Shown here one piece after another: positions 1-64,000 of a stretch of DNA of 64,000 nucleotides; position 1 is the first letter of the stretch, and each line of letters starts with the position of its first letter. Source of the DNA: Muribaculaceae bacterium (lineage in GTDB: Bacteria; Bacteroidota; Bacteroidia; Bacteroidales; Muribaculaceae). The translations under genes and the position numbers were made by a program. A model generated the notes under the pieces. That model was not told the DNA's origin. It worked only from the letters and a program-made list of their open reading frames with translations, and made no database searches. The stretch covers positions 16,162 through 80,161 of the forward strand of contig JAFVCX010000137.1 in the NCBI GenBank assembly GCA_017478855.1. The letters are read 5' to 3'.

Positions 1-1
1 C

Positions 2-613
2 GACCATTATCCCGTGAGGGGCATTGACGTGAGCAACCACAATGGTGAGGTGCAGTGGGACTTGGTGGCCGAACAGGGTTATCGGTTTGTATATTTGAAG
101 GCCTCTGAAGGAGCCACACACATCGATGCCCGATTCCGCCAAAATGCCCAAAAGGCTGCCGCTGCCGGGCTGAAGGTGGGAGCGTATCACTTTTTCAGAA
201 AAAACCGTGATGGCGAGGCGCAGGCCAGCAACATGCTGGCGGCCACTCACGGTGTGGCACTCGACTTGCCGCTCGTGGTGGATGTGGAAGACTGGGAAAA
301 CGACCACTGGCAAGATGAGGCCGAAGTGCGCGCACGCTTGCGCACGATGGTGAGCAACCTCATCAGGCAAGGCCGGCGAGTGATGATTTACACCAACGGC
401 GACGGCTACTCTAAGTTTTATCAACCCAATTTCCCGCAGTTGGACTTGTGGCTGTGCTCATTCAATAGCCCCGACAGCTTGCGCCTCACGCATGGACACA
501 CCTTGCAGCAATACAGCCATTGGGGCGAGGTGGAGGGAATAGAGGGTGATGTGGATCTCGACCTCTTTGTGGGAAGCGAGAAAGAATGGAAAAAATGGCT
601 CGACAAGCGTTGA
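2..613 (+). CDS. Glycoside hydrolase family 25 lysozyme/muramidase; 5' end probably lies outside the window
   Basis: The frame is open to the window edge (..DHYPVRGIDVS). GH25-like motifs are present: GIDVSNHNGEVQW, FVYLKASEG, GAYHFF, LPLVVDVED. Confidence 0.8.
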   Translation, partial: DHYPVRGIDVSNHNGEVQWDLVAEQGYRFVYLKASEGATHIDARFRQNAQKAAAAGLKVGAYHFFRKNRDGEAQASNMLAATHGVALDLPLVVDVEDWENDHWQDEAEVRARLRTMVSNLIRQGRRVMIYTNGDGYSKFYQPNFPQLDLWLCSFNSPDSLRLTHGHTLQQYSHWGEVEGIEGDVDLDLFVGSEKEWKKWLDKR

Positions 614-620
614 TACACTT

Positions 621-1232
621 ATGAGAACACGATTATTCCTTGCCCTGTGTTGTGTGATGTGCGCAGTCACGTCGGTTCGCGCGGCAGTCGTCACGTGGAG
701 CCGCTATAACTTGTCGTTTGAAGTGCCCGATGGCGGCGTGGTGACCTATAACAGCAACACGCGGTTTGAAGTGCAGTGGGATGAAATGGTCATGACCGTG
801 CAACTCTATGCAAAAGATAAGACCACTGAAAAGGAAATCACCACTAATCTCGACCGCAAGGCACTGGGCTTCAATATGTATGACACCAAACACGGCAAAA
901 TCAAGGTCAAAGGTTTCAAAGGGCTTATCATTGACGGCACGATGCCCGACGGCACGCGAGCCATCATTGCCGACCTCATCAGCAAGAAGCAAAACCTCAT
1001 TGTGGAGGTGACGATTAATTACCTGTTGGGCAACCGCGAAATGGTGGACGACATGATTAAGTCTTTTGCCGAAAACAACAATCAGCAGCCCAACCGCGAA
1101 AAACACAAACAAAAAGTGCAGACACCTGAAGCCGCACGACAGCAAGAGCTGCAGCGCAAGCAACAGGAACAACAAAAGCAACAAGAAGAACAGCGGCGTC
1201 GCGCTCACTCGGGTCGCCTTTATGATGCCTGA
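621..1232 (+). CDS. Hypothetical exported protein with a Q/E/R-rich C-terminal tail
   Basis: An internal ATG at 621 gives the signal-like N-terminus MRTRLFLALCCVMCAVTSVRA. The C-terminus QQELQRKQQEQQKQQEEQRRR looks like a low-complexity coiled coil. No family was recognised. Confidence 0.5.
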   Translation: MRTRLFLALCCVMCAVTSVRAAVVTWSRYNLSFEVPDGGVVTYNSNTRFEVQWDEMVMTVQLYAKDKTTEKEITTNLDRKALGFNMYDTKHGKIKVKGFKGLIIDGTMPDGTRAIIADLISKKQNLIVEVTINYLLGNREMVDDMIKSFAENNNQQPNREKHKQKVQTPEAARQQELQRKQQEQQKQQEEQRRRAHSGRLYDA

Positions 1233-1251
1233 CGCCTCATCCATATAAGCT

Positions 1252-2484
1252 ATGAAGAAAGTCAAGTTATTACCACTCCTTTTTGCGTGCGCCATGACGG
1301 CCACCCTTGCCATAGCGCAAAACCAGCAGCCTCACATGCTGACGATGCCCCTCATCTTTGAGCATCAGCAAGTGATGGAGGATTCTGCGTTCACGGCTCC
1401 ATTGCCCTCGGCATCATCACCTTATTTCCTTGATGCCGGCGACGCATGGTTGCAAAAAGCTCAGGAAGAAAGCCGCCGCCACCAGATGCTGCGCTATCGC
1501 ACAATGATCAGTCACCCCGAAGTGGTGGCTTTCAATAGCCGCACCCTGCCCGAGCCGCCAGCCGAATATGCACTTGCCGCCGACCCCAAGCAAGGCATGC
1601 TCACCATCGCCGCCCCCCAAGTGGTTGAGCCGGCTGAGGCTCCCATCGAAACACCGCCGGTGAAGATACACGACTGGCTGCATCTCTTCAACGGTTCCAT
1701 TCATTTCACGCAGGCTTATATCAGCGACAACTGGTATCAGGGCGGTGAAAATAACCTGAACATCTTGGGTGACATCAAGTGGGAGTTTAACCTGAACCAG
1801 ACCAAACATCCTAATTGGTTGTTCAACAACATGATGCAATATAAATTGGGCATCACGACGGCTCATGCCGACACCTTGCGCAACTATAACATCAACGAAG
1901 ACAACTTCTTGTTTACCTCGCAACTGGGCTACAAGGCCATTAAAAACTGGTATTATAGTGCCATGCTGCAATTCAAAACGCAGTTTTTCAATAACTACAA
2001 GAGCAACAGCCGCGACATGACGGCCGCCTTTCTGTCGCCCGGTGAATTGAACTTGGGTCTTGGTATGACTTATAATTATAAGAATGCCGACCAGAGCCGC
2101 ACACTCACGGTGGCCATTGCGCCGCTGTCCTATAATATGAAGATGTGTCGCGACACGCACCATCTTAATCCTGTGAACTTTGGTATTGACGCCGGCCACC
2201 ACACCAAGCACACCTTTGGTAGCAATGTGGAGGTGAAATGGAACTGGAAAATCACTCCCAGCATCTTCTGGTCGTCGCGATTCTACACGTTCACCAACTA
2301 TCAGTATGTGCAAGGCGATTGGGAAAACACATTCGATTTCGCTATCTCGCGGCACCTGAACACTAAAATCTTTACCCACTTGCGCTACGACAAGTCACAT
2401 CCGCGCGATGTTGATTGGAAATATTGGCAATTCAAAGAGATTTTGAGTTTCGGTATTGTGTACCGCTTTGCCACCAGCGAATAA
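1252..2484 (+). CDS. DUF3078-like outer-membrane beta-barrel protein
   Basis: Has a signal peptide (MKKVKLLPLLFACAMTATLAIAQ). The DNWYQGGENNLNILGDIKWEFN block and alternating aromatic beta-strand pattern match my recollection of DUF3078. Ends in an aromatic-rich strand (FGIVYRF). Confidence 0.6.
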   Translation: MKKVKLLPLLFACAMTATLAIAQNQQPHMLTMPLIFEHQQVMEDSAFTAPLPSASSPYFLDAGDAWLQKAQEESRRHQMLRYRTMISHPEVVAFNSRTLPEPPAEYALAADPKQGMLTIAAPQVVEPAEAPIETPPVKIHDWLHLFNGSIHFTQAYISDNWYQGGENNLNILGDIKWEFNLNQTKHPNWLFNNMMQYKLGITTAHADTLRNYNINEDNFLFTSQLGYKAIKNWYYSAMLQFKTQFFNNYKSNSRDMTAAFLSPGELNLGLGMTYNYKNADQSRTLTVAIAPLSYNMKMCRDTHHLNPVNFGIDAGHHTKHTFGSNVEVKWNWKITPSIFWSSRFYTFTNYQYVQGDWENTFDFAISRHLNTKIFTHLRYDKSHPRDVDWKYWQFKEILSFGIVYRFATSE

Positions 2485-3087
2485 ATGACGTGTAACAAGA
2501 CTCTCCGAGTGCCCACGCTTTGTGTGCTTGCCCTCATGACCACCATGATGGCATGGGCCGGCGTGCCGCAGCAATCACGCTTGTTGCCCGGACTTGACGA
2601 GGACTCGATGCGCGTGCGATTGAGCCAGCTCGACTTGCAGCCCATTGAGGGGATTTGGTATTACCAAAAAGAAAAAATGACACTGGGCATCGAGCGCAAT
2701 CCCACCGGTGATGAGGGTGACTACCGCATCGTGCTGCTTGATAGCGAAGACCTTGACCTCATGCCGGGCATGGTGGTGGGCTATCTGAACCGCAGTGTGA
2801 CTGCCACCAAATGGCAACTGACGCTTTATAGCGAGCGCGACCGACTGACGCTTTCGCACCCCATGGAGTGTGTGGCCACCTATCATTCGGGTGAGGGTAC
2901 CCTCACCTTCAGGCCTCCGCATTGGAAAGTGCGTGTGCGCATGAACCTCACGCGGTTTTTGCCCACGATATTTCATGCCGTGAGTGTGATGCCCGAAAAA
3001 CAGGAGGAGTCTTTGCCCATAGGCTTCAAAAAGATATATCCGGCTGAGGGCGACTCAGGAATGTTTAACGAAATACGCTACCTGTGA
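2485..3087 (+). CDS. Hypothetical exported protein
   Basis: The ATG directly abuts the preceding stop codon. The N-terminus is hydrophobic (TLCVLALMTTMMAWA). No recognisable motifs. Confidence 0.45.
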   Translation: MTCNKTLRVPTLCVLALMTTMMAWAGVPQQSRLLPGLDEDSMRVRLSQLDLQPIEGIWYYQKEKMTLGIERNPTGDEGDYRIVLLDSEDLDLMPGMVVGYLNRSVTATKWQLTLYSERDRLTLSHPMECVATYHSGEGTLTFRPPHWKVRVRMNLTRFLPTIFHAVSVMPEKQEESLPIGFKKIYPAEGDSGMFNEIRYL

Positions 3088-3584
3088 TGAGGAAACGCCG
3101 ACTGACATTGCTGCTGATAGCAACGACACTTGTGACGCTCATGCTCACAGCTCGCACACGCACCACCCAGCGCAGCTTGCAGGCTTCGCAAATGCAAATG
3201 GAACGCATCGTTACACAAGCCGGCGACACGACCTCGATGGCCGACGCGCTCACCGTGAACCCCGATGGAGTGGAGCTGCGCGGCTTTATGAAACGCGCCA
3301 GCGACCTGCGCGAGTCGTTTCTCATCACCAGCCGGCTGCCTCACCGTGTGAGTGCCGTGCGCCTGCTGCTGCGCTACACCACGCTCAATCAGGAGCTGAT
3401 AACCGAGCGCAAAGTCACAGTGCCGGTGACGCTCAATCCGGGCGAAACGCGTCGCGTGTGGATTTCCTCGTTCGACCGAGCGCGTGCCTACTACTTCTAT
3501 GCCGGCAGCAAGCCGCGCAAGGTGGCCTCTCCGTTCAAGGTGGCGTTCTTGCTTGTGGGCTATGATGTGCCGGTGGGCTATTAA
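3087..3584 (+). CDS. Hypothetical exported protein
   Basis: The ATG overlaps the upstream stop (TGATG). The N-terminus is hydrophobic (RLTLLLIATTLVTLMLTA). No recognisable motifs. Confidence 0.45.
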   Translation: MRKRRLTLLLIATTLVTLMLTARTRTTQRSLQASQMQMERIVTQAGDTTSMADALTVNPDGVELRGFMKRASDLRESFLITSRLPHRVSAVRLLLRYTTLNQELITERKVTVPVTLNPGETRRVWISSFDRARAYYFYAGSKPRKVASPFKVAFLLVGYDVPVGY

Positions 3585-3635
3585 ACTTTTAAGGACGGCA
3601 AATGTCTAAAAACACAACTAAAAGCGAGCTAAAAA

Positions 3636-4391
3636 ATGAAGACAATTACCAAACATTGCGCCATTGCGGTGTCATTGCTCTTGACCTTTGCCTTGCAGGC
3701 TCGAGCTGTGAACTTCAGCAATGAGCGGCTGAACTATGAAATCGTGTATCACTGGGGCATGATTTGGAAGCATGCCGGCGACGCGTCGCTCTCAATCAAA
3801 AAGACGGGCACGGGCTATCAAGCCCGCCTCACGGGCAGCACGCGCTCTTGGGCCGACAAAGTGTTTCCCGTGCGCGACACGCTCAAATGCTCCATGAACG
3901 CGCGCTTGCAGCCGCTGCGCTATGAAAAGCTCACGCATGAGAAAAATTATTACGCCCGCGACCTCGTGGAGTTTTCCCATAACTACTCACACACCTCGGC
4001 CACGTGCACACGCTACCGCACCGATAAGCCCACCCAAGTGGTCAATCTTTCGGCAAAATGCCAAGCCTACGACATGGTGAGCGTGTTCTACATGCTGCGC
4101 AACCTCGATTATGACGAATTGAGCCGCAATAAGCGAGTGACCACCGTCATCTTTTCCGGGAAACAAAAGGAGTATCTCACCATTACTTACAAAGGGCGTG
4201 AGAACATCAAGATGCGCAACGGCACCCAGCGCGAGGCCTATCACATCACGTTCAAGTTCACGCAGGAGGCGGGCAAGAAATCGAGCGACGACATCAACAC
4301 ATGGATGTCGACCGACGCGGCACGCATTCCGCTGCTGCTGGTGGGAAATCTACCCGTGGGGCAAGTGAAGTGCTATTATAAGGAAAGTTAA
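3636..4391 (+). CDS. DUF3108-like exported protein
   Basis: Has a signal peptide (AIAVSLLLTFALQARA). The block ERLNYEIVYHWGMIWKHAGDASL resembles the DUF3108 family. Confidence 0.55.
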   Translation: MKTITKHCAIAVSLLLTFALQARAVNFSNERLNYEIVYHWGMIWKHAGDASLSIKKTGTGYQARLTGSTRSWADKVFPVRDTLKCSMNARLQPLRYEKLTHEKNYYARDLVEFSHNYSHTSATCTRYRTDKPTQVVNLSAKCQAYDMVSVFYMLRNLDYDELSRNKRVTTVIFSGKQKEYLTITYKGRENIKMRNGTQREAYHITFKFTQEAGKKSSDDINTWMSTDAARIPLLLVGNLPVGQVKCYYKES

Positions 4392-4429
4392 ATATTGGCG
4401 CGAATAAAGAAAGGCACACCAAAAAACAC

Positions 4430-4437
4430 TATTTTTG
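4430..4437 (+). promoter_or_regulatory. Candidate Bacteroidetes -7 promoter box (TATTTTTG)
   Basis: Matches the TAnnTTTG consensus, 25 nt upstream of the ATG at 4463. Confidence 0.45.
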
Positions 4438-4462
4438 CAGGAGAATTATTAGTGTGACCAAA

Positions 4463-4948
4463 ATGAAAAAGATATTAGTGTGGGCAGTGATGCTCATGGC
4501 CTGTGTGAATGTGGCCATGGCCGAGAAAACTACGGTTTTCCATGCCGAAATGTCGTGTGGAAGTTGTGTGAATAAAATCATGAGTAATGTGCCGTCGCTG
4601 GGCAAGGGCATCAAGGATGTGAAAGCCGACTTGGCTTCGCAAACGGTGACCGTAACCTATGATGAGCGCAAGAATAATGACGCCAATATTTTGAAGGGAC
4701 TCAACTCGCTGAAGGTGAATGCCAAGCTCGTAGACAATACGCCGCATTGCGTAATGCCCGCTGTGACCCCTGATGCGCAAGCGTGCGCCGCAGCCGGTAG
4801 TGAGTCGGCTCCCAAACACGATTGCTGCTCGGCCACAAAAGACGAGGCCAAGAAGAATTGCGCCCCCGCTGGCGAGCGACCGCAAGGCTGCTGTCAGGTC
4901 GCCAAGCCTGCCGACGTTTCACAATGCAATAGCTGTAAAGAAAAATGA
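4463..4948 (+). CDS. Secreted heavy-metal-associated (HMA) domain protein with a Cys-rich C-terminal tail
   Basis: Has a signal peptide (MKKILVWAVMLMACVNVAMA) and the HMA metal-binding motif EMSCGSCVNKI. The tail contains HDCCS, NCAP, GCCQ and QCNSC. Confidence 0.75.
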   Translation: MKKILVWAVMLMACVNVAMAEKTTVFHAEMSCGSCVNKIMSNVPSLGKGIKDVKADLASQTVTVTYDERKNNDANILKGLNSLKVNAKLVDNTPHCVMPAVTPDAQACAAAGSESAPKHDCCSATKDEAKKNCAPAGERPQGCCQVAKPADVSQCNSCKEK

Positions 4949-7020
4949 GGTCACTCTTAGGAGTAGCCTTATGGCTGTGTGCCGCCGCTTTTGTGTCGGC
5001 CCAATCGGCGTTGCCCGACACCTCAGCCCTCACTCGCGATCTCGAAGAGGTGGTGATAGAAACCCATGTGCGTGGCAATTATTTGAGTGCCACAGGACTG
5101 GGAAAGCGTGAGGTGATTTCGATGGCCGGCCTTAAAAAGATGGCCTGCTGCACACTGGCCGAATCGTTTGAGAACTCGGCCAGCGTCACGGTGGGCTATA
5201 ACGATGCCGTGAGCGGCACAAGGCAAATTAAAATGCTGGGTTTGGCCGGCATCTACACGCAGTTCCTTGACGAGAGCCGCCCCATCATGCGCGGCTTCAG
5301 TGCGCCTTATGCCTTGAACTACACCCCCGGCGACTGGTTGCAGAGCATACAAGTGTCGAAAGGAGTGGCCAGCGTCACGGCCGGCCACGAGGCTATCACG
5401 GGTCAAATCAATCTGGAATACCGCAAGCCCACCGCCGAGGAACGGCTGCACTTGAACCTATATGTGGACGACATGTTGCATCCTGAGGTGAACCTTGCGG
5501 CGGCCCTGCCACTCACTGCCGACAAAAGCTTGAGCACCATCATCATGGCGCATGGAGCGCTCGACACCGACTGGCGCGAAATGCGTGCGATGGACGTGAA
5601 TCGCGACGGATTTCGCGACGCTCCGAGGCAACGGCAAGTGGATGTGGCTAACCGATGGTTTTGGCTGGCTCCGAGTGGGGCGCAGCTGCGATGGGGTGGC
5701 CGATGGACCCAAGAAGACCGTTTGGGCGGGCAGCTCATGGCGCACGACTATGGCCAATATAAGTCGCACATCAAGAACCATCAGGGCAACTTCTATGTGA
5801 AAGCCGCACTGCCTATGCCCCATGCTGTGCTCGATACCGTCACGGGAGAGGAAAAGCAGAGCAACTTGGCGGCTATCATCGATTTTGATACCTTTGACAC
5901 CGACAGTTACTTTGGGCTGCGCAGCTATGTGGCTCGCGACAACACGGCCACGGCCACCATTCGCTATGACCACTATGTGAGCATGGCATCGACCCTGACG
6001 GCCGGTGTGCAAGGACGAACGTCGCGCATCAAAGAACGCGCCGTGGTGGAACAAAGCGACCTGCTGCTCGACCGCGATGAGCGTGAAGGCGGGCTTTTTG
6101 TGGAGCACACATGGATGCCCACACCGAAGTTCACGCTTGTGACAGGCGTGCGTGCCGATTATAATAACCTGCATCATCACTGGGTGGTCACTCCACGCCT
6201 GCATGTGAAATGCGACGTAACCCCCACCACCATTTTGCGAGCATCGGTGGGCACCGGCCACCGCTCGGCCTCGCCGCTCACCGACAATCTGGGCCTTTTC
6301 GCCACCGGTTATGCCCTCGACTGGCAAAACTTGCCAAAAAATGGCAAAATCCCCTTTGAGAAAGCACTCACAGCGGGTGGCAGCGTGGTGCAGACGTTCA
6401 CTTTGGGCCGTGACCATAACGCCTCGGTGAGTGTGGACTACTTTCACACGCAATTCTCCCAAGCAATGGTGGCCAATCAAGAGATGCTGCCAAGCACCAT
6501 CGTCATCTATGCCACACATCATACCAACCGTGCCGACACTTGGCAGCTCGATTTAAACTGGGAACCTGTGGAAAGGCTCGATGTGTTGGCCACCATGCGC
6601 TACACGCACAGCCGCCTTGCTCTGCCCGTGGCCACAACGGCAGGATGGGACTGGATAAAAACCGAGCGGCCACTCACCAGCCGCATGAAAGCCTTGCTCA
6701 ATGTGAGCTATGCCACGCGGTTCAGGGTGTGGGCCTTTGATGCCACCGTACAACTCAACGGCCCCATGCGCGTGCCGGCAGGTGGCCGTGTGGCCGATGC
6801 CTACCATTCGCCCACGTTTGCTACCCTGTTTGCCCAAGTGACCCACAAGATAGGCAAGTCGGAGGTGTATGTGGGATGTGAAAACTTGGCCGGCTATCGC
6901 CAGCACGACCCCATCGTGGCCGCCGACGCGCCTTTCGGTTCCCAATTCAATGCCATGAATGTGTGGGGTCCCATCATGGGGCGAAAATTCTATGCCGGCT
7001 TGCGCTGGAATTTGTATTGA
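4945..7020 (+). CDS. TonB-dependent receptor
   Basis: Has a signal peptide and a plug-domain block (LKKMACCTLAESFENSASVTVGYNDAVSGTRQIKMLGLAGIYTQ). It is a long beta-barrel with a terminal aromatic residue (RWNLY). Its ATG overlaps the upstream stop (ATGA). Confidence 0.85.
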   Translation: MRSLLGVALWLCAAAFVSAQSALPDTSALTRDLEEVVIETHVRGNYLSATGLGKREVISMAGLKKMACCTLAESFENSASVTVGYNDAVSGTRQIKMLGLAGIYTQFLDESRPIMRGFSAPYALNYTPGDWLQSIQVSKGVASVTAGHEAITGQINLEYRKPTAEERLHLNLYVDDMLHPEVNLAAALPLTADKSLSTIIMAHGALDTDWREMRAMDVNRDGFRDAPRQRQVDVANRWFWLAPSGAQLRWGGRWTQEDRLGGQLMAHDYGQYKSHIKNHQGNFYVKAALPMPHAVLDTVTGEEKQSNLAAIIDFDTFDTDSYFGLRSYVARDNTATATIRYDHYVSMASTLTAGVQGRTSRIKERAVVEQSDLLLDRDEREGGLFVEHTWMPTPKFTLVTGVRADYNNLHHHWVVTPRLHVKCDVTPTTILRASVGTGHRSASPLTDNLGLFATGYALDWQNLPKNGKIPFEKALTAGGSVVQTFTLGRDHNASVSVDYFHTQFSQAMVANQEMLPSTIVIYATHHTNRADTWQLDLNWEPVERLDVLATMRYTHSRLALPVATTAGWDWIKTERPLTSRMKALLNVSYATRFRVWAFDATVQLNGPMRVPAGGRVADAYHSPTFATLFAQVTHKIGKSEVYVGCENLAGYRQHDPIVAADAPFGSQFNAMNVWGPIMGRKFYAGLRWNLY

Positions 7021-7032
7021 TTGCGTGAATGC

Positions 7033-7800
7033 TCAAAAGATGGTGTAGGGATAGGCAATGTCCCATAACCACAAGGCATGACCGGGCATTGATGTGCCGG
7101 CGTTGCAGCGGTTGCGGCTCTCCACAATGCGACAGAAGTCGCTCACAGTGATTTTGTGCCTACCCACTTCCACGAGTGTGCCCACCACCGCCCGCACCAT
7201 ATTGCGCAAAAAGCGGTTGGCCGTGATGGTAAATACCCATTGCTCGCCCTCGCGCTGCCATGCCGCATGGGTCACAAGGCAGTTGTTGTGTTTCACATCG
7301 GTGTGCAGCTTGCTGAAGGAGGTGAAGTCGTGAAAACCCATCAGATGGGTTGCGGCCTCGTTCATTAGGCTGAAGTCAAGGTCGGGGTGGCACTGCCAGC
7401 TCAACGGATAGAGGAAAGGTGACTTTTCGCTGTGTGCAAAATACTTATAGGTGCGGCTGCAAGCGTCAAAGCGCGCATGGGCGTGAGCCGCCACGGGAAA
7501 GATGCTGTGAATGGCTATGTCGCGCCCCACGAGGCCGTTGAGTTTGTGCCGCAACAAATCGGGCTGGGGCAGGGGCGAGGCCACGTCGAAGTGCGCCAGC
7601 ATGGTGCGGGCGTTCACGCCGGTGTCGGTGCGTCCGGCTCCTGTGAGAGCGGTGGGCGAGCGCAGCACAATGCCCAAAGCCTGCTCAAGGGTTTCTTGCA
7701 CGCTGTTGTCGTGCGGCTGAATTTGCCAGCCGTGGAAAGGCAGCCCCCGATAGCTCAGGCGCATGAAATAGCGATATTTCGTTCCAGCGTCAATCATCAT
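7033..7800 (-). CDS. truA: tRNA pseudouridine(38-40) synthase TruA
   Basis: Contains YRYFMRLSYRGLPFHGWQIQ, GAGRTDTGVNA (catalytic Asp motif) and FLRNMVRAVVGTL. Start chosen at MMIDAG. Confidence 0.85.
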   Translation of the reverse strand: MMIDAGTKYRYFMRLSYRGLPFHGWQIQPHDNSVQETLEQALGIVLRSPTALTGAGRTDTGVNARTMLAHFDVASPLPQPDLLRHKLNGLVGRDIAIHSIFPVAAHAHARFDACSRTYKYFAHSEKSPFLYPLSWQCHPDLDFSLMNEAATHLMGFHDFTSFSKLHTDVKHNNCLVTHAAWQREGEQWVFTITANRFLRNMVRAVVGTLVEVGRHKITVSDFCRIVESRNRCNAGTSMPGHALWLWDIAYPYTIF

Positions 7801-7851
7801 GCAAAAGTACAAAAAAAACACCATTTCGCTTGAAAAGTGCCCGAAAAAGCG

Positions 7852-7859
7852 TATCTTTG
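7852..7859 (+). promoter_or_regulatory. Candidate -7 promoter box (TATCTTTG)
   Basis: Matches TAnnTTTG, 63 nt upstream of the ATG at 7923. Confidence 0.4.
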
Positions 7860-7922
7860 CAAAATCTAAGATTTTCCTTTCAGAAAATAATTATATTACT
7901 TAAAAACTTTTTTACATAAACA

Positions 7923-10307
7923 ATGAAACACTTTTACTCCTTTGTGCTGATGTGCCTCGTAGCCGTCACACTTCATGCCGAAGCGATTAGCGAAAGTGCT
8001 GCACGCGCTATTGCAGGACATCAGCTTCGCGGCGATGCTGTTGTTGAGGTGTCGCTCAGCTCGGCCCGCAAGGCGCAAGCTGTTGGCGCAACGCAAGTCG
8101 CTACGCCGGCTTACTATGTATTTAACGCCGAAAAGGCCGGTGACGGTTTCGTCATCGTTTCGGGCGACGACCGTGTGGCTCCCATCTTGGGTTATAGCGA
8201 CAACGGCACGTTTGATCCCAATAATGTGCCCCCCGCCATGCAGGCCATGCTCGACGCTTATGCCGAGCAAATCGCCGCGCTGAACGACGGTGCCACCGCC
8301 GCGCAAAACTTGACGGGCAAAGCGGCCATTAAGCCTATGGTGACCAGTCGTTGGAACCAAAGCGCTCCCTTGAATGAATCGCTGCCCATGATTGGCGACA
8401 AATATCCCGTGACGGGCTGTGTGGCCACTGCTATGGCTCAGCTCATGTATTATCACAAGTGGCCGAAGAACCCCACTGAGAGTATTCCCGCCTATAAATT
8501 CTATTCTTCCACTCAGAAGGATACGATTGCCGCCGCCGAGCTTCCCTCAATCACGTTTGACTGGGAGAATATGCAGGATGTGTACATGGTGGACGTAACC
8601 GGCACGGTTGCCACTAAAGCAGTGTCTGATTTGATGCGCTATTGCGGCCAATCGGTGGAAATGGTGTACGGCACCAGTTCTTCGAGCGCTTCGACCTCAT
8701 GGGTGCCCCGCTCGCTCACCGACTACTTTGGCTATGCCACTTCGCAATATGTGCAGCGCATCTGCTATACGCAGGCCGAGTGGGACAACTTGGTGTATGA
8801 CGAATTGAAAGCCGGCCGCCCCATTCTTTATCGTGGCGACAAGAACCCCGGCGGCCACGCCTTCTTGTGCGATGGCTATGATGGTAATGGCTTGTTCCAC
8901 TTCAACTGGGGCTGGGCAGGCAAGAGCGACGGTTACTTTGTGCTGAGCGTGCTCAATCCTGACGACCAAGGCACCGGCAGCACCGCAGGCCCTTACGGAT
9001 ACATCTTCGGCCAGTCGATGATTATCGGTGTGCAACCGGGCGACGCTGTGGGCGATGGCTTGCGCATGACCAGCACAGACCTGAAGAACCCCGGCACGAC
9101 TTCCCTCTCGCGTTCCAGCAAAGCCGAAGATTTTAGCCTCACACTGACCAGCCGTTTCACCAACTATAACAGCATCGTGGAAACTTTCGACTTTGGCTGG
9201 GGTGTTTTCGACAAAGACAATGAGTTGATTGCTACACCATGGTGGAGTTATTCTTCGTCGGGCTTGCGTCCTCGTTACGGTTATAACAAAACGGTGGAAT
9301 TGAACTTTGGCGCCTCTCTTCCTAACGGCACCTACCGCTTGTTGCCCATCAGCCGCGTGCGTGGCACCGAAGACTGGTTGCTGTGCTATGGAGCTGAAGT
9401 GAACTATGTGGAAGTGACCATCGACGGCCTTGCCGGCTCTGTGACGAGCCATGGCACTGCGGCTGTGGCCGATTATAAGGTGAACGACATCGCCTTTGAG
9501 GGCACCATGAACGCTAACAAGAAAGTGAAGGTCACTCTGAACCTCACCAACGAAGGCAACACAGAGTATGACATGCTCTATGTGTATGTGGACGGAACCA
9601 AGACCTCTAACGCGGTGATTGATATCCTCCCCGGTGAAACAGGCACAGCCGAGCTGAACTTCGTGCCCACCACCGCGGGCGAAAAGACGGTGACCTTCTC
9701 GCTCAATAGTAACGGCAGCAACCCCATTGCCACCCGCACCATCACCATCAACAGCATGCCCACTGTGACCTTGACCAATACCGCTCTTGTGACCAACACG
9801 GTGAACACCAATGAGGTGCATGCCGACAAGATTATTGCTGCCGTCACGTTTACCAACGAGTCTTCTGTGGATTATGATGAGGACGTGCTCCTGAAAGTGT
9901 ATCGTGTGACTTATAGCAGCAAAAACAGCGGCACACTGGCGCAAACCCTCTCACAACCGCTCAAACTGGCCGCCGGCGAAACGAAGATTGTGGTCTTTGA
10001 GGTGGGTAATCTCATCTCGGGCTACAAATATTTCGGATGGCCTTACTACTTTAGCAACGGAGGTGAAGTGAAAGGCAACAAATCGGTGCCCACGCGCCTC
10101 GTCATCATCCCCGACGAGCCTGAGTACAAGCAGGGCGACGTGAATGGCGACGGCAATGTGGATGTGGACGATGTGAACATTCTCATCAACGTTATTCTGG
10201 GTCGCGACGATGCCGATAAATATGGCACACGCGCCGACGTGAATGGCGATAGCGGTGTGGATGTGAGCGACGTGAACACGCTCATCAACCTCGTTTTGGG
10301 CAAATGA
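7923..10307 (+). CDS. Peptidase C10 (streptopain/SpeB-like cysteine protease) with Ig/CARDB-like repeats and a C-terminal dockerin-like module
   Basis: Has a signal peptide. Contains WNQSAP, the catalytic Cys block TGCVATAMAQLMYYHKWP and the catalytic His block GGHAFLCDGYDGNGLFHFNWGWAG. The C-terminus carries a duplicated DVNGDG..VDV.DVN..IN.(I/V)LG module. Confidence 0.85.
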   Translation: MKHFYSFVLMCLVAVTLHAEAISESAARAIAGHQLRGDAVVEVSLSSARKAQAVGATQVATPAYYVFNAEKAGDGFVIVSGDDRVAPILGYSDNGTFDPNNVPPAMQAMLDAYAEQIAALNDGATAAQNLTGKAAIKPMVTSRWNQSAPLNESLPMIGDKYPVTGCVATAMAQLMYYHKWPKNPTESIPAYKFYSSTQKDTIAAAELPSITFDWENMQDVYMVDVTGTVATKAVSDLMRYCGQSVEMVYGTSSSSASTSWVPRSLTDYFGYATSQYVQRICYTQAEWDNLVYDELKAGRPILYRGDKNPGGHAFLCDGYDGNGLFHFNWGWAGKSDGYFVLSVLNPDDQGTGSTAGPYGYIFGQSMIIGVQPGDAVGDGLRMTSTDLKNPGTTSLSRSSKAEDFSLTLTSRFTNYNSIVETFDFGWGVFDKDNELIATPWWSYSSSGLRPRYGYNKTVELNFGASLPNGTYRLLPISRVRGTEDWLLCYGAEVNYVEVTIDGLAGSVTSHGTAAVADYKVNDIAFEGTMNANKKVKVTLNLTNEGNTEYDMLYVYVDGTKTSNAVIDILPGETGTAELNFVPTTAGEKTVTFSLNSNGSNPIATRTITINSMPTVTLTNTALVTNTVNTNEVHADKIIAAVTFTNESSVDYDEDVLLKVYRVTYSSKNSGTLAQTLSQPLKLAAGETKIVVFEVGNLISGYKYFGWPYYFSNGGEVKGNKSVPTRLVIIPDEPEYKQGDVNGDGNVDVDDVNILINVILGRDDADKYGTRADVNGDSGVDVSDVNTLINLVLGK
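10134..10304 (+). other. Type I dockerin-like module (two Ca-loop/helix repeats) at the C-terminus of the C10 peptidase
   Basis: Sequence is GDVNGDGNVDVDDVNILINVILGRDDADKYGTRADVNGDSGVDVSDVNTLINLVLGK. It has two EF-hand-like D-x-N-x-D-G loops, each followed by a short helix. Confidence 0.75.
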
Positions 10308-10337
10308 TGTAGCGACCATCCCGACAAGCTCTAATGG

Positions 10338-10372
10338 GTGGGGGCGCAATGATTTGCGCTCCCACTATTTTA
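10338..10372 (+). terminator. Rho-independent terminator candidate
   Basis: A 12-bp stem GTGGGGGCGCAA / TTGCGCTCCCAC (one G-U pair), loop TGAT, followed by TATTTTATT. Confidence 0.6.
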
Positions 10373-10391
10373 TTGGATTGATTTTTTGTAT

Positions 10392-10399
10392 TAACTTTG
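10392..10399 (+). promoter_or_regulatory. Candidate -7 promoter box (TAACTTTG)
   Basis: Matches TAnnTTTG. It ends only 9 nt before the ATG at 10409, implying a very short leader. Confidence 0.4.
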
Positions 10400-10408
10400 C
10401 AGCCTAAT

Positions 10409-12376
10409 ATGAAAATGCGTTTCATCACATATTTGATGATAGCCGTCAGCTTGATGGGGGCGGCCAAGCAGAAGCAAAAAATCGAGCCGTCATACGCTTG
10501 GCAGCTTGCCGAGCCATTGGGCTTGCGCTTGGAGTCGACCATCGACACGCTGTTTGAAAACTACCACCGCATGGCTATTCCGTGGCTGCCCAGCAAGGCA
10601 TGGGCCACCACGGGCAACTATGGCGCACCCGGGCAGAACCAAGTATTTTTTGAGCGCAAGCCAATGAGTGACTTTTGGTTTGAAGACGCCTTGCAGCCGT
10701 GGTTGCACACCACCGCCACGCAGCGATTCTACAACACGCGTGTGCCCATGACCCTGATGGGACACACCACCGGTGGCGACAAATATAGCAACCAAGACCG
10801 CACGCAAGTGACTTTCTCGGGCAATGCGGGCAAACGATTGGCAGTGGGAGCCATGCTTGACTATGTCTATAGCAAGGGCACCTATGAATATCAAGCCGAT
10901 AAAGATTTCACTTGGGGAATGTCGACCTCCTACACGGGCGACCGCTATGAACTTCAGGCTCTTTTTACCCATTACGACTATACCACCAAAGAGAGCGGTG
11001 GCATTACCGATGACCGCTATATTACCGATCCCGCCGAAGTGCAAGGCGGAGTGACGCGCGTGGACAACAAGAGCATTCCCACACGGTTGACCAGCACGCA
11101 CAACAACGTGAAGGGAACCCAACTGATGATGAACCATCGCTATAAAGTGGGATTCTATCGCTATGAGCGCGACTCGATAACCGACACGATTGTGGGGCGC
11201 ACCTATGTGCCGGTGACCAGTTTCATTTGGACACTTGACTATAAGGACAACCGCCACAAATTTTTGAACCAAAGTGCCAGTGAAGACACTTCATTCTTCT
11301 CGCACACCTACCTGAATTTGGGTGGTACCGACGAAACCACCAAGTGGTGGCGGCTACGCAACACGGTGGGTATCTCGATGCTGGAAGGTTTTAACCGCTG
11401 GATGAAGATGGGGTTTGCGGTGTTTGGCACGCATGAAATGCGGCGATTCACGCAGGTGACCGATACGGTGACGGGTGGCCAAGTGACGCTTCTTGATGGG
11501 CTTGATGTGGCACCGGCCACAGTGTCGGCACGGCACACTCAGCATTTGGTGTGGCTGGGAGGGCAGCTCACCAAGATGACGGGCAGCACCCTGCGCTATG
11601 CGGCCACGGCAAAATTTGGTATGGCTGGTGATGTGGTGGGCGACGTGGACATCAGCGGCGACATCACGGCCCGCGCCCGGCTGCTGGGCGACACGGTGAG
11701 CCTGCGCGGATATGGCTATTTTAAGAACCAAGAGGTGCCCTACCTGCTGAAAAATTTTGTTTCCAACCACTTCGTGTGGCAAAACAGCTTCAGCAAAGAG
11801 AAACGGTTGAGATTGGGCGGCGAACTGAATGTGCCCCACACGCTCACCAACGTGAATGTAGGCTATGAAACACTGAAGAATTTTGTGTACTTTGATGCCG
11901 ATGCTCTACCCGCCCAGCACAGCGGTGCCATTCATGTGTTTCAGGCTACGTTGCGGCAAGGACTGCATCTCAAAGCCTTTGGCTGGGACAATGCCGTGAC
12001 CTACCAGACGAGCAGCAACAAAGACGTGCTGGCTCTGCCGGCAGTGAGCCTCTTCAGCAACATGTATGTGAAATTTCTCATCGCGCAGGTGCTGCATGTG
12101 CAGTTGGGTGTGGATTGCAATTATTACTCAAAATATTACGCGCCGAGCTATAACCCGGCTCTCATGGCGTTTCATGTGCAAAACGAGCAAAAGTGCGGTA
12201 ATTTTGCCCTCTTTGACGCTTATGCCAACTTCAAGCTGAAAAAAGCACGCTTCTTTGTGCTTTATAGTCACGCTAACGCAAAACTGTTTGGGGGGAACAA
12301 CTATTTTGCCCTGCCGCATTATCCGCTTAACCCTGCTCGCTTTCAAGTGGGTGTGAGTGTGGATTTCGCGCACTAA
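10409..12376 (+). CDS. Large outer-membrane beta-barrel protein (Bacteroidetes 'putative porin' type)
   Basis: Has a signal-like N-terminus (MKMRFITYLMIAVSLMGAA). It is about 650 aa rich in alternating aromatic/Gly strands. Ends with ARFQVGVSVDFAH. The family call is from memory only. Confidence 0.5.
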   Translation: MKMRFITYLMIAVSLMGAAKQKQKIEPSYAWQLAEPLGLRLESTIDTLFENYHRMAIPWLPSKAWATTGNYGAPGQNQVFFERKPMSDFWFEDALQPWLHTTATQRFYNTRVPMTLMGHTTGGDKYSNQDRTQVTFSGNAGKRLAVGAMLDYVYSKGTYEYQADKDFTWGMSTSYTGDRYELQALFTHYDYTTKESGGITDDRYITDPAEVQGGVTRVDNKSIPTRLTSTHNNVKGTQLMMNHRYKVGFYRYERDSITDTIVGRTYVPVTSFIWTLDYKDNRHKFLNQSASEDTSFFSHTYLNLGGTDETTKWWRLRNTVGISMLEGFNRWMKMGFAVFGTHEMRRFTQVTDTVTGGQVTLLDGLDVAPATVSARHTQHLVWLGGQLTKMTGSTLRYAATAKFGMAGDVVGDVDISGDITARARLLGDTVSLRGYGYFKNQEVPYLLKNFVSNHFVWQNSFSKEKRLRLGGELNVPHTLTNVNVGYETLKNFVYFDADALPAQHSGAIHVFQATLRQGLHLKAFGWDNAVTYQTSSNKDVLALPAVSLFSNMYVKFLIAQVLHVQLGVDCNYYSKYYAPSYNPALMAFHVQNEQKCGNFALFDAYANFKLKKARFFVLYSHANAKLFGGNNYFALPHYPLNPARFQVGVSVDFAH

Positions 12377-12383
12377 AACACAC

Positions 12384-13217
12384 ATGCTTATGCTGCGTCC
12401 TTCGCGATATAACCGACGTAATGGGCAAGCGGTGCTCTATGTGGCATTGCTGCTGACGGTCGTTGCTGGCATGTATGCTTTGAGCCGCTGCGACCGGCCT
12501 GTGGATGCCGTGACCGATGCGGCCAGCGGCGGTGACACGATTGATGTGGCCATAGAGTATGCCCCAATCACTTATTATGCCTATGATGACACTTTGGGAG
12601 GGTATGATTATGACTTGCTGCGCAAGGTGAGCGAGTATGCGCACCGAGCCATGAAATTTCACCCCATAGTGACGTTGCAACGTGGCATCGAAGGGCTTGC
12701 CAACGGCACCTACGATGTGCTGGTGGCTCAATATCCTATGACGGCCAGCGACCGCGAGCGGTTCTTGTTCACCGAGCCGGTGTATATCGACAAACAGGTG
12801 CTTGTGCAGCGCCGCCCGGCCATTGTGCGCTCGCAGTTTGACCTCGCCGGCGACACAGTTTGGGTGGTGAAAAGCTCGCCCATGGCAGCCCGCATCGAGG
12901 GGCTGAGCCGTGAACTGGGCGACACGATTCATGTGATGGCCGACCACTCCTATGGAGCCGAGCAACTGGTGATGCTGGTGGCCGGAGGAGAAGTGCGCTA
13001 CGCGGTGGTGAACCGTGCGTTGGCCACAGGCATGGCAAAGAAGTTGCCACAAGTGGACGTGAGTGTTGACATTAGCCTATCGCAATTTCAAGCATGGGTG
13101 CTGGCTCGCGACAACCAAGTGTTGTGCGACAGCCTGAACAGCTGGCTCCGACATGTGAAAAACGATGCGAAGGCCATGAGTGAATTGCAGCGACGTTATT
13201 TTGCTAAATCTGATTGA
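12384..13217 (+). CDS. Membrane-anchored periplasmic solute-binding (SBP family 3 / MltF N-terminal-like) domain protein
   Basis: Has an N-terminal TM segment (AVLYVALLLTVVAGMYAL). Blocks IDVAIEYAPITYY..GYDYDLLRKV and DVLVAQYPMTASDRERFLFTEPVYIDKQVLV are typical of the SBP_bac_3 fold. Confidence 0.6.
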   Translation: MLMLRPSRYNRRNGQAVLYVALLLTVVAGMYALSRCDRPVDAVTDAASGGDTIDVAIEYAPITYYAYDDTLGGYDYDLLRKVSEYAHRAMKFHPIVTLQRGIEGLANGTYDVLVAQYPMTASDRERFLFTEPVYIDKQVLVQRRPAIVRSQFDLAGDTVWVVKSSPMAARIEGLSRELGDTIHVMADHSYGAEQLVMLVAGGEVRYAVVNRALATGMAKKLPQVDVSVDISLSQFQAWVLARDNQVLCDSLNSWLRHVKNDAKAMSELQRRYFAKSD

Positions 13218-13219
13218 CG

Positions 13220-14869
13220 ATGAAAAATATGATGAAACGATTGTGGAAAAGACCCGAAACACACACTTCGGTTAAGGCCGATTTTTTTGCCTTTTTGAAG
13301 AAATACAACAGCGTGCCGCGCAAGGTGGAAACTGAAAATGGCGCGACACATGTGTACTTTGATTTTCAAGGCGGGCACTTTGTGGCTCAAATCAAGCGCG
13401 ATGACTTGGGGGTTGACATCACCTATCCCGGTTTCTTGGAAGCTCCACTTGATGAGTTGCAGGAAGTGCGCTCGATGTGCAACCACTTTAATGCCCGCAG
13501 CCTTGCCCTAAAATTTGTGTATGCTCATAATGAGGAGGACAATCGCCTGAACGTGCATTTGTCGTTTTTTGTGAACGTGGTGCAGGAAAAGGCCTTACTC
13601 AACCTGTTTAACGCCTGTTTTTATTTCCAGCGGGAGTTTTGCGATGATTATCACTCACTCATCGATGCCAAGAAAAAACAGAGCGAAGATGACAAAGAGG
13701 CTCAACAGTTGCGCTTGAACCGCGAGCTGTTTCTCCTTCGCGAACAGGAACTGCGACACCAGACGGGCGACACTGCCCAGTATCGCCGAGGGGTGGAGCA
13801 CACGTTGTTGCTCGATGAGTTCGTGCGCACCGTGGTGGAACTGGATGCGGTGACCTACAAGAGCCTTACCGTCGCCGTGGGTGATGCGGTGAAAACGCTG
13901 ACCGACACGAAACTGGTGGCCCAATATGACTTGCTTGGGGCACTCATTGAGCATAACGGCGAGCAAGTGAGCTGCGCACACGACGATGCCACGCTCACCT
14001 TGCGCTATGCCACAGTGACCGACGCTGAGACCGAGCGCATGATGATTGTGCTTAACCATGAGGGTGATGACGGAAAAACCATCTGGCTGCGGCTGACGGC
14101 GTGCCGTGTGCCTCGCAACATTGGTCATGACGAGTCGCTCGACAGCGAACCGGCTGAAGCCGAATCGGTGTCGGTGCTGGTGGCTTATGAGCGAGCTACC
14201 GACGCGCAGCGGCAGAGTGAGGCCGACTATATGTGGAAAGACGCTAAAATCAAGCTGCGCAATGGCGAATCGCTCACCGAGGAAGAGCAGCTTATAGCCG
14301 ACGCGACCAACGCCAATGAGGCCTATTGCCTGTATCACGGCCGCCGCTTGATGCTGGAAGGTCGCTACTATGAGGCCATACGTCTTTTTGAGAACGCTTT
14401 CTCGGCGATGCTCACTGATTATTTTAATCTTAATGAGAAAGAACGGGGCATCTTTGGTGACGTGTGCTACCATTTGGGCTTTTGCTACAATGAACTGCAT
14501 CTATATCGTCGTGCCTTCTATTATTTGTCGCTATTGCGCGATGACGGCAACGTGCGCCATGCCAGTGAGCTGATCAATGCCCTCTCAAACGGCAAAGACC
14601 TGCGTGTGTTTAGCCTCACCGACGATATTATGAAGAATATTAGTCAGCAGTTCGACAAAGAGGAAGATTTGCCGGAATATCTGCAAAGTTTTGTGAACTT
14701 CATGCGTCGCCGCCGGGCGTATAGCTTGATTGATTTTCATCAGCTTGATGAGGCAGAGAAGGCTTTTACCGACATGCTTGATGAGCCTGAGAATGCCGAC
14801 TATGCCATCAGTGAGTTGGCCTACATCAAGCAACTGCGAGAGCAAGAGCGCGACGACCAAAATCCTTAA
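13220..14869 (+). CDS. Hypothetical cytoplasmic protein (possible YbjN-like N-terminal domain, TPR-like C-terminus)
   Basis: A clean 549-aa ORF with no signal peptide. The C-terminal region has helical-repeat character (YYEAIRLFENAF.., HLGFCYNELHLYRRAFYYL). The domain calls are weak. Confidence 0.5.
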   Translation: MKNMMKRLWKRPETHTSVKADFFAFLKKYNSVPRKVETENGATHVYFDFQGGHFVAQIKRDDLGVDITYPGFLEAPLDELQEVRSMCNHFNARSLALKFVYAHNEEDNRLNVHLSFFVNVVQEKALLNLFNACFYFQREFCDDYHSLIDAKKKQSEDDKEAQQLRLNRELFLLREQELRHQTGDTAQYRRGVEHTLLLDEFVRTVVELDAVTYKSLTVAVGDAVKTLTDTKLVAQYDLLGALIEHNGEQVSCAHDDATLTLRYATVTDAETERMMIVLNHEGDDGKTIWLRLTACRVPRNIGHDESLDSEPAEAESVSVLVAYERATDAQRQSEADYMWKDAKIKLRNGESLTEEEQLIADATNANEAYCLYHGRRLMLEGRYYEAIRLFENAFSAMLTDYFNLNEKERGIFGDVCYHLGFCYNELHLYRRAFYYLSLLRDDGNVRHASELINALSNGKDLRVFSLTDDIMKNISQQFDKEEDLPEYLQSFVNFMRRRRAYSLIDFHQLDEAEKAFTDMLDEPENADYAISELAYIKQLREQERDDQNP

Positions 14870-14886
14870 TGGGGTCCCATATACTC

Positions 14887-14924
14887 AACGAGTTTGCGCC
14901 ACCATATGGTGGCGCAAACTCGTT
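14887..14924. terminator. Bidirectional rho-independent terminator between convergent genes
   Basis: A perfect 18-bp inverted repeat AACGAGTTTGCGCCACCA-TA-TGGTGGCGCAAACTCGTT, followed by TTTAT. Confidence 0.8.
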
Positions 14925-14950
14925 TTATGATGCCCGATTGTGACCGGCGA

Positions 14951-15856
14951 TTAGGTGAGCCGTCGCAAGAAATAGGGTGGGATGGGCGTTTCAAACGAAA
15001 GTTGCTCGCCCGTGACGGGATGCACAAAGGCCAGCTTGATGGCGTGCAGGCAGTGACGCGTGCCGGGCTTGTCTTGCTTGCCATATTTGCCGTCGCCTGT
15101 GACTGGGTGACCTATGTCGCTCATGTGCACGCGGATTTGGTTCTTGCGGCCGGTGAGCAGTTTCAACTCGATGAGCGAGTGCTCTTGTGCCCGTTGCAAG
15201 ATGCGCCAAGTGGTGATGGCAAATTTGCCGCCGTTATTGGTGCGACTGCTAATGACCTTCATGTTGGGCGTGTCCTTTAGCCAACTCTCTATGCGCCCTT
15301 CGTTTTGCTCCATGATGCCATCGACCACGGCCACATAGCGGCGGTCGGTGACGGTACTGCGCCAGTCGCGGGTCATGTCTTGCTGCACTTGCGTGCTTTT
15401 GGCATAAATCATGAGCCCCGACGTGCGGCAGTCGAGGCGGTGCACCACATGGGCAGTGCATCGCTGGCGTGTTTCGATGAAGTGCTTGTCGAGCAAATGC
15501 TTCATGTTGAGGCTGCCTGCGCCCACGGGCATCGACAGCACTCCGGGCTGCTTGTCGACCACCACGAGCCACTGGTCTTCATAGACGATGCGATAGTAGG
15601 GGCTGGTGTTGGCGCGAGGCTGTGGCTGCCGGCTGATTTCGACCACGCTTTCTGGCAGCACCCGATAGTCGTAATGAGTTTGCATATGGCCATCCACCAT
15701 GACACCGCCATGCCCCAAGATGCCCTTGGCCTTGACGCGGCTGATGCCATCGAGGGCTTTCATCACAAAATCGAGCAAACCGGTTTCCTCTTTGGCGCGA
15801 AAAACGAGTTTCTTGTTGTTGTCGCGTGGCACGCGGTGGTTGTGTGGGCGTTTCAT
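14951..15856 (-). CDS. RluA-family 23S rRNA/tRNA pseudouridine synthase with an S4 domain
   Basis: Contains HRLDCRTSGLMIYAK (catalytic Asp motif), LLTGRKNQIRVH and an N-terminal S4-like segment. Confidence 0.85.
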   Translation of the reverse strand: MKRPHNHRVPRDNNKKLVFRAKEETGLLDFVMKALDGISRVKAKGILGHGGVMVDGHMQTHYDYRVLPESVVEISRQPQPRANTSPYYRIVYEDQWLVVVDKQPGVLSMPVGAGSLNMKHLLDKHFIETRQRCTAHVVHRLDCRTSGLMIYAKSTQVQQDMTRDWRSTVTDRRYVAVVDGIMEQNEGRIESWLKDTPNMKVISSRTNNGGKFAITTWRILQRAQEHSLIELKLLTGRKNQIRVHMSDIGHPVTGDGKYGKQDKPGTRHCLHAIKLAFVHPVTGEQLSFETPIPPYFLRRLT

Positions 15857-15868
15857 GAGTGTGGCTGT

Positions 15869-17032
15869 TTATTCAAAAATGTGCCGCAAGCGGCTGAATA
15901 TTCGGTTCTTGATGCTCTCGGTGGGCTTGAGGTTGGTCGAGCCGTTGAGCGACTCGATGGCCTGCCGCTCAGTGGCATTGAGCGTTTCGGGCACATAGAC
16001 CATGACGTTGATGAGCATGTCGCCCATGCCATATCGGTTGGCATCGGGTAACCCCTTGCCTCGCAGGCGCAACACGGTGCCCGGCTGGGTACCCGGCTTG
16101 ATGGTGACCCGCACCTTGCCATCCACTGTGGGAACTTCAACTTTTCCGCCCAAAACGGCAGTGGGAAAGTCAATCATCAGGTTATAGATGAGGTCGTTGC
16201 CATCACGCTGCAATTGGTTGTCGGGAGTTTCCTCAATCACGATGAGCAAATCACCCGGGATGCCTCCACCCGGAGCGTCGTTTCCTTTGCCGCTCATTTT
16301 GAGCTGCATGCCGTCGGCCACGCCGGCCGGAATGTTGACCGAGATGACCTCTTCCTTGCGCACAAGGCCTTGCCCGCCGCAATGCTCACATTTTTGCTTG
16401 ATGCGCTTGCCCGAACCGCCACAAGTGTGGCACACCTGCTGGCTTTGCATGCGCATGAATCCCATCGACTGGATGACGGTTTCCACCCCTTGCCCATTGC
16501 AGGTGGGGCAGGGTTCGTATTCTGTGCCGTTTTTGGCTCCTGTGCCACGGCAAGCTTGGCATGAAACCATGCGTGGGATTTTCAGTTTTTTCTCAGTGCC
16601 ATGCGCCACATCGGCCAGCGTGACTTTCACACGCACACGCAGGTCGGTGCCTCGCGCCACGTGCTGCCTGCTGCGGGCTCGCGAGCCGCCGCCGAACCCT
16701 CCGAAGCCGCCAAAATCGAACCCAGCACCAAACACCGAGTTGAGGATGTCGTTGATGTCGAACCCTCCGAAACCCTCGCCATTGCCGCCCATTTGCTCGC
16801 CGGCAAAACCGAATTGGTCGTAGCGTTTGCGCTTCTCGTCATCGCTGAGCACGCTGTAGGCCTCGGCCGCTTCTTTGAACTTTTCCTCGGCCTCCTTAGC
16901 TTCTTGCTCACTCTTGCCGTGCTGGCGGTCGGGGTGATACTTGACGGCGAGTTTGCTATATGCTTTTTTGATGTCGGCAGTGGTGGCATTTTTGTCCACT
17001 CCGAGCACCTCGTAGTAATCTCTCTTTGCCAT
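15869..17032 (-). CDS. dnaJ: Molecular chaperone DnaJ
   Basis: Has the J-domain ([22 protein letters not shown]), a G/F-rich linker and four CxxCxGxG zinc-finger motifs. Confidence 0.95.
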
Positions 17033-17044
17033 GTGTAGCTGGTG

Positions 17045-17605
17045 TTATTGTCCCACCACCACTTTGGCGTGGCGCAGAACTTTGTCGTTAATCATATACC
17101 CTTTAGTGGTGGTGTCGACCACTTTCCCTCGCAGACTCTCGTCGGGAGCCGGACACATGGTGAGCGCATCGTGCAATTCGGGGTCAAACTCTTTTCCTGT
17201 GCTCTCGATGGGTTTCACTTGCTGTTGCTCCAAGTATTTTACAAACTTGTGATAGATGAGCTGCACGCCCTCGGCCAAAGCGGCCTTGTCGCCTCCCTGC
17301 TGCATGGCGGCGAGTGCGCGTTCAAAGTCATCTATCACAGGCAGCAATTCGCTCATGGCGCGCTCGTTGGCATTCTTGATGAGTTCTTGCTTCTCTCGCA
17401 AGGTGCGACGGCGAAAGTTGTCGAATTCTGCCATCAGCAGCAAGTAGTCGTTTTCTTTCCTGTCGAGTTTTTCTTGCAGAGCGGCCATCTGTTGCTCCAA
17501 AGAGGGTTCTTCGGCCTCTTGCTTCGGGGCTTCCTGTTCTACTGATTGTTCTTCTTGCAGTGTTTTTTTCTGCTCTGCTTCCTGTTTATTTTGTTTTTTT
17601 GCCAT
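17045..17605 (-). CDS. grpE: Nucleotide exchange factor GrpE
   Basis: Contains AEFDNFRRRTLREK, the LLPVIDDFERAL motif and a C-terminal beta-domain. It lies immediately upstream of dnaJ. Confidence 0.9.
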   Translation of the reverse strand: MAKKQNKQEAEQKKTLQEEQSVEQEAPKQEAEEPSLEQQMAALQEKLDRKENDYLLLMAEFDNFRRRTLREKQELIKNANERAMSELLPVIDDFERALAAMQQGGDKAALAEGVQLIYHKFVKYLEQQQVKPIESTGKEFDPELHDALTMCPAPDESLRGKVVDTTTKGYMINDKVLRHAKVVVGQ

Positions 17606-17687
17606 AATCGTTCAATGGTTGGTTTTATCATCACTGCTTAAGCAAAAACCTTGCCAACTCGTTGTGGGGCAAGCGATGCGAAAGGCT

Positions 17688-18512
17688 TCACTTGAGTGGA
17701 ATGACATAAGTGGAATGGTCGGAAAAATTGTCACGGGCCAATTCTGCCACATTGGCATCATCAAAAATACCGAAGATGGTGGAGCCAGTTCCCGACATGG
17801 CGGCATATTGCGCGCCGGCCTCGAGCAGGGCGATTTTGATGCGCCACAGCAGAGGCAATCGGGCAAAAACCGACGGTTCAAAGTCGTTTTTGAGCCTGCC
17901 GTCCCATAGCTCGATGGGTGAGGCAATGATGGCCGGCAGCGGCTCGATGGGCCGGCTGGGTGTGATATGCGCAAAGGCCTCGGGGGTCGATACAGATGCT
18001 TCGGGCTTGACAAGCAAGAGCGTTTTCCCGCCCAGAGGCACGTCGATGGGCGTGAGCACATCGCCTATGCCAGTGACCAGCATGGGGCGATGATGAATGA
18101 AAAAAGCGCAGTCGGCACCAAGCCGGGTCGCCATGGCGGTTAATTGCTTATCGTCGGCGTCAAGGTCAAAAATGGTGCGAAGCAAGAGCAAAGTGTGTGC
18201 TGCGTCGCTCGAACCGCCTCCCAGACCGCCCCCATGTGGAATGTTCTTATAAAGATAAATGTCGACGGGCGGCAACCCGAAGTGCTCTTTCATAAGCCGA
18301 TAGGCTTTCAAGACCAAGTTGTTCTCCGGCGGACAATCCACATGGTTTCCATAGCAGGTGAGGGTCGTGTGTGAGCCTCGCGCCGGCACAATTTCGAGCA
18401 CGTCGGTGAGCGCGATGGGAAGAAACACACTTTCTATATTGTGATAGCCATCGTGGCGACGTTCCACCACGTTAAGGCCTAAATTTATTTTTGCGTAGGG
18501 AAAGGAAATCAT
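17688..18512 (-). CDS. ispE: 4-(cytidine 5'-diphospho)-2-C-methyl-D-erythritol kinase
   Basis: Contains AKINLGLNVVERRHDGYHNIESVF and the GHMP kinase motif PHGGGLGGGSSDAA. Start set at MISFPY, consistent with the promoter box at 18534..18541. Confidence 0.9.
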   Translation of the reverse strand: MISFPYAKINLGLNVVERRHDGYHNIESVFLPIALTDVLEIVPARGSHTTLTCYGNHVDCPPENNLVLKAYRLMKEHFGLPPVDIYLYKNIPHGGGLGGGSSDAAHTLLLLRTIFDLDADDKQLTAMATRLGADCAFFIHHRPMLVTGIGDVLTPIDVPLGGKTLLLVKPEASVSTPEAFAHITPSRPIEPLPAIIASPIELWDGRLKNDFEPSVFARLPLLWRIKIALLEAGAQYAAMSGTGSTIFGIFDDANVAELARDNFSDHSTYVIPLK

Positions 18513-18533
18513 CGAGTTTTTTGTTTTGCGCTG

Positions 18534-18541
18534 CAAAGTTA
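18534..18541 (-). promoter_or_regulatory. Candidate -7 promoter box (TAACTTTG on the minus strand)
   Basis: The plus strand reads CAAAGTTA, 22 nt upstream of the ispE ATG at 18512. Confidence 0.45.
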
Positions 18542-18736
18542 CAGCATCTGCCGCGTCACCGCAAATTTTGGGTAACAGAAATGAATGGGAGCCGGCGATG
18601 GGATGAAGTGCCCTTCCCTACACCTCACATGCTATTCTTGGAAGAGCGCGTTACCTACTCGTTGTTAGTTGTTTTGTGTGAGTGCGTGGAATGAAATTCA
18701 ATATTTTTGGCGATTTCCCGCATGAGGAAACGTAAG

Positions 18737-18744
18737 TAATTTTG
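18737..18744 (+). promoter_or_regulatory. Candidate -7 promoter box (TAATTTTG)
   Basis: Matches TAnnTTTG, 40 nt upstream of the ATG at 18784. Confidence 0.4.
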
Positions 18745-18783
18745 CCACTGAATGCAATCGAAATGATGAAAAATCCTATTTGT

Positions 18784-20094
18784 ATGAAACATAACATTTT
18801 AGCTATTTCTTTATGTGCCGCGCTGGCAGCATTGCCGCTGGGTGCGCAAAACGTGTTTGAGTCAACAGAAACCGCCCAAACGCAACAAACGACCGAGAGC
18901 AAACCGAGGCTCACCCTTGGCGGTTATGGTGAGGCGGTGGCGAGCCGCATGTTTTATAGCAACAACTACAAGCGTTACACCGACGCCACCTTATATAAGA
19001 ATGCACCGAGCTTCGGTCAAGTGGACTTGCCGCATGTGGTGTTTTTTGTGGGCTATGACTTCGGTCACGGCTGGACGCTGGGCAGTGAAATTGAATTTGA
19101 GCACGGCGGCACCGAGAGCGCCATTGAGATGGAGGAAGAGGAAGCCGGTGAATATGAATCGGAAATTGAGCGCGGTGGCGAGGTTGCATTGGAACAATTC
19201 TGGCTGCAAAAGTCTTTTTCGGAGAAAATCAACATTCGCGCCGGCCACATCATCGTGCCGGTGGGCGGCACCAACTATGGCCACATGCCTACGGAGTTCT
19301 TCACGGTGTATCGCCCTGAGGGCGAAAACACCATTCTGCCCTGCACGTGGCACGAAACCGGCGTGAGCCTGTGGGGCCGTGCCGGCAAGTGGCGCTATGA
19401 GGCCATGGTGCTTGCCGGCCTTGATGCCGACCGATTTAACAACAAAAACTGGATTCACGGTGGCAGCGGCAGTCCCTACGAATTCAAAATGGCAACGGCT
19501 CTTGCCGGCGCGGCACGCATCGACAACTACTCGGTGTCGGGCTTGCGATTGAGCGTGAGTGGCTATGTGGGCAATAGTGCCAACAACACGCTCAATGCCA
19601 CAGGCAAATATCAGGGCTTGCATGGCACGGTGGCCATCGGAGCATTTGATTTCCTTTATGACAATCACAATGTGGTGGCTCGTGGAAACTTTGATTATGG
19701 CCACTTGAGCAACTCGCTTGAAATCACCGCGGCCAACAAAGCCTCGCGCAAAGATTCGCCCTCGCCTAAAAACAGTGTGGCCGAGGCGGCCATCGCCATG
19801 GGCGTGGAGGCCGGCTATAATGCGGCGGCCCACATAGCGGCTTTGGCTGCGCGCGGGCAAAGGTTGTATCTCTTTGGTCGCTATGACTACTACGATTCCA
19901 TGTATAAGACGGTGGCCAGCATGGCCGACGAAACGATGTGGAGCCGCCAGAAGGTGACGCTCGGTTTCAACTATTATCCCATCAAGCAGATTGTGGTGAA
20001 GGGTGAGTGGAGCGACCGCATGTTCAAAAAGCAATACAATGATGAGCAGACCATTAGCTTGGGCATCGCTTATTATGGATTATTTAAGCTGTAA
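18784..20094 (+). CDS. Outer-membrane beta-barrel (porin-like) protein, first gene of the imelysin cluster
   Basis: Has a signal peptide (MKHNILAISLCAALAALPLGAQ), an alternating beta-strand pattern and a C-terminal ISLGIAYYGLFKL. No specific family was recognised. Confidence 0.5.
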   Translation: MKHNILAISLCAALAALPLGAQNVFESTETAQTQQTTESKPRLTLGGYGEAVASRMFYSNNYKRYTDATLYKNAPSFGQVDLPHVVFFVGYDFGHGWTLGSEIEFEHGGTESAIEMEEEEAGEYESEIERGGEVALEQFWLQKSFSEKINIRAGHIIVPVGGTNYGHMPTEFFTVYRPEGENTILPCTWHETGVSLWGRAGKWRYEAMVLAGLDADRFNNKNWIHGGSGSPYEFKMATALAGAARIDNYSVSGLRLSVSGYVGNSANNTLNATGKYQGLHGTVAIGAFDFLYDNHNVVARGNFDYGHLSNSLEITAANKASRKDSPSPKNSVAEAAIAMGVEAGYNAAAHIAALAARGQRLYLFGRYDYYDSMYKTVASMADETMWSRQKVTLGFNYYPIKQIVVKGEWSDRMFKKQYNDEQTISLGIAYYGLFKL

Positions 20095-20127
20095 AAAAAC
20101 GTATTTAATTTTATAATTTCAACAACA

Positions 20128-21267
20128 ATGAAACTCAACAATTTGATGAAAAAAAGTGCCATGCTGCTGTGCATGGGTTTGATGATGACCGCTTGTGGAG
20201 GCGATGACCCCGATCCCAGCCCCCTTGACTCGAGCAAGACCGCTATCTTGACGCAATATGTGAACGGCGTAGTGGTACCGACATATAAGTCGCTGGCCGA
20301 CAACGCCATTCAACTGAGTGATATTTGTGCCGACCTGCGCAAAAATCCTTCGCAAGAACTGGTGAACCAAGCGTGCGCCAAGTGGATTGAAGCTCGTAAA
20401 TATTGGGAGTTGAGCGAGGCCTTCCTGTATGGTGCCGCTGCCGACTACAATATTGACCCCCACATCGATTCTTGGCCGCTGCAAAAGAGTAATCTGGATA
20501 ACGTGCTTGCCAACGAGAGCCTGATGGCAGAGCTTGACGAGGATGGTGCCGCTGCCGACGGTTTCAGTACGTTGGGCTATGGTTTGCTGGGCTTCCATGC
20601 GGTGGAATATGTGCTCTTTAGAGATGGCGCACCCCGCAGTGTGGGCGATATCAGCGAGAAGGAACTGATCTATAACGCGGCAGTGGCCGAAGACCTCGCC
20701 AATCAAACCGTGCGACTTGAGGCCGCATGGGCCGGACTTGACAGAGTGACGGCTGCCAAGAGAAAAATGCTGGAGGATGCTGAGTTGGAGCCCACCACCA
20801 ACTATGGCGAGCAGATGATTCAAGCAGGATATGCCGGCAATGTGAACTACAAAACGCAGATCGACGCTATGGTGCAGATCTTGCAAGGCGCGAGCGACAT
20901 CAGTGATGAGGTGGGCAACACGAAGATTACCGACCCCATCAACTCGGGCAATGTGCTGGATGTGGAGTCGTGGTATAGCTGGAACTCTATTGCTGACTTT
21001 ACCGACAACGTGCGCAGTGTGCGCAATGCCTATTATGGCAGCCTCGACGGCAAAGTGAATTCTAACTCGCTGGCCGCCTATTGCGCCCGCAACCACGCAG
21101 CTCTCGACTCCCAAGTGCGCGAAGCGATTGAGCATGCCATCACCACGGTGGCCGCTATGCCCGCCCCCTTCCGCAATCACCTGACTCTTGCCGAGAATCA
21201 GAGTGCCATCGCGGCCTGCAATGAACTCATGGCGGCTCTCGACGATGTGATTGAGGCCATGCAGTGA
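20128..21267 (+). CDS. Imelysin (peptidase M75-like / IrpA-like) lipoprotein
   Basis: Has a lipobox (LMMTAC). Contains the GFHAVEYVLF (HxxE) motif, SWPLQKSNLDNVL and SWYSWNS blocks typical of imelysins. Confidence 0.75.
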   Translation: MKLNNLMKKSAMLLCMGLMMTACGGDDPDPSPLDSSKTAILTQYVNGVVVPTYKSLADNAIQLSDICADLRKNPSQELVNQACAKWIEARKYWELSEAFLYGAAADYNIDPHIDSWPLQKSNLDNVLANESLMAELDEDGAAADGFSTLGYGLLGFHAVEYVLFRDGAPRSVGDISEKELIYNAAVAEDLANQTVRLEAAWAGLDRVTAAKRKMLEDAELEPTTNYGEQMIQAGYAGNVNYKTQIDAMVQILQGASDISDEVGNTKITDPINSGNVLDVESWYSWNSIADFTDNVRSVRNAYYGSLDGKVNSNSLAAYCARNHAALDSQVREAIEHAITTVAAMPAPFRNHLTLAENQSAIAACNELMAALDDVIEAMQ

Positions 21268-21375
21268 CGATGGGTTGATATAGGATATGTTTTTTTGATA
21301 CGCTCTTCTTGATGAGGCACTTCCATCGGTTTGTGATGGGAGTTGCCTCATTAGTGGGCTTAATATGACACAGAA

Positions 21376-22947
21376 ATGAGAAAACAGTTTTTGATATTCG
21401 CAACGCTCCTCACCACAGCGGCCTTCACCGCTTGTGAAGGGCATCATCATGGAGGAGAGGAACCCGACAAAGAACTTCCTGAAGAATATTATAGCGGTGG
21501 CCGGCTGGGCACCACGAGCAACACCACCTCCTCGTGCTTTGAGCAATTCACTCCGGCGGTGGAAGAGGCCGGACTTGTGGCAAACTTTAAGCGTGGCGAG
21601 CGTCGATTTGAAGTGGCACACGCCACCGAGAAAAGCGATGGACTTACCTATTATGGATTGGGCCCCCTCTATAATCGCACGGCTTGCATCGCCTGCCACC
21701 CGGGCTATGGGCATGGCCAGCGCATCACTCGCTATAACAGTGAGGAGTATGGCAATGGTTGCTTGATTATTGTGACCGATAAAGATGGCAATATAGCCTC
21801 ATCGCTGGGCTTGGTGCCGCAAACGGTGGCTTTGCCTCCCTTTAAGCCCATGATTGATGAGCGCAAACTCACCGTGACATGGCTTAATTATACCGACGAG
21901 TGGGGCAACCGTTTTGCCGATGGAGAAACCTATGAGTTGATTTATCCGGAAATAACGATTCCTGAAGACGGTTTCTACTCGCCGCTGGAGGTGAATGGCA
22001 AGCCGCTGGCCCTTGCTGATGCCGTCATCACTTTTGAGTCGACGATTGGCATTTATGGCACGGGACTGCTGGATGCCATCAGCGATGACGACCTGCGGGC
22101 ACAATACTTGGCCGAGGCACCCTATGTGACTCTGAACCCCGCGATTTGGAATGGCGCGACTTGGGCTGCGACCGGTGTGGATGCCGACGGGCATCCCATG
22201 CGGTTTGATTATGCGTGCGATTTCACAAAACTTCAGGCCAACACCAGTTTGTGGGAGGTGACCAATATCATCACCCCCATGTTCCGCTATCTGTACATTC
22301 CCGAAGCCTATGCTCGCACGGCCAGCCAAGATGCCGACGTGCAGGCAAAATTTTATCAGTATTACCCGCAATGGAACAAAACGGGTAATGTGCAAACCGA
22401 TATTTATAACTTCCTCACCAGCAAAGAACAAGAGGTGGAAATGGATGCCAACGCGTGTTATGACCTGATGGTGTGGATGCGTGGCCTCGCCGTGCCGGCG
22501 GCCCGCAACGTGAAAGATGAGGACTTCAAGCGTGGCAAGAAGCTTTTCACTGAAATAGGTTGTGCCACTTGCCATCGTCCGAGCTGGACTACTGGCGACG
22601 ATGTGGTGGTGGATTCCTATGGATTGACCAATGGCGGCCAGAAAGCCATGCCGCGCTATCCTCATCAGAAAATTTGGCCCTACACCGACTTGGTGCAACA
22701 TCGCCTGATGATGAAAAATGACATTCGCACAGGCTGGTGCCGCACCACGCCCCTGTGGGGTAGAGGCTTGAATGAAAAAGCCACCGGTCATGCCGATCGA
22801 CTGCATGACTGCCGTGCCCGCAATGTGATTGAGGCAATTATGTGGCATGGCGCTTCAAACAGCGATGCCCGTGGCTCGGTGGAGAACTTCCGCAAACTGA
22901 ATAAGAGTGACCGCGACGCAGTGGTGAAATTCATTAATTCCATTTGA
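21376..22947 (+). CDS. Di-haem cytochrome c family protein (DUF1111 / thiol oxidoreductase-like) lipoprotein
   Basis: Has a lipobox (AAFTAC). Two CxxCH haem-binding motifs are present (CIACHPGYGHG and CATCHRPSW). Architecture is typical of DUF1111 partners of imelysins. Confidence 0.8.
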   Translation: MRKQFLIFATLLTTAAFTACEGHHHGGEEPDKELPEEYYSGGRLGTTSNTTSSCFEQFTPAVEEAGLVANFKRGERRFEVAHATEKSDGLTYYGLGPLYNRTACIACHPGYGHGQRITRYNSEEYGNGCLIIVTDKDGNIASSLGLVPQTVALPPFKPMIDERKLTVTWLNYTDEWGNRFADGETYELIYPEITIPEDGFYSPLEVNGKPLALADAVITFESTIGIYGTGLLDAISDDDLRAQYLAEAPYVTLNPAIWNGATWAATGVDADGHPMRFDYACDFTKLQANTSLWEVTNIITPMFRYLYIPEAYARTASQDADVQAKFYQYYPQWNKTGNVQTDIYNFLTSKEQEVEMDANACYDLMVWMRGLAVPAARNVKDEDFKRGKKLFTEIGCATCHRPSWTTGDDVVVDSYGLTNGGQKAMPRYPHQKIWPYTDLVQHRLMMKNDIRTGWCRTTPLWGRGLNEKATGHADRLHDCRARNVIEAIMWHGASNSDARGSVENFRKLNKSDRDAVVKFINSI

Positions 22948-22970
22948 CGGGTTGGCCTTGTGGCATAAAG

Positions 22971-25172
22971 ATGAACGCAAAACAAATCTCTTTTGGATTG
23001 TTGCTTGTGATGGTGGTTGTGCTTGCCGTGGCCACCATCATTGAGCACCTATATGGCACGGCAGCCGGCAGTGCCATATATCACTCATGGCCTTTTGTGG
23101 GGCTGTGGATGAGCATTGCCTTGACCGGCTCGTGGGCAATGTGGCGGTCGCGCCTGCATCGCCGGCCACCGGTGCTCATGCTGCATGTGGCTTTGCTGCT
23201 CATCTTGGTGGGGGCTGCTATCACGCATTTCACCAGCGAAAACGGAAAATTGCAGCTCGCAGCGCACGAAAGCGCCCACTCGTTTGTCGATACGTGTGGA
23301 GTGGAACATTTTTTTCCATTTGAGATAACCCTAAGGCGATTTGACATTCAGTATTATGCAGGCACGCCTGCACCGATGGACTTTGTGAGCGAAGTCATCA
23401 TCACTTTTCCCGATGGGAAAAAGATGGAATCGAGTGTGAGAATGAACAAAGTGGTGTCGTGCAGAGGCTATCGTTTCTATCAGTCGGGATTTGATGCCGA
23501 TGGAGGAGGCACCATTCTTGCAGTGGCTCACGATCCGTGGGGCATCGCGGTGACCTATTGCGGTTACGCCTTGTTGTTTTTGGGCATGGTGGCAACTCTG
23601 ATGAGCCGAGGAAGTGTGTTGCGGCGCATGCTGCGCTCGCCGGTTTTGCGGGTGGGAGCAGTGACGCTGGCGGCGGCAGTCGCCTTTCAGAGCTATGCGG
23701 GCGAGCCCCGCACGGTATCGCGCGAGGTGGCGCGCCGCATGGGCGATTTGTATGTGCTGCACAACAATCGCATTTGTCCGCTGCAAACGCAGGCGTGTGA
23801 TTTCATCACAAAATTATATGGAAAATCGTCCTATCGAGAACTCTCAGCCGAGCAGGTACTATCGGGCTGGCTCTTCTATTTTGATGATTGGAAACAAGAA
23901 CCGGTCATTAAAGTGAAAAGTGCGCGTGTGCGCCGGCTGCTGGAGGCCGAGGGACGCTATGTGCCGCTGACGCAGTTTGCCGATTCCCATAACGGATATA
24001 GACTCGACACCTTGTTGCGCAAAGTGTATGCCGGAGAAGAGAAAAGCGATGTGCGAGGCATTTTGGAGGCCGACGAGAAATATGAGCTGGCCATGCTCAC
24101 GGCTTCGGCCCGTAACTTGAAATTATTGCCCCTTCGCTATCATGGCAGCCTTGAATGGTTTGAACCGGCGTCGCTCGACGTGCCGACCGACATTCCCGAC
24201 GAACAATGGGCATTTATGCGCAATGGACTGGGCTATTTGTGTGAGCTGGTGGCGATGGGTGATAACGAGGGTGCTCTGGCGTTTATTGACGCGCTGCGCC
24301 GCTATCAAGAAAGAGAATTGGGCACCGCGGCTCCGAGTGTGGTGGCTTTTCGAGCCGAGAAGGCCTATAATCGGGCAGTGCCCTACGTGTCGCTGGTGGC
24401 CATGCTGCTGGTGACCCTCGGCATTCTGCTTATGGCGGTGACGGCGCGGCAGCTGGCACAAAAAAAGGCATTGCCGCGATGGTGCCTCGGCACCGGTGTG
24501 GTGGTGGCGTGCGCAGTGGCGAGCTATGTGCTGCTGTGCTTTGTCTTGCGGTGGGTGGTGAGCGGCCATGTTCCATTGAGCAATGGGTTTGAAACGATGC
24601 AATTTCTGGCTCTTGTGGCCTTACTGGCAACCGTGGCGCTGATGCGTCGTTGGCCTTCGATGCTGGCTTTTGGTTTGCTGCTCGCGGGGTTGTCGCTCAT
24701 GGTGTCGTGGTTCGGTCAGGCCAATCCGGCCATTACACCGCTCATGCCTGTGCTGCACTCTCCATTGCTGAGCCTGCACGTGGTGCTAATCATGCTGGCC
24801 TATGCGCTATTGGCATTTATGATGCTGAACGGCATCATGGCTTTTTGCGTGAGAAAACAGAGGGCGCAGGTTGCTCGTCTGCAAGTGATGAGCCTCGCCA
24901 TGCTCGAACCGGCTGTGGCGCTGCTGGCGGCGGGCATCTTCATAGGTGCCGTGTGGGCCAACGTGTCGTGGGGCACATATTGGAGCTGGGATCCCAAAGA
25001 AGTGTGGGCTCTCATCACTCTCATCATTTACGCCTTGCCTTTGCACCATGCCCGATGGCTTAGTGGCCATCCGCTGCGCTTTCATGCGTATGCCGTGTTG
25101 GCTTTCACGAGTGTGCTCATCACTTATTTTGGGGTGAATTTTGTGCTTGGCGGCATGCACAGCTATGCCTAA
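22971..25172 (+). CDS. ccsBA: Fused System II cytochrome c biogenesis protein CcsBA (ResB-like + CcsA/ResC-like)
   Basis: The N-terminal half is ResB-like (FDIQYYAGTPAPMDFVSEVII..VRMNKVVSCRGYRFYQSGF). The C-terminal half is multi-TM with the WWD motif WANVSWGTYWSWDPKEVWALI. Confidence 0.85.
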   Translation: MNAKQISFGLLLVMVVVLAVATIIEHLYGTAAGSAIYHSWPFVGLWMSIALTGSWAMWRSRLHRRPPVLMLHVALLLILVGAAITHFTSENGKLQLAAHESAHSFVDTCGVEHFFPFEITLRRFDIQYYAGTPAPMDFVSEVIITFPDGKKMESSVRMNKVVSCRGYRFYQSGFDADGGGTILAVAHDPWGIAVTYCGYALLFLGMVATLMSRGSVLRRMLRSPVLRVGAVTLAAAVAFQSYAGEPRTVSREVARRMGDLYVLHNNRICPLQTQACDFITKLYGKSSYRELSAEQVLSGWLFYFDDWKQEPVIKVKSARVRRLLEAEGRYVPLTQFADSHNGYRLDTLLRKVYAGEEKSDVRGILEADEKYELAMLTASARNLKLLPLRYHGSLEWFEPASLDVPTDIPDEQWAFMRNGLGYLCELVAMGDNEGALAFIDALRRYQERELGTAAPSVVAFRAEKAYNRAVPYVSLVAMLLVTLGILLMAVTARQLAQKKALPRWCLGTGVVVACAVASYVLLCFVLRWVVSGHVPLSNGFETMQFLALVALLATVALMRRWPSMLAFGLLLAGLSLMVSWFGQANPAITPLMPVLHSPLLSLHVVLIMLAYALLAFMMLNGIMAFCVRKQRAQVARLQVMSLAMLEPAVALLAAGIFIGAVWANVSWGTYWSWDPKEVWALITLIIYALPLHHARWLSGHPLRFHAYAVLAFTSVLITYFGVNFVLGGMHSYA

Positions 25173-25253
25173 CAAAAGGGATGCGAGAAAGGTCAAAATC
25201 GCTTGATGAGGGGATTGTAGTGGAGATGAAATACACCTAAATTTGCATAGACA

Positions 25254-25868
25254 ATGAAGGATGAATTGAAACAAACCCATATTGTGGTGGCCGATAACTC
25301 GGCCGTGGTGCGCAGTGGCATGGCCATGCTGTTGCAGCATGACGGCTTGCAGGTGTGCGAGTGCGAGAACACCCAGCGGCTGCGCGCACTCATGGCCGAA
25401 CAAAGCCCCGATATGGTGCTTGTGAACCCATTGCTTGTGAATGTTGTCGAATTGCGACAACTTCGCGCTGTTTATGGCGACTGCCGATGGATAGCGCTGC
25501 TCACGTCGGCCATCGGCAGCAGCATCATGAGCATGTTTGACGGTCAGGTGTCGATTTATGATTCGGCCGATGAGATTAGGCGGAAGTTGATGAGTGAGGC
25601 CGCGCCTCGCCGCAAGATGACTGAAAGCGACGCCGCCTCGCAGCTCGATGCTTTGAGCGAGCGGGAGCGTGAGGTGGTGGTGTGTGCCGTGCGGGGAATG
25701 ACCAACCGCGACATTGCCCAGCGACTTGGGCTGTCGATCCACACGGTGATTTCACATCGTCGCAACATCAACCACAAACTCCAAATCCACACCCCTTCGG
25801 GACTGACCATTTTTGCCCTGAAAACCCGTCTTGTGAATTTGGCCGACCTGTCGCCGCTCCATCATTGA
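25254..25868 (+). CDS. LuxR/FixJ-type transcriptional regulator with an atypical receiver-like N-terminal domain
   Basis: Has a C-terminal HTH (LSEREREVVVCAVRGMTNRDIAQRLGLSIHTVISHRRNINHKL). The N-terminus is REC-like, but PDMVLVNP has Asn where the phospho-acceptor Asp is expected. Confidence 0.7.
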   Translation: MKDELKQTHIVVADNSAVVRSGMAMLLQHDGLQVCECENTQRLRALMAEQSPDMVLVNPLLVNVVELRQLRAVYGDCRWIALLTSAIGSSIMSMFDGQVSIYDSADEIRRKLMSEAAPRRKMTESDAASQLDALSEREREVVVCAVRGMTNRDIAQRLGLSIHTVISHRRNINHKLQIHTPSGLTIFALKTRLVNLADLSPLHH

Positions 25869-25895
25869 TTTTCCCTGAAAAGGGACAATAAAAAA

Positions 25896-25929
25896 GCCGC
25901 TCTCGATTCACATCGTCGCGGCAATTTTT
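25896..25929 (+). terminator. Terminator candidate after the LuxR-type gene
   Basis: An imperfect hairpin GCCGC-TCT-CGAT-TCAC-ATCG-TC-GCGGC followed by AATTTTT. Confidence 0.45.
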
Positions 25930-26106
25930 CCGTTTACTACTATTAGAAGTGGCTACGTAATGTCAACTAATAACTAATTCACTTTATCTTTATGAGAGTT
26001 GAAAATCTCTCCTGTAATCACAATGCAAAATTACGCTGACATGAGAGCCCCAGCAATAGCCTTATTTTGGTATTTTCTTCAAAAAAAGTTCACCATTTGT
26101 AGGGAT

Positions 26107-26559
26107 TTAGTGGATTTCAATCACTTTTTGCTCCTTTTTCTGCTCTTCGGGCGTGTATTTTGGCAGTACCACGGTGAGTACGCCATGCTCAACCGAAGCG
26201 GTGATCTTTTCGCGATCCACATCCTCAGGCAAGAGCAGAGTCTGGTGGAATTTGGTGTAGGAGAACTCGCGGCGCAGATAGCGCTCAGCAAGCTTCTCTT
26301 CATTCTTGTTGTCGTGTGTGGCTTCAGTCTTCTTTTCGAGATCCACAACCAAGTTCTCATCTTCGTCGAGGGTGACTTTGAAGTCCTCGCGCGTCATGCC
26401 GGGAGCGGCCAGTTGCACATCATATTCGTTGTCTTTCTCAATCACGTTGATGGCAGGTGCCGTGCAGCTCATATTGTGCATGCGTGGAAACATGTCGGTG
26501 TCGAACAAGGTGTTGAACACTTCGGGAAGCCAGTTTTGATTTCTACGTGCTAAATACAT
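26107..26559 (-). CDS. Hsp20/alpha-crystallin family small heat-shock protein
   Basis: The alpha-crystallin domain is readable (PAINVIEKDNEYDVQLAAPGMTREDFKVTLDEDENLVV .. REFSYTKFHQTLLLPEDVDREKITASVEHGVLTVVLPK). Confidence 0.9.
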   Translation of the reverse strand: MYLARRNQNWLPEVFNTLFDTDMFPRMHNMSCTAPAINVIEKDNEYDVQLAAPGMTREDFKVTLDEDENLVVDLEKKTEATHDNKNEEKLAERYLRREFSYTKFHQTLLLPEDVDREKITASVEHGVLTVVLPKYTPEEQKKEQKVIEIH

Positions 26560-26567
26560 GATTATTT

Positions 26568-26573
26568 CCTCCT
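26568..26573 (-). promoter_or_regulatory. Strong Shine-Dalgarno sequence (AGGAGG) 8 nt upstream of the hsp20 ATG
   Basis: The minus strand reads TATAGGAGGAAATAATCATG. Confidence 0.6.
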
Positions 26574-26671
26574 ATAATTAATTTGTTATTTTGATTCCGT
26601 GTCGTTTGGTGAACGCTCAGTAGCGTTTCAACGTCCACTCGCATAGTTGCAAGCGCTGTGCCACCGGTGTG

Positions 26672-26724
26672 CAAGAAAAAGATTGCTGCCAAAATGGCTT
26701 ATGTGTAGCCATTTTGGCAGCAAT
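26672..26724 (-). terminator. Rho-independent terminator after the YidE/YbjL-type transporter gene
   Basis: A perfect 18-bp inverted repeat ATTGCTGCCAAAATGGCT / AGCCATTTTGGCAGCAAT with a 7-nt loop. On the minus strand it is followed by CTTTTTCTT. Confidence 0.8.
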
Positions 26725-26752
26725 GGCTGTCATATTGTCCTGTTTTTTTATC

Positions 26753-28432
26753 CTATGTAAGAATCATGATAAGGAGCTGAGCCGAAATAACCCTTAAAAA
26801 CATGGTTAAGGGATACACTGTACTATAGGCTACCGCCGGTGCATCGTTGCCAGCCGTTTTATTGGCATAGGCCAGCGCGGGAGGGTCGGTGGTGGAGCCG
26901 GCAAGGAGTCCCATGAGGATGCAGTAGTTCAGCTTGAATTTGCCTCTCGCCAGAAGCATGACGATGAGCAGTGGGATGATGGTGACGAGGAAGCCATAGG
27001 CGACCCATTTAGCACCCTGAACATTGAATACCGTGGCGGCAAAATTGTCGCCGGCTGCGATGCCCACCGAGGCAAGGAACAGGCAGATGCCCAGCTCACG
27101 AAGCAGGAGGTTGGCACTGGAACTGGTGTAGGTGACGAGTTTCACCTTGTGCCCAAAGCGACCGATGAGAATGGCCACGATGAGCGGTCCGCCCGCCAAA
27201 CCCAGTTTCATGGGCACCGTCATTCCGGGGAACATGAAAGGAATAGAACCCAGCAAGATGCCGAGGAATATGCCAATGAACATGGTGAACATGTTAGGCT
27301 CGTTCAGGCGCTTCAAGGAGTTGCCCAATTTTTCGGCCAAACGGTTGATGTCGTCAAGGTTGCCCACCACGGTGATGCGGTCGCCCACTTGCAGACGCAG
27401 GTTGGGGCTTGCCAGCAGATCGAGTCCGGCGCGATTCACACGCGTGGCGTTGAGCTTGAAGCCTGTGCGCAGCCGCAAGGAACCCAGTTTGCGTCCGGTG
27501 AACTCACTCTTTGTGACCACGATGCGACGCGACACCACCGGTGCCGGATCAGCTTCCCAGTCCATGTGGTCGTCTTGCGGCCCTATTACGGCATCGAAAA
27601 TCTCCTCGTCTTGCGCACTCATGACGATGAGCAACAGGTCGCCTTCCTCAATGAGGGTGTCGCTTTTGGGGATTATCACGCTGCCATCGGTTTTCTTGAT
27701 GCGCGAAATCACAAAGTTGTGGTCGATGATGGCATGAAGACGCATGATGGAGCGGCCATAGATAAGACGGTTGGTCACGCGATAGGTGACGATGTGAGGC
27801 TTGAGCTGGCTTTGGTCGTTTTCAGCCTCAATGTCGCGCGATTCCTTCTCGGCGTTGATGCGGAAAATGAGCTTGGCCACAACCATCGAGAGAATGATGC
27901 CCACCACACCCAGCGGATAGGCCGCGGCATAGCCCATTGACATGGCCTCGTTGAGCAACGTGGCTTCGGCTCCGTGGGTTTCTATCAGAGTTTGCTGTGC
28001 GGCACCCAGCCCGGGCGTATTAGTCACTGCACCCGAGAGAATGCCCACGAGGTCGGTGATGCGAACATCGGTGAGGGCATAGATGCCTAAAGCCACAGCA
28101 ATGTTGAGCGCCACGAGCAGCATGGCCAGCCCGTTAAGCACAATGCCTTCTTCCTTAAATGAAGAGAAGAAACTGGGACCCACCTGCAAGCCGATAGAGA
28201 AAATAAACAGAATCAGGCCAAATTCTTGCACAAACTTCAGGATGCTGGCATCAATGCCAAGTCCCAAATGGCCCGCGAGGATGCCCATAAACAGCACAAA
28301 GGTGGCACCAAGTGAAATGCCGCCTATTTTTTGCTTGCCCAAAATTACTCCGGTGGCTATCACAAGAGCATAGATAAAAATGGCGTGAGCCACTCCACTG
28401 CCCAAAATCAGATCTGTTAACCAAGCCATCAT
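26753..28432 (-). CDS. YidE/YbjL (AAE family, aspartate:alanine exchanger-like) transporter with two central TrkA-C/RCK_C domains
   Basis: Two homologous multi-TM halves flank cytoplasmic repeats (..IEEGDLLLIVMSAQDEE.. and ..LQVGDRITVVGNLDDINRL..). Confidence 0.8.
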   Translation of the reverse strand: MMAWLTDLILGSGVAHAIFIYALVIATGVILGKQKIGGISLGATFVLFMGILAGHLGLGIDASILKFVQEFGLILFIFSIGLQVGPSFFSSFKEEGIVLNGLAMLLVALNIAVALGIYALTDVRITDLVGILSGAVTNTPGLGAAQQTLIETHGAEATLLNEAMSMGYAAAYPLGVVGIILSMVVAKLIFRINAEKESRDIEAENDQSQLKPHIVTYRVTNRLIYGRSIMRLHAIIDHNFVISRIKKTDGSVIIPKSDTLIEEGDLLLIVMSAQDEEIFDAVIGPQDDHMDWEADPAPVVSRRIVVTKSEFTGRKLGSLRLRTGFKLNATRVNRAGLDLLASPNLRLQVGDRITVVGNLDDINRLAEKLGNSLKRLNEPNMFTMFIGIFLGILLGSIPFMFPGMTVPMKLGLAGGPLIVAILIGRFGHKVKLVTYTSSSANLLLRELGICLFLASVGIAAGDNFAATVFNVQGAKWVAYGFLVTIIPLLIVMLLARGKFKLNYCILMGLLAGSTTDPPALAYANKTAGNDAPAVAYSTVYPLTMFLRVISAQLLIMILT

Positions 28433-28453
28433 GTTATTTTATAAAAACGGTTG

Positions 28454-28461
28454 CAAAAATA
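28454..28461 (-). promoter_or_regulatory. Candidate -7 promoter box (TATTTTTG on the minus strand)
   Basis: The plus strand reads CAAAAATA, 22 nt upstream of the ATG at 28432. Confidence 0.4.
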
Positions 28462-28526
28462 GTGATTAATCAACAAACGCGAACAATTAAAATGGTAATT
28501 TTGAATTTGAGGATACGCCTTCCGTT

Positions 28527-29054
28527 TTAATGGTCAAACCCGTCGCGAGAGAGAACGCCTGCTTGATAGTAATGCTTCACTTCGCGCATATCGGTCACCA
28601 AGTGGGCCTCGTCGATCAGTTCTTGAGGCGCGTAACGGCCAGTGATGACCACCTCGGTTTTCTCGTCGCGTGCGCGAATGGCGGCTATCACATCTTGCAC
28701 GGGGATGAGCCCGTAGTGCAAAGCGATGCACAACTCATCGAGCACCACAAGGTCATACACACCGTTGGCCATAATTTGCGCCACATGTTGCAAGGCAGCC
28801 TGCGCGGCTTCGACATCGATTTTTTCGGGTTCACGCTCAATGAAGCACCCTGTGCCCAGCTGCTCCACGGTCACCCGTTTGCAAAAGCGGGTGATGTGAG
28901 TTTCGTTGTAAGGCTCATTCTTGACAAATTGGCCAATGTAGGCCGTTTTGCCGGAACATAAAGCCCTCAGCACAAGGCCAAACGCCGCAGTGGTTTTACC
29001 TTGTCCGTTGCCTGTGTAGACACGAACATACCCTTTCTCCATTTCTTTCATCAT
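28527..29054 (-). CDS. cobO: Cob(I)yrinic acid a,c-diamide / cob(I)alamin adenosyltransferase (CobO/BtuR type)
   Basis: Contains GYVRVYTGNGQGKTTAAFG (P-loop), VVLDELCIALHYGL and VITGRYAPQELIDEAHLVTDMREVKHYY. The start at MMKEMEKG is preferred over the 225-aa track ORF because the extension would run into the riboswitch expression platform. Confidence 0.85.
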   Translation of the reverse strand: MMKEMEKGYVRVYTGNGQGKTTAAFGLVLRALCSGKTAYIGQFVKNEPYNETHITRFCKRVTVEQLGTGCFIEREPEKIDVEAAQAALQHVAQIMANGVYDLVVLDELCIALHYGLIPVQDVIAAIRARDEKTEVVITGRYAPQELIDEAHLVTDMREVKHYYQAGVLSRDGFDH

Positions 29055-29217
29055 TTTGTGTTTTTTAAGTCTGCCACCTCGTGCAGAGCTGTTTAACATT
29101 CCGGAATCGTGAAATAGAGTGAAAGATCCGTGGCGGGGTGACCACAGATGAAGCAGCGAATTTGATGCTTGCCAAGTTTTCGGCTCTATTACCACGAAAG
29201 CCATTAACTAAAAAGAC

Positions 29218-29382
29218 TCTTGGCAGGTATTCTGACTTATCCCATCAACTGCACGGCCTTCCCAGCTGCACATGGAGCAGCCAGTGACACAATGAATGTG
29301 CGTTGACTTTCAGTGGGAAATACAGCAGCGGGTCTGCTCGGGATTCTCACCCGATTCCCTTTTAATCGACCTACCTACAGCG
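29218..29382 (-). promoter_or_regulatory. Cobalamin (B12) riboswitch
   Basis: The minus strand reads ..AAAAGGGAAUCGGGUGAGAAUCCCGAGCAGACCCGCUGCUGUA..GUCACUGG..GGGAAGGCC..AAGUCAGAAUACCUGCCA. These are the conserved core, the CACUGG/GGGAAGGC elements and the B12 box. It lies about 165 nt upstream of the cobO start. Confidence 0.85.
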
Positions 29383-29415
29383 CGAGGCCATGCAGGCCGA
29401 ACCAAAAATCGGCGG

Positions 29416-29423
29416 CAAAATTA
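29416..29423 (-). promoter_or_regulatory. Candidate -7 promoter box (TAATTTTG on the minus strand) driving the riboswitch-cobO transcript
   Basis: The plus strand reads CAAAATTA, about 35 nt upstream of the riboswitch 5' end and downstream of the HAD gene stop. Confidence 0.45.
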
Positions 29424-29475
29424 CGAAAATTTACGAATCGAGCCAAAGAAAACCGGCACTTTCGTGGCCAAGCCC

Positions 29476-30141
29476 TCAGAAAAGAGTGTCGCGACCGACG
29501 AGGTCGAGAATCTCGGCAGGATTGTGAACAATGGTGCCGGCATGGTGCTCGACCAGTTCTTTCTCGGTGCGGAAACCCCACGTGACTCCCACCGAGTCGA
29601 CACAGGCACGGCGTGCCGTTTCCATATCCACGCCCGAATCACCCACATAAAGGACTTCGCGCTTAGGCACTTTTGCTTGCGCGAGAATGCCAAACACGAT
29701 GCTTGGGTCGGGTTTCACGTTCACACCCTCGCATTGCCCGGCCACAGCGGTGAAGTCGATGTCGCCATAATAGTGCGAAATGATTTTCTGGGTGGCGGCT
29801 TGATATTTGTTGGAAGCTACGGCAAGATGCACGCCACTGTCGCGCAGGTCGCGCAACAACTCGGGCATGCCGGCATAGGGCTTGGTGAACTCACAGCAAT
29901 GCTCGTCGTAGAATTGCTTGAAATCGCGCAACAGAGTGTCGATGGTGGAGTCGTTGCGATGCTCCTCGGGCAGCACGCGCGTGATGAGCTTTCGCACTCC
30001 ATTGCCCACGAAGAAAGGATAGGATGCAATGGTGTGGGTGGCAAAACCGTTGCGCTCCAGCGCATAGTTGGCAGCGTGTCCGAGGTCTTCGATGGTGTTG
30101 AGCAGCGTGCCGTCTAAATCAAAGATAACCAGTCTTTTCAT
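29476..30141 (-). CDS. HAD-superfamily hydrolase (phosphoglycolate phosphatase-like)
   Basis: Has canonical motif I VIFDLDGTLLNT, motif II VASNK and motif IV YVGDSGVD. Confidence 0.8.
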   Translation of the reverse strand: MKRLVIFDLDGTLLNTIEDLGHAANYALERNGFATHTIASYPFFVGNGVRKLITRVLPEEHRNDSTIDTLLRDFKQFYDEHCCEFTKPYAGMPELLRDLRDSGVHLAVASNKYQAATQKIISHYYGDIDFTAVAGQCEGVNVKPDPSIVFGILAQAKVPKREVLYVGDSGVDMETARRACVDSVGVTWGFRTEKELVEHHAGTIVHNPAEILDLVGRDTLF

Positions 30142-30155
30142 GTTGTTGATACCAT

Positions 30156-32480
30156 TTAGAAAGGATAACCCACCGAGAAATGGAATTCGCAGTCACGATT
30201 CCATCGGGGATGCAGCAGTGGCCAGTGTTCTTGTGCCGATGCCGGGTTGTGCGCTTTCATGCCCATGTCGAAGCGCAACAAGAAGTAGGTGAAGTCGAGG
30301 CGCACGCCCAAGCCGTAGGCGAGAGCGATTTGCTCATAAAATTTATTGAAACGAAACACGCCTCCGGGCTGATCCTCATAGTCGCGAATGGTCCAAATGT
30401 TGCCGGCATCGACAAACGCTCCCATTTCAATGACCCAAAATAGCTTGGCCCTATACTCGATGCTCGCGTCCAAGCGAATGTCGCCGCACTGATAGATGAA
30501 ACTGTTTTGCGACTTGGCGGCATTGAATGCGCCGGGTCCCAGCGTTCGCACCCCCCATCCGCGCACGCTGTTGGCACCGCCGGCATAGAAACGTTTCTCA
30601 AACGGGAGCACCGTGCTGTTTCCGTAGGGCACAGCAACCCCTGCGCCCACATGCAGCGCCACCGACTGCCGGGTGTCGATATAGTGGGTGAAAGAGTAAT
30701 CACCTTCCATTTTGAAGTACTGGGCATAGCGGATGCCAAACACTTTATAAGAATCGTCGGCCTCGCGATGCTGGCCTGTGATTTGTGAAATGCCATAGAG
30801 CAGGTTGCCGGCCATTTCGGCGGCTGCTCGCCAAGTGTAGACGTTGGTCTGGAAATGGTTGGTGAGCAAGGTGGTGGGCAGTTTGTTGGTCTTATAGAAG
30901 TTGTAGCCCAGCCGCATGATGAAGTGGTCTTCATAGGAGTATCGCAGCAAGGGGTTGGCTATACTGTCGAGGAAGTTGCTGCGGCTGCGTGGCAGGTACA
31001 CATAATTCAGGTCGAACAGATTGAGCGTGTGGCGCATGCGAGCCTGATGCTCAGTCCACAGGTAGCGCCATGCTGCACCGGCAATGATTCGGGTGTACTC
31101 GGGTCGCTCTTGATAGTCAAAACTGGTGGCAAGTTCGGTGCTGGCCTGTATCTTGCGCTTGAAGTTGGGCGAAAGAAGCGGAAATTTGAATTTGGGATAA
31201 GTGATGCCCACTTCGGCGGCATATTCAGAATAATTGTTGTTGATGAGTCCATTAAGATTGCCCGAAAGGCTTTCGTAGCTCATGCGGAGTTTGGCGTTGA
31301 GTGTTTCGGCTCCGCGCATGATGTTGCGGTGCTGATAATCGAGGCCGATGCCGAACCCCAAATCGCCCTCACTATTAGTGCCTTCGAGCGAGGCCGACAC
31401 CGATTGCGCTTTGTCGCGCGTGAGCAGCACATAGGCGTCGAGCCAAATCTTGCCGTCTACTTCGCCCACGGGGCGGATTTCGATATTGATAAACTTCACA
31501 ATGTTGAGCCTACCCAAAGCCTTATAGGTGCGGTCCACGTCAGAAGCGTCATATCGCTGGCCCGGGGTGATGAAGTTGCATTCCTCCAGAATGCTGCCCC
31601 GCAAATAATGGTCGCCATCGGTGTAAATGTCAAGGTTGCCATAGCGCAGCGTGTCGGTTCCGAAATAGCCGTCGTGCATGAGCACGGGGTCATAGGCCGT
31701 GACATAGGTCACCTGCCTCACATAGAAAGGTCGGTGCTTGGTGTAATAAGGCATGCGCTCGCTCTGATAGGGGTCGCGCGTGGTGAGCGTGATGTCCACC
31801 GAGCGTTCTCCGGCCGCCGTGTCGGCATCGAAGGTGATGTATTCTTTGCTGAAGGCGTAGTAGCCTTGCTTGCGCAAATTTTCGGTGATGGTCTGCCGCC
31901 ATGAGTCAATCTGGTTGTGGTCAAGCAGGTCGCCCACTTTGACCGGAAATCTCACCGAGTCGGCAAGGATGAGGTGCCGCAATGTGTCGTCGGGGATGTT
32001 GTAGGAAATGCTGCGAATGTAGTAGGGGTCGTGCAAGGTGATGAGGTAGTTCACTTTGGCCTTATGACGTGCGGTGTCGGTCGTGACTTGAGGGGTGACG
32101 ACGTTGTTCATGTAGCCTTTGTTGTGCAGGGCGGTGTGCAACTGACGCACGCTCGCTTCGGTGAGTGTGCTGTCGTAGAGCACTGGCGGTGCGCCCACGC
32201 GCCTGATCCACCGGTTGAACCAGTTGCTTGAATCGCGACCGCTCATGTTATAGAGGGCCAGCTGCAACTTGAGGCCTCCCAGCACTTTGTGGTTCTCGGT
32301 CTGGCGTAGGTAGTTGAGGAGTTCGGTGGAACTCACGTCGCTGTGCTGCTTGCCATCGGTGATGTGAATGGCAGTCTGGTCGAGCAGGAGTTTCCCGTCG
32401 GGCACATGCTTGGTCGAGGCGCAAGAACCCACTACGAGCATCACCACGAGGGTTATGACCGATATGAAACTGCGCCGCAT
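30156..32480 (-). CDS. Omp85/BamA-family outer-membrane protein (POTRA repeats + surface-antigen beta-barrel)
   Basis: Start at MRRSFISVITLVVMLVVGSCAS. The C-terminal barrel has RFYAGGANSVRGW and ends ..EFHFSVGYPF. Confidence 0.8.
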   Translation of the reverse strand: MRRSFISVITLVVMLVVGSCASTKHVPDGKLLLDQTAIHITDGKQHSDVSSTELLNYLRQTENHKVLGGLKLQLALYNMSGRDSSNWFNRWIRRVGAPPVLYDSTLTEASVRQLHTALHNKGYMNNVVTPQVTTDTARHKAKVNYLITLHDPYYIRSISYNIPDDTLRHLILADSVRFPVKVGDLLDHNQIDSWRQTITENLRKQGYYAFSKEYITFDADTAAGERSVDITLTTRDPYQSERMPYYTKHRPFYVRQVTYVTAYDPVLMHDGYFGTDTLRYGNLDIYTDGDHYLRGSILEECNFITPGQRYDASDVDRTYKALGRLNIVKFINIEIRPVGEVDGKIWLDAYVLLTRDKAQSVSASLEGTNSEGDLGFGIGLDYQHRNIMRGAETLNAKLRMSYESLSGNLNGLINNNYSEYAAEVGITYPKFKFPLLSPNFKRKIQASTELATSFDYQERPEYTRIIAGAAWRYLWTEHQARMRHTLNLFDLNYVYLPRSRSNFLDSIANPLLRYSYEDHFIMRLGYNFYKTNKLPTTLLTNHFQTNVYTWRAAAEMAGNLLYGISQITGQHREADDSYKVFGIRYAQYFKMEGDYSFTHYIDTRQSVALHVGAGVAVPYGNSTVLPFEKRFYAGGANSVRGWGVRTLGPGAFNAAKSQNSFIYQCGDIRLDASIEYRAKLFWVIEMGAFVDAGNIWTIRDYEDQPGGVFRFNKFYEQIALAYGLGVRLDFTYFLLRFDMGMKAHNPASAQEHWPLLHPRWNRDCEFHFSVGYPF

Positions 32481-32499
32481 TGCCGTGGCGAGAAAGGCC

Positions 32500-33444
32500 T
32501 TATTTAATGATTTTCTGCTCAATGTTGTAGCGAGGACGGTCTTTGACCTCCATGTAGATTTTCCCGATATATTCGCCCACAATGCCCAGCCCGATGAGAA
32601 TGCATCCGCCAATGAACCACATCGATAAGATGATGGAAGACCAACCACTCACGGCACGTCCGCTAAAGTAAGCGACAAGCACGTAGATGAGTATGGCCAA
32701 CGCAATGAGGGTGAAAGCGATGCCGAGCGAGAGAATGAGCCGCACGGGCTTGATGCTGAATGATGTGATACCGTCGACGGCAAAGCTGAGCATTTTTCGC
32801 AGAGGATATTTGCTCTCTCCTGCCATGCGCGCGCTGCGGTCATAATAGACACAATCGGTTTTGTAACCCACCAGCGGCACCATGCCGCGCAAAAATAGGT
32901 TGCGCTCGCGGTAACGGAGCAGCTGGGCTACGGCCCGGCGGCTCATGAGGCGAAAGTCGGCATGGTTATACACACTCTTCACGCCCATGCCGCGCATGAG
33001 CCGATAGAAGGCTTGCGCGCTGTTGCGCTTAAACCATGTGTCGGTTTTTCGCTCCCGGCGCACGCCATACACGATGTCGCACCCTTCACGATATTTATTC
33101 ACCATGTCGGGAATCACGCGAATGTCATCTTGCAGGTCGGCATCAATCGAGATGATGATGTCGGCTTCAGGACAGGCGCATTCCAGCCCGGCCATGAGTG
33201 CATTTTGGTGACCCACATTACCGGCCAATTTCACGCCACACACCTGCGGATGCGCCAGCGCGAGGTCATTGATGATTTGCCATGTGGCATCGCTCGACCC
33301 ATCGTCCACATAAAGTACTCGGCTGCTGGCCGAAACGAGTTGAGCGGCTGCCATTTCTTGAAGTAGGTTCAGCAACTTCCCGTTGGTGTCGGGCAGCACT
33401 TCTTGCTCTTTGTAGCACGGAACGACGATATAGAGTATGTCCAT
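32500..33444 (-). CDS. GT2 polyprenyl-phosphate glycosyltransferase (GtrB/ArnC/DPM1-like)
   Basis: Contains IVVPCYKEQEVL, YVDDGSSD, the SIDADLQDD (DxD) motif and two C-terminal TM helices followed by GEYIGKIYMEVKDRPRY. Start at MDILYIVV is supported by the promoter box at 33471..33478. Confidence 0.85.
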   Translation of the reverse strand: MDILYIVVPCYKEQEVLPDTNGKLLNLLQEMAAAQLVSASSRVLYVDDGSSDATWQIINDLALAHPQVCGVKLAGNVGHQNALMAGLECACPEADIIISIDADLQDDIRVIPDMVNKYREGCDIVYGVRRERKTDTWFKRNSAQAFYRLMRGMGVKSVYNHADFRLMSRRAVAQLLRYRERNLFLRGMVPLVGYKTDCVYYDRSARMAGESKYPLRKMLSFAVDGITSFSIKPVRLILSLGIAFTLIALAILIYVLVAYFSGRAVSGWSSIILSMWFIGGCILIGLGIVGEYIGKIYMEVKDRPRYNIEQKIIK

Positions 33445-33470
33445 TTTCGGTTGATTGAAATTATAAAAGG

Positions 33471-33478
33471 CAAAGATA
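33471..33478 (-). promoter_or_regulatory. Candidate -7 promoter box (TATCTTTG on the minus strand)
   Basis: The plus strand reads CAAAGATA, 27 nt upstream of the ATG at 33444. Confidence 0.45.
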
Positions 33479-33961
33479 CGACAAAACGCGATAAGAGCCA
33501 AATTTATTTGGGCTTTTCGGGCCGCAAGCAGCTTTGGCGCGGCGGCGTTGCGACAAAAAAAGAATTTGTGTGGCAGCGCGAGGACAAAAATGCAAGTTTT
33601 TGGCAACCATTCTATTGGCTTTCGCATTTTTTTGTAAATTTGCAAGCAGACTTGGCACAGCGGTGCTGGTCTTGATTACATATTACATAAAAAGAGCGTT
33701 TTTGCGTTATCCTCATTCGAAAATCGGCAAATTTTCAACATCAAGGGATAGACGGTAAGATGACGCTCATGCGTGCCTATATGAGTCCGCACCGTCGGGC
33801 AACGACTATATGGCATGGCGTGGGAGTACTGTTTATTTTGATGTGGGCTATGCCGATGCCTCGAATGGATAAACAAAATATGTCCTGCGCCTCTTTCATT
33901 TTATTGATTTAAAAACATCTTCATTCTCCCCTCGACAGGACACGGGTGGCTCTCATGCGTT

Positions 33962-35548
33962 ATGATGAATGGGCGTGTGTTCAGGGAATCAAAAATAGGA
34001 TTGGCGTTTGTGATTTTTTCAGGTCTGCTTCTACTGGTGGTGTCGCCCGACAGTTATCTGCACGATGTGTATGGCCGCTGCGACTCGGCATGGTTTTTCA
34101 CGGCGGGCAAAGCTTGGATGAAAGGACTGGTGCCCTATGTGGACTTTGCCGATAGCAAGGGACCTCTGTTGTGGCTCATCTATGGCGTGGGTTACTTGAT
34201 GAGCCACAGCAATTATGTGGGCATTTACTGGCTGTCAGTGATGTTCTACGCCATTACGTTCTATTGTCTATACCGTGCGGCCTTGCTGCTTGTGCACGAT
34301 TGTGGGCGAGCTTTCATCGCTTCGTTGCTGATGGCCATTCCGTTTTTCCTGTGGCCTTTTCACCGCGAGATTCGTGCCGAAGACTTCTCTAATGTGTTTT
34401 TTGCCGCTTCGCTGTGGATGGCGTTCCGCTTGTGCGTGGGGCACGACGCTTCCGCTCGAGTGACGGCATGGGCTTGCGCCTTGCTGGGCGTGAGCACTGC
34501 CTCACTGCTACTCATTAAATATAACTATGCCGCCATGCAGTTCGGATTTGTTGTGGTGGCTGGAGTGGCCCTTGTGCGCCACAAGCACAATCTCGCAGTT
34601 TCAACCGGATGCTATTTGGTGGGATTTGCATTGGTGGCGATTCCTTTTCTCATCTGTTTGTACATGGTGGGAGCTTTAGGCGACTTCATCAACGAATATT
34701 TTCTGTCTGCTGCAAAAACCATCACAGAAATGCATGGTCGAGGAAATTCGGGCTTGCTGTCAGACTTATTATGTAACAAGTTTTATAATCTGTATGAATT
34801 ACTGATGCTGTTTGGAATTGTGGTGGCTATGCGACGCTGGCGTGGCTGGTGGTGGGTGACACCATTTTTGCTGTGCGTGTTTGTGGGCATTTTTGCTGTG
34901 GGCTACCATTGGCAATACCACTTCAGTGTGCTGGCCATCTTGTATTTCCCTCTGTGCTTGTGGTGCGCAACGAAGTTGCCTGAAAAACTATTCAGCGGCT
35001 CGAAACTGCCACTGATGGCCGCGTTCATCTTGCTGGTGAGCTATGCGATTAATTTCCCCTCGATGAGATGTTCGCTGGTGGGTGTGAGCGACGAAAAACG
35101 TGCCCGGCAACACTATGCGATGACTTACTGGGCCTCACAGATTGAAAATCCTAAATTTCTGTATCTCATGTGTGGCGATTATGGATATGGTGTGTCGGTC
35201 AACGGACTTCCGGCCACCAAATATTGGGCCAATCAGAATGGTGCCACCAGCGATATGGTGCAGGATCAGCTTGATGCGATAGCGGCTCATCGTCCGGACT
35301 TTGTGATAACGGTTCAAGATTGGATGGATGCCCGTGATTTTTATGCCAATGCCCGCGCAGAGGCGATGCGCTTGCTGAAGCAGCACGGTTATCGTGCCTA
35401 TGGGCTGCCAAACACGTGCGTTGAGGGTCATCAGTTGGTGATGTATAGCCGGCATCGGTTGGCTTCTGCGCAATCCATTTCTCTGCCGACATGGAAAGAT
35501 GTAGTTTTGAAACGAAATCCTCAAAATGCTTTCGCTCGTGCCAGATAG
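33962..35548 (+). CDS. Polytopic membrane protein, putative GT-C-fold glycosyltransferase (paralog of 50090..51691)
   Basis: It has about 10 or more hydrophobic segments. The first-loop block is SPDSYLHDVYGRCDSAWFFTAGKAWMKGLVPYVDFADSKGPLLWL. The C-terminal domain is soluble. The GT-C assignment is inference from architecture and loop motif. Confidence 0.55.
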   Translation: MMNGRVFRESKIGLAFVIFSGLLLLVVSPDSYLHDVYGRCDSAWFFTAGKAWMKGLVPYVDFADSKGPLLWLIYGVGYLMSHSNYVGIYWLSVMFYAITFYCLYRAALLLVHDCGRAFIASLLMAIPFFLWPFHREIRAEDFSNVFFAASLWMAFRLCVGHDASARVTAWACALLGVSTASLLLIKYNYAAMQFGFVVVAGVALVRHKHNLAVSTGCYLVGFALVAIPFLICLYMVGALGDFINEYFLSAAKTITEMHGRGNSGLLSDLLCNKFYNLYELLMLFGIVVAMRRWRGWWWVTPFLLCVFVGIFAVGYHWQYHFSVLAILYFPLCLWCATKLPEKLFSGSKLPLMAAFILLVSYAINFPSMRCSLVGVSDEKRARQHYAMTYWASQIENPKFLYLMCGDYGYGVSVNGLPATKYWANQNGATSDMVQDQLDAIAAHRPDFVITVQDWMDARDFYANARAEAMRLLKQHGYRAYGLPNTCVEGHQLVMYSRHRLASAQSISLPTWKDVVLKRNPQNAFARAR

Positions 35549-35555
35549 GACACAA

Positions 35556-35587
35556 ACAGCCCGCCTTTTTGTGTGGAGGCGGGCTGT
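35556..35587. terminator. Hairpin terminator between convergent genes
   Basis: A 10-bp perfect stem ACAGCCCGCC / GGCGGGCTGT with a 12-nt T-rich loop. Confidence 0.55.
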
Positions 35588-35614
35588 GTTATTGAGTGTG
35601 AGCCGGAAAAGGCC

Positions 35615-37249
35615 TTAGCGGCGCTCCTCAAAGTTGAGGGCGTTTTCCTTCATGAGGGTTTCGAATGTGGGATAACGGCGCACCAACTTCAGGTTGACGT
35701 AGGGCGTTTCATCGGCCTTCAAGCTGTGCAAACTGCCATAGCCATTGGCCAAAGCGCTGCGCAGATACTCGATGGCTTGATCTTTGTCGCCCTTTTTTGC
35801 ATCGCCTATGTCACTCAAAAGGGCCGCTGCATAATAGTAGCTCTCACCACCAATGATTTTATTGTCGGCGATGATTTTCTGAGCCCACTGGCGTGCATTA
35901 TCGGCACGTCCCAGCTCATGCAGGGCAAAGCCTCTCAGATTGGTCATTGTTTCGTCGGCAGTAAGCATCTGCTCAAAGTCAGAACGCGCGGCCGAAGGCT
36001 TGCTAAGCCGGTATTTATAAACCCATCCCCGCAACAGAAGGGCCTCGGCATTGGCCGGCTCTATGGCGAGCAAAGCGTTGAGTTGCTCGAGCGCGCCTTG
36101 ATTGTTGCGTGCGTTGACCATCATGCGTGCCCGGGCCAAGAGAGTGGGAGTGTACTTCGCGTTAAGACCGGCGGCCTTATCGAGTGTGGCGAGTGCTTGA
36201 GAGTAGTTGTTGCCTTTTCCCTGATACTGCTCGATGAGCGATTTGAGAATATAATAGTCAGGTTCATTGCCTTGCATGGCGATGGCCTTGTTCACGTTGG
36301 ACAAGGCTTCGTCATATTGCATGAGGTTGAATTGGCACAAAGCGGTATAATAATAAATGCTGTGGTAATCGTAGAGATTGTAGTTGATGATGTTTTTGAA
36401 GTTCTTCAATGCCTGCCCATAGTGCAGCTGCCTCAAAGCGATGATGGCACGCACATATTGAAACATTCCCACTTGTGGAGCTTTGTCGATGCTCGATGCG
36501 AGGGCCTCCATCACGGCATCGTAGTGGTTGTCGCTCATGTCCACCAGTTGCGTGATGGCCTCATTGTTGTCGTCGCTGCCCACACTCATGGCCGAGATGA
36601 GGTCTTGCGCGGCGGGCACATATTGCTGAATTTGAGTGAGTACGTCGGCCCGGTTTATATAAACCTGTGGATTGGCGGTGAATAGGCTCACGGCACGGTC
36701 GGCATAGTCGGTTGCCTTGCCATAATTATTGCGTTTCACCTCCACTTGGGCAAGCCAGTAAAGAGCGTCATAGTTCATGGGGCTGTCGCGCAAAATGGTT
36801 TGGAAATTCTTTTCTGCGGCATCGAGGTCGCCCACTTTGTAGCTCACCTTGCCCAGCATGTCCACGCAAGCCATCGACTTGGGATTGATGGTGGCAGCTT
36901 GGCTCAGAGCCTCAATCTCGTTATCGTAGTCTTGCTGCAAGTCGTAGCACCGCGCCAGCAGCAAATAAGTGTCGTGAAGCAGCTCTTTCTCTTTGGCTGG
37001 AGCCTGTTCGAGCACCAGCTTGGCATCGGCAATGGCAGCCGGCAGATCTCCGTTATAATAAAGCTGGTTGGCACGCGCAAAACGAGTGTCGTAGTCTCCG
37101 GGTTTCTTTTCGAGTGCCTCGTCATATACTTTGATGACAGCGGCCTGCACACGCTGGCGCACACGCGCGTCGTCGTCGGCTGTTTGCGCCACGGCTTGGA
37201 TGGCACACAGGGCAATCAACACCGCCCATAGAAATTTCTTTATGTTCAT
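35615..37249 (-). CDS. Secreted tetratricopeptide-repeat (TPR) protein
   Basis: Start at MNIKKFLWAVLIALCAIQAVAQ (signal peptide). It has many 34-aa TPR-like repeats (..A..Y..A....P.N..A...). Confidence 0.8.
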   Translation of the reverse strand: MNIKKFLWAVLIALCAIQAVAQTADDDARVRQRVQAAVIKVYDEALEKKPGDYDTRFARANQLYYNGDLPAAIADAKLVLEQAPAKEKELLHDTYLLLARCYDLQQDYDNEIEALSQAATINPKSMACVDMLGKVSYKVGDLDAAEKNFQTILRDSPMNYDALYWLAQVEVKRNNYGKATDYADRAVSLFTANPQVYINRADVLTQIQQYVPAAQDLISAMSVGSDDNNEAITQLVDMSDNHYDAVMEALASSIDKAPQVGMFQYVRAIIALRQLHYGQALKNFKNIINYNLYDYHSIYYYTALCQFNLMQYDEALSNVNKAIAMQGNEPDYYILKSLIEQYQGKGNNYSQALATLDKAAGLNAKYTPTLLARARMMVNARNNQGALEQLNALLAIEPANAEALLLRGWVYKYRLSKPSAARSDFEQMLTADETMTNLRGFALHELGRADNARQWAQKIIADNKIIGGESYYYAAALLSDIGDAKKGDKDQAIEYLRSALANGYGSLHSLKADETPYVNLKLVRRYPTFETLMKENALNFEERR

Positions 37250-37289
37250 ACTACAATTCAAAATTATCGTGTTTGTAATCAATAGTTCC

Positions 37290-38111
37290 CTACATGGTAT
37301 CAATCTCCTTGATGGCACGGCGTAGCGCGGCGCAGCGTGTGAGCAATCCTTCGAGCAAATCAAGGCGCAGCATGTTGGCTCCGTCGCTCTTTGCTTGGGT
37401 GGGATTGGGGTGTGTTTCGAGGAAAATGCCGTCGGCACCGGTTGCGATGGCAGCTCTTGCCATCAGCTCGATGAATTGTGGCAGCCCTCCCGTCACACCT
37501 TTTGTTTGGTTGGGCTGCTGCAACGAGTGTGTGATGTCAACAATCACGGGTGCGTATTGCTGCATCACCTTCACGCCACGAAAGTCCACGATGAGGTCTT
37601 GATAGCCAAATGTGGTGCCACGCTCGGTGATGGCCACGTCGTTGCAACCGGCATCACGCACTTTGCCCACGGCGTGCTGCATGGCGTCGGGCGAGAGGAA
37701 TTGTCCTTTTTTGATGTTGACCATGCGCCCGGTGCGTGCTGCGGCTACCAGCAGGTCGGTTTGGCGGCACAAAAAGGCCGGAATTTGCAATACGTCAACG
37801 TATTGTGCCGCCATCTGGGCCTCCTCGGCGGTGTGAATGTCGGTCACCACAGGAATGTGGAAGGTGTCGCCCACCTTGCGCAGGATGCGCAAGGCTTTCT
37901 CGTCGCCTATGCCGGTGAAAGAGTCGATGCGCGAGCGATTGGCCTTGCGGTAGCTTCCCTTAAACACATAGGGTATGGCCAGTCGCTCGGTGATGGCTAC
38001 GGCATGCTCGGCAATGCTCATCGCCATTTCTTCGTTTTCAATCACACAAGGGCCTGCCAGCAAAAAGAATTGCTCGCCGGCCATGAGTTGTTGTGTAAGA
38101 TTCGTTGTCAT
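37290..38111 (-). CDS. kdsA: 3-deoxy-8-phosphooctulonate (KDO-8-P) synthase
   Basis: Contains FFLLAGPCVIENEE, FKGSYRKANRSR, LQIPAFLCRQTDLL, NIKKGQF, DITHSLQ and GIFLETHPNP. Confidence 0.92.
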   Translation of the reverse strand: MTTNLTQQLMAGEQFFLLAGPCVIENEEMAMSIAEHAVAITERLAIPYVFKGSYRKANRSRIDSFTGIGDEKALRILRKVGDTFHIPVVTDIHTAEEAQMAAQYVDVLQIPAFLCRQTDLLVAAARTGRMVNIKKGQFLSPDAMQHAVGKVRDAGCNDVAITERGTTFGYQDLIVDFRGVKVMQQYAPVIVDITHSLQQPNQTKGVTGGLPQFIELMARAAIATGADGIFLETHPNPTQAKSDGANMLRLDLLEGLLTRCAALRRAIKEIDTM

Positions 38112-38119
38112 TGTTTCTT

Positions 38120-38839
38120 TCAAGAGATCAATTCGTTGAGGGTATGGATAGCGGCAATCGCCTTTACGGCAGCGGTTTCGGTTCGCAGGCGGCTTTCGCC
38201 CAATGTGACGGGCACAAACCCGGCCGATAGGGCTGCCTGCACTTCTTCGGGGCTGAAGTCGCCTTCCGGCCCTATAAGCACCATCACATCTTTGGCGGGT
38301 TGGTACTCTTTGGCAAAATGCTTGCGTTGCTCTCGTGGCAGTTCGGCATCGCAATAGGCGATGAAACGCTGCCCGCTGAACGGCTCAGCCAATAATTGGC
38401 GGAATGAAGTCATTTCATCAAGTTGGGGCAAATGGGCTTTGAGTGATTGCTTCATGGCTGCCACCATGATTTTGAGCAGCCGCTCGGTTTTAAGCGTGGT
38501 GCGCTCACTATTGTGGCAGTGAAGTGGAATAATGCGGTCAACGCCCATCTCCACACATTTCTCGGCCATCCACTCCATGCGGTCGAGGTGCTTGGTGGGA
38601 GCCACGGCCAGTGTGATGTGATTTTTCCAATGCGGTTTCTGCTCGAAGGCGGTAATGATTTGCACTGCGCAGCGCTTGGGGTGAGCTATAGCGATGCTCA
38701 TTTCGTAGCAGGTGCCACGACCATCTACCACCTCAATCCGATCGCCTTCCTTCAAGCGCAGCACGCGCACACAATGCCGCGATTCCTCTTCGGGAAGCGT
38801 GAGCGTGCTGGCAATATCAGGACAGTAAAAACGGTGCAT
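38120..38839 (-). CDS. rsmE: 16S rRNA (uracil1498-N3)-methyltransferase
   Basis: Contains MHRFYCP, SRHCVRVLRLKEGD and C-terminal LIGPEGDFSPEE..LGESRLRTETA. Confidence 0.85.
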   Translation of the reverse strand: MHRFYCPDIASTLTLPEEESRHCVRVLRLKEGDRIEVVDGRGTCYEMSIAIAHPKRCAVQIITAFEQKPHWKNHITLAVAPTKHLDRMEWMAEKCVEMGVDRIIPLHCHNSERTTLKTERLLKIMVAAMKQSLKAHLPQLDEMTSFRQLLAEPFSGQRFIAYCDAELPREQRKHFAKEYQPAKDVMVLIGPEGDFSPEEVQAALSAGFVPVTLGESRLRTETAAVKAIAAIHTLNELIS

Positions 38840-40156
38840 TTATTTTTCTTCAGGGACATGCTTGTACTGGAACAGGAACATGAACGCCGCGGCCACCACG
38901 AGGGCAAAACCGGCGAAAATAAGCCAGGCACTGCGCCAGTCGCCCACCAGATAACCGGCATCATTCCATTGGCAGTAGTGGTCGATGACCTTGCCGGCGG
39001 CAAGTGTGCCGATGGTGGCACCCAAACCGTTGGTCATGAGCATGAACAAACCTTGCGCCGAAGCCTTCACCTTGGGGTCGCATTCCTTGTCAACAAACAG
39101 ACCGCCCGACACATTGAAGAAGTCGAAAGCCACACCATAGACAATGCACGAGCCGATGAACAACAACACGCCTGGCATGGCAGGATTGCCCAAGCCGAAG
39201 AAACCGAAGCGCAACACCCATGCAAACATGGCGATGAGCATCACCACCTTGATGCCATACTTGCGCAGGAAGAAGGGGATGAGCAAAATGCACAAGGCCT
39301 CGGCAACCTGCGACAGGGAAACAAGCATAGTAGCGTTATTGGCTCCAAACGAGTTTGACATTGCCGCATCGGCACTGCCCTTGAAACTGGTGAGGAACGG
39401 CGTTGCGTAACCGTTGGTCACCTGCAGCGACATGCCCAGCAGAGCCGAGAAGATAAAGAACATGGCCATCTTCTTGGTTTTGAATAATTTGAAGGCATCC
39501 ATGCCGAACGACTCTGCCAAAGATTGGGTGGGCTTGGGCTGGAGCTTGCACTGTGGCAAGGTGAAACAGTAGAAGAAAAGAACTATGCTCAACACACCCG
39601 ATACCAAGAACTGGTAGTGTGTGTATTGGAACTTGTTGGCATTCTCGGCCAGAGTGAAGAAGAAACCGTTATCCAAAGTGGCACAGTTGACAAACCACAT
39701 GGTGGCGATGAACCCCACCGTACCAAACACTCGGATGGGAGGGAAGTCCTTGACCGTATCCATACCGGCATCCTTCAAGATGGTGAACGCAGTGGTGTTG
39801 CTCAATGCCAAAGTGGGCATGTAGAATGCCACACTCAAGGTGTAGAGCGTGATGAATGCCGTTTTGTTAGGCTCTGTGGCGTTCATGCCCATCATAAACA
39901 ACCCAATCATGGCGGCACCGGCCAGCAGGTGACAGATGCTCAACAACCGCTGAGGCTGAATCCACTTGTCGGCCACGATGCCCATGATGGTGGGCATAAA
40001 GATGGAAACGATGCCCTGAATGGCATAGAACCATGAGATTTCGCCGCCCATGCCGGCACGTCCCAGATAATTGCCCATGCAGGTGAGGTATGCTCCCCAC
40101 ACGGCAAACTCAAGGAAGTTCATCGCAGTGAGGCGGAGTTTCAAATTACCTTTCAT
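38840..40156 (-). CDS. Nucleoside:H+ symporter (NupG/XapB family MFS permease)
   Basis: The N-terminus KLRLTAMNFLEFAVWGAYLTCMGNYL closely resembles E. coli NupG (LKILSFLQFCLWGSWLTTLGSYM). It has 12 TM-like segments. Confidence 0.8.
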   Translation of the reverse strand: MKGNLKLRLTAMNFLEFAVWGAYLTCMGNYLGRAGMGGEISWFYAIQGIVSIFMPTIMGIVADKWIQPQRLLSICHLLAGAAMIGLFMMGMNATEPNKTAFITLYTLSVAFYMPTLALSNTTAFTILKDAGMDTVKDFPPIRVFGTVGFIATMWFVNCATLDNGFFFTLAENANKFQYTHYQFLVSGVLSIVLFFYCFTLPQCKLQPKPTQSLAESFGMDAFKLFKTKKMAMFFIFSALLGMSLQVTNGYATPFLTSFKGSADAAMSNSFGANNATMLVSLSQVAEALCILLIPFFLRKYGIKVVMLIAMFAWVLRFGFFGLGNPAMPGVLLFIGSCIVYGVAFDFFNVSGGLFVDKECDPKVKASAQGLFMLMTNGLGATIGTLAAGKVIDHYCQWNDAGYLVGDWRSAWLIFAGFALVVAAAFMFLFQYKHVPEEK

Positions 40157-40203
40157 TTTCTACTGTTTTGTTTTTTGTTATGGTGATTAATTTTGATTGA
40201 AAA

Positions 40204-40773
40204 CTATTCCGATTGCATCTTCGATGCGATAATGCGCTGAATCTCGGCGGCCTGCTCATATTCTTCACGTTCCACATGCTGTTGCAGCCGCGCTCGCAGC
40301 CGCTCAATGGGCAACGACTCGAGCGGTATCTCGTGCCGCCCTAAAGGCGTGCCGTCGCTATCCATGACAAACCCGGTGCGTTCAAGAATTTCGGGAGTGG
40401 TGTAAATAGGAGTGCCGGTGCGCAGCGCAATGGCTATGGCATCGCTTGTGCGCAGGTCAATGACGGTGCGCGTGCCATCATGGCTCACGAGGTGCAAGAG
40501 CGAAGAGAAAATGCCATGCTCAAAGCTATAGATCTCCACATATTCGGGAGCGATGCCATAGGCATGGAAAATGGTGGTGAACAAGTCGTGAGTCATGGGG
40601 CGTGGTGTGACCACGCCTTCGAGCTTCACGGCAATGGCCTGCGCTTCGGCAGTGCCCAGCACAATGGGAATGCGGTAGCTCCCATTCACCTCCTCAAGAA
40701 GCAGAGCGTATGCCCCCGACTGCACCTGATTGCGGGTAATGCCTAATACTTTGAGTTCAATTTTCCCTTCCAT
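40204..40773 (-). CDS. Bifunctional nuclease (BFN/DUF151) family protein with a C-terminal UVR motif
   Basis: The blocks QSGAYALLLEEVNGSYRIPIVLGTAEAQAI and RPMTHDLF are typical of DUF151. The C-terminus EREEYEQAAEIQRII is UVR-like. Confidence 0.7.
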   Translation of the reverse strand: MEGKIELKVLGITRNQVQSGAYALLLEEVNGSYRIPIVLGTAEAQAIAVKLEGVVTPRPMTHDLFTTIFHAYGIAPEYVEIYSFEHGIFSSLLHLVSHDGTRTVIDLRTSDAIAIALRTGTPIYTTPEILERTGFVMDSDGTPLGRHEIPLESLPIERLRARLQQHVEREEYEQAAEIQRIIASKMQSE

Positions 40774-40789
40774 GATGCGTTGTGTTTTG

Positions 40790-41881
40790 TCATTCTTCTT
40801 TCAAGTCGAGCGGGGCACCGGCTGTGATCACGCCACTGCCATAACACAGGTGCGACTGCGCGTCGTAGATTACCGCAAATTGCCCCGGTGCTATGCCCTG
40901 CACGTCGCGCTCACTTTCTATCACCCACTCATTGCCCTGCACGTGTGTGAGCAGTGCCGGGAAGAAAGTGGGCGTGTGTCGGTTTTTGAAGGTGATCTGA
41001 TGGCTGATATCCGCATCATTCCACGGATTACCGCTGATGAAGTGTATTTCATCAAGGTGAATGGTGCGCCCATATTGCTTGGAGGTGCCATAACCGCCTG
41101 AAACATAGATGACGTTGTCGTGCACATTTTTCTTCACCACATACCACGGTCCTCCGCTCAGGCCCAAGCCTTTGCGCTGCCCTATGGTGTGGAACCAATA
41201 ACCGTTGTGCTCGCCCAGCTTGCGTCCGGTTTCAATCTCAATGATGGGGCCTTTTTTCGTGCCGAGGTGGCGACGAATGAAATCATTGTAATCAATTTGG
41301 CCCAAAAAACAGATTCCCTGACTGTCTTTGCGGCGTGCGTTGGGCATGCCGGCTTGGGCGGCTATGCGTCGCACTTCTTCTTTGGGCAAGCGCCCGATGG
41401 GGAATATGAGGTGCTGCAGCTGCTCATAGGTGATTTGTGCCAAGAAGTCGGTTTGGTCTTTCACGGCATCGGTGGCAGTGGCCAGATATTTCACACCGTT
41501 CACTACATCGGTAGTGGCATAATGGCCGGTGGCGGTCAGGTCGAACTTCTTGCCCCACCGCTGCTCAAAGAAGCCAAACTTAATCATGCGGTTGCACATC
41601 ATGTCGGGATTGGGTGTGAGGCCGGCTTTGACGGTGCGCAAAGCATAGTCCATGACGTGCTCCCAATACTCTTCATGTAGCGACACCACCTCAAGCGGTA
41701 GGCCGTATTTGCGTGCGATGAGCGAGCACATCTCAATGTCTTCTTCGGCCGAGCAGTCGCCCTCGTCATTATCCATGCCGATGCGAATGTAGAACAGTTG
41801 CAGGTCATGCCCCTCTTCTTTGAGGCGATGAACCACCACGGCACTATCAACGCCTCCCGATATGAGAACTGCGATTTTCAT
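40790..41881 (-). CDS. mnmA: tRNA 2-thiouridine(34) synthase
   Basis: Contains the PP-loop VLISGGVDSAV, NPDMMCN, ATGHYA and KDQTDFL. Confidence 0.92.
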   Translation of the reverse strand: MKIAVLISGGVDSAVVVHRLKEEGHDLQLFYIRIGMDNDEGDCSAEEDIEMCSLIARKYGLPLEVVSLHEEYWEHVMDYALRTVKAGLTPNPDMMCNRMIKFGFFEQRWGKKFDLTATGHYATTDVVNGVKYLATATDAVKDQTDFLAQITYEQLQHLIFPIGRLPKEEVRRIAAQAGMPNARRKDSQGICFLGQIDYNDFIRRHLGTKKGPIIEIETGRKLGEHNGYWFHTIGQRKGLGLSGGPWYVVKKNVHDNVIYVSGGYGTSKQYGRTIHLDEIHFISGNPWNDADISHQITFKNRHTPTFFPALLTHVQGNEWVIESERDVQGIAPGQFAVIYDAQSHLCYGSGVITAGAPLDLKEE

Positions 41882-42360
41882 GCTTTTTCAAGAACTTCGT
41901 TTTCTTGCATGTTGTCAATCAGGTAGGCCGATATCACGTAGTCGAGCGAGATCTTGCCCGGGCCTGCCAGCAAGAAATACAAGAAAATGCCAATGAACAT
42001 GACGGGATAGCCCGGCTGGAAGTAGAACAGCGAGCTGGCCGGAGCTGCCGATGATGTGAAAATAAGCCACTCGGCCACACACATGATAATCATGGGGGGC
42101 AGCACGGCAAAGCGTGTGAGAAACCCCAGCATGATGAATGCCGCACACAGCGAGAGCAGCATGAGTCCCGTGCCCATGGACGCGGCAGGCGACAGGCCGC
42201 AGAAGCTGACGTCGGTAGGCATCTCACCCAAGTTCATGAACTGGCTGACGCAAACCTGCAAGAACATCACACCCACAAACAGCCGCAGGAACAGCCGCGA
42301 GAGGTTGCTGTAGGTGTGTCCGGCACTGAACAAAAATATGTTTTTGAAAAACGATTTCAT
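41878..42360 (-). CDS. DoxX-like small integral membrane protein
   Basis: A 160-aa protein with four hydrophobic segments. Contains LFLRLFVGVMFL, typical of the DoxX family. Overlaps the mnmA start by 4 nt. Confidence 0.6.
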   Translation of the reverse strand: MKSFFKNIFLFSAGHTYSNLSRLFLRLFVGVMFLQVCVSQFMNLGEMPTDVSFCGLSPAASMGTGLMLLSLCAAFIMLGFLTRFAVLPPMIIMCVAEWLIFTSSAAPASSLFYFQPGYPVMFIGIFLYFLLAGPGKISLDYVISAYLIDNMQENEVLEKA

Positions 42361-42379
42361 TGCTTGGTGATTGATGGAT

Positions 42380-43270
42380 TTATTGACCTAACGCTTGCTT
42401 GAGTTGCGACACAGTCACGTTTTTCTCAATGATGCGTCGCTCTTTGTCGAGGATATAGCAGCATGGCAAGATGCGCAGGTCGTAGCGATCGGCCACTTGC
42501 TCACTGCATAAGTTCACCCAGTTGGTGGGCATTCCGTCGGCCCAGCCTTCTTTATAGGGTTGCAAGGCAATTTGCACGATGGTCACCTTGCCGCTGTCTG
42601 CCAGTTGATTCATCACAAGGTCGGTGCTCAGGCGCGTGCGCCCTATGCTGCTATCAATGGAACCATCAGTAAAAAACAGCAGAAAGCCTTCTGATGGAAT
42701 CTCGGCCAGTGTGGTGCGTTTGCCATCGGCAGTGGTGAGCTGCACGTCGGGCACGGGTTGCCCCTCCGGACAAGAATTGATGCGGCCTATCTGGTTGGCG
42801 TAGTAGTTGCGCAGCTCTTTTTTGAGCGCGGTGTTTTCGGCCAACGCCCGCGCAAACTCAACGTACACTTCATCGCTCCAATATTCGGCATTGGGACCAT
42901 AAAGAGCCTCTTGGGCGACCATGCCAATCAAGGGTAGATTGGTTACATTGACGCGAGCCTTGAACATAAAGTCGCGAATCGACGACATGACAATGCTGCG
43001 ATGGGCATATCGGAAGAAGTCCACATAGTCGCGAAACGCGCCATCAAACCCCGCCATGTCGGTGATGGGCTTGCTGATGTCGAAGTTGTTCCAAAAATTC
43101 TGAACGATATAGTTGCAGCGGCTCTCAAGGGTGGAGCAAGTGTCGGGAGCCATAGGGTATTCAAACAACTTTTTGGGCTGCTCGACTGCAACATCATCCT
43201 GAGCATTGATGGCTGAAAATGATGTGAATAAAATAATGGCTGACAACAAAAATTTCTTCATCTTTTTCAA
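42380..43270 (-). CDS. Secreted DUF5106/TlpA-like thioredoxin-fold protein lacking a CxxC motif
   Basis: Has a signal peptide (MKKMKKFLLSAIILFTSFSAINAQ). The C-terminal half resembles thiol-disulfide oxidoreductase lipoproteins, but LLFFTDGSIDSS occupies the position where W-C-x-x-C is expected. Confidence 0.5.
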   Translation of the reverse strand: MKKMKKFLLSAIILFTSFSAINAQDDVAVEQPKKLFEYPMAPDTCSTLESRCNYIVQNFWNNFDISKPITDMAGFDGAFRDYVDFFRYAHRSIVMSSIRDFMFKARVNVTNLPLIGMVAQEALYGPNAEYWSDEVYVEFARALAENTALKKELRNYYANQIGRINSCPEGQPVPDVQLTTADGKRTTLAEIPSEGFLLFFTDGSIDSSIGRTRLSTDLVMNQLADSGKVTIVQIALQPYKEGWADGMPTNWVNLCSEQVADRYDLRILPCCYILDKERRIIEKNVTVSQLKQALGQ

Positions 43271-43380
43271 ATTCTTAGATTTAACTTGCTAAATTACTGC
43301 AAAAAGCACAACCCTACAAAATCCAGCATTATAATTTAATGTTTTTTTTCAGTTGAGTGGCACGACCGTGACCGTCGGCC

Positions 43381-43620
43381 TTATGTGGCGGGCCCAGAGA
43401 GCTGCCTTTTCAGGTTAAACGCATGAGGAAAAACGCCGTGTGCCACCCCAAACCCTGCCAGCATGATGAGGTAGGGATAACTCTCATATCGATAGGAAGA
43501 AAAGGCCTCAATAAACAAGTAAACCAAAGTGTTCCCTATGAAAAATATCTGAAACACATCTGCAAAGTACCCTATATCTTTCGGAAAAAGATATGTGGAT
43601 GAATGCTCATCCACGTTCAA
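43381..43620 (-). CDS. Possible small membrane protein (weak call)
   Basis: A 79-aa ORF with two hydrophobic stretches, in an AT-richer 430-bp gap. No motif or start-context support. Confidence 0.2.
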   Translation of the reverse strand: MNVDEHSSTYLFPKDIGYFADVFQIFFIGNTLVYLFIEAFSSYRYESYPYLIMLAGFGVAHGVFPHAFNLKRQLSGPAT

Positions 43621-43702
43621 GGTACTTACAGGAAACCTGATTCTTCAGATGAGAAACATCCACATGTGATTGTGGGCTTTCGAGCTTATATGAGTGTTGC
43701 AG

Positions 43703-44179
43703 CTATGCTTTGTCAACGAGAAGTGCCACCGCAAGGGCGCTTATGCCCTCTTCGCGGCCGGTGAAGCCCAGTCGCTCGGTGGTGGTGGCCTTGACAGAAA
43801 CTTGGGCCACATCGCAGGTCATGACCTGCGCCAGCGTTTGCTGCATGGCCGGGATGTGCGGGTTGAGCTTGGGACGCTCGGCGCAAATGGTGATATCGCA
43901 ATTACCCAACTCATACCCTTTTTCCCGCACCAGCCGCATGGTTTCTCGCAGCAATAGGCGGCTGTCGATGCCTTTATATTTCGGGTCGGTGTCAGGAAAA
44001 TGATAACCGATGTCGCGCAGGCTGGCAGCTCCCAGCAGGGCGTCGCACAGCGCGTGAATGGCCACATCGGCATCGCTGTGTCCCAGCAGCCCCATGCTGT
44101 GGTCGAGCTTCACCCCGCACAGCCACAAATCGCGTCCGGGCACAAGCCTGTGCACATCATATCCCTGACCTATTCTCAT
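43703..44179 (-). CDS. ispF: 2-C-methyl-D-erythritol 2,4-cyclodiphosphate synthase
   Basis: Contains MRIGQGYDVHRL, GHSDADVAIHALCDALLGA and ATTTERLGFTGR. Confidence 0.92.
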   Translation of the reverse strand: MRIGQGYDVHRLVPGRDLWLCGVKLDHSMGLLGHSDADVAIHALCDALLGAASLRDIGYHFPDTDPKYKGIDSRLLLRETMRLVREKGYELGNCDITICAERPKLNPHIPAMQQTLAQVMTCDVAQVSVKATTTERLGFTGREEGISALAVALLVDKA

Positions 44180-45372
44180 CGGCCAAAGAGGCTCTTAATG
44201 CCGTCCATGTCAAATGAAAGTGTGAATCGCAGCGTTTGGTCGAGTGGCGAGTTTTGAGCTGTGGCAATCATATAGGCCGCATCAAGGCGAATCACATTGA
44301 GCGAGAAACCGGCACCCAGTCCAAAGTACTGGCGGTCGCCGTTATATTTGCTTTCGTAGTAATAGCCGCCGCGCAAGAAGAACTGCTGGTTGTAGGCATA
44401 CTCGGCACCCAAAGAATAGGTGATGCGTTTCAGGGGATCATCGCTGAACGAGTCGAACATACCCGAAATCGACGACTTGTCTTTCCAGTCCTGCTCGGCT
44501 TGCCCATAGGCTTCGGCATTGGGGGTGCCATCTTCATTCAGATAGTCGTCGGCACGGGGCTTGGCCGGCACCATCAGTTTATTGGCGTCGAGCGAGAGGG
44601 TGAGGTTGTGGTAGTCGGCCAACGGGAAGGTAAAGGCCGTGCCCACACGCAGATTGGCCGGCAAGAAAGCCGGATTATTGCCACCGTTATAAGAGATTTT
44701 GCTGCCGATGTTGCTCAGGTTAAATCCCAGCGACCACTGGCACTCGTTGCGACCAATCACGGGGAATGTGGTGTAGTAGCCCGAAATGTCGGCGGCAAAT
44801 GCCGATGCGCCCTTCGACTGGTCATTGTCGTTATAGTCGCCCCCATAACCCAAGTCGCTATAGATGTAGCGCAGAGCCACACCCATCGAGAATTTCTCAC
44901 TCAATTTGCGCGAGTATCCGAGGTCTATCGCCATTTCAAAGGGATTGATGGTGCCCATCACATCGTTGCCCCCCGAAGTCATTTGAATCTCGCCCAGCGA
45001 GAAATAGCGCAACGAGGCACTCACGGCCTGATTGTCGTTGCTGCCAATCTTCATATAGCCGGCCAAGTTGGCCAGATAGATGTCGTTCACAATCTTGCGC
45101 AGCCACGGGGTATAACTCAGCGACACGCCGGCCGCGCTATAGGCGAAGGCATATTTCGACGGATTCCAAAACTGAGAGTTGGCATCGGGGTCGGTGGCCG
45201 CGCCCAAGTCGCCCATCGAGGCGCCTCGCGCATCGGGTATGATGCTCAGTGAGTTCACACCTGTGGTGATGGGGTTAAACTCGGTGTTCTTAATGTCGTC
45301 ATCGGCCCATGCCGCCACACTCATAGTGGCCAGCGCGAGCGCCCATATAAATGATAGAAAGCGATTTTTCAT
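44176..45372 (-). CDS. porV: Type IX secretion system outer-membrane channel/shuttle protein PorV (LptO)-like
   Basis: Has a signal peptide. The block SLSIIPDARGASMGDLGAATDPDANSQFWNPSKYAF matches my recollection of the PorV signature. It is a FadL-like barrel of about 400 aa. Confidence 0.7.
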   Translation of the reverse strand: MKNRFLSFIWALALATMSVAAWADDDIKNTEFNPITTGVNSLSIIPDARGASMGDLGAATDPDANSQFWNPSKYAFAYSAAGVSLSYTPWLRKIVNDIYLANLAGYMKIGSNDNQAVSASLRYFSLGEIQMTSGGNDVMGTINPFEMAIDLGYSRKLSEKFSMGVALRYIYSDLGYGGDYNDNDQSKGASAFAADISGYYTTFPVIGRNECQWSLGFNLSNIGSKISYNGGNNPAFLPANLRVGTAFTFPLADYHNLTLSLDANKLMVPAKPRADDYLNEDGTPNAEAYGQAEQDWKDKSSISGMFDSFSDDPLKRITYSLGAEYAYNQQFFLRGGYYYESKYNGDRQYFGLGAGFSLNVIRLDAAYMIATAQNSPLDQTLRFTLSFDMDGIKSLFGR

Positions 45373-45417
45373 TGTCCACGTGATAGTTATAGTGATACAC
45401 TTTTATAACTTTCTTTC

Positions 45418-46173
45418 TCACGATTTATTGTGTGACGGGGCAGAAAAGTTCAGATAGTCAAAAATCTGATTTAGGCCGGCAATGGTGTGGGGATGGGTTT
45501 GCGCGTCCTCGTCGGCAGTCCAGCCTTTTCCCTTGAGCCACAAGGCCGCACAGCCTATCGACTCGGCGGGCAAAATGTCTTTGCGCAAGCTGTCGCCCAC
45601 CACCAGCACCTGCTCGGCGGGCAATTCCAGCACATCCACACCCAGCCTGAAGATGGTGGGATTGGGCTTGCGAACGCCCACCACCGCACTCTCAATCACT
45701 CCGCGAAAGTAGTGGCGCAGGTCGAAATCTCGCAGCACGCTGTCCACGTTGCCGTAAAAATTGCTCACCAGCACCATGGGATAGTGTGCCGCCAAGCGTT
45801 CCAGCACCGGCCGCGCTTCTTCCACGCATTCACGAGCCGCCTCGTAGCAATAGCGAGCTATACCATCGCGGGCATCGGTGCCATGCAGGGCCTCTACGGC
45901 CAGCATGCCATTCTGCGCCAAGTAGTCAAGCTCAATCTGCATCTTTTTCACTAGCAAATCAAGGAAGTTGTCGTTGGGCAAAATGTGCCGCACTCGCGCC
46001 AGCTCGCGCTCGCCATGCACATAGGCCTCACGAAACTGCTCTTTGCCGATGGGCAGTGCGGCCCCAAAATAGCTCTTATAGCCCAGCCATATCACTTCGC
46101 TCCAATGCACACCACGGCTGTCGATGGTGCCGCCATAGTCAAAGATGATGCCTTTAATCTGATTCATGGTCAA
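45418..46173 (-). CDS. HAD-superfamily protein with non-canonical motif I (D-x-G instead of D-x-D)
   Basis: Motif I reads IIFDYGGTID. Also contains VSNFYG and VVGDSLRKDI. Overlaps the upstream CDP-alcohol transferase gene by 4 nt. Confidence 0.7.
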   Translation of the reverse strand: MTMNQIKGIIFDYGGTIDSRGVHWSEVIWLGYKSYFGAALPIGKEQFREAYVHGERELARVRHILPNDNFLDLLVKKMQIELDYLAQNGMLAVEALHGTDARDGIARYCYEAARECVEEARPVLERLAAHYPMVLVSNFYGNVDSVLRDFDLRHYFRGVIESAVVGVRKPNPTIFRLGVDVLELPAEQVLVVGDSLRKDILPAESIGCAALWLKGKGWTADEDAQTHPHTIAGLNQIFDYLNFSAPSHNKS

Positions 46174-47111
46174 AGTTCGTGGGTGAATTTTTTACACATG
46201 CGCTCGTGGCGAATAATCATATAGATGAGCATGGCGTTGAGCACAATCAGTTCAAATGCGAAATAGAGCCACGGCATCTGAATGATGACCGAAACAAACA
46301 TGGCTATGATGCGCGTGTTGAACGAGAGCATGTTGGTGTACTTCATCAGCGGCAGGCTCTGCTGGCGGAAGCGGTCGCGAAACGATTGCGGAATCACGCC
46401 ATCGGCATAGCGTTCTTTGAGCCGGGCACGCAGCTGCTGCATGCGCGGCGTGGTGGCTTCCTGCTGGCGGGTGTAGTTGCGATAGAACCACAAAGTGAGC
46501 TTCTGCATGAAGTTGCCGCGCCAAGTGAGCGAGCGCAGCTGCTCGGTGAGGGCGGTTGTGCTGTCAAGTTCGCTGCCTTCTTCACCCTTCAGGAAATACA
46601 GATGAAACTGGCGGTAATAGTCGGCCATGGCAGCCTGCTTGGCGTGACTGAGGCCGGCGGCAATGGCCAGCGTCCAAATCATCCAGTGATGATTGGCAAA
46701 AAAATCATAGAGTAACTTGTCGCCAAAAAACAGCTCGCGATACACGATGGCAAAATAGATGGCGATAAACCACAAGTCGCCGCTCAAACCATCAAGGATG
46801 CGGCCTATGCGGGAATACTGCTTGGTGAGGCGGGCCAGTTGGCCGTCGGCACTATCATAAGTGTTGGCCCAAATGATGAGGAAAATGCCCACATAGTTGA
46901 GCCAAAGCCACGGTTGCGCCCCAAAATACAGCAACACGCCGCCGGCCACCCCCAAAAAGATGGAGGCGATTGTCACCACATTGGGCGTTACGCCCAATCG
47001 TGCAAAGAGCTTGGCCCATAAGAATCCCAGCGGCCTGTAGAAATAAAGGTCGATATGTTCTTCGGTGTCCATCGACTTAAGCGATGCCCGATATTCTTCT
47101 TTCAGAGTCAT
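46170..47111 (-). CDS. CDP-alcohol phosphatidyltransferase family membrane protein
   Basis: Signature DSADGQLARLTKQYSRIGRILDGLSGD (D-x2-D-G-x2-A-R..G-x3-D). It is multi-TM. Confidence 0.8.
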   Translation of the reverse strand: MTLKEEYRASLKSMDTEEHIDLYFYRPLGFLWAKLFARLGVTPNVVTIASIFLGVAGGVLLYFGAQPWLWLNYVGIFLIIWANTYDSADGQLARLTKQYSRIGRILDGLSGDLWFIAIYFAIVYRELFFGDKLLYDFFANHHWMIWTLAIAAGLSHAKQAAMADYYRQFHLYFLKGEEGSELDSTTALTEQLRSLTWRGNFMQKLTLWFYRNYTRQQEATTPRMQQLRARLKERYADGVIPQSFRDRFRQQSLPLMKYTNMLSFNTRIIAMFVSVIIQMPWLYFAFELIVLNAMLIYMIIRHERMCKKFTHEL

Positions 47112-47196
47112 TTACGTCAGTTTGCTTTGAAATGATAAGGACAGTTCGGGAAGCCGTCGGCGCACTCTCATGCTTGCGTTCCCGCTTATGGCCTCG

Positions 47197-48072
47197 TCAT
47201 GATTTGTGATACTGCTTAACAATCGAGAGAATCGCCTTGGCAATATTGGGTGCAGCCTCAATGCGGCAGGGGGCAAAGCTGGGCCAGTCGTTAAAATCAA
47301 TGATTTTCACGCTGCCGTCTTGACCCACGATGCAGTCGCCGCCATAAATCACCACATTCAGCTCTTCGGCGGCACGATTGCACATGTCCATGAGCGCTTG
47401 CTTGTCAAATTCCAGCCCTTGTGAGCGGCCGTTCACCGCCTCGTGGCCATATTTGCTGTGACCTTCGTCGAAGGGGTAGAACCAATAAAAGAATTGTGAG
47501 CCGCGAATGCCATAGAACTTCACAAGGTCGCCCACAAGATGCACGTTGATCACTGCACGCTTAATGCCGCGATAGAAATACTCTTGAAGCACCTCTTGCG
47601 CCTCCTCGGCATGGCGGCAATACGACACGTCCTCTTTATGCATGGCGTGAAAATCGCCGCGTTTGATCCAGCAACTCTGGAAACCGGCTTTTTCGATGAG
47701 CGGCTTCACATTCTCGTTGGTGTTGACAATCAGGCTGTCGGGGTAGGGAATGCCATTGCCCAGCAAGATGCGTGTCATGCGCTCGCGCGTGCAGTTCTCA
47801 ATGCCGTAACCCGAATTGATGACCAGCCGGCCCTCATCCTCCAAGCGTTGCAGCCGTGCGATGCTGTCCTGCTGGCGGCACATGGCCAAGATAATATCTT
47901 CCTTGATGTCTTTCTCGTTCTCATTAAATTGCTCTTCGCTATACACATTCACGAGGCAGCCGCGCTTGCGCAGTTGCTCGGCAGTGGCGTTGAAGATGGC
48001 GGTGTCGTTGCCAATGTGGTTGGGCGAATAAGCTCCGGCCCTCATAATGCCTGCTATGGTGATTTCAGCCAT
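47197..48072 (-). CDS. ATP-grasp-like enzyme of unknown substrate
   Basis: The C-terminal block VVIYGGDCIVGQDGSVKIIDFNDWPSF resembles the ATP-grasp Mg/ATP site of RimK/ITPK1-type enzymes. The central block is CWIKRGDFHAMHKEDV. Confidence 0.55.
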   Translation of the reverse strand: MAEITIAGIMRAGAYSPNHIGNDTAIFNATAEQLRKRGCLVNVYSEEQFNENEKDIKEDIILAMCRQQDSIARLQRLEDEGRLVINSGYGIENCTRERMTRILLGNGIPYPDSLIVNTNENVKPLIEKAGFQSCWIKRGDFHAMHKEDVSYCRHAEEAQEVLQEYFYRGIKRAVINVHLVGDLVKFYGIRGSQFFYWFYPFDEGHSKYGHEAVNGRSQGLEFDKQALMDMCNRAAEELNVVIYGGDCIVGQDGSVKIIDFNDWPSFAPCRIEAAPNIAKAILSIVKQYHKS

Positions 48073-48083
48073 TGTGATATTGT

Positions 48084-48788
48084 TTATGATGGTTGTTGTA
48101 TGAATTGCTCGGCGGTAGCGATGTCGGCGGCATGGTCCACATCCACGATTTTCTCGATGGCGTAGGCACGCAGGTTCAGGCCGTTGGCAACCAGTGCCCG
48201 CTGAAAGTTGCGCATGCGGCTCACACCTTGCTCAATGCAGCGGTTCAGTGTGGTGAATGCCCGTGATGTCATGGCATAGATGCCACCTGAAACATATTTT
48301 GCGTCCTCAAAGGCCTTGTCGCAAAAAGCCGTGATGCGCATGTCTTCGTCCACTTCCACATAGAGTGGCTTTTCGTCGTCGATAAAGGGAGTCACAGCCC
48401 ACAGGCCGTCGCTTTCCTTATCGTTTTCAAACGCTTGAATGTAGCGTGCGAAATCATCTTCACGAAAGATGGTATCCACTGTGGTAAGGCAGAATTTGCC
48501 TTGCGGCAGCACTTGGCTCAGGTGCCAGAAACTGTGCATCGAGCTGGGCGTGGTGCGCACCACAAGATTCAGTGGCACGGGCAGCGTGAGCGAGCGCAAG
48601 AATTGCTGCACTTCCGTCATTTGCTCGTTGACGATAATGCTGATGCTCTCGGCATGGCAGCGCAAAAAAATGTTGATGAGGCGCTCTATCATGGGCTGCC
48701 CGTCCAAGCGCACGAGGGGCTTGGGCAGCGAAACGCCCTCTTGCGCGAGGCGTGAGCCTTCGCCGGCGGCTATGATGGCATAGTTCAT
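48084..48788 (-). CDS. NTP-transferase family nucleotidyltransferase (alcohol/sugar-phosphate cytidylyl- or uridylyltransferase-like)
   Basis: The N-terminal motif is MNYAIIAAGEGSRL (G-x-G-x-R-L), followed by KPLVRLDGQPMIERLI. Confidence 0.75.
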   Translation of the reverse strand: MNYAIIAAGEGSRLAQEGVSLPKPLVRLDGQPMIERLINIFLRCHAESISIIVNEQMTEVQQFLRSLTLPVPLNLVVRTTPSSMHSFWHLSQVLPQGKFCLTTVDTIFREDDFARYIQAFENDKESDGLWAVTPFIDDEKPLYVEVDEDMRITAFCDKAFEDAKYVSGGIYAMTSRAFTTLNRCIEQGVSRMRNFQRALVANGLNLRAYAIEKIVDVDHAADIATAEQFIQQPS

Positions 48789-49891
48789 TCTTCTTCGTCT
48801 TTTGTCAGGTCGAGCACAACGTTGTCTTTCCCCTTGTCGTGATATTGCTTGCGCAGCGGGTTGGCATTCATCTCATCATGGCGCAGCCGGCTGCGATAAA
48901 TGTCGATGGCCGCATAGATGGCTTGGCGCATCGATTGCTCGCTGGCCACACCCTTGCCGGCAATGTCATAACCCGTGCCGTGGTCGGGGCTGGTGCGCAC
49001 ATAGGGCAGGCCTGCCGTGTAATTCACGCCCTCGTCCATCGCGAGCGTTTTGAACGGAGCCAACCCTTGGTCGTGATACATGGCCAGCACAGCGTCAAAT
49101 TGCCGATACTGGCGGTTGCCAAAGAAGCCGTCGGCGGCATAGGGGCCGAAACACAAAATCTTTTCCTGCCCGTAGGCCTGCTCTATGGCCGGAGCGATGA
49201 CTTGCGCCTCCTCGTGGCCAAGCAGGCCATTCTCGCCGGCATGCGGATTCAGGGCAAGCACGGCGATGCGTGGCTTCACGATGCCAAAGTCGCGGGTCAA
49301 GGCCTTGTCGAGCAAGCGAATTTTCTCGAGTACCGACTCTTGGGTGATGGCGGCAGGCACTTGAGCTATGGGCAGGTGGGTGGTGACCAGTGCCACTCGC
49401 AGCCCCTCGTGGCAAAGCATCATCATGGCCGGCTCACCCTCGCCCAGACTGGCCTGCAGATAATCGGTGTGGCCGTTGAACTGGAATTCGTTGCTGCGAA
49501 TGTTCTCTTTATGGATGGGTGCCGTCACCAGCACGTCAATCAGGCCGTGCTTCAAGTCGGCCACGGCAGCTTCAAGAGCCTTGAAGGCGGCATTGCCGGC
49601 CTGTTTGCCGGTTTGACCCAATTCTATCTTCACTTCTTCGCCCGAATGCACATCCACCAGATTCACCGCACCGTCTTTGGCCTGTTCAGCACCCAGAATG
49701 TTATTTACAGAAAGTGGTTGCATTTCAATCGCCTTGCGATGATAAGCCATCACTTTGGGCGAGCCATATATGATGGGAGTGCACAGTTCCATAAACTGTG
49801 GGTCGCTCATCACTTTCAGTATCACCTCAGGGCCAATTCCGTTGGTGTCGCCCTGTGTGATGCCCACACGTATCAGTTTTTCGTTATTCAT
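48785..49891 (-). CDS. pdxA: 4-hydroxythreonine-4-phosphate dehydrogenase
   Basis: Contains GITQGDTNGIGPEVILK, VTAPIHKENI, GHTDYL, LNPHAGE and SPDHGT. Confidence 0.9.
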   Translation of the reverse strand: MNNEKLIRVGITQGDTNGIGPEVILKVMSDPQFMELCTPIIYGSPKVMAYHRKAIEMQPLSVNNILGAEQAKDGAVNLVDVHSGEEVKIELGQTGKQAGNAAFKALEAAVADLKHGLIDVLVTAPIHKENIRSNEFQFNGHTDYLQASLGEGEPAMMMLCHEGLRVALVTTHLPIAQVPAAITQESVLEKIRLLDKALTRDFGIVKPRIAVLALNPHAGENGLLGHEEAQVIAPAIEQAYGQEKILCFGPYAADGFFGNRQYRQFDAVLAMYHDQGLAPFKTLAMDEGVNYTAGLPYVRTSPDHGTGYDIAGKGVASEQSMRQAIYAAIDIYRSRLRHDEMNANPLRKQYHDKGKDNVVLDLTKDEEE

Positions 49892-50076
49892 TTATAATCA
49901 ATCATTTGTTTTTCACTCTTGCGCTCCTAATTGAGCATAAGACATTATCAATCGGCTAAATTACGAAAAAATATTGACACCACAACAATCCCCCTTGCCT
50001 ATTGTCCTCACACGGCACTTTATGACAAGTTGAATTCAAGTTTCGCGGCATTTTTGCTCACTCGGCACTTTTTTTA

Positions 50077-50084
50077 TACTTTTG
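50077..50084 (+). promoter_or_regulatory. Candidate -7 promoter box (TACTTTTG) abutting the start codon
   Basis: Matches TAnnTTTG. It ends 5 nt before the ATG at 50090, implying a leaderless or near-leaderless mRNA. Confidence 0.4.
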
Positions 50085-50089
50085 CGTCC

Positions 50090-51691
50090 ATGAATCGCAT
50101 TCGTCCTCGATTATCTAACGGAATCATCATCACTTTTTTTGCTGTTTTCACGACGGCTCTTCTCCTTTTTGTGTCGCCCGACAGCTATTTGCACGGTTTG
50201 TTCGCGCGGTGCGATTCAGCGTGGTTTTTCACTGCCGGGAAAGCGTGGATGAATGGACTTACTCCCTACATCGATTTTGCCGACAGCAAAGGGCCTCTCC
50301 TTTGGCTCATCTATGGCATGGGCTACCTCATCAGCCACAGTGACTACACTGGCGTGTTTTGGCTCTCGGTGATTTCCTACACCGCTACGTTCTATTGCCT
50401 TTATAGGGCCGCTCTGCTTTTTGTGCCGCGTCGTGCCCACGCCATCGTGAGCGCGTTGCTCATGGCCATTCCGTTTTTTCTGCCACCTTTCCACTACGAG
50501 GTCAGGGCCGAGGATTTTGCCAACCTGTATTTTGCCGTGTCGGTATGGGCTTTGGGCCGGTTGTGTTGCGGCCGGCCGGCCGATGGACGCTCAATGCGCC
50601 TTGCCGCCTTCGCCTTGGGGGTGTGCACGGGCGCGCTGCTCATGATTAAATACAACCTTGCGGTGGTGCAGCTCTCGCTGGTATTTGCCGCGGCAGTAAT
50701 CATTATTTGCCACAGCAAGAGGGAGTTTGTGCGCTCGTTTGTGTGCTATCTGGCGGGCGAGGCACTCATGGTGCTGCCCTTTGTGTTCTACTTGATGGTT
50801 GTGGGGGCTTTCGACGCTTTCGCTCATGAATATTTTCTCTCGACGGCAAGGCTGGTCAACGGCCTGCAAGTGTCGGCCATGCACAACAGCCTGTGGCACG
50901 ACATGCTCAACCCCGTGTTTGTCCTCTATGGTGTGGCGTTGTTGCTGGGCATCGTCATAGCCGGCAGATTTCTCAAAAGGTGGGCATGGATTCCCTATTT
51001 GGTTTTGGTCGTGTTTTATGCCGTGTTTTGCATAGGCTATTATGCGCGCTATCACTACTGCATGCTCGCCATTCTTTACTTTCCGCTGGCGGTGTACGTG
51101 GGCCGCAAAGTTTCCAGCCGTCGCAGTTCTGCTCAGATAGTGGGATTGACGGCGTGTGCGGTGATAGTCGCGAGTTGCGGCCTCAACTATTACTTGATGC
51201 GCAAGTCGTTTTGCGCCAGCTTTGACCGGCAGCTTGCCCAAGAATTCTATGCGGCATCGCACCTCGCAGGACAAGTGCCGCACCCCACGTTTGTATATCT
51301 CTTTTTTGGTGACTATGGTTATGGCGTGAAGGCGCAGTCGCTGCCGGGGTGCAAGTACTGGGCGTCGCAAAACGGAGCGTCCGGTGAAATGCACCGTGAG
51401 CAGATCGATGCCATCACGCGAAATCAACCGGATTTTGTGGTGGTTAAAGAGGAAGTTAATAGCGACAGCATCGCCGGTGTGGAGCAAACGAGCATCAATA
51501 AGATTTTGAGTGACAATGGCTATCGTGCCTATCCCTTGCCCGGAATCGGTGATTCGCCGGCTGCCGCACCGAGGCACATCATTCTTTACAGCCGCCATGC
51601 GCTGGCCGTTCCCCTTCATGCTGCCGAAGCAACATGGACCGACGTGATTTTGCGCCGAAATCCACTTGACCGAAATGCCAGCAATAAATAA
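50090..51691 (+). CDS. Polytopic membrane protein, putative GT-C-fold glycosyltransferase (paralog of 33962..35548)
   Basis: Start at MNRIRPRL. The block SPDSYLHGLFARCDSAWFFTAGKAWMNGLTPYIDFADSKGPLLWLIYGMGYL is near-identical to the 33962 product. The C-terminal block GDYGYGV..KYWASQNGAS..QPDFVV is shared. Confidence 0.55.
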   Translation: MNRIRPRLSNGIIITFFAVFTTALLLFVSPDSYLHGLFARCDSAWFFTAGKAWMNGLTPYIDFADSKGPLLWLIYGMGYLISHSDYTGVFWLSVISYTATFYCLYRAALLFVPRRAHAIVSALLMAIPFFLPPFHYEVRAEDFANLYFAVSVWALGRLCCGRPADGRSMRLAAFALGVCTGALLMIKYNLAVVQLSLVFAAAVIIICHSKREFVRSFVCYLAGEALMVLPFVFYLMVVGAFDAFAHEYFLSTARLVNGLQVSAMHNSLWHDMLNPVFVLYGVALLLGIVIAGRFLKRWAWIPYLVLVVFYAVFCIGYYARYHYCMLAILYFPLAVYVGRKVSSRRSSAQIVGLTACAVIVASCGLNYYLMRKSFCASFDRQLAQEFYAASHLAGQVPHPTFVYLFFGDYGYGVKAQSLPGCKYWASQNGASGEMHREQIDAITRNQPDFVVVKEEVNSDSIAGVEQTSINKILSDNGYRAYPLPGIGDSPAAAPRHIILYSRHALAVPLHAAEATWTDVILRRNPLDRNASNK

Positions 51692-51716
51692 GGTGTTGTC
51701 ATTTTTTGACAACACC
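51692..51716 (+). terminator. Hairpin immediately after the stop codon (GGTGTTGTCA-TTTTT-TGACAACACC)
   Basis: A perfect 10-bp stem with a T5 loop. It contains the palindrome GTTGTCA-N5-TGACAAC. Confidence 0.5.
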
Positions 51717-51744
51717 GCAACTTTCCAAATCCGCACCAAGCTAT

Positions 51745-51763
51745 GTTGTCAATAATTGACAAC
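51745..51763. repeat. Second copy of the GTTGTCA-N5-TGACAAC palindrome
   Basis: Sequence is GTTGTCAATAATTGACAAC. Its centre lies 50 bp from the centre of the first copy (51695..51713). Confidence 0.6.
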
Positions 51764-51773
51764 TGCGCCGTCG

Positions 51774-52292
51774 TTATCGGGGTAAGGTGAGGATGCGCAC
51801 CTCGGCATTGCTCATTCGGGGTATTTCGCGGGTGAGCTTACCATGATACACGGCCTGAATCGCCTTGTTGATAATGCCATGCCCCATGGCCAGAATGGTT
51901 AGCCCGGCATAGTGAGCCTGCACCCAATCAAGGAACTGCCGGCCACGTGCCAGCAGCTTTTCCATTGATTCCACATTATCGGGAAAAGGAAGTCCTTTGA
52001 GGTCAGGAATATATCGCCCTGTGAATCCGCCCCAGTCGCGTTCTCGCAGCAAAGGGGTAGTGGTCACCGCCATGCCTCTTGGCCGGGCAATGATGGAGGC
52101 CGAGTCTACAGCGCGCTGCAAATCGCTGGCCACAATGGCATGAAAGTGCACACCGGCCAGCGTGGTGCTCAGCGACTCAACCTGCGCCACGCCCTCAGGT
52201 GTGAGTTGTCCTTGCCGCTGCCCTTGCATGCGCTGCGCCACGTTGTCCACGGTAAGCCCATGCCGTGCCAAATAAATTGTCGTCACTGCCAT
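51774..52292 (-). CDS. Histidine phosphatase (phosphoglycerate mutase-like) family protein
   Basis: Contains the IYLARHGLT (RHG) motif and the distal MGHGII histidine. Confidence 0.8.
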   Translation of the reverse strand: MAVTTIYLARHGLTVDNVAQRMQGQRQGQLTPEGVAQVESLSTTLAGVHFHAIVASDLQRAVDSASIIARPRGMAVTTTPLLRERDWGGFTGRYIPDLKGLPFPDNVESMEKLLARGRQFLDWVQAHYAGLTILAMGHGIINKAIQAVYHGKLTREIPRMSNAEVRILTLPR

Positions 52293-52332
52293 CCTGCTGT
52301 CAAGAGTTGTGTTTCGTATGGCCGTTGACTGA

Positions 52333-53058
52333 TTATAGTTTTTTTGTCATCAGCCACCATGCATATTTCAGCAAAGATATTTGTCGCTTGATGCGCGAAG
52401 GTTGCTTAATGAGCCGATAGGCAAATTCCATGTTGTGGTCGATCCACCATTTGGGTGCACGCTCAACATGACCTACATAAATATCATAGCTGCCGCCAAG
52501 TCCTTGATATATCGCAAATGGATGGCGCTTTTGAAGCTCTCGCATGAGTAACTCTTGCTTGGGAGAACCCATGGCTACAAACACCACATCAGGTTTCAGC
52601 CGGGCCACCTCATTGATTAGTGCAGACTGTTCTTCTTTTGATTTCAGATAGCCATGATGGTAGCCAAGAATCTTTATTTCTGGAAATTGCAACTGAAGCT
52701 TCCGCACCGTTTCTTCGATGACCTCTTGTTTCCCTCCCACTAAATAAAAGGATTTTGTGGATTGGAAACGCTCCACCAGCTCAAGCCACAAGTCACAACC
52801 TGCTATCTTAATGGCTTCGTTATAGCCTTTTTGATGCAAAGCGATAGCCACACCGCTACCGTCGCAATAACCGATGTTGTTGTCGGTCAATGAGCGCAAG
52901 TCGTCGGTGGCATGAAGCACTTTCTCGGCATTGATGGCAACGAGAATACCTTTGTTCTGTTCAGCGTAGTTAACAATTTGTTCAACTGACGCAAAAGGCA
53001 ATACCCACAAGCCATTTAGGGAAACAGGTTTTACAAAATTTATCTCAGTCATATCCAA
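52333..53058 (-). CDS. WecB/TagA/CpsF (GT26) family glycosyltransferase
   Basis: Contains AINAEKV, DGSGV, VAMGSPKQE and QGLGGSYDIYVG, all typical of GT26. Confidence 0.85.
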   Translation of the reverse strand: MDMTEINFVKPVSLNGLWVLPFASVEQIVNYAEQNKGILVAINAEKVLHATDDLRSLTDNNIGYCDGSGVAIALHQKGYNEAIKIAGCDLWLELVERFQSTKSFYLVGGKQEVIEETVRKLQLQFPEIKILGYHHGYLKSKEEQSALINEVARLKPDVVFVAMGSPKQELLMRELQKRHPFAIYQGLGGSYDIYVGHVERAPKWWIDHNMEFAYRLIKQPSRIKRQISLLKYAWWLMTKKL

Positions 53059-53214
53059 TTTAGAAAGAAAAGCTATATGCGCTTTTCAAACTCGATGTTC
53101 AATAAAAGAAGTTTGTGCCCTCATTCTCATCGTGAGTGCAAAACTACAAAAATATTTTTATAAGGCAAAAAAACGGGCTGAGAGCGAATAATTTCGGTGA
53201 AAAGTGTTTGATAA

Positions 53215-54207
53215 TTACCGATTAAAGTCAAGGGTTACGCTTTTCTCGGTCACGTTGAGCGTAACGGGGCAGCCTTCAATCAAGGGATAATTCACCTGCT
53301 CGTCGTGGCTGGTGGGGAAATCGTAGCAAATGGGAATGTCGTTGCGTCCCATGAACTCATGCAACATGTCGCACATGTCGGCATAACCTTTCGAAGGCTC
53401 ATACTCATCGAAGTGTCCCACGATGATGCCGCGCACATGGTCGATGATGCCGCGCACCTTCAGCTGGTAGAACATGCTGCTCACGCGTGAGATGCTCTCG
53501 CTCACATCCTCAAAAAATAGGATGATGTCTTTATCCTTGATAAAATCACGATCCAAGAAATCATAGGGCGCACCGCCGGCAAAGTTGACGAGCACGCTCA
53601 GGTTGCCGCCTATGAGCACGCCCTGCGCGTGTCCGGGCACATTCCACTTGTGCCCCTTGACGGTGTGGCGCGGCAATGTGCCGAAAAGCAAGTCGCGCAG
53701 CATCACGCTGAGCGAGTCGGTTCCGCCTGTTTTTGCCAAACGGCCACACATGCTGCCGTGAATGCTCATGTGGCCCGCGCACACGAGGCCACTGTGCAGT
53801 GCCGTGATGTCGCTGTAACCCACCAGCCACTTGCCGCCATAGCGTTTGAGCGTGTCGAGCGGAATCTCATAGAGCAACTGCGATGCGCCGTAGCCGCCGC
53901 GCACACACATGATGGCTTTGATGGTCGTGTCGCGCAATGCCCACAAAAGGTCGTTTTTGCGCTGCTCCACCGTACCGGCCCACAAATGATACTGCTTTTT
54001 CGCATTAGGCCCCACCACGGGCACCAGCCCCCAAGACCGCAGGGCTGAGCAGCCGTCGTCGAAATACTTGGACGGGGCCGCGCTCGAAGGCGCTATCACG
54101 GCAATTTTATCGCCGGCACGCAAAAATTGCGGAGCTTTACACACGGGCTGCGCCCACAACACATGTGCCGCAACCGCCACCAGCAGAAGACTTAAAAGTT
54201 TTTTCAT
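53215..54207 (-). CDS. LD-carboxypeptidase (peptidase S66, LdcA/MccF-like), secreted
   Basis: Has a signal peptide (MKKLLSLLLVAVAAHVLWAQ). Contains CVRGGYGA, the nucleophile elbow GYSDITALH and C-terminal FPTSHDE. Confidence 0.8.
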   Translation of the reverse strand: MKKLLSLLLVAVAAHVLWAQPVCKAPQFLRAGDKIAVIAPSSAAPSKYFDDGCSALRSWGLVPVVGPNAKKQYHLWAGTVEQRKNDLLWALRDTTIKAIMCVRGGYGASQLLYEIPLDTLKRYGGKWLVGYSDITALHSGLVCAGHMSIHGSMCGRLAKTGGTDSLSVMLRDLLFGTLPRHTVKGHKWNVPGHAQGVLIGGNLSVLVNFAGGAPYDFLDRDFIKDKDIILFFEDVSESISRVSSMFYQLKVRGIIDHVRGIIVGHFDEYEPSKGYADMCDMLHEFMGRNDIPICYDFPTSHDEQVNYPLIEGCPVTLNVTEKSVTLDFNR

Positions 54208-54283
54208 CTTGAATATTTGTTCTGTTTTAGCCAGCAAAGATACAACTTTTGTGCCGTTTTGTTGGCAAATGAGAATATTTTTG

Positions 54284-54291
54284 TACTTTTG
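54284..54291 (+). promoter_or_regulatory. Candidate -7 promoter box (TACTTTTG)
   Basis: Matches TAnnTTTG, 49 nt upstream of the ATG at 54340. Confidence 0.45.
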
Positions 54292-54339
54292 CTAAAATCA
54301 AACATCTTATTAAGAATTATTTATCAAAAATTTGTTGCT

Positions 54340-55086
54340 ATGAAGAAACAATTACTCCTTCTCTCGGCCGCTCTGCTGAGCATCAGCGCATGGAGCCAAG
54401 CCACCGTCACTCTGCCCTATGAGGCCAACCTGAACAATGCCGATGAAGCGGCACAATGGACGATCGTCGACGCTAACAACGACGGTAAAACATGGACTTA
54501 TGGCAGCGGTGAATTTGCCTATACATCATTCAACAGCGCCAACGACTATCTGTTTACACCCGCCTTTGCCACTGTGGCAGGCAGCCACGCGCTCACCTAC
54601 ACGGTCAAAGGATATAACGGACGTTACAGCGACGCTTATGAGGTGATACTGGCCAACTCGACCGACGTGGCCAACGCTACTGTGCTGCAAGTGATTGAAA
54701 CCACCGCTCAAAATGGTGTGGGCGCGGCAATGTATAAAGAGAAAACTGTTGATTTTGAAGTGCCCGCGCGCGGCACCTACTACATTGGCTACCACGACGT
54801 GACCACCGACGCTTGGGGACTGTATATCGGTTCGACCAAGATTGTTTCGAATGTGGCCACCGGCCTTCGCAACATTGAAGCTCCTCGCGCAGCCTTCAAC
54901 CGCTCGTCGCAAGCCATTGAGGTTCCCGGTAAAGCTCGCGTCACTGTGGCCACCCTCGGCGGCATCATCGTGGCCGGCTCAACGGTGGAACAAGCCCTTA
55001 GCGTGGCTCATCTTCCCAATGGCGCTTATGTGGCACTGGTGAAGCGTGCCGACGGTGGCGTGGACCGCATTAAGTTCATCAAGTAA
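54340..55086 (+). CDS. Small T9SS cargo: cleaved-adhesin / choice-of-anchor-J-like beta-sandwich domain + T9SS C-terminal sorting domain
   Basis: Has a signal peptide (MKKQLLLLSAALLSISAWSQ) and the QWTIVDANNDGKTWTYG motif. The C-terminus VTVATLGGIIVAGS..LSVAHLPNGAYVALVKRADGGVDRIKFIK is CTD-like. Confidence 0.7.
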   Translation: MKKQLLLLSAALLSISAWSQATVTLPYEANLNNADEAAQWTIVDANNDGKTWTYGSGEFAYTSFNSANDYLFTPAFATVAGSHALTYTVKGYNGRYSDAYEVILANSTDVANATVLQVIETTAQNGVGAAMYKEKTVDFEVPARGTYYIGYHDVTTDAWGLYIGSTKIVSNVATGLRNIEAPRAAFNRSSQAIEVPGKARVTVATLGGIIVAGSTVEQALSVAHLPNGAYVALVKRADGGVDRIKFIK

Positions 55087-55109
55087 TTTAGCACATAAAA
55101 TCACACCGC

Positions 55110-57380
55110 ATGAAGAAAACTTTGTTAACCTCATGCGCCATCGTTGTGGCAATCCTTGCTACCGCGGGATTGCCACAAATGGTGGTACGCAACAAGCAGC
55201 AGGCACCCCAAGTGCCACAACCGGAGGTGACGCTTGCGAGCAAAACGCATCGTGCCGCGCCGGCGCACGTCAGGCTCACTGCCGACCAACCGTTGCAAGC
55301 CGCGTTCAGCGTGCAAGGAGCCGAATCGCAGAAAGCCGTTTGGCAAGTAAACTTCGACGAAGGTGCCGCGGGCTGGACTTTGGGACGCGATGCCAACGAT
55401 TACTTTGGCTGGGAACTCAAAAAATCGAGCGGCACCCAAGCCTTTGGCCTCATCGACGAGAACGACGTGCAGTCGCTCTTCATAGAAGGGCCTTATCAAA
55501 TCTACAGAAGAAGCATTGCCCGCGCCACCGGTCCCGCCATTGACGTGCCTCAAAATGGCGTGCTGCATGCCTACATCGGTTATAGCCAGAACATGAACAC
55601 CTATGCTGTGCTCTCGATTGAAGCATCGACCGACGGTTTTGAGAACAGTGTGGAATTGTGGAACAGCACTCTTGAAACGGGCGAAACGGCATGGCGATGG
55701 CACAAGATTGAGGTGGGCCTCAATGATTACGCCGGCAAGAAAGTGGCTTTTCGCTTCACTTACGGACCGGGCACCAGCGATAATGTGTTCCGCACGGGTG
55801 GCTATATGGCCGATTATTACATTGACGGCCTGCAGGTGACCGGTGTGAGCAGTGTGGATCACATTGATGTAGCCACGGGTGAGCCGGTGAACTTTGTGGA
55901 TCTCTCTACCGGCGATGTGACACAATGGGAATGGCAGTTTGAGGGCGGCACACCCGCAACCTCGACCGAGGCCGCGCCCACCGTCGTCTATAAAAATGAT
56001 GGAGCCTACAGCGTGAGCCTGACTGTTACCGACGCACAGGGCACGACAAGCAGCGTGACGCGTGAGCGGTTTGTGAACGTGACCGGCACGGCCCCTGTGG
56101 CTCGCATCATGCCTCCGGCCACCTTCCGCTACGACGACACCCATCTGCCCATGGTGTGTCCCCTCGTGCCTGTGCAGTATCGTGATGCATCGAGTAGTTT
56201 CCCCACTCAGTGGCAATGGAATTTCACCGGCACCACGCCGGCCGCATCCGCACAAGAGAATCCTCTTGTAGCCTATGATTTCATGCACGAGCAAAGCGTG
56301 ACCCTGCAAGTGGCCAACGAACATGGTTCGAGCAGTGACGCACTGGCGGTATCGGCCGAATATGAAGGTTACATCAGCAATTTGCTCAGCAGCGACTATC
56401 CCATCACCCGCAGCCTCGATGGCGAGGGCACCTTCCCGGGCAGCAATCGCATGCGCATTAATGCCTATGCCGAGCGTTTCTCGGCTCCGTCGCGCCCCAT
56501 CTTGGTGTATGGCGCGCTGGTGTTTTTTGAAACCGCCACGGCCGAGGCTCTTACCGACCAGATAGCCAATGTGGGTGTGCATCTGTGCAAGAGCGAAGAC
56601 GGCAAACCCGGCAAGCAGCTCGACTCGATGTGGTGGCGCGTGTTTGAGCTGGCCACCAGCACCAGCACCACCCTGCGTGGCACGCTGTTTGAGTTCACTC
56701 CGCAAGTGGTGGATGAGGAATTCTTTATTATGGTGGACGGTATTCCGGAGTGGAACGACTCGTGCAATGTGTCGTTTGCCATGGCCAGCCTGCGCGACCA
56801 CGACAACACGGCTTACATCAAGTTGCGCGACCAGTGGCGACCCGTGACCGGCTTCTTCGACCGCGACAAGAGCCAAACCTCGTTCTACATTATGCCGCTC
56901 ATCGCGCACTCGGTCATCACATTCTTGCCCACCAGTACACAAGAGGTGCGTGTGCCCGCACAAGGAGGAAGCATAGACCAACAATTATTTGCCCTCTTTG
57001 GCTATAATACGCCCGAAGTTGACGCCGACTGGTGTCGCATCACCAGCACGCCCAATGAGCTGACGCTCGACACACTGAAAATAGAGTGTGACGCGCTGCC
57101 GGCAGGCACTTCCAGCCGTGTGGCCACCATTACCGTGACCGACCGCATCAATGCCTCGACGGCCACGCTGCGCATCGTGCAGAGTGCCGGTCTTGCGGGC
57201 GACGTGAATGGCGATGGTGAGGTGGATGTGAACGATGTGAACATTCTCATCAACATCATTTTGGGCACCGATGACGCTGAAAAATATGATGGCCGTGCCG
57301 ACGTGAACGGTAGTGGCGGCATCGATGTGAGTGACGTAAATGCTCTGCTCAACATTATCTTGGGCAAGGCCGACAATTAG
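55110..57380 (+). CDS. Secreted multidomain protein: N-terminal adhesin/MAM-like domain, PKD-like repeats, BACON-like domain, C-terminal dockerin-like module
   Basis: The PKD-like block is VNFVDLSTGDVTQWEWQFEGGTPATS..YSVSLTVTDAQGTTSS. The BACON-like block is DADWCRITSTPNELTLDTLKIECDALPAGTSSRVATITVTD. The dockerin-like module is at the end. Only 23 nt separate it from the upstream gene. Confidence 0.75.
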   Translation: MKKTLLTSCAIVVAILATAGLPQMVVRNKQQAPQVPQPEVTLASKTHRAAPAHVRLTADQPLQAAFSVQGAESQKAVWQVNFDEGAAGWTLGRDANDYFGWELKKSSGTQAFGLIDENDVQSLFIEGPYQIYRRSIARATGPAIDVPQNGVLHAYIGYSQNMNTYAVLSIEASTDGFENSVELWNSTLETGETAWRWHKIEVGLNDYAGKKVAFRFTYGPGTSDNVFRTGGYMADYYIDGLQVTGVSSVDHIDVATGEPVNFVDLSTGDVTQWEWQFEGGTPATSTEAAPTVVYKNDGAYSVSLTVTDAQGTTSSVTRERFVNVTGTAPVARIMPPATFRYDDTHLPMVCPLVPVQYRDASSSFPTQWQWNFTGTTPAASAQENPLVAYDFMHEQSVTLQVANEHGSSSDALAVSAEYEGYISNLLSSDYPITRSLDGEGTFPGSNRMRINAYAERFSAPSRPILVYGALVFFETATAEALTDQIANVGVHLCKSEDGKPGKQLDSMWWRVFELATSTSTTLRGTLFEFTPQVVDEEFFIMVDGIPEWNDSCNVSFAMASLRDHDNTAYIKLRDQWRPVTGFFDRDKSQTSFYIMPLIAHSVITFLPTSTQEVRVPAQGGSIDQQLFALFGYNTPEVDADWCRITSTPNELTLDTLKIECDALPAGTSSRVATITVTDRINASTATLRIVQSAGLAGDVNGDGEVDVNDVNILINIILGTDDAEKYDGRADVNGSGGIDVSDVNALLNIILGKADN
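57198..57377 (+). other. Type I dockerin-like module
   Basis: Sequence is GDVNGDGEVDVNDVNILINIILGTDDAEKYDGRADVNGSGGIDVSDVNALLNIILGKADN. Confidence 0.75.
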
Positions 57381-57419
57381 CACGCATCACGACTTCTGAA
57401 AGATGTCGTGAAGACAGAA

Positions 57420-57460
57420 AAAGAGGGTGTGCCAAAAAAAGCTTTTGACACACCCTCTTT
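57420..57460. terminator. Bidirectional terminator between the convergent dockerin-protein genes
   Basis: A perfect 12-bp stem AAAGAGGGTGTG / CACACCCTCTTT with an inner CAAAA/TTTTG extension, flanked by A/T runs. Confidence 0.7.
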
Positions 57461-57510
57461 AATAAATAATAGGTTAAAGGTGTTTTATTGTGAGCCGCGT
57501 GAGGCCAGCT

Positions 57511-59379
57511 TCACTTGCCGAGGACGAGGTTGATGAGCGTGTTCACATCGTTCACATCCACCTCACCGTTGCCGTCCACGTTGGCGCGTCCGCCATAGTT
57601 GCTGGCCTCGTTTTTGCCAAGTACGATATTAATAATGGTGTTCACGTCGTTCACATCCACCTCACCATCGCCGGTCACGTCGCCCACTTTAGGCTTGTTG
57701 CCGCTTGTGTTTTTCACTTGGAACGGCAATTTGAAGGCCGACAGGAAGATGGCCCACTCGCGCGTTTCGATGGAAGCGTCACTATTGATGGGTTTAAGCA
57801 AGAATGTGCCCACGCTGCGTCCGCGCGACATCGTGTAGATTACATCGCCTTGCGCGATGAATTCTTGCGAGGTGGACTGGCCGCCGCTACTGATGAGGCT
57901 GCAAAAGTCGGTGCTCTCAAGCGTCATGGCATCATGCTCCACCAGAATCACGCCATAGCTCTCATAGGTGGACATATTGGCCGCAAAGGTGTAGCCATAG
58001 GTATAGAATTTTGTGCCTTCTTCGTTCTCAAAGCCGCCGAAGTAGCCGGTGATGCCATTAAGTGACTCCACGACACCGCTCTTGCTGAAGGTGGCGTTTA
58101 GCCATTGGCCTGTGGCGGCATCGCACTTAATCACATAGCCCTCCCGCATGTTTCCTGTGACAGTGGCAATCGTTTGTGAGCTGTCGGCACTGCTCAGCAT
58201 GCCATTGCCCATGCCTGTGAGCCACATCACGTCGCCCACCACGTTCACATGGTTGTTTTGCCACACACAATCACGACCTTGCACTTTGTCGCCCTTGAAA
58301 AGCTGCACCCATTTGACGTTGAGCTCGGTGTCGATGCGAGCCGTCAGCATGCTGGATTGACGATTGGTGAGAGTGATGTCGAGGCCTCCCAAATGGATGA
58401 CACTTTCCTCGTCCGTGGCACCTTTAACCATACCGTTCAAGACGAAGTCGTCGCCCGCCTTTGCCAATACGAAAGAACTTTCGCAATAGGCCGTGCCGGT
58501 GGTGGTGAGCATGCGCACGAGTTGGCCTTGGGCATTGAATTTTGCGACAAACATATCGCCCCTCGATGTTTGCGAGTCGCCGTCCCATCCCTCGGTGTTG
58601 TGCGGAGTGAGGGTGATCGCAGTGCCATCGGCCTGCGTCAGAGTGATGGGATTTACATAGCGCCCCGACACATAGAAGTTACCCTCGCTGTCGCCTTCCA
58701 TGCCGCTGATGTAGAAAGCTATGCTGGTGAAATCGGCATTGCCGGACTTGGCGTTGGGTTGTGGTGCGTGGCTCACTTCGAGCAGGCGAGTCCACTCGAT
58801 GGCGCCATTGGCACTCACCTTCATGAGCAGACCTTGAACCCACCGCTTGTCGTCTTGGTCGTTGAGCTTCCAGTCGATGACCGTTTCGTGGCCGGTGGCA
58901 TCAATGAAGCGCAGCGGCTCGGTGCGCATGTTGTCGGTGTGACGAACGGCCACCGACACATACACGCCTCCATCGGGAGCAGGAACCACACCGCCATTGT
59001 TCGACATGGCTTCGCCGCTGGTGGAGTAGACCGTCCACTTGAATGAGCCGTCGAGGCCGGTCTTGAGCAAGTTGAAGTTGTTGTTGTAGGAGGCTCCCTC
59101 GTAGGGTGCTCCCTCGGCCACTTTCACACCATCGTAGTAGATTGACTTGGTGGGGTCGGAATATTCTTTTGGAAAGCCCGAATTTCCGGAACCGATGGTG
59201 CTGCCGGTGGTGGACAGGTAATACAAGCTGCCGTCGGCCACGGTCATGGTGATGCCCATGTCGGGGGGAGCCGCATCAAGGAGTTTGCACCACTGGGTGG
59301 TGGTGCTGCTCACGCTTTGTGCCTGCGCGATGATGGCTGCGAGGCCAAGAAGTGACAAAATGATGGTCTTTTTCATCAT
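57511..59379 (-). CDS. Secreted SBBP-type beta-propeller repeat protein with a C-terminal dockerin-like module
   Basis: Start at MMKKTIILSLLGLAAIIAQAQ. Contains repeated GN.YV.G / D.FVAKF..G...W blocks. The dockerin-like module is at the C-terminus. Confidence 0.7.
   Translation of the reverse strand: MMKKTIILSLLGLAAIIAQAQSVSSTTTQWCKLLDAAPPDMGITMTVADGSLYYLSTTGSTIGSGNSGFPKEYSDPTKSIYYDGVKVAEGAPYEGASYNNNFNLLKTGLDGSFKWTVYSTSGEAMSNNGGVVPAPDGGVYVSVAVRHTDNMRTEPLRFIDATGHETVIDWKLNDQDDKRWVQGLLMKVSANGAIEWTRLLEVSHAPQPNAKSGNADFTSIAFYISGMEGDSEGNFYVSGRYVNPITLTQADGTAITLTPHNTEGWDGDSQTSRGDMFVAKFNAQGQLVRMLTTTGTAYCESSFVLAKAGDDFVLNGMVKGATDEESVIHLGGLDITLTNRQSSMLTARIDTELNVKWVQLFKGDKVQGRDCVWQNNHVNVVGDVMWLTGMGNGMLSSADSSQTIATVTGNMREGYVIKCDAATGQWLNATFSKSGVVESLNGITGYFGGFENEEGTKFYTYGYTFAANMSTYESYGVILVEHDAMTLESTDFCSLISSGGQSTSQEFIAQGDVIYTMSRGRSVGTFLLKPINSDASIETREWAIFLSAFKLPFQVKNTSGNKPKVGDVTGDGEVDVNDVNTIINIVLGKNEASNYGGRANVDGNGEVDVNDVNTLINLVLGK
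57514..57684 (-). other. Type I dockerin-like module
   Basis: Sequence is GDVTGDGEVDVNDVNTIINIVLGKNEASNYGGRANVDGNGEVDVNDVNTLINLVLGK. Confidence 0.75.
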
Positions 59380-59460
59380 GAAAATGTTTTTTCTGCGTTT
59401 TGAGGTCGCAAAGGTACTGAAAAATGGCCGGTTGGCCAAATGTTGCGCCCGTCCGATGGA

Positions 59461-61563
59461 CTATGGGTACAACGGAATGATGAGGCGGCAAGTGATGTTG
59501 CGCCCCGGATTGTAGATACCCTGATGCCCTGTGACCACATTGACGTCGGTGTACTTCAGCCGGCTCAAATGGCTTTGGTAGGCTTTGTTGAGCAGGTTGT
59601 CGGCCACAAGGTAGACTTCGGCCACCTTGCGTTTGCCGTGGTGAATCCCCGTGCCGCAAGCAAGATTGAGCAGCGCGTAGGCCGGCGTGGACGTTTCGGT
59701 GGCATCGGCACGGTAATAGTGGTGCTGGGCGAAATTGCACTCCACTCCGACCGACACGTAAGTTTCCTTTAATGAGGCAATTTTATGGGCAATGTCGTAA
59801 CGCAACGTGGAGTTCCAACGAGGTGCCGGAGTGAAAGGCAGATACTTGGTGTCGCGCGGCTGGTGAAGCTGCACGGCATTCACCATGCTCAAAGTGTTCT
59901 CAAAGTGAACGTTGGTGACGGGATGCAGGTCTACGCCGGCTTCAAAACCTATGAGCCGGGCTTCACCCTGACGATATTGGTAGGTGAGATAACCTTCTTC
60001 CATCACGAGAGGAATGCGGGCGGCAAAAACGTAGTGGTTGATCCGGTTGGCAAACAATGCCAGCTGAGCCGAAATGAATTTGGATGAAAAATCCACCCCC
60101 AAGTCGGCCTGAAGACTATATTCGGCTTTGAGCTGCTGATTGCCCAGCTCATAGCGCACCGTGCCCTCGTGCACGCCGTTGGAGGCCAGCTCGCTCACGT
60201 TGGGCGCGCGAAATCCGCGAGCCACATTCAGGCGAATGTTGGTGGTGGGCGACACGTTCCACACGGCTCCCAAACCTGCCGTCACGGCGTTGAAGTTACG
60301 GGCGAAGTCGTTGAAGCGCATGTCCCCGTCGTCCATCAGGGCTTCGCTGTGCAAGCGCCTGTGGTCGAAACGCAGTCCACCATTGACCGTCACATTGCCC
60401 ATCAGCTTGCTCACGGCGGCATAAAGGCCCACATCGTTAAGACGATAGGCGGGAATGAGAAATTCTTCGCCCTCATTGCACGAACGCTGCCACATGCCGC
60501 CCAAACCGGCGGTAACTTTCCAATCGCCGGGCAGGTTGTCTGTGAGGTAACGAATGTCGTAGGTGAGGGTGTGTAGCTTGAAGTACAGGCCATATTCATG
60601 AGCCGACTCTTCATATTCTTGCCGGCGGTTTTGCTGATATCCCACAGTGGTTTTGAGTGAGCCAAGCCCGAGCTGCCAAGTGTTGTCGAGCACAGCTTTG
60701 TAATGCTTCACTCGCTGGAAGGGCAGCGTCTTGCTATAGGAGGTGTGGTGTGGCGTGCTCCACTCCAGCTGCCCGGTGGTGGCATCACGTTCGCCCTCGG
60801 CAATGCTGGGCGTGAGGTGCAAGGCACTCAACGTGAGGTGGGTGGTAACCGACTGTGAGTGGTGTCCCAGCATGAGGCGGCCGGCTTGTTCGTGAAATTG
60901 AGTGCCCGGAACATAACCGTCGTGTGGCGCGCGGTAGGCATGCGCCATTTTGCCGCTATAACGGGCATCCCACACAAAACCATGCTGATTGCCCGCACCA
61001 TTGAGCGAATAATCCCACAGACCGCTGTTGCTCTGATAGGCGGTGCTGACCTGGCCGCGAACTTCTCCCTCGGCCGGAATGGGATTGCTGTGCATGATCA
61101 GCACGCCGGCCATCGCGTCCGAGCCATAAAGCAGGCTGGTGGGGCCTTTGATGACTTCGACCGAGCCAACATTGTGGGCATCAATTTCAATGCCGTGTTC
61201 ATCGCCCCATTGCTGGCCTTCCTGCCTCACTCCGTCGGCCACCACCACAATGCGATTGTAGCCCAGCCCGCGAATGATGGGTTTTGAAATGCCGCTGCCG
61301 GTGGTGATTTGGCTCACGCCCGGCAAATGCGCCACGGCATCAATCAGGTTGGGAGCCGAGCTGGCTTTCAAGTCGCGAGCCGTCACAAAAGAGATGGGTG
61401 AAGTGGAGTTTTTGAGTTTGGTTTCGCCTGTGAGGCCGGTAACGACCAGCTCATTGAGCCGCACATGGTTCATATAATGGTCGGCAGTGTCGGCCACGCT
61501 TTGTGTTCTCGCCGGCAAAGCGCAAAGCCATAGCGAGAGCACAATGAAATATAGTTGTTTCAT
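59461..61563 (-). CDS. TonB-dependent receptor
   Basis: Has a signal peptide. The plug block is IIRGLGYNRIVVVADGVRQEGQQWGDEHGIEID..VEVIKGPTSLLYGSDAMAGV. It has a long barrel. Confidence 0.85.
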   Translation of the reverse strand: MKQLYFIVLSLWLCALPARTQSVADTADHYMNHVRLNELVVTGLTGETKLKNSTSPISFVTARDLKASSAPNLIDAVAHLPGVSQITTGSGISKPIIRGLGYNRIVVVADGVRQEGQQWGDEHGIEIDAHNVGSVEVIKGPTSLLYGSDAMAGVLIMHSNPIPAEGEVRGQVSTAYQSNSGLWDYSLNGAGNQHGFVWDARYSGKMAHAYRAPHDGYVPGTQFHEQAGRLMLGHHSQSVTTHLTLSALHLTPSIAEGERDATTGQLEWSTPHHTSYSKTLPFQRVKHYKAVLDNTWQLGLGSLKTTVGYQQNRRQEYEESAHEYGLYFKLHTLTYDIRYLTDNLPGDWKVTAGLGGMWQRSCNEGEEFLIPAYRLNDVGLYAAVSKLMGNVTVNGGLRFDHRRLHSEALMDDGDMRFNDFARNFNAVTAGLGAVWNVSPTTNIRLNVARGFRAPNVSELASNGVHEGTVRYELGNQQLKAEYSLQADLGVDFSSKFISAQLALFANRINHYVFAARIPLVMEEGYLTYQYRQGEARLIGFEAGVDLHPVTNVHFENTLSMVNAVQLHQPRDTKYLPFTPAPRWNSTLRYDIAHKIASLKETYVSVGVECNFAQHHYYRADATETSTPAYALLNLACGTGIHHGKRKVAEVYLVADNLLNKAYQSHLSRLKYTDVNVVTGHQGIYNPGRNITCRLIIPLYP

Positions 61564-61622
61564 TGATAACTGATTTTAATTGTGAATAGAATGTGTTTGG
61601 GTTAAGTTTTTTCGCAATCAAA

Positions 61623-61964
61623 TCAGCTTTGAGGCGGGCCGCGCGTGGCGATGGCATGCAGATGGCAAGAGCTGCCGCTTGCATGATAAGGTGTGTATAA
61701 AGATAAAATTTGTGGAGCGCATGCAGCGAGCTTAAAGCCCTCGGCGGCCACATATTGGTTGCCGGCGAAACTGCACAGCACACAGTCGTCAAGATGAACC
61801 TGCAAAGTGGTGATGTGGCCCGAATGGCAGGTGTGGGTCACGCAGTCGTTGCAATGCACGTTTGTGACCTCGACTATGGGGTGAACGTGCAGTGCCGACA
61901 GACCTATCATCGGCACAAATACCGACAACAGAACCCATGCGGCTATTTTTTCGAGTCTAACCAT
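61623..61964 (-). CDS. Small membrane-anchored Cys/His-rich protein (putative metal-binding partner of the downstream TonB receptor)
   Basis: Has an N-terminal anchor (IAAWVLLSVFVPMIGLSAL) followed by HVHPIVEVTNVHCNDCVTHTCHSGHITTLQVHLDDCVLCSF. The promoter box at 61984..61991 supports the start. Confidence 0.5.
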   Translation of the reverse strand: MVRLEKIAAWVLLSVFVPMIGLSALHVHPIVEVTNVHCNDCVTHTCHSGHITTLQVHLDDCVLCSFAGNQYVAAEGFKLAACAPQILSLYTPYHASGSSCHLHAIATRGPPQS

Positions 61965-61983
61965 TTTCTTCTCTCTGACGGCA

Positions 61984-61991
61984 CAAAGTTA
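61984..61991 (-). promoter_or_regulatory. Candidate -7 promoter box (TAACTTTG on the minus strand)
   Basis: The plus strand reads CAAAGTTA, 20 nt upstream of the ATG at 61964. Confidence 0.45.
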
Positions 61992-62065
61992 CGGAAAAAA
62001 ACGAGAGCAGGACAAAATGAATCCATTCATTTTTAATGCCGAACGCAAGTGTAACTTCGTGACTT

Positions 62066-62090
62066 TTGCCGCAACGTTGCGGCAATTTTT
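62066..62090. terminator. Perfect 20-nt palindrome TTGCCGCAACGTTGCGGCAA followed by T5
   Basis: Read directly from the sequence. It lies between the 62175 gene stop and the 61964 gene promoter. Confidence 0.45.
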
Positions 62091-62112
62091 GGCTGCGTGC
62101 GACTGAAGTGTC

Positions 62113-62146
62113 TAAAAAAGGCTCGCCGCACGAGCGAGCCTTTTTA
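62113..62146 (-). terminator. Rho-independent terminator after the 62175..64000 gene
   Basis: Stem AAAAAGGCTCGC / GCGAGCCTTTTT with a 7-nt loop. It has A/T runs on both sides. Confidence 0.7.
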
Positions 62147-62174
62147 TCTTCTGATTAATGGATGCCCTTGGGAT

Positions 62175-64000
62175 TTAGCGCACCACCACTTTCTTGCCAC
62201 CGGCGATGTAGAGGCCTGCGGGCAGACCGGCCACGCTGGTGTCGCCGGTTTTCACAAGACGTCCGTCGATGGTGTAGACGTTGTTGTTCACGCGTTTCAC
62301 ATCGGCATTGATGGTTGTGATGGCGGTGGCGTTGTCCACGGTCACCTTCACATGGGCTTTCACATTAGAGTTGCTGGCCGAAGTGGCTGTGATGATGGCC
62401 ACATTCTCACCGGCATTAACCTTGCGGATGCGTGCGGGAGCGGCTTGCGAGTCGGCAGCGGTCACCACGCCGTTTTCGTCCACAGTGGCCACGCTCTCGT
62501 CGCTCGACGACCAAATCACGCGACTGTTCACTGTGTTTTCTGGCAGCAGAGTGGCTATCAAGCTCAGCGTTTGGCCTTTGCCTATGGTGGCTTCCTCATA
62601 GTTGAGGGTCAGGCTTTGCACGGCACCCACCGGCAGCTGGAAGGCCGACAGACGACCCAAGAAGGCCGAACTGGTGAACGACAGGTCGCTGTTGGTATAG
62701 GTGGCCGTCTTGTTTCCATTGGGCAGGCGATCATAGATGTAGAGCTTGTTGCCAATGGGCTGAATGCCATAGCCGTCGGCAGTCTTGTCGATGAGTACCA
62801 CACCGTCGGCGGGAGTGGTGGTAAAGGCTTCTGGGTCAATCTTGTGGATGGCTGTACCCATGTGCACGTTGCCCAAACTGGCCATCGGGTTCATCGAACC
62901 CAGACCGCGTTCCACGGCATAGAGATAACCGTCAGTACCCTCGAACGCGCCGAAGAAACCATGTTGTCCATCTTTGTAGGTCAGGCAGTTGACAGCCTCG
63001 CCGGTAGCGGCGTTCACTTGCACCATCCACGGGTCGCGTACGTTAACGGTAGCAAATGTCTTGTCACCAATGGCCATGCCCATCTTGGCTGTTCCCATCA
63101 GGTACAGCTTGTTGTCGATCACGCTTAGGGTGGGCATTTGCAAGGCACTGCCGCTCATGGTGCTCTGGTAGAGTTGGAACCAGTTCACGTTCAGGTCGGT
63201 ATCAAACTTAGCCGCGAACAGACTGTTGTAGGCGTTGGTCGGGGTCACGCTCTTGCCGTCCAGCGTGATTTCGGTGTTGGCCTTACCCTCAATCAAGCCA
63301 AAGAGATAGAGGTCGTTGCCCACGACTTTCAGGGTGCGTGCATTTTCGCCGGTGGCCTCGCCGCCGGTGACAAGGTGCTTGACATAGTTACCCTCACTGT
63401 CGAGCTTGATGATATACATATTACCAGCCGGCTTCTGCGAATCGCCGATCCAGTCGCTGACGTTGTGCGGCGTGATGGTTACATCGCCAATGGTAATGTC
63501 GGCCACCATGCGGCCGGCCACATAGATGTTGCCTGCGTTATCCACCTCCAAGCCGTAGGCATAGATGCCCTGGCCTATGTTGGTCGTTCCCTGAGTCCAA
63601 CCGGCGTAGATGGTCTTGTCGGCCACGGCGTTGATGGTGAACTGTTTGAGCCACTCAATTTTGCCATTGGCGTCAATCTTGATGACGGCCGATTCGTAGT
63701 GGCGAGCACCATTGAGTTCCATGGGCATGGCATATTCTGTACCCTGTGCATCCACGATGACAACGCCGTTGTCGGTGTAGCCCTCGCTGGGACGCATGTT
63801 GATATAGGTCACCGCGCCGCCGTCGGGCGTGCCCACGATGCAGGCACCCTCACTATTGTCAATCTCGCCATACTTTGACATGATTTTCCATGCCAGAGTG
63901 CCGTCGGGGTTGACCTTGGTGATGCACAAGTCCAAATTGTTTGAATTGCCTCCGTATGGAGTTCCCGTACCCAAGATGTCATCGCCAAATAAGAGGTTTT
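62175..64000 (-). CDS. SBBP-type beta-propeller repeat protein with a Big_2 Ig-like domain and T9SS C-terminal sorting domain; 5' end outside the window
   Basis: The frame stays open to position 64000, and the track start is only an internal TTG. The Big_2-like block is ATIGKGQTLSLIATLLPENTVNSRVIWSSSDESVATVDENGVVTA. The CTD-like end is NNNVYTIDGRLVKTGDTSVAGLPAGLYIAGGKKVVVR. Confidence 0.7.
   Translation of the reverse strand, partial: NLLFGDDILGTGTPYGGNSNNLDLCITKVNPDGTLAWKIMSKYGEIDNSEGACIVGTPDGGAVTYINMRPSEGYTDNGVVIVDAQGTEYAMPMELNGARHYESAVIKIDANGKIEWLKQFTINAVADKTIYAGWTQGTTNIGQGIYAYGLEVDNAGNIYVAGRMVADITIGDVTITPHNVSDWIGDSQKPAGNMYIIKLDSEGNYVKHLVTGGEATGENARTLKVVGNDLYLFGLIEGKANTEITLDGKSVTPTNAYNSLFAAKFDTDLNVNWFQLYQSTMSGSALQMPTLSVIDNKLYLMGTAKMGMAIGDKTFATVNVRDPWMVQVNAATGEAVNCLTYKDGQHGFFGAFEGTDGYLYAVERGLGSMNPMASLGNVHMGTAIHKIDPEAFTTTPADGVVLIDKTADGYGIQPIGNKLYIYDRLPNGNKTATYTNSDLSFTSSAFLGRLSAFQLPVGAVQSLTLNYEEATIGKGQTLSLIATLLPENTVNSRVIWSSSDESVATVDENGVVTAADSQAAPARIRKVNAGENVAIITATSASNSNVKAHVKVTVDNATAITTINADVKRVNNNVYTIDGRLVKTGDTSVAGLPAGLYIAGGKKVVVR

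Follow-up and report, generated by a model that had tools for sequence, protein, structure and literature searches.

The window analyzed here, a 64-kb stretch of DNA from a gut or rumen Bacteroidales bacterium, contains at 7923..10307 (+) a complete gene (stop codon included) for a 794-aa streptopain-like C10 cysteine protease precursor that ends in a C-terminal dockerin. It is the longest ORF at this position and aligns colinearly with 26 homologues. Its neighbors are truA (7033..7824, − strand) and a Porin_10 gene (10397..12376), and no staphostatin-like inhibitor gene is adjacent. A candidate Bacteroidetes-type −7 promoter box, TATCTTTG (consensus TAnnTTTG), lies at 7851..7858 (+), about 65 bp upstream of the ATG, and a sigma-70 scan also flags 7830-7857. 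A terminator-like hairpin (13-bp stem, 8 G-C pairs) followed by a T-rich tract at 10337..10366 (+) suggests that the gene is monocistronic.

The window holds two more dockerin-ending proteins: a PKD + BACON + Dockerin_1 protein at 55110..57380 (+) and a 642-aa protein with an N-terminal part of unknown family at 57511..59439 (−). Their dockerins are 72% and 65% identical, respectively, to that of the C10 protein. The 642-aa protein is unrelated to the ∼650-aa dockerin proteins next to C10 genes in relatives, which are CotH-dockerin proteins. PorV, the type IX secretion system (T9SS) outer-membrane shuttle protein, is encoded at 44176..45372 (−) (PF19572, E 9.9e-69), showing that this genome has a T9SS. 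A secreted Big_2/beta-propeller protein at 62175..63998 (−), cut N-terminally by the window end, carries a short T9SS-CTD-like tail (...VYTIDGRLVKTGDTSVAGLPAGLYIAGGKKVVVR) that scores 39.5 bits with our own CTD HMM but is not scored by curated Pfam and NCBIfam models. A tRNA scan of the window found no tRNA genes.

Architecture of the C10 protease

The N-terminus, MKHFYSFVLMCLVAVTLHAEA|I, has an AxA cleavage site, and a reading of the sequence makes an SPI signal peptide plausible (7923..7985, aa 1-21, cleavage after AEA). This inference is consistent with low pLDDT for aa 1-20 and with the same pattern in homologues. Cys11 follows V-L-M inside the hydrophobic core and is not conserved in homologues, so we do not read it as a lipobox of the kind expected in Bfp/Btp-type C10 surface lipoproteins. 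An Inhibitor_I69 (SpeB-type) prodomain follows at 7977..8273 (aa 19-117; PF13734, E 1.3e-24), which would keep the zymogen latent.

The predicted catalytic domain spans 8352..9038 (aa 144-372) and matches Peptidase_C10 over the full length of the model (PF01640, aa 144-339, E 1.7e-62, 211.6 bits against a cut-off of 26, model positions 1-194 of 194). Cys166 (GCVATAMAQ block, codon 8418..8420) and His312 (GGHAF block, codon 8856..8858) are invariant in the 27 aligned sequences. Sequence searches of the PDB hit streptopain (1.3e-51) and interpain A (1.6e-41), and Foldseek matches the SpeB zymogen 1dki and prointerpain 3bb7, including the prodomain, at a TM of about 0.8.

Three beta-sandwich modules occupy 9069..10103 in the AF2 model (aa 383-510, 518-610, and 617-727). 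The last two share a weak CARDB-like signature (E 0.017), Pfam Ig-like hits at aa 523-607 are below threshold, and many homologues carry CARDB in precomputed annotation.

The terminal module at 10134..10304 (aa 738-794) matches Dockerin_1 (PF00404, aa 738-791) at 34.0 bits against a gathering score of 22.9 (E 3.4e-8) and our own family HMM at 78 bits. It consists of two 22-residue loop-helix repeats (DVNGDGNVDVDD... and DVNGDSGVDVSD...) ending at the last residue, with the D/N residues of a type I dockerin at loop positions 1, 3, 5, 9, and 12 (D-V-N-G-D-G-N-V-D-V-D-D and D-V-N-G-D-S-G-V-D-V-S-D). Helices are predicted at aa 748-758, 764-771, and 781-791 with pLDDT of about 80-88. The NCBIfam GC-type dockerin model is not matched (10.7 against 29), as expected for a different subtype, and no C-terminal sorting domain (TIGR04183 or PF18962) was found, so the protein does not classify as a T9SS type A cargo.

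These results confirm what a sequence-only reading had noticed, namely a C10 protease with its Cys and His blocks, an SPI signal without a lipobox, and a terminal dockerin-like module at the coordinates given above. The two Ig/CARDB-like repeats it described are also right, with one extra beta module in front. It correctly saw no inhibitor gene nearby, but we reject this absence as significant because the protein carries its own I69 prodomain, which that reading did not mention.

Dockerins, C-terminal tails, and candidate cohesins in related genomes

The architecture is not unique. About 100 of the 120 best homologues share it, and a C10-dockerin protein attributed to a Prevotella-like rumen bacterium was pictured in 2016 (PMC6487960, Supporting Fig. 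1S E), so it is less novel than the sequence-only reading assumed. A homologue search with the 62-aa dockerin alone returned only eight short fragments and gave no cargo survey.

In related Bacteroidales genomes, C10 paralogues end in either a dockerin or a T9SS sorting domain. Of 93 complete C10 ORFs in 79 related loci plus the window, 31-34 end in a dockerin and most of the rest end in T9SS-type tails. TIGR04183 confirms the longer tails at 37-55 bits (among them those of the paralogues at related loci L051, L053, L055, and L061), and at least 9 dockerin/CTD switches occur on the catalytic-domain tree. Since PorV is present in the window, we reject the idea that the dockerin replaces a lost T9SS.

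Cohesin-like ORFs lie within 10 kb of the C10 gene in 9 of 21 dockerin-type C10 loci against 0 of 59 others (Fisher p 1.3e-6), although this statistic uses phylogenetically related loci and the cohesin profile was seeded from one of them. Operon-like orders include C10-dockerin > CotH-dockerin > cohesin in locus L007 and C10-dockerin > cohesin-CTD in L025, L023, and L032. Locus L023, from the cultured carrier Prevotella sp. tf2-5, has C10-dockerin, cohesin-CTD, and C10-dockerin genes in a row.

Most of these candidate cohesins are annotated as hypothetical and missed by Pfam, but Pfam Cohesin is matched in L010 (29.8 bits) and L023 (24.6 bits), profile comparison recovers the PDB entry 5n5p and other cohesins, and hhalign gives 98.3%. 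An AF2 model of the small cohesin protein gave cohesins as all top 20 Foldseek hits (TM up to 0.81). A profile of only the four small proteins against PDB sequences gave no hits, so the assignment of these four rests on hhalign and the predicted fold.

The small proteins consist only of a signal peptide, a cohesin, and a CTD-like tail. The tail in L023 matches Por_Secre_tail at 24.4 bits, but the short tails on most cohesin proteins, and on the window's Big_2/beta-propeller protein (a putative T9SS cargo), are not recognized by curated Pfam and NCBIfam T9SS models and, as a profile, relate to canonical CTDs at only 70% hhalign probability; we therefore call them CTD-like. The cohesins belong to a family of 2,435 clusters that includes multi-cohesin scaffoldins with up to eight cohesins, some with dockerins and CTD-like tails, and Pfam confirms three cohesin stretches plus a dockerin in two family members, P0170 and P0171.

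No cohesin-like ORF was found in the 64-kb window, even with a sensitive family profile, and the closest homologues (P0003, P0007, and P0009) are likewise stand-alone genes with no cohesin within 10 kb. Because the cohesin sits next to DUF3108 in L080, we compared the small unknown secreted ORFs upstream of the window's DUF3108 gene (546..1232, 2485..3087, and 3084..3584) with the cohesins and found no similarity. Exact look-ups of two genes near the window edges (59461..61563 and 1252..2484) found nothing on record. The cohesin partner in this genome is thus inferred.

Comparison with known systems

Streptopain (SpeB) and Prevotella intermedia interpain A (MEROPS family C10) share with this protein the prodomain, the papain-like catalytic domain, the Cys-His dyad, and the NWGW motif, but lack its roughly 420 extra C-terminal residues, the three beta-sandwich modules and dockerin. 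SpeB is a free secreted Gram-positive protein, and interpain-type enzymes end in a T9SS CTD. T9SS type A cargo proteases of the same family (PrtT and gingipain-type logic) carry their C-terminal address module in the same place, whereas the link to the T9SS proposed here would be indirect, through a cohesin. The rumen protein of PMC6487960 has the same domain combination and its dockerin was modeled as type I, but it was only listed and modeled; no partner, binding test, or link to T9SS was reported, and all cohesin-plus-dockerin contigs tested there were Firmicutes.

Cellulosome and amylosome systems of Clostridia and Ruminococcus share the type I dockerin signature with duplicated Ca-binding loops, the cohesin fold (predicted for the partner candidates), multi-cohesin scaffoldins, and the similarity of dockerins within a genome. 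Here, however, the host is a diderm, the cargos are a protease, CotH kinase-like proteins, BspA-type LRR proteins, and PKD/BACON proteins with few CAZymes, many candidate partners are single-cohesin adaptors, and anchoring is apparently by T9SS-CTD-like tails instead of SLH domains or sortase. The locus does not qualify as a cellulosome in the strict sense, as its cargo is a protease, the window has no scaffoldin, and the window's other dockerin proteins are not recognizable CAZymes. Non-cellulosomal cohesin-dockerin pairs (Clostridium perfringens GH84/GH33 complexes and Archaeoglobus fulgidus) likewise assemble non-cellulolytic proteins, and their cohesins are among the best structural matches of the small Bacteroidales cohesin (2jh2, 2vo8, and 2xdh), but they come from different phyla with different anchoring, and none is linked to T9SS or to C10 proteases.

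Proposed docking on the cell surface and its implications

We consider it somewhat more likely than not that the gene encodes a secreted, latent streptopain/interpain-type protease that is exported by the Sec pathway, held inactive by its I69 prodomain until cleavage, and plugged non-covalently, through a spacer of three beta-sandwich modules and a dockerin folded around two Ca2+ ions, into a cognate cohesin protein encoded elsewhere in the genome. In this view, the T9SS would export the cohesin, either a small signal-peptide/cohesin/CTD-like protein or a larger scaffoldin, and attach it to the cell surface, where the protease and the genome's other dockerin-tagged proteins would be displayed. 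The dockerin would thus act as an indirect substitute for the T9SS sorting domain that paralogous C10 proteases carry at the same position. The three dockerins in the window are 65-72% identical to one another despite unrelated cargos, but only 30-40% identical to those of other genomes, the pattern expected for a shared genome-specific partner.

The sequence data establish the architecture, the conserved catalytic residues, the presence of a T9SS, the dockerin/CTD alternation in paralogues, and, in relatives, the cohesin genes adjacent to dockerin-type C10 genes together with their cohesin fold, which is known from prediction. That this genome encodes such a cohesin, that the two modules bind with Ca2+, that the cohesin is a T9SS cargo, that the protease is active, and how it crosses the outer membrane, for which no route is known, are all inferred. 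No binding or localization data exist for any Bacteroidales dockerin. The evidence supports the central interpretation of the sequence-only reading, that a dockerin in place of a T9SS CTD or lipobox implies recruitment onto a scaffold or the cell surface.

Among alternatives, the best surviving, though doubtful, is an orphan dockerin in a genome without cohesins, where the module would be a Ca2+-binding stabilizer or bind a non-cohesin ligand such as a glycan or LPS, or cohesins of other rumen species such as Ruminococcus scaffoldins. The absence of cohesins in the window and beside the closest homologues fits this view, Pfam-based surveys repeatedly find dockerins without cohesins in Bacteroidales, and lateral transfer of dockerins from Firmicutes has been proposed. 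However, native cohesins that Pfam misses sit beside dockerin-type C10 genes in the nine related loci, so surveys based on PF00963 under-count them, and the near-identity of the three dockerins in the window argues for a specific shared partner in this genome.

An unlikely but not excluded possibility is piggyback export, in which the dockerin binds a small cohesin-CTD adaptor in the periplasm and the folded complex is carried through the T9SS translocon, making the dockerin an indirect secretion signal as well as an anchor. The protease has an SPI signal but neither CTD nor lipobox, its paralogues carry a CTD at the same position, the adaptors have no other parts than those described above, and L010 has proteins with both a dockerin and a CTD. 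This remains pure inference: no precedent for T9SS hitchhiking turned up in the papers searched, and the short tails are not confirmed as T9SS signals. In its broadest and equally tentative form, gut and rumen Bacteroidales may run a two-part T9SS address system, in which a small adaptor or a multi-cohesin scaffoldin ending in a CTD both ferries and tethers dockerin-bearing cargo, a protease-, kinase-, and adhesin-displaying counterpart of the cellulosome in diderm bacteria whose cohesins are largely invisible to current domain models. Retention in the periplasm or packing into outer-membrane vesicles, with no part for the dockerin in surface display, would fit an SPI signal without a recognized outer-membrane export tag but is very unlikely, as a zymogen C10 protease with long Ig-like spacers and a docking module is typical of extracellular proteins and its paralogues are T9SS cargos.

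If the pairing of these dockerins with the candidate cohesins is real, it would explain how abundant gut Bacteroidales display proteases and adhesin-like proteins without giving each its own T9SS signal. It would also extend the cohesin-dockerin principle to diderm bacteria with a new anchoring route, and would show that metagenomic counts of “cellulosomal” potential based on PF00963 miss a large cohesin family.

Architecture and genomic context of the C10 protease

The ORF at 7923..10307 on the + strand is the longest at that place and encodes 794 residues. Curated Pfam models gave three hits, namely Inhibitor_I69 (aa 19-117, E 1.3e-24), Peptidase_C10 (aa 144-339, E 1.7e-62, covering the whole model), and Dockerin_1 (aa 738-791, 34.0 bits against a gathering score of 22.9). 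The sequence-only reading had described a C10 cysteine protease terminated by a dockerin-like module instead of a T9SS CTD or lipobox, and this observation is confirmed, with the dockerin mapping to the position it had given (nt 10134..10304). The Cys block (Cys166) and the His block (His312) are invariant in an alignment with 26 homologues. PDB sequence searches hit streptopain (E 1.3e-51) and interpain A (E 1.6e-41), and an AlphaFold2 model (mean pLDDT 76.8) superposes on the SpeB zymogen and on prointerpain A, prodomain included, with TM about 0.8.

The model shows three beta-sandwich modules between the protease and the dockerin (aa 383-510, 518-610, and 617-727), of which the last two share a weak CARDB-like signature, while the first is unrelated to them. 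The dockerin has two complete Ca-binding loops (DVNGDGNVDVDD and DVNGDSGVDVSD), each followed by a confidently predicted helix. The N-terminus reads as an SPI signal with an AxA site, and the Cys inside it is neither in a lipobox context nor conserved. A Bacteroidetes-type -7 box (TATCTTTG, 7851-7858) and a strong hairpin with a T-rich tract (10337..10366) suggest a monocistronic gene. The Porin_10 + SBP_bac_3 gene pair downstream (10397..13217) is also found near the C10-dockerin gene of the database homologue P0009 (locus L085, 3239-6079), a partial synteny of unknown meaning.

This architecture is not an oddity of one gene. About 100 of the 120 best database homologues (39-46% identity, full length) carry Dockerin_1 in the precomputed annotation, and those that lack the annotation, such as P0004 and P0034, still align a dockerin; one homologue is named "C10 family peptidase [Muribaculaceae bacterium]". 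A scan of species-representative genomes found relatives in rumen and gut MAGs labelled Muribaculaceae, Prevotellaceae, and Bacteroidales, at no more than 43% identity. The combination is already present in the literature: Bensoussan et al. 2016 (PMC6487960) reported rumen Bacteroidetes dockerins and pictured a rumen C10-DOC protein, although they tested no Bacteroidetes dockerin for binding and all contigs with both a cohesin and a dockerin were Firmicutes. Later work states that the role of dockerins in rumen Bacteroidetes "is not defined yet" (PMC7480376), and Pfam-based surveys keep finding Bacteroidales dockerins without cohesins.

The window (53.5% G+C) holds two more dockerin-ending proteins, a PKD + BACON + Dockerin_1 protein (55110..57380, + strand) and a 642-aa protein with no recognisable N-terminal family (57511..59439, - strand). 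Their dockerins are 72% and 65% identical, respectively, to that of the protease, although the cargos are unrelated, whereas dockerins from other genomes are only 30-40% identical; this is the species-specific pattern seen where many dockerins serve one cohesin type. The N-terminus of the PKD + BACON protein (MKKTLLTSC...) looks like a lipobox (L-T-S-C), so that it could be both lipid-anchored and dockerin-tagged, and the ORF upstream of it (54217..55086) has only a faint Cleaved_Adhesin hit. The 642-aa protein lies directly downstream of a TonB-dependent receptor gene (59461..61563, - strand) and is unrelated to the CotH-dockerin proteins of relatives.

The window also encodes PorV, the T9SS shuttle protein (44176..45372, - strand, E 1e-68), with ispF-like and HAD-like neighbours and no porU beside it, and a protein with a short T9SS-CTD-like tail (62175..63998, - strand). 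The genome therefore has a T9SS, and the dockerin is not a substitute for a lost secretion system. No cohesin was found in any window ORF, either with Pfam or with a sensitive family profile.

Dockerins and T9SS-type tails at the C-terminus

Using HMMs built from the family alignment, we classified 93 C-terminally complete C10 ORFs in 79 related loci plus the window. Of these, 31-34 carry a dockerin, almost always as the last module, and most of the rest end in T9SS-type tails. Dockerin and T9SS sorting domain alternate at the same position. NCBIfam TIGR04183 confirms the longer tails of the Paludibacter, Barnesiella, Duncaniella, and Bacteroidales paralogues at 37-55 bits against a cut-off of 23. 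The shorter "Prevotella-type" tails (TGI...YDLQGRRV...KGIYIVNGKKVIVK) are not scored by the curated models and relate to the canonical tails only at 70% hhalign probability, aligning on the expected motifs with a 14-residue deletion; we therefore call them CTD-like. Such short tails (TGI...Y.L.G..V...GIYI.NGKKV.VK), seen on the window protein at 62175..63998 and also in the related loci L028, L035, L012, L025, and L010, are very common on secreted proteins, and because neither TIGR04183 nor PF18962 scores them, T9SS cargo counts based on those models are probably too low in these lineages.

On a rough NJ tree of the catalytic domains, at least nine dockerin/CTD switches are needed, and CTD is inferred as ancestral. 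The window protein lies in one large, uniformly dockerin-type clade with loci L001-L009. Repeated swaps argue that the two tags serve the same end.

Candidate cohesins in related genomes

In locus L010, a 557-aa protein next to a C10 protein scores as Pfam Cohesin (29.8 bits) plus Dockerin_1. An iterated search from its cohesin over all ORFs of the collected loci converged on 14 proteins, which fall into small proteins made of a signal peptide, a cohesin-like domain, and a CTD-like tail (L007, L008, L025, L023, and truncated-looking L002 and L006) and larger cohesin-CTD proteins (L003, L010, L032). These ORFs occur in 9 of 21 loci with a dockerin-type C10 gene and in 0 of 59 loci with other C10 genes (Fisher p 1.3e-6), although the loci are phylogenetically related and the profile was seeded from one of them.

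Gene orders look operon-like: C10-DOC > CotH-DOC > COH in L007; C10-DOC > COH-CTD in L025, L023, and L032; and in L080/L081 a C10-DOC gene, a giant Flg_new_2 protein, CotH-DOC, COH, DUF3108, and a 1148-aa Peptidase_C25 protein about 7 kb further on. In L080 (17308-20627), L081, and L082, this Peptidase_C25 protein of 1,027-1,148 aa, about 7 kb downstream of the small cohesin gene, has the size and family expected of the T9SS sortase PorU and is at most a candidate for it. A CotH kinase-like protein ending in a dockerin is a recurrent neighbour of C10-dockerin genes (L002, 6054-7988, - strand; L005, 12740-14689; L007, 12371-14389; L008, 1728-3719, - strand; L066, 134-2086; L080, 7999-9948), and in L002, L007, L008, and L080 it sits directly beside the small cohesin gene. 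In L080-L082 (L080, 10001-11439), the small cohesin gene lies directly upstream of a DUF3108 gene; the window also has a DUF3108 gene (3636..4391, within the compared region 3084..4391), but the ORFs upstream of it are not cohesin-like.

In L010, a cluster of four genes (6032-18802) forms a small cohesin-dockerin network, comprising LRR(BspA)-COH-DOC-COH-CTD, C10-...-DOC-COH-CTD (1,959 aa), SP-COH-MBGx2-COH-DOC, and COH-CTD, so that here dockerin and CTD occur on the same proteins. The tag swap is seen on the cohesin side too, as one member of the small-cohesin family (P0136, 309 aa) has its CTD-like tail replaced by a different C-terminal region that ends in a dockerin.

The cohesin assignment was validated independently in several ways. 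Pfam scores the L023 protein as Cohesin (24.6 bits) with a sub-threshold Por_Secre_tail (24.4 bits), but misses the small proteins of the closest relatives. The family profile hits cohesins in the PDB (5n5p at E 3e-5; 8 of the 12 hits are cohesins), and the four Pfam-negative proteins align to the Pfam-positive ones at 98.3% hhalign probability. An AlphaFold2 model of P0121, a database protein 98% identical to the L007 ORF, gives cohesins as all of the top 20 Foldseek PDB hits, with TM up to 0.81. NCBI names such a protein "hypothetical protein [Bacteroidales bacterium]".

An exhaustive profile search of 1.84 billion cluster representatives found 2,435 proteins at E <= 1e-3 and 548 at E <= 1e-10, some with up to eight cohesin-like stretches. 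Among the best 150, classified with our own HMMs, 115 are multi-cohesin proteins, of which 62 also have a dockerin and 37 have a CTD-like tail, and 34 are single-cohesin proteins, of which 15 have a CTD-like tail. Pfam confirms three cohesin stretches plus a dockerin in the family members P0170 and P0171, and one cohesin in P0182, but misses the others sampled. In the literature searched, we found no paper that links cohesins or dockerins to the T9SS in Bacteroidota.

Inferred mode of surface display

The protein is a Sec-exported zymogen, as read from its sequence, held inactive by its I69 prodomain. Its dockerin most likely binds a cognate cohesin encoded elsewhere in the genome, and by analogy with the relatives that cohesin carries a T9SS-type tail and would be exported and surface-anchored by the T9SS, so that the protease and the other dockerin proteins would be displayed non-covalently. 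The domain architecture, the presence of PorV, the alternation of C-terminal tags, and the cohesin-like genes of relatives come directly from the analysis, whereas proteolytic activity and dockerin-cohesin binding are inferred, and the presence of such a cohesin in this genome, the status of the short tails as T9SS signals, and the route of the protease across the outer membrane are uncertain. The closest homologues are also stand-alone genes.

Alternatively, the dockerin may be an orphan, acting as a Ca-binding stabiliser or binding a foreign cohesin or a non-cohesin ligand, which we regard as possible but less likely. More speculatively, piggyback export of the dockerin-cohesin complex through the T9SS is not excluded. 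A periplasmic or vesicle location is the least likely alternative.

The proposal of the sequence-only reading, that the dockerin recruits a degradative enzyme onto a scaffold or the cell surface, is thus supported in substance, on sequence and predicted structure alone. The gene itself belongs to an already populated and previously noticed architecture, and the key partner, if encoded in this genome, lies outside the window, but the finding makes a stated open question testable. The system to which it points would be cohesin-dockerin assembly in a diderm Bacteroidales, differing from those already described in that its cargos are proteases, CotH-like proteins, and adhesin-like proteins and its cohesins have T9SS-like tails.

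Follow-up and report, generated by a model that had tools for sequence, protein, structure and literature searches.

Four closely spaced minus-strand genes between pdxA and porV-ispF in the genome of a Muribaculaceae bacterium raise the question of which product they jointly make, and whether it involves a new lipid head group, as a sequence-only reading of the window (the whole 64,000-nucleotide stretch analysed) had proposed. We find that the cassette corresponds to a published inositol-lipid cluster, with an additional constant enzyme and two departures from expected active-site motifs.

Gene layout and identity of the cassette

The description given by the sequence-only reading is borne out by the open reading frames and their translations: the four genes are packed as it had stated (Table 1), the nucleotidyltransferase with its AAGEGSRL motif starts within a 4-nt overlap with the pdxA stop, the transferase carries the DSADGQLAR..G..D motif, and the HAD gene, which overlaps the transferase gene by 4 nt, encodes an FDYGGT motif with Gly at the Asp+2 position that is real and conserved in homologues. 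The ATP-grasp gene follows the NTP transferase gene after 11 nt and is separated from the transferase gene by 85 nt; porV and ispF, too, are on the minus strand. For the HAD, an ATG two codons downstream (46167) is as plausible a start as the TTG. The pdxA gene, the sole copy in the genome except for one on a co-binned contig (C9), is a conserved upstream neighbor, and among the first 20 loci retrieved from other genomes, 12 have it immediately 5' of the cassette.

Table 1. Features of the cassette and its flanks (positions within the window)
Feature	Position	Strand	Characteristics
pdxA (4-hydroxythreonine-4-phosphate dehydrogenase)	48785..49891	-	PF04166, 385.7 bits
NTP transferase	48084..48788	-	234 aa; AAGEGSRL; PF12804 (NTP_transf_3) and PF00483 (NTP_transferase), both above cut-off
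ATP-grasp	47197..48072	-	291 aa; orphan ATP-grasp enzyme by fold
CDP-alcohol transferase	46170..47111	-	313 aa; DSADGQLAR...G...D; PF01066 (CDP-OH_P_transf), 38.7 bits (cut-off 22)
HAD (HAD-IA hydrolase)	45418..46173	-	TTG start; PF00702, 61.4 bits
porV	44176-45372		downstream of HAD
ispF	43703-44179		downstream of HAD, beyond porV

Judged by its Pfam assignments and tight packing, which fit the published description, the cassette represents, in Muribaculaceae, the proposed 'alternative' inositol-lipid cluster (B. vulgatus/Prevotella-type), described as an NTP transferase, a CDP-alcohol transferase and a HAD next to myo-inositol-phosphate synthase (MIPS), with exceptions to the adjacency such as P. 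copri and a CDPOH-HAD fusion in P. veroralis (Heaver et al., 2022; PMC9246714). The same authors proposed a scheme in which CDP-inositol and DAG yield PI-DAG, followed by the HAD acting as PI-DHC synthase by moving phosphoinositol onto dihydroceramide. In Prevotella, the alternative pathway is reported to be the more common. The comparison with the reference cluster (BVU_RS13095/13105/13115) was made by description, the orthologous locus of B. ihuae (G132), where the gene order is as in the cassette, serving as stand-in. The logic of nucleotidyltransferase, CDP-alcohol transferase and phosphatase recognized earlier holds, and the suspected connection with the CDP-inositol route that genome mining had suggested for Prevotella-like Bacteroidota becomes an identification, with a strong tie to MIPS across genomes. 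The companion claim that the ATP-grasp and the D-x-G HAD lie outside described schemes survives for the ATP-grasp, which is absent from the published alternative-cluster scheme, but not for the HAD, which is the published 'BV HAD', its D-x-G motif having gone unremarked. Three features are outside that scheme: the constant ATP-grasp, a transferase without its fourth signature Asp and the D-x-G form of the HAD.

The NTP transferase is a candidate CTP:inositol-phosphate cytidylyltransferase within the sugar/alcohol-phosphate nucleotidyltransferases. It shows the G-x-G-x-R ... K signature (AAGEGSRL...PKP) and the fold of that family, and its best curated and solved relatives are inositol-phosphate cytidylyltransferases (IPCTs): among NCBIfam models, the IPCT half of IPCT/DIPPS ranks first (NF041135, E 5.7e-12, residues 4-230), though below equivalog level at 45.3 bits versus a cut-off of 580, and its PDB sequence matches include 4jd0 (E 1.6e-4), the T. 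maritima inositol-1-phosphate cytidylyltransferase (PMC12275187).

Conservation across Bacteroidales and association with MIPS

In a survey of 301 Bacteroidales genomes, the ATP-grasp was found in 37, of which 35 also encode MIPS; in 28 of these 35, the two genes lie no more than 6 kb apart. Among the 264 genomes without the ATP-grasp only nine have MIPS, and eight of the nine possess a BT_1523-type PIP synthase instead. An orthologue-level transferase (442 bits or more) occurs in exactly the same 37 genomes and adjoins the ATP-grasp wherever checked. Inserted genes aside, 25 of the 26 loci retrieved from other Bacteroidales genomes keep the order NTP-GRASP-CDPOH-HAD (the HAD was not picked up in two); the exception, G278, lacks a HAD altogether. 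With the order so consistently kept, the arrangement is not by chance. The alternative pathway is widespread across Bacteroidales families, Muribaculaceae included, and the ATP-grasp belongs to it as a constant, obligatory fourth enzyme. Between the two copies in this bin it is also more conserved (82%) than the other three proteins (65-75%).

MIPS is immediately 3' of the HAD in 16 of the 26 loci, and this linkage is seen in orthologous loci of other families. In the present genome MIPS is not beside the cassette: the earlier observation that the window lacks it is correct, and a search of the rest of the assembly located one unlinked copy at C127:14214-15521. This MIPS adjoins capsule genes. 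Two genomes without MIPS, one of them 100% complete, keep the whole cassette, HAD included; there the pathway has to begin with a compound that is not the MIPS product, and the retention of the HAD argues against a simple role of the HAD as a phosphatase of that product.

The variants are informative about which components go together. At the same pdxA-adjacent site, G168 has a minimal cassette of an IspD-like cytidylyltransferase and a paralogous transferase, with GRASP, HAD and MIPS all absent, which suggests that only the inositol version involves GRASP and HAD. G278 combines NTP-GRASP-CDPOH with a complete BT-like set, so the two inositol-lipid pathways are not always alternatives, and in other Muribaculaceae a PgpA-GtrA-PIPS-PAP2_3 block is inserted within the cassette.

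A proposed CDP-inositol route and the three departures

On the observed gene content, synteny, co-inheritance with MIPS, fusions and motif deviations, we lean towards the cassette encoding a CDP-inositol route of Kennedy type, leading to inositol (sphingo)lipids and requiring a kinase/phosphatase pair. A CDP-inositol lipid route is experimentally established in Rhodothermus (Jorge 2015, cited in PMC4587543). An inositol phosphate would be activated with CTP by the NTP transferase, and the membrane CDP-alcohol transferase would move phospho-inositol to a lipid acceptor; this is most likely dihydroceramide, because the genome encodes a serine palmitoyltransferase (657.5 bits, cut-off 640), and perhaps also diacylglycerol, giving phosphoinositol-dihydroceramide or phosphatidylinositol. 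The ATP-grasp would most likely phosphorylate inositol or the MIPS product (1D-inositol-3-phosphate), with the HAD as its phosphatase partner, the pair supplying the correctly phosphorylated precursor. This might proceed as Ins3P -> Ins(1,3)P2 -> Ins1P ahead of activation; otherwise, a bisphosphate might be activated and the HAD might strip the extra phosphate from the lipid product, like a PIP phosphatase. That the ATP-grasp and the D-x-G HAD form a dedicated pair that in effect shifts the MIPS product's phosphate from 1D-3 to 1D-1, before or after CDP activation, so that the CDP-inositol route would give normally linked inositol (sphingo)lipids, is offered as a tentative and rather speculative specification.

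Known IPCTs accept the MIPS product, and hence a kinase is not strictly required by established chemistry. This leads to an alternative that we rate as unlikely: a plain Rhodothermus-type route in which the MIPS product is converted to CDP-L-inositol and then to lipid, the ATP-grasp serves only the salvage of exogenous inositol, and the HAD is accessory or housekeeping. Fusions of the ATP-grasp found elsewhere, namely NTP-GRASP (at least 1146 proteins, including one encoded by a Tannerella sp. MAG), GRASP-HAD and NTP-GRASP-CDPOH, speak for its membership of the pathway; the first, resembling the kinase/cytidylyltransferase pairs of Kennedy pathways, can also be read in favor of the salvage route. 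The MIPS-less carriers likewise fit a salvage kinase, as does T. forsythia, which, according to PMC4587543, has a BEPIS homologue and no MIPS, makes inositol ceramides solely from exogenous inositol and has no known inositol kinase; the IPCT/BEPIS chemistry, too, is established and works without a kinase (PMC4587543). However, a salvage enzyme should sometimes be lost, whereas the ATP-grasp is kept in 37 of 37 genomes with the orthologous transferase, is the best conserved component and is co-conserved with MIPS, and the HAD too is retained in nearly every locus examined.

As to its activity, the ATP-grasp is probably an inositol(-phosphate) kinase, a reading that the MIPS-less carriers, the T. 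forsythia data, the Tannerella sp. fusion and the minimal cassette of G168 favor. The protein, which contains the sequence IYGGDCIVGQDGSVKIIDFNDWPSF, has no Pfam match, though its AF2 model (pLDDT 96) displays the ATP-grasp fold suspected from the sequence. That it is instead a true RimK/LysX-type ligase, attaching an amino acid or another carboxylate either to the precursor or to the head group itself and thereby producing a new head group, appears improbable. The top fold matches are indeed RimK (Z 22.1) and ArgX/LysX (Z 21.7/21.3), followed by human ITPK1 (Z 20.1, 264 residues); the nearest Atlas clusters are partly RimK-annotated; and the NCBIfam matches, weak ones to RimK/MptN/LysX, are sub-threshold only (TIGR00768, 35.6 bits versus a cut-off of 143.4, N-terminal part only). 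Yet all these NCBIfam, Atlas and fold matches are far below family cut-offs. A profile of the family run against the PDB retrieved PsnB (2.6e-5) and the ITPK1 family (2e-4 to 0.01), and PF05770 (Ins134_P3_kin) gave sub-threshold matches in 6 of 74 homologues. Fold and profile searches thus do not separate the family from RimK/LysX ligases: Pfam votes are split and sub-threshold, and Atlas scores are tied. The fold similarity to RimK/LysX ligases is high, but all ATP-grasp enzymes share it.

The metal/ATP-binding block differs between the two classes. The ATP-grasp has the D-x-N-x-x-P-(S/G)-(F/Y) form, as in ITPK1-type kinases, with IIDFNDWPSF aligning with VVDVNVFPSY (1z2n) and IVDLNYLPSF (7pup); conservation reaches at least 90% for D259 and is complete for N261, D262 and P264. 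The E-x-N block of RimK/LysX-type ligases is absent, ArgX and PsnB showing E-L-N versus D-F-N in this family. Further, the cluster points to no carboxylate substrate, and a pathway that offers none for a ligase would favor the kinase reading; B. vulgatus and P. veroralis, which possess the alternative cluster, make ordinary PI-DHC as determined by HPLC-MS (Heaver et al., 2022; PMC9246714). The earlier suggestion of a new head group or modification is not borne out: since the ATP-grasp is constant in an inositol-specific cassette, preparing the inositol precursor is a more likely role for it than decorating a novel head group.

The CDP-alcohol transferase is a candidate CDP-inositol:(dihydro)ceramide/diacylglycerol inositolphosphotransferase. 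Among solved structures, AF2299 (E 6e-6) and PIPS are closest to it in sequence, and its best fold match is the A. fulgidus IPCT-DIPPS (4mnd, Z 17.0), ahead of PIPS (Z 14.6 and 14.2). The superfamily signature comprises eight positions given as fully invariant, D1xxD2G1xxAR...G2xxxD3xxxD4 (PMC4634129), the fourth Asp being the proposed catalytic base. Seven of the eight are kept here (D86xxD89G90xxA93R94...G103xxxD107, then an invariant G108), and D4 is replaced by a near-invariant Gly (G111), found in 27 of 27 aligned cassette homologues and in at least 90% of 29 in a second alignment; the residue that follows varies between D, N, V and E. The sequence-only reading had not noticed this substitution. 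A transferase devoid of its presumed catalytic base could perform a different reaction. A non-lipid product, i.e. a soluble DIP-like inositol phosphodiester or phospho-inositol on capsule or LPS, seems very improbable to us: the closest solved relative is a DIPPS, whose substrates are all soluble, inositol occurs in capsule in a MIPS-dependent manner (Heaver et al., 2022; PMC9246714) and MIPS is near capsule genes here, but a flippase-like LPG_synthase_TM gene is often embedded in the cassette, the paralogous transferase clade adjoins PlsC-like acyltransferase and FabH-like genes, and species with only the alternative cluster make PI-DHC (PMC9246714).

The HAD is a candidate phosphatase partner of the ATP-grasp. 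All 23 homologues have FD[YF]G[GA]T[IL]D as motif I, with the nucleophile D10 present and the +2 position an invariant Gly in place of the D-x-D typical of its solved relatives; motifs II-IV are conserved (S135/N136, K167, D192, D197), as are the further invariants D16, H21 and W22. Asp+2 is the general acid/base of HAD phosphatases, so a HAD lacking it could perform a different reaction. The published scheme, proposed in a paper that also describes the CDPOH-HAD fusion, is the least credible alternative, as it makes a dihydroceramide-directed synthase of a HAD-IA protein that is soluble and has the catalytic set of a phospho-aspartyl enzyme, whereas known IPC synthases are PAP2-type membrane enzymes, and a PAP2_3 protein coexists with the HAD in two hybrid loci (G020, G161) and also occurs in the HAD-less G278, and as it ignores the constant fourth gene.

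Significance and comparison with known systems

In gut Bacteroidales, inositol lipids and inositol sphingolipids influence both the interaction with the host and the fitness of the bacteria. With an obligatory fourth, unannotated enzyme, reconstitution from the three published genes may fail, and the ATP-grasp offers a concrete candidate for the inositol kinase still missing in organisms of the Tannerella type, whose lipids are built from host inositol. If the phosphate-shifting proposal is true, the ATP-grasp would be the first bacterial ITPK-like kinase in lipid head-group synthesis, coupled to a CDP-alcohol transferase clade working without the canonical catalytic Asp. A whole transferase clade without a supposedly invariant catalytic Asp, like a HAD without its general acid, poses a direct mechanistic question for a well-studied superfamily.

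The closest known system is the alternative cluster of Heaver et al., with the same NTP transferase, CDP-alcohol transferase and HAD tied to MIPS and largely mutually exclusive with the BT_1522/23/25 cluster; it differs in being a three-enzyme scheme that mentions neither the ATP-grasp nor the D4-less transferase nor the D-x-G HAD, and MIPS is unlinked here. The R. marinus IPCT and BEPIS (Jorge, Borges & Santos 2015) and the Archaeoglobus/Thermotoga IPCT/DIPPS, in which a soluble cytidylyltransferase makes CDP-inositol as head-group donor for a membrane CDP-alcohol transferase, provide the best curated, sequence and fold matches of the NTP transferase and the transferase. They need neither ATP-grasp nor HAD, DIPPS keeps the fourth Asp, and their acceptor is an ether lipid or inositol phosphate as opposed to the ceramide or DAG presumed here. 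ITPK1-type kinases (PF05770; 2qb5, 1z2n, 7pup, 8oxe) have the same ATP-grasp fold (Z 18-20 over 244-264 residues), although the fold scores of RimK/LysX ligases equal or exceed theirs; they have the D-x-N-x-x-P-S-[FY] Mg/ATP block in common with the ATP-grasp, and their substrate class fits the gene context, but they use InsP3/InsP4, whereas inositol or a monophosphate is the substrate expected here. Finally, B. thetaiotaomicron BT_1522-BT_1526, comprising MIPS, PIP synthase, a PgpA-type PIP phosphatase and a PAP2 IPC synthase, presumably leads to the same end products, with MIPS common to both; a BT_1523-type gene was not found in the present genome. If the HAD acts on lipid, the two systems may also have in common that a phosphorylated intermediate is formed first and a phosphatase acts afterwards, whereas the donor in that system is CDP-DAG and that proposed for the cassette is CDP-inositol.

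The cassette and its link to inositol

By gene content, the window's cassette belongs to the alternative inositol-lipid cluster of B. vulgatus and most Prevotella, in which an NTP transferase, a CDP-alcohol phosphatidyltransferase and a HAD hydrolase lie beside myo-inositol-phosphate synthase (MIPS), and for which CDP-inositol has been proposed as the donor, with the functions stated as unconfirmed (Heaver et al. 2022, PMC9246714). The same study describes the BT-like (B. thetaiotaomicron-type) cluster, comprising PIP synthase, a PgpA-type phosphatase and a PAP2 IPC synthase, and reports a fusion of the CDP-alcohol transferase to the HAD domain (PMC9246714). The cluster itself is therefore already published, if still putative, and what is unpublished is its obligatory ATP-grasp component, a transferase without the fourth signature aspartate (D4) and a HAD with a D-x-G motif I. 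The sequence-only reading of the cassette is partly supported: the 4-nt gene overlaps are present in the ORFs, all four quoted protein motifs are found in the translations, and the pathway logic with its link to the CDP-inositol literature was right, as seen from the Heaver cluster and the IPCT-type matches described below. The possibly new head group did not hold up, the head group being very probably ordinary inositol; and the placement of two enzymes outside the described schemes stands for the ATP-grasp protein, the HAD being already part of the Heaver scheme.

Features of the window and of contigs C127 and C9
Feature	Location	Strand	Description
NTP transferase	48084-48788	minus	234 aa; Pfam above gathering score
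ATP-grasp-like protein	47197-48072	minus	291 aa; no Pfam match
CDP-alcohol transferase	46170-47111	minus	313 aa; Pfam above gathering score
HAD hydrolase	45418-46173	minus	251 aa from TTG start; alternative ATG two codons downstream; Pfam above gathering score
pdxA	48785-49891		flanks cassette on NTP transferase side, overlapping that gene by 4 nt
porV	44176-45372		flanks cassette on HAD side, with ispF
ispF	43703-44179		flanks cassette on HAD side, with porV
Terminator-like hairpin	43614-43595		3' of ispF; from a sigma-70 promoter and terminator scan, uninformative for Bacteroidota
ORF	49931-51691	plus	586 aa; divergent from pdxA; no Pfam match; in a stretch of strongly negative AT skew (down to -0.33)
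MIPS	C127:14214-15521		unlinked to cassette
Second cassette (L008)	C9:37925-42308		outside window; pdxA, NTP transferase, ATP-grasp, CDP-alcohol transferase and HAD

A scan for related loci recovered close Muribaculaceae relatives only, and the link to inositol was examined on 301 genomes sampled across Bacteroidales (G-numbers below; L-numbers are fetched loci). As descriptive counts, since related genomes are not independent, the ATP-grasp protein occurs in 37 and MIPS in 44 of these genomes, with MIPS present in 35 of the 37, a pattern that covers at least 24 genera. Only nine genomes have MIPS without the ATP-grasp, and eight of them encode a BT_1523-type PIP synthase instead. Where both genes occur, MIPS lies within 6 kb of the ATP-grasp gene in 28 of 35 genomes. 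MIPS, noted by the sequence-only reading as absent from the window, is present elsewhere in the genome, flanked by a Sus-like locus and capsule genes, and no BT-like PIP synthase was found in that genome. The MIPS surroundings (C127:7971-19628, L002) comprise a polysaccharide-utilisation locus of the SusD/SusE/SusF type on one side and, on the other, genes for a Wzz-tyrosine kinase and a UDP-glucose dehydrogenase.

Across 26 fetched loci, one of them from Bacteroides ihuae, the order NTP transferase, ATP-grasp, CDP-alcohol transferase, HAD is kept barring inserted genes, with the exception of G278 (99% complete), whose genome has no HAD homologue; in two fetched loci no HAD was picked up. The HAD gene is directly followed by MIPS in 16 of the 26. 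The window's cassette is the plain form, with a gap of 85 nt between the ATP-grasp and transferase genes. Many orthologous loci (L013, L016, L019-L021, L027, L109, L111, L114) carry a flippase-like LPG_synthase_TM gene (PF03706, 330-360 aa) between transferase and HAD, which is absent from the window's cassette. Immediately upstream of the cassette, pdxA is found in 12 of the first 20 loci fetched (L009-L028), from many families. We found no functional reason for this linkage; as against a pathway enzyme, pdxA is probably a housekeeping gene, since the window copy is the sole pdxA of the genome, co-binned contig C9 aside.

The second cassette on C9 shows 65-82% protein identity to that of the window. 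Its reading as a true paralogue was rejected, as most genes of C9 between 25 and 42 kb have collinear counterparts on other contigs with 52-82% identity; the GC contents in this comparison are 50.0% versus 53.2%. Thus, C9 is most likely a co-binned contig of a related Muribaculaceae genome.

The two types of inositol-lipid pathway are not always alternatives: a BT_1523-type synthase also occurs in five of the 37 ATP-grasp genomes. The three other sampled Muribaculaceae (L017 on G020:C8, L018 on G161:C33 and L009 on G278:C5) have a complete BT-like set, namely PgpA, a GtrA-like protein, a BT_1523-type PIP synthase and an IPC-synthase-like PAP2_3 protein, inserted between the ATP-grasp and transferase genes. 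Given this co-occurrence in one operon, neither route may fully substitute for the other.

The ATP-grasp protein: pathway membership and predicted activity

The ATP-grasp protein is an obligatory, unreported member of the pathway. A query from the transferase family (alignment A2), searched against the same genomes, gave bimodal scores, with orthologue-level transferases (at least 442 bits) in exactly the 37 ATP-grasp genomes; this search is not circular because its query is a different gene. Wherever checked, the orthologous transferase adjoins the ATP-grasp, which is also better conserved than the other three proteins when the two cassettes of this bin are compared (82% versus 65-75% identity). 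Natural fusions tie all parts of the cassette together: at least 1146 proteins fuse NTP transferase and ATP-grasp, including those of Dysgonomonadaceae, a Tannerella sp. MAG and Bacteroides sedimenti, and there are also an ATP-grasp-HAD fusion and triple fusions of NTP transferase, ATP-grasp and CDP-alcohol transferase of 844 and 865 aa. ATP-grasp is not mentioned in the main text or the searched supplements of Heaver et al., and a literature search returned no paper joining it with inositol and sphingolipid in Bacteroides. A search of representatives also recovered an unexpected signalling fusion, P0231 (691 aa), a PAS-HisKA-HATPase_c sensor histidine kinase with a C-terminal domain of this same orphan ATP-grasp family (residues 423-683).

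Global similarity places the protein equally near to ligases and kinases. It has no Pfam match, and NCBIfam RimK/MptN/LysX matches are sub-threshold only. Its AF2 model has a pLDDT of 96 and shows the ATP-grasp fold in full, with practically tied Z-scores to RimK (22.1), ArgX/LysX (21.7 and 21.3), human ITPK1 (20.1) and Ddl (20.0). The family profile retrieves PsnB (2.6e-5) and several ITPK1-family chains (2e-4 to 0.01), while Pfam votes of 74 homologues, all sub-threshold, go to RimK (7), ATPgrasp_ST (7) and Ins134_P3_kin (6). Thus, Foldseek, VIA-align, per-member Pfam votes and ESM Atlas leave RimK/LysX/Ddl-type ligases and ITPK-type kinases tied. The feature that discriminates between them, at the level of aligned residues, is the predicted metal/ATP block I-I-D-F-N-D-W-P-S-F, in which N261, D262 and P264 never vary and D259 is kept in at least 90% of sequences. 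Its counterparts in the alignment are V-V-D-V-N-V-F-P-S-Y (1z2n) and I-V-D-L-N-Y-L-P-S-F (7pup), and E-L-N stands at this place in the aligned ligases, ArgX and PsnB. The context agrees with a kinase, as the pathway offers hydroxyl groups but no carboxylate. Block and context together favour a kinase, and with a confidence at or barely above an even balance we regard the protein as a candidate kinase of inositol or inositol monophosphate.

Catalytic deviations in the transferase and the HAD

Both the transferase without D4 and the D-x-G HAD are previously unremarked deviations. The signature of CDP-alcohol transferases is reported to have eight absolutely conserved residues, among which D4 acts as the catalytic base, and D4N nearly abolishes MtPIPS activity (PMC4634129). 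The cassette transferases keep seven of these without exception (D1, D2, G1, A, R, G2 and D3) and have Gly in place of D4, in all 27 cassette homologues of one alignment and in at least 90% of 29 sequences in another. Directly after this position most sequences have D, three have N, one has V and one has E. D-x3-D is retained by the BT-type PIP synthases that lie nested in sister genomes. Judging from conservation, the invariant polar residues H156, D164, H170 and E181 are candidates for the base.

A paralogous transferase clade, 36-42% identical, has the G-for-D4 motif (LDGxxGD) in common with the cassette. It is found both in genomes that have the inositol cassette and in genomes that lack it (loci L117-L122 of G254, G266, G168, G103, G130 and G001), with PlsC-like acyltransferase, LPG_synthase_TM, FabH-like, nitroreductase-like and GAF genes as neighbours. 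Sequence clustering oddly grouped 302-aa CDP-alcohol transferases with 553-aa proteins.

All 23 homologues of the HAD have FD[YF]G[GA]T[IL]D as motif I, where an aligned solved relative has D-x-D. They retain the nucleophile and motifs II-IV, and share D16, H21 and W22 as further invariants. From its residues the HAD looks active though it lacks the usual general acid/base; a HAD phosphatase with D-x-G is known from E. coli (YihX), so activity may well be retained.

CDP-inositol and possible roles of a kinase and a phosphatase

CDP-inositol probably serves as the intermediate. Among NCBIfam models, the NTP transferase best matches the IPCT half of IPCT/DIPPS (E 5.7e-12, with a score well short of the equivalog threshold), and its PDB sequence matches include T. 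maritima inositol-1-phosphate cytidylyltransferase (4jd0). The nearest solved sequences to the CDP-alcohol transferase are AF2299 and PIP synthases; the best fold match of its AF2 model (pLDDT 94) is A. fulgidus IPCT-DIPPS (Z 17.0, rmsd 2.8 Å, 189 residues), followed by PIP synthases (Z 14.6 and 14.2) and choline phosphotransferase (Z 10). A precedent is the CDP-inositol route to ether lipids in Rhodothermus marinus (IPCT and BEPIS), experimentally shown by Jorge 2015, as cited in PMC4587543. The genome encodes a serine palmitoyltransferase (657.5 bits versus the NCBIfam cut-off of 640), which makes dihydroceramide a plausible lipid acceptor.

G217 (100% complete) and G109 have no MIPS, yet keep the fused NTP transferase-ATP-grasp, the transferase, LPG_synthase_TM and the HAD. 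The MIPS product then cannot be their starting material, which is presumably external inositol and would require a kinase. In lacking MIPS they resemble T. forsythia, which builds inositol ceramides from exogenous inositol only and has a BEPIS homologue, and in which an inositol kinase is not known (PMC4587543). At the pdxA-adjacent site, G168 has a minimal cassette of an IspD-like cytidylyltransferase and the paralogous transferase, in the order pdxA, transferase, cytidylyltransferase and without ATP-grasp, HAD or MIPS; hence ATP-grasp and HAD look specific to the inositol version. The G168 set itself looks like another head-group cassette at the same site.

MIPS forms 1D-inositol-3-phosphate, and the linkage in canonical inositol lipids is through 1D-1. 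The phosphate of the MIPS product could be shifted by a kinase acting together with a phosphatase, either before activation (Ins3P to Ins(1,3)P2 to Ins1P) or by way of an activated bisphosphate, from whose lipid product the HAD would then remove the extra phosphate. We weakly prefer the latter order, with the phosphatase acting on lipid, since the HAD is kept in MIPS-less genomes and G278 combines a nested PgpA with the absence of any HAD; the HAD would thus play a role like that of PgpA in the BT pathway.

Follow-up and report, generated by a model that had tools for sequence, protein, structure and literature searches.

NCBIfam 'choice-of-anchor' families take their name from passenger domains found with different C-terminal sorting modules. 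T9SS transports folded proteins, and its type A cargo (RgpB, NucA, RemA) joins a Sec signal and a passenger to a C-terminal domain (CTD), whilst type I dockerins are the modules of cellulosomes and amylosomes. Transfer of dockerins from Firmicutes to Bacteroidetes has been inferred in the rumen (Bensoussan et al., PMC6487960), and MAG and SAG surveys have reported dockerins without cohesins (PMC9763041, PMC10266427). The accessories of non-SusC TonB transporters include DUF4876 proteins, predicted to be transporter lids (bioRxiv 10.1101/2023.03.17.533168). DUF4876/receptor loci are induced by iron limitation, about 20–214-fold in P. gingivalis (PG1019-22) and 112–128-fold in B. thetaiotaomicron (BT3631-33) (PMC10434189). 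A literature search returned no paper linking dockerins to T9SS, nor any published cohesin–dockerin system coupled to it, in line with the initial annotation of the DNA studied here. This DNA, hereafter the window, is a stretch of 64,000 nucleotides from a Muribaculaceae bacterium (contig JAFVCX010000137.1). Its porV-like gene (44,176..45,372, minus strand) was identified as PorV, the T9SS outer-membrane shuttle (NF033710, E = 1.1e−140, 469 bits; cutoff 250), and the organism therefore has a T9SS.

A shared passenger with alternative terminal modules

Gene A (57,511..59,379, minus strand; 622 aa) was resolved by ORF translation, Pfam, AF2 and Foldseek into a signal peptide, a β-propeller and a C-terminal type I dockerin. 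The signal peptide is of the SPI type, with cleavage between MMKKTIILSLLGLAAIIAQA and QS. The propeller (57,712..59,313, minus strand) has the conserved F-x-LPF junction motif as its C-terminal limit. The AF2 model of A was all-β (pTM 0.86, mean pLDDT 81) and its best Foldseek matches were CylK and PQQ-dehydrogenase propellers (E down to 2e−10), which upheld the fold originally proposed. The dockerin module (57,523..57,684, minus strand; residues 566–619) comprises two Ca-loop/helix repeats, DVTGDGEVDVNDVNTIINIVLGK and NVDGNGEVDVNDVNTLINLVLGK. Dockerin_1 (PF00404) scored 26.0 bits on the full protein (cutoff 22.9) and 31.4 bits on the tail scanned alone, and solved dockerins (4UYP_B, 4UYQ_B, 1OHZ_B and 8X39) aligned with the tail end to end. 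Read from its sequence, this is a genuine type I dockerin, as first suggested, and not a divergent T9SS CTD: no T9SS model matched the dockerin tails and the family CTD profile missed them (E = 0.087 and 1.9). The majority of the 48 homologues of A were dockerin-tailed and titled 'dockerin type I repeat-containing protein [Muribaculaceae bacterium]'.

Gene B (62,175..>64,000, minus strand) has its N-terminus past the window end; the visible 607 aa comprise a β-propeller, a Big_2 domain and a short T9SS-type CTD. Its nearest relative (P0054; 683 aa, 66% identity over aligned passenger columns) has an SPI signal peptide. The Big_2 Ig-like core (62,457..62,624, minus strand; residues 459–514) matched PF02368 (E = 3.7e−10, 40.1 bits; cutoff 22.8), in agreement with the initial annotation. 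The C-terminal tail (62,178..62,363, minus strand), ending in NNVYTIDGRLVKTGDTSVAGLPAGLYIAGGKKVVVR, had been described as typical of T9SS CTDs. 'Typical' was an overstatement, because the curated models TIGR04183 and PF18962 did not match the 53-aa tail, even when it was scanned alone at E ≤ 10, but the CTD assignment itself stood. An HMM of the propeller family's long CTD tails (n = 121; B-type tails left out) matched the tail at E = 8.6e−11 and ranked it first among 551 window ORF segments. The isolated tail of a relative (P0043) scored above the TIGR04183 cutoff (24.9 vs 23 bits), and 28/82 family representatives matched that model at E ≤ 0.01. The AF2 model of the tail had four β-strands (pLDDT 92–95), and Foldseek placed the T9SS CTD structures 8GLK_D, 7PQ4 and 8GL6_D at ranks 2, 3 and 8, all with E > 1, a likeness that is suggestive. 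On the family-tail match, the TIGR04183-matching relatives and the structural model together, we read the B tail as a divergent, short type A-like T9SS CTD.

ORF translation confirmed the coordinates and frames of both genes. BLASTP aligned A with B at 30% identity and 47% positives over 476 aa (E = 5e−54), a sequence similarity far beyond chance that covered every block quoted in the initial annotation and stopped at LSAFKLP / LSAFQLP. The proteins part ways directly after this common F-x-LP motif, and the F-x-LP(F) junction is kept across the whole propeller family. On paralogy and domain matches, A and B are one passenger with two alternative terminal modules, exchanged at a single junction.

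Family history and genomic context

The propeller family was sampled as 225 representatives (E < 1e−30), and typing of tails by motif (n = 212) gave 148 CTD-type, 52 dockerin and 12 unclassified. A neighbour-joining passenger tree, calculated without bootstrap, had its root in the CTD state and contained a single large dockerin clade together with isolated dockerin leaves. One dockerin protein (P0078) was clearly closer to CTD-type copies (294 vs 202 bits), and at least two independent CTD-to-dockerin swaps therefore occurred; the number inferred was four, of which two (P0055 and P0072) were not robust. The family comprises β-propellers from Bacteroidales of the gut and rumen, and its ancestral members, made up of a Sec signal, a propeller and a CTD, were T9SS cargo. 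Muribaculaceae-like lineages duplicated the gene, and one of the copies exchanged its CTD for a type I dockerin, with the join lying exactly behind the propeller's closing F-x-LPF motif.

A CTD copy and a dockerin copy adjoined one another on one strand in 17/18 loci (L001–L013, L022, L024, L028 and the window). In the sole exception, L021, the dockerin copy had no CTD paralogue beside it, and such a partner is therefore not obligatory. The pair in the window is split by an insertion consisting of a second TonB-dependent receptor (59,461..61,563, minus strand; 700 aa; Pfam Plug and TonB_dep_Rec) and, upstream of it, a small Cys/His-rich ORF of unproven coding status (61,623..61,964, minus strand; 113 aa) that matched nothing in Pfam or NCBIfam. 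The models nearest to this receptor were of heme/hemoglobin and ZnuD type and sub-threshold (NCBIfam TIGR01785, 169 bits against a cutoff of 317), and the receptor is missing between the orthologous pair of L028.

The usual orientation of the pair is divergent from a transporter locus encoding a ~930-aa TonB-dependent receptor (TBDR) with CarboxypepD_reg, a DUF4876 'lid' lipoprotein, a DUF6850 protein and an M16 peptidase. Of the 15 dockerin-type loci whose upstream sequence extended far enough, 14 were flanked by this transporter locus, which also adjoined CTD-only copies in L015 and L017–L019; the window's own canonical copy would be expected just past base 64,000. The transporter context was not part of the initial annotation. 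It probably defines the role of the propellers, and by analogy with the iron-responsive loci of other species the pair is probably linked to iron or metal.

Dockerin cargo and its possible destinations

Three dockerins had been counted in the window and all were recovered by Pfam, those outside A belonging to gene C and a C10 peptidase. Gene C (55,110..57,380, plus strand, convergent with A) encodes a signal peptide, a PKD domain (PKD_4, 1.5e−13), a BACON-like domain (23 bits, slightly below its cutoff) and a C-terminal dockerin (57,195..57,359, plus strand; residues 696–750; Dockerin_1, 32.6 bits). The C10 peptidase (7,923..10,307, plus strand) combines an Inhibitor_I69 propeptide, Peptidase_C10, an Ig-like region and a dockerin (10,134..10,295, plus strand). 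It has >5000 relatives in the database; PF00404 was listed for 109/120 top clusters, and nearly all had a dockerin-like C-terminal tail. GH13 amylases and a GH53 protein were further cargo. In L026, a GH13-dockerin protein with an SPI signal is located after SusD/E/F, at the SusG position of a Sus-like locus, and the GH53 protein has its dockerin N-terminal, directly behind the signal peptide. A GH13+CBM26+dockerin architecture was also found in these lineages. Wherever the N-terminus of an inspected dockerin ORF was intact, it carried an SPI-like signal and no convincing lipobox.

Dockerin sequence types were lineage-specific. Dockerins on different passengers of one locus shared 40–81% identity (58–81% in the window, L007 and most L011 pairs), exceeding the likeness between dockerins on propeller orthologues of different loci (mean 40%), and the dockerin closest to that of A was the one on the window's C10 protease (66%). 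This pattern suggests a common partner for the dockerins of unrelated proteins in one locus, although recombination, rather than a common receptor, could have produced the within-genome similarity.

With moderate confidence, we favour a reading in which the dockerin that replaced the CTD of these transporter-associated T9SS-cargo propellers is a non-covalent address or assembly tag recognised by a receptor in the envelope. The propellers would be extracytoplasmic ligand-capturing accessories of the adjoining uptake system, probably metal- or iron-related, and the CTD copy would be exported by T9SS and then attached to the surface or released. Dockerins would serve as a general Ca-dependent tag of this kind in these genomes, their passengers most likely being held by a common envelope receptor, and the dockerin would stand where other Bacteroidales have a CTD, in the propellers, or a lipid anchor, at the SusG position. 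A surface location, and a dockerin attachment route beside T9SS, would follow the proposal of the initial annotation, whose interpretation we consider partly supported. Beyond it lie the conserved same-strand pair, the repeated swaps and the dockerins on many unrelated secretory proteins. No cohesin (PF00963) turned up in scans of about 55 ORFs of the window, or in ORFs scanned or pre-annotated in L011, L021, L022, L024 and L026–L028, and no export route for dockerin proteins with neither CTD nor lipid anchor was visible.

To our knowledge, the Bacteroidota outer membrane has no route for a non-lipoprotein without a CTD, and the dockerin copy may therefore be periplasmic. The CTD propeller would then capture a ligand outside, and its dockerin paralogue would receive or process it near the M16 peptidase, with the dockerin as a Ca-dependent tether or stabiliser. 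A-type copies have an SPI signal, no CTD and no lipobox, the pair is kept beside the transporter, and M16 peptidases of this class act in the periplasm during TonB-dependent protein import (e.g. Fus). We nevertheless judge a periplasmic location unlikely, as dockerin cargo of the same lineages is typically extracellular or at the surface (GH13+CBM26, the SusG-slot GH13, GH53, prodomain-bearing C10 proteases and the PKD/BACON protein), the C10 relatives of other Bacteroidales travel through T9SS, and two or more replacements of a secretion/anchor signal at one junction suggest that the dockerin has an equivalent role.

Alternatively, the dockerin could bind a CTD-bearing periplasmic partner, either the paralogue or a cohesin-like T9SS cargo, and the folded complex could exit through the T9SS translocon. 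The adjacency of the two copies, the presence of PorV and the capacity of T9SS for folded proteins fit such a route, as does gene D (54,337..55,086, plus strand), which encodes a choice-of-anchor J protein (NF038128, 44.5 bits; cutoff 30) with a CTD-like tail and is followed by C 23 bp downstream on the same strand. The D tail gave E = 0.15 with TIGR04183 and E = 1e−4 with the family-tail HMM, second-best in the window, and D is a probable T9SS cargo; no similarity between D and C was detectable. We consider this piggy-back export distinctly improbable, however, given the solitary dockerin copy of L021, the C10-, GH13- and GH53-dockerin genes without an adjoining CTD paralogue, and the fact that Big_2, the sole extra domain of B, is missing from many CTD partner copies (e.g. 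P0058 and L001). We know of no demonstration of hitch-hiking through T9SS.

It is very unlikely that the proteins are released and their dockerins target something outside the producer, be it cohesins of cohabiting Firmicutes (cellulosome or amylosome scaffoldins), a polysaccharide or a host ligand. The GH13+CBM26+dockerin architectures do resemble Ruminococcus bromii amylosome enzymes. The inferred dockerin transfer in the rumen and the surveys of dockerins without cohesins also point this way, but the sharing of lineage-specific dockerin types among unrelated proteins of a genome is what a partner co-evolving within that genome would give, and an export route would still be required. Finally, we give almost no credence to the module being itself a novel type of C-terminal signal for T9SS sorting: it occupies the CTD's place, wherever it was seen on a propeller or C10 protein it forms the extreme C-terminus, and the organism has a T9SS, but the L026 GH53 dockerin is N-terminal, the module is by sequence a canonical helical EF-hand-type dockerin and not a β-sandwich, and neither the T9SS models nor the family CTD profile recognised it.

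Comparison with known systems

The 57-aa duplicated Ca-loop and helix module of A is like the type I dockerins of cellulosomes and amylosomes (PF00404; A. cellulolyticus ScaB, 4UYP; C. thermocellum Xyn10B, 1OHZ), and, like dual-binding-mode dockerins, it has two nearly identical repeats. Unlike in those systems, the module occurs in a Gram-negative organism of the Bacteroidales that possesses a T9SS; there is an outer membrane to cross, no cohesin was seen, and the cargo consists of β-propellers, C10 proteases and PUL enzymes instead of cellulosomal enzymes. The non-cellulosomal dockerins of Prevotella, Bacteroides and Alistipes (Bensoussan et al. 2016, PMC6487960; cockroach SAGs, PMC10266427) likewise come from Bacteroidota without detectable cohesins, but those reports list occurrences only, without CTD/dockerin pairing, transporter/PUL context or genome-specific dockerin types.

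B and most of its family share with T9SS type A cargo the order of Sec signal, passenger and C-terminal β-strand tail, and the type A-like ending G-x-Y...K-x-x-x-K/R, whereas the B tail, at just about 53 aa, falls under both curated models. As with the surface accessories of non-SusC TonB-dependent transporters in Bacteroidota (DUF4876 lids; the β-propellers BtuG and XusB), a β-propeller gene lies beside a receptor and a DUF4876 lid lipoprotein. Among the top 50 PDB matches, neither sequence nor Foldseek gave a link to BtuG or XusB; those two are lipoproteins, whereas propellers of the A/B family carry either a T9SS CTD or a dockerin. The choice-of-anchor families (e.g. NF038128, gene D of the window being itself a choice-of-anchor J protein) embody the same concept of a single passenger with differing C-terminal sorting or anchoring modules, but in the A/B family a T9SS CTD alternates with a dockerin within one genome, and the two forms are fixed as a conserved, adjoining pair of paralogues.

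Paralogous propellers with alternative C-terminal modules

Genes A (57511..59379) and B (62175..>64000), both on the minus strand, encode paralogous beta-propellers. BLASTP returned a single unbroken alignment of 476 columns (30% identity, 47% positives, E 5e-54), which covered every block quoted by the initial annotation when it described the two proteins as paralogues aligning block by block, and stopped at LSAFKLP in A and LSAFQLP in B, the LSAF-x-LP motif. The product of A (622 aa) begins with an N-terminal SPI-type signal peptide (MMKKTIILSLLGLAAIIAQA/QS). For B, 607 aa are visible and the N-terminus lies beyond the window end; SPI-type signals were found at the N-terminus of its relatives: P0054, which is the closest, and the partner copies from L001–L013, loci of related genomes. 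The AF2 model of the A passenger was all-beta (pTM 0.86, mean pLDDT 81) and its top PDB matches in Foldseek were propellers, that of CylK (E 2e-10) and those of PQQ dehydrogenases with eight blades. Model and structural matches together correspond to the toroid of four-stranded blades that defines a beta-propeller. SBBP and LipL53-type repeats gave weak matches in propeller passengers.

The tail of A is a predicted type I dockerin, as originally proposed. Such modules consist of two tandem ~22-residue segments, each with a Ca-loop (D/N-x-D/N-x-D/N-G-x-x-D-x-x-D) followed by a helix. Both repeats of A (DVTGDGEVDVNDV..INIVLGK and NVDGNGEVDVNDV..INLVLGK) carry the full Ca-loop signature. The dockerin model PF00404 scored A at 26.0 bits, above its curated cutoff of 22.9, and the last 57 residues alone at 31.4 bits. 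The module also aligned end to end with solved dockerins, including Acetivibrio cellulolyticus ScaB (4UYP/4UYQ), Clostridium thermocellum Xyn10B (1OHZ) and 8X39.

In B, the propeller is followed by a Big_2 domain (PF02368 at residues 459-514, E 3.7e-10; score 40.1 bits, cutoff 22.8) and then by a 53-residue tail at the extreme C-terminus, ending ..GGKKVVVR at the stop. The curated models for T9SS C-terminal domains (CTDs), TIGR04183 and PF18962, did not match this tail, even when it was searched alone against Pfam and NCBIfam at E<=10. An HMM built from 121 long tails of the propeller family, with B-type tails left out, placed B residues 546-607 at the top of 551 window ORF segments (E 8.6e-11). 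Within the family, the isolated tail of the member P0043 (..LPAGIYIANGQKVVVR) reached 24.9 bits with TIGR04183 (cutoff 23), and this model matched 28/82 representatives at E<=0.01. These three lines of homology identify the B tail as a putative divergent, short T9SS CTD. The Big_2 domain and the CTD relationship put forward initially thus stood, whereas 'typical' was too strong a label for a tail that the curated models miss. In the AF2 model of the tail only four strands were confident, all in the last 36 residues (pLDDT 92-95); among 350,542 chains, Foldseek ranked the CTDs of NucA (8GLK_D), RgpB (7PQ4) and RemA (8GL6_D) at 2, 3 and 8, all with E values of 1.3-1.8. The organism carries T9SS machinery in the form of PorV: the porV-like gene noted at 44176..45372 was confirmed as a match to the equivalog model NF033710 (E 1e-140).

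Tail replacement, gene pairing and the transporter locus

Database entries for the nearest relatives of A (57-60% identity) read 'dockerin type I repeat-containing protein [Muribaculaceae bacterium]', and the loci with relatives belonged to MAGs of gut and rumen Bacteroidales that bear the labels Muribaculaceae, Sodaliphilus, 'Prevotellaceae', Barnesiella and Tannerella. An exhaustive profile search recovered 225 cluster representatives at E<1e-30. By tail motif, the 212 full-length members comprised 148 CTD-type, 52 dockerin and 12 unclassified proteins, and the CTD-type tails were either of the ..G-x-Y-I..K-x-x-V-K/R kind (131) or of the ..Y-S-D-G-S..K kind (17). A second short tail type, ..V-R-Y-Y-N-x-x-G..G-x-N-I-V-V-x-x-Y-S-D-G-S..K-x-x-K, was seen in P0048, P0052, P0059 and P0063 and in loci L005, L008-L013, L015 and L016, where orthologous propellers end either in this type or in the G-x-Y-I..K-V-V-V-R type. 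The curated T9SS models gave no match to the isolated tail of P0048, one example of this type.

A passenger-only neighbour-joining tree had its root in the CTD state and gathered nearly all dockerin forms in one clade; CTD copies located beside dockerin copies fell in the adjoining part of this tree, which carries no support values. Parsimony on the tree gave four CTD-to-dockerin changes, of which two alone were robust on pairwise scores. P0078 was clearly nearer to CTD-type copies (294 bits versus 202 bits), and P0055 and P0072 were ambiguous. Sequence comparison thus points to independent replacement of the CTD by a dockerin on at least two occasions, always at the F-x-LP(F) junction.

The duplicate propeller copy, bearing a dockerin in place of the CTD, is kept beside the CTD copy. 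In all 13 loci L001-L013 a CTD-type paralogue lay directly beside the dockerin propeller on the same strand, in the order CTD-dockerin in L001-L007 and dockerin-CTD in L008-L013. Same-strand pairing also occurred in L022 (P0078), in L024 (P0055), where it took the form of a CTD-dockerin-CTD triple, and in L028, the closest relative of the window. With the window counted, 17 of 18 loci had the pairing. The sole unpaired locus, L021, has a dockerin copy (P0072) alone, so the CTD paralogue is not an obligatory partner. The window pair is itself split by two genes lying between B and A (unit 59461..61964, minus strand). These encode a 700-aa TonB-dependent receptor (59461..61563, minus strand), whose best matches, all sub-threshold, were heme/hemoglobin and ZnuD-type receptors, and a predicted 113-aa Cys/His-rich protein (61623..61964, minus strand) containing ..HVHPIVEVTNVHCNDCVTHTCHSGH... 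Because the orthologous pair in L028 (P0054 for B, P0003 for A) is only 105 bp apart, this two-gene unit looks like an insertion.

This family of T9SS-cargo propellers is tied to a TonB-dependent transporter locus. The locus, a highly conserved one, encodes, in order, a ~930-aa TonB-dependent receptor (CarboxypepD_reg and Plug domains), a DUF4876 protein, a DUF6850 protein and an M16 peptidase, a pairing of receptor and M16 protease that recalls the ferredoxin-import Fus system. Among the 15 dockerin-type loci whose upstream sequence reached far enough, 14 had it divergent from the propeller gene(s), L028 included (for example, 1111..9846 in L011 and 1370..9812 in L028). In the window, the corresponding unit would sit just past base 64000. 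Single CTD-only copies had the same unit next to them too, in divergent orientation in the Barnesiella-like loci L017-L019 and, in L015, downstream of the copy on its own strand; this indicates that propeller and transporter were associated before the dockerin swap took place. DUF4876 proteins have been predicted to serve non-SusC TonB-dependent transporters as lid lipoproteins (bioRxiv 10.1101/2023.03.17.533168). Under iron starvation, the DUF4876/receptor locus PG1019-22 of Porphyromonas gingivalis was induced 20-214x and BT3631-33 of Bacteroides thetaiotaomicron 112-128x, placing both among the most strongly induced genes (PMC10434189). We infer that the propellers may act outside the cytoplasm as accessories to a TonB-dependent uptake system, which by analogy is probably metal- or iron-related.

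The same dockerin type is carried by other secretory proteins

When the dockerin loop was searched for with a degenerate DNA pattern, six sites in the window matched against 0.03 expected by chance, and all six lay in three genes: A, gene C and a C10 peptidase gene. The count of three dockerin proteins made from the sequence was correct, as PF00404 exceeded its cutoff in each (32.6 bits for C, 34.0 bits for the C10 protein). Gene C (55110..57380, plus strand) encodes PKD, a BACON-like region and the dockerin, and the C10 peptidase (7923..10307, plus strand) comprises an I69 propeptide, the C10 domain, an Ig/CARDB-like region and the dockerin. On its upstream side, C is separated by 23 bp from gene D (54337..55086, plus strand). 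D codes for a small protein of the choice-of-anchor J kind (NF038128, 44.5 bits) with a CTD-like tail that ranked second in the window with the family-tail HMM (E 1e-4; TIGR04183 E 0.15). This is a second arrangement of a CTD beside a dockerin, here on unrelated passengers; D was rejected as a paralogue of the C N-terminus, and hence as half of a second CTD/dockerin pair, as BLASTP detected no similarity. Directly 3' of the C10-dockerin gene is a gene for an outer-membrane protein of the Porin_10 family (10397..12376, plus strand; 659 aa, PF14121 E 4e-179). It was considered as a dedicated exporter and set aside, the adjacency not being kept in L026 or L027. Elsewhere in the window, 21376..25172 (plus strand) encodes a di-haem peroxidase-like DHOR protein and, after it, a cytochrome c assembly protein in which ResB and CcsA are fused; at its 5' end, the DHOR ORF shares sequence with a minus-strand ORF (20119..21714, 531 aa) without a family match.

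The C10-dockerin architecture had >5000 database relatives at E<1e-10. PF00404 was found in 109 of the top 120 clusters, nearly all of which end in a dockerin-like tail, whereas the C10 proteases of Porphyromonas and Prevotella are T9SS CTD cargo instead. On one MAG contig, L011, a stretch of 21 kb contained five dockerin ORFs, two of the architectures being GH13+CBM26+dockerin and CBM26+dockerin; dockerin ORFs of this contig lie at 15963..21564 and 215..949. The Sus-like starch locus of L026 (1..7085) encodes SusD, SusE and SusF, then a GH13+dockerin protein that bears an SPI signal and lacks both cysteine and lipobox, then a GH53 galactanase in which the dockerin is N-terminal, right after the signal peptide. 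All dockerin ORFs inspected with an intact N-terminus had SPI-like signals and no convincing lipobox.

Dockerins resembled each other by locus. Across unrelated passengers of one locus their identity was 40-81%, with values of 58-81% for the window, for L007 and for most pairs within L011 and lower ones for L003, and across orthologous propellers of different loci the mean was 40%. The dockerin of A was closest to that of the window's own C10 protease (66%), its orthologues reaching at most 56%. At the DNA level, the three modules of the window shared ~70-80% identity by eye (mean column identity 84%), and an identity of only ~70-80% rules against recent gene conversion as the source of this locus-level likeness. 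The pattern fits what a shared receptor co-evolving with its dockerins in each genome would produce, the alternative being older recombination.

The cohesin model PF00963 had no match in ~55 ORFs of the window, in the scanned ORFs of L011 or in the genes pre-annotated for L021, L022, L024 and L026-L028. The Big_2 domain of B was tried as a dockerin receptor and rejected, as it is absent from many partner copies (e.g. P0058 and that of L001). A search with the bare 60-aa dockerin as query gave 11 candidates and was uninformative.

Interpretation of the dockerin tag

The proposal that one passenger is delivered with alternative address modules is sound, and the case for it is now stronger. On balance, we lean towards the dockerin being a tag for address or assembly that depends on Ca, binds non-covalently and keeps its passenger on an envelope receptor common to the tagged proteins. 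In the propellers such a tag would take over from the CTD, and in the SusG slot from a lipid anchor. A dockerin-based surface route running beside the T9SS is attractive but unproven. A wider version of this reading, which we put forward as a speculation with the odds well against it, is that Muribaculaceae-like Bacteroidales possess a genome-wide system of dockerin display and assembly on a Gram-negative surface. Dozens of CTD-less, non-lipidated proteins (propellers, C10 proteases and SusG-like amylases) would use lineage-specific dockerins to bind a cohesin-like receptor of a non-canonical kind, itself T9SS cargo or a lipoprotein, and would reach the surface by co-export with that receptor. 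If true, this would make it the first case of hitch-hiking through the T9SS.

Among the other explanations, the strongest is that the dockerin copy is periplasmic. This would agree with its having no known export route, but dockerin-tagged cargo elsewhere is typically extracellular, and we regard a periplasmic location as unlikely. Piggy-back export of the dockerin copy with its CTD partner would account for their pairing; however, L021 is unpaired, as are the C10 and GH13 dockerin genes, so the neighbouring paralogue cannot be a general carrier, and we give this explanation a rather small chance. That the dockerins bind something outside the cell, such as Firmicute scaffoldins, seems very improbable. 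Least credible of all is that the dockerin is itself a T9SS signal, or a divergent CTD: its sequence is helical, it is N-terminal in the L026 GH53 galactanase, and neither the T9SS models nor the family-tail CTD HMM recognised dockerin tails.

Cohesin-less dockerins have appeared in surveys of Bacteroidota since at least 2016 without an assigned function (PMC6487960, PMC9763041, PMC10266427). Our literature search on dockerins with T9SS or PUL surface enzymes in Bacteroidales found no connecting paper; it returned surveys that list dockerins in Prevotella, Bacteroides, Alistipes or cohesin-less MAGs and propose no mechanism. Both modules, and the choice of anchors on one passenger, were already known. 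The novelty lies in the conserved pairing of CTD and dockerin copies, in its transporter setting and in how widely dockerins serve as tags in a Gram-negative lineage that has a T9SS. The locus offers a concrete handle on the problem, since the dockerin sits exactly where the sister copy has its T9SS secretion and anchoring signal, and the pair lies inside a TonB-dependent uptake locus. Were the dockerin a surface address, Muribaculaceae, a dominant mouse-gut family, would have lipoproteins, the T9SS and, as a third option, dockerins with which to arm their surface, and would also need an undescribed means of moving such proteins across the outer membrane. Were the dockerin proteins periplasmic, the role of the dockerin would be redefined.

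Two known systems invite comparison. The GH13+CBM26+dockerin and CBM26+dockerin proteins of L011 resemble components of the Ruminococcus bromii amylosome, although the L011 genome is from Bacteroidales. The lineage with the propeller pair also has a SusG-like amylase in which this tag takes the place of the lipid anchor: the GH13+dockerin protein of L026 occupies the slot that in Bacteroides belongs to the lipoprotein SusG, but does so without a lipobox.
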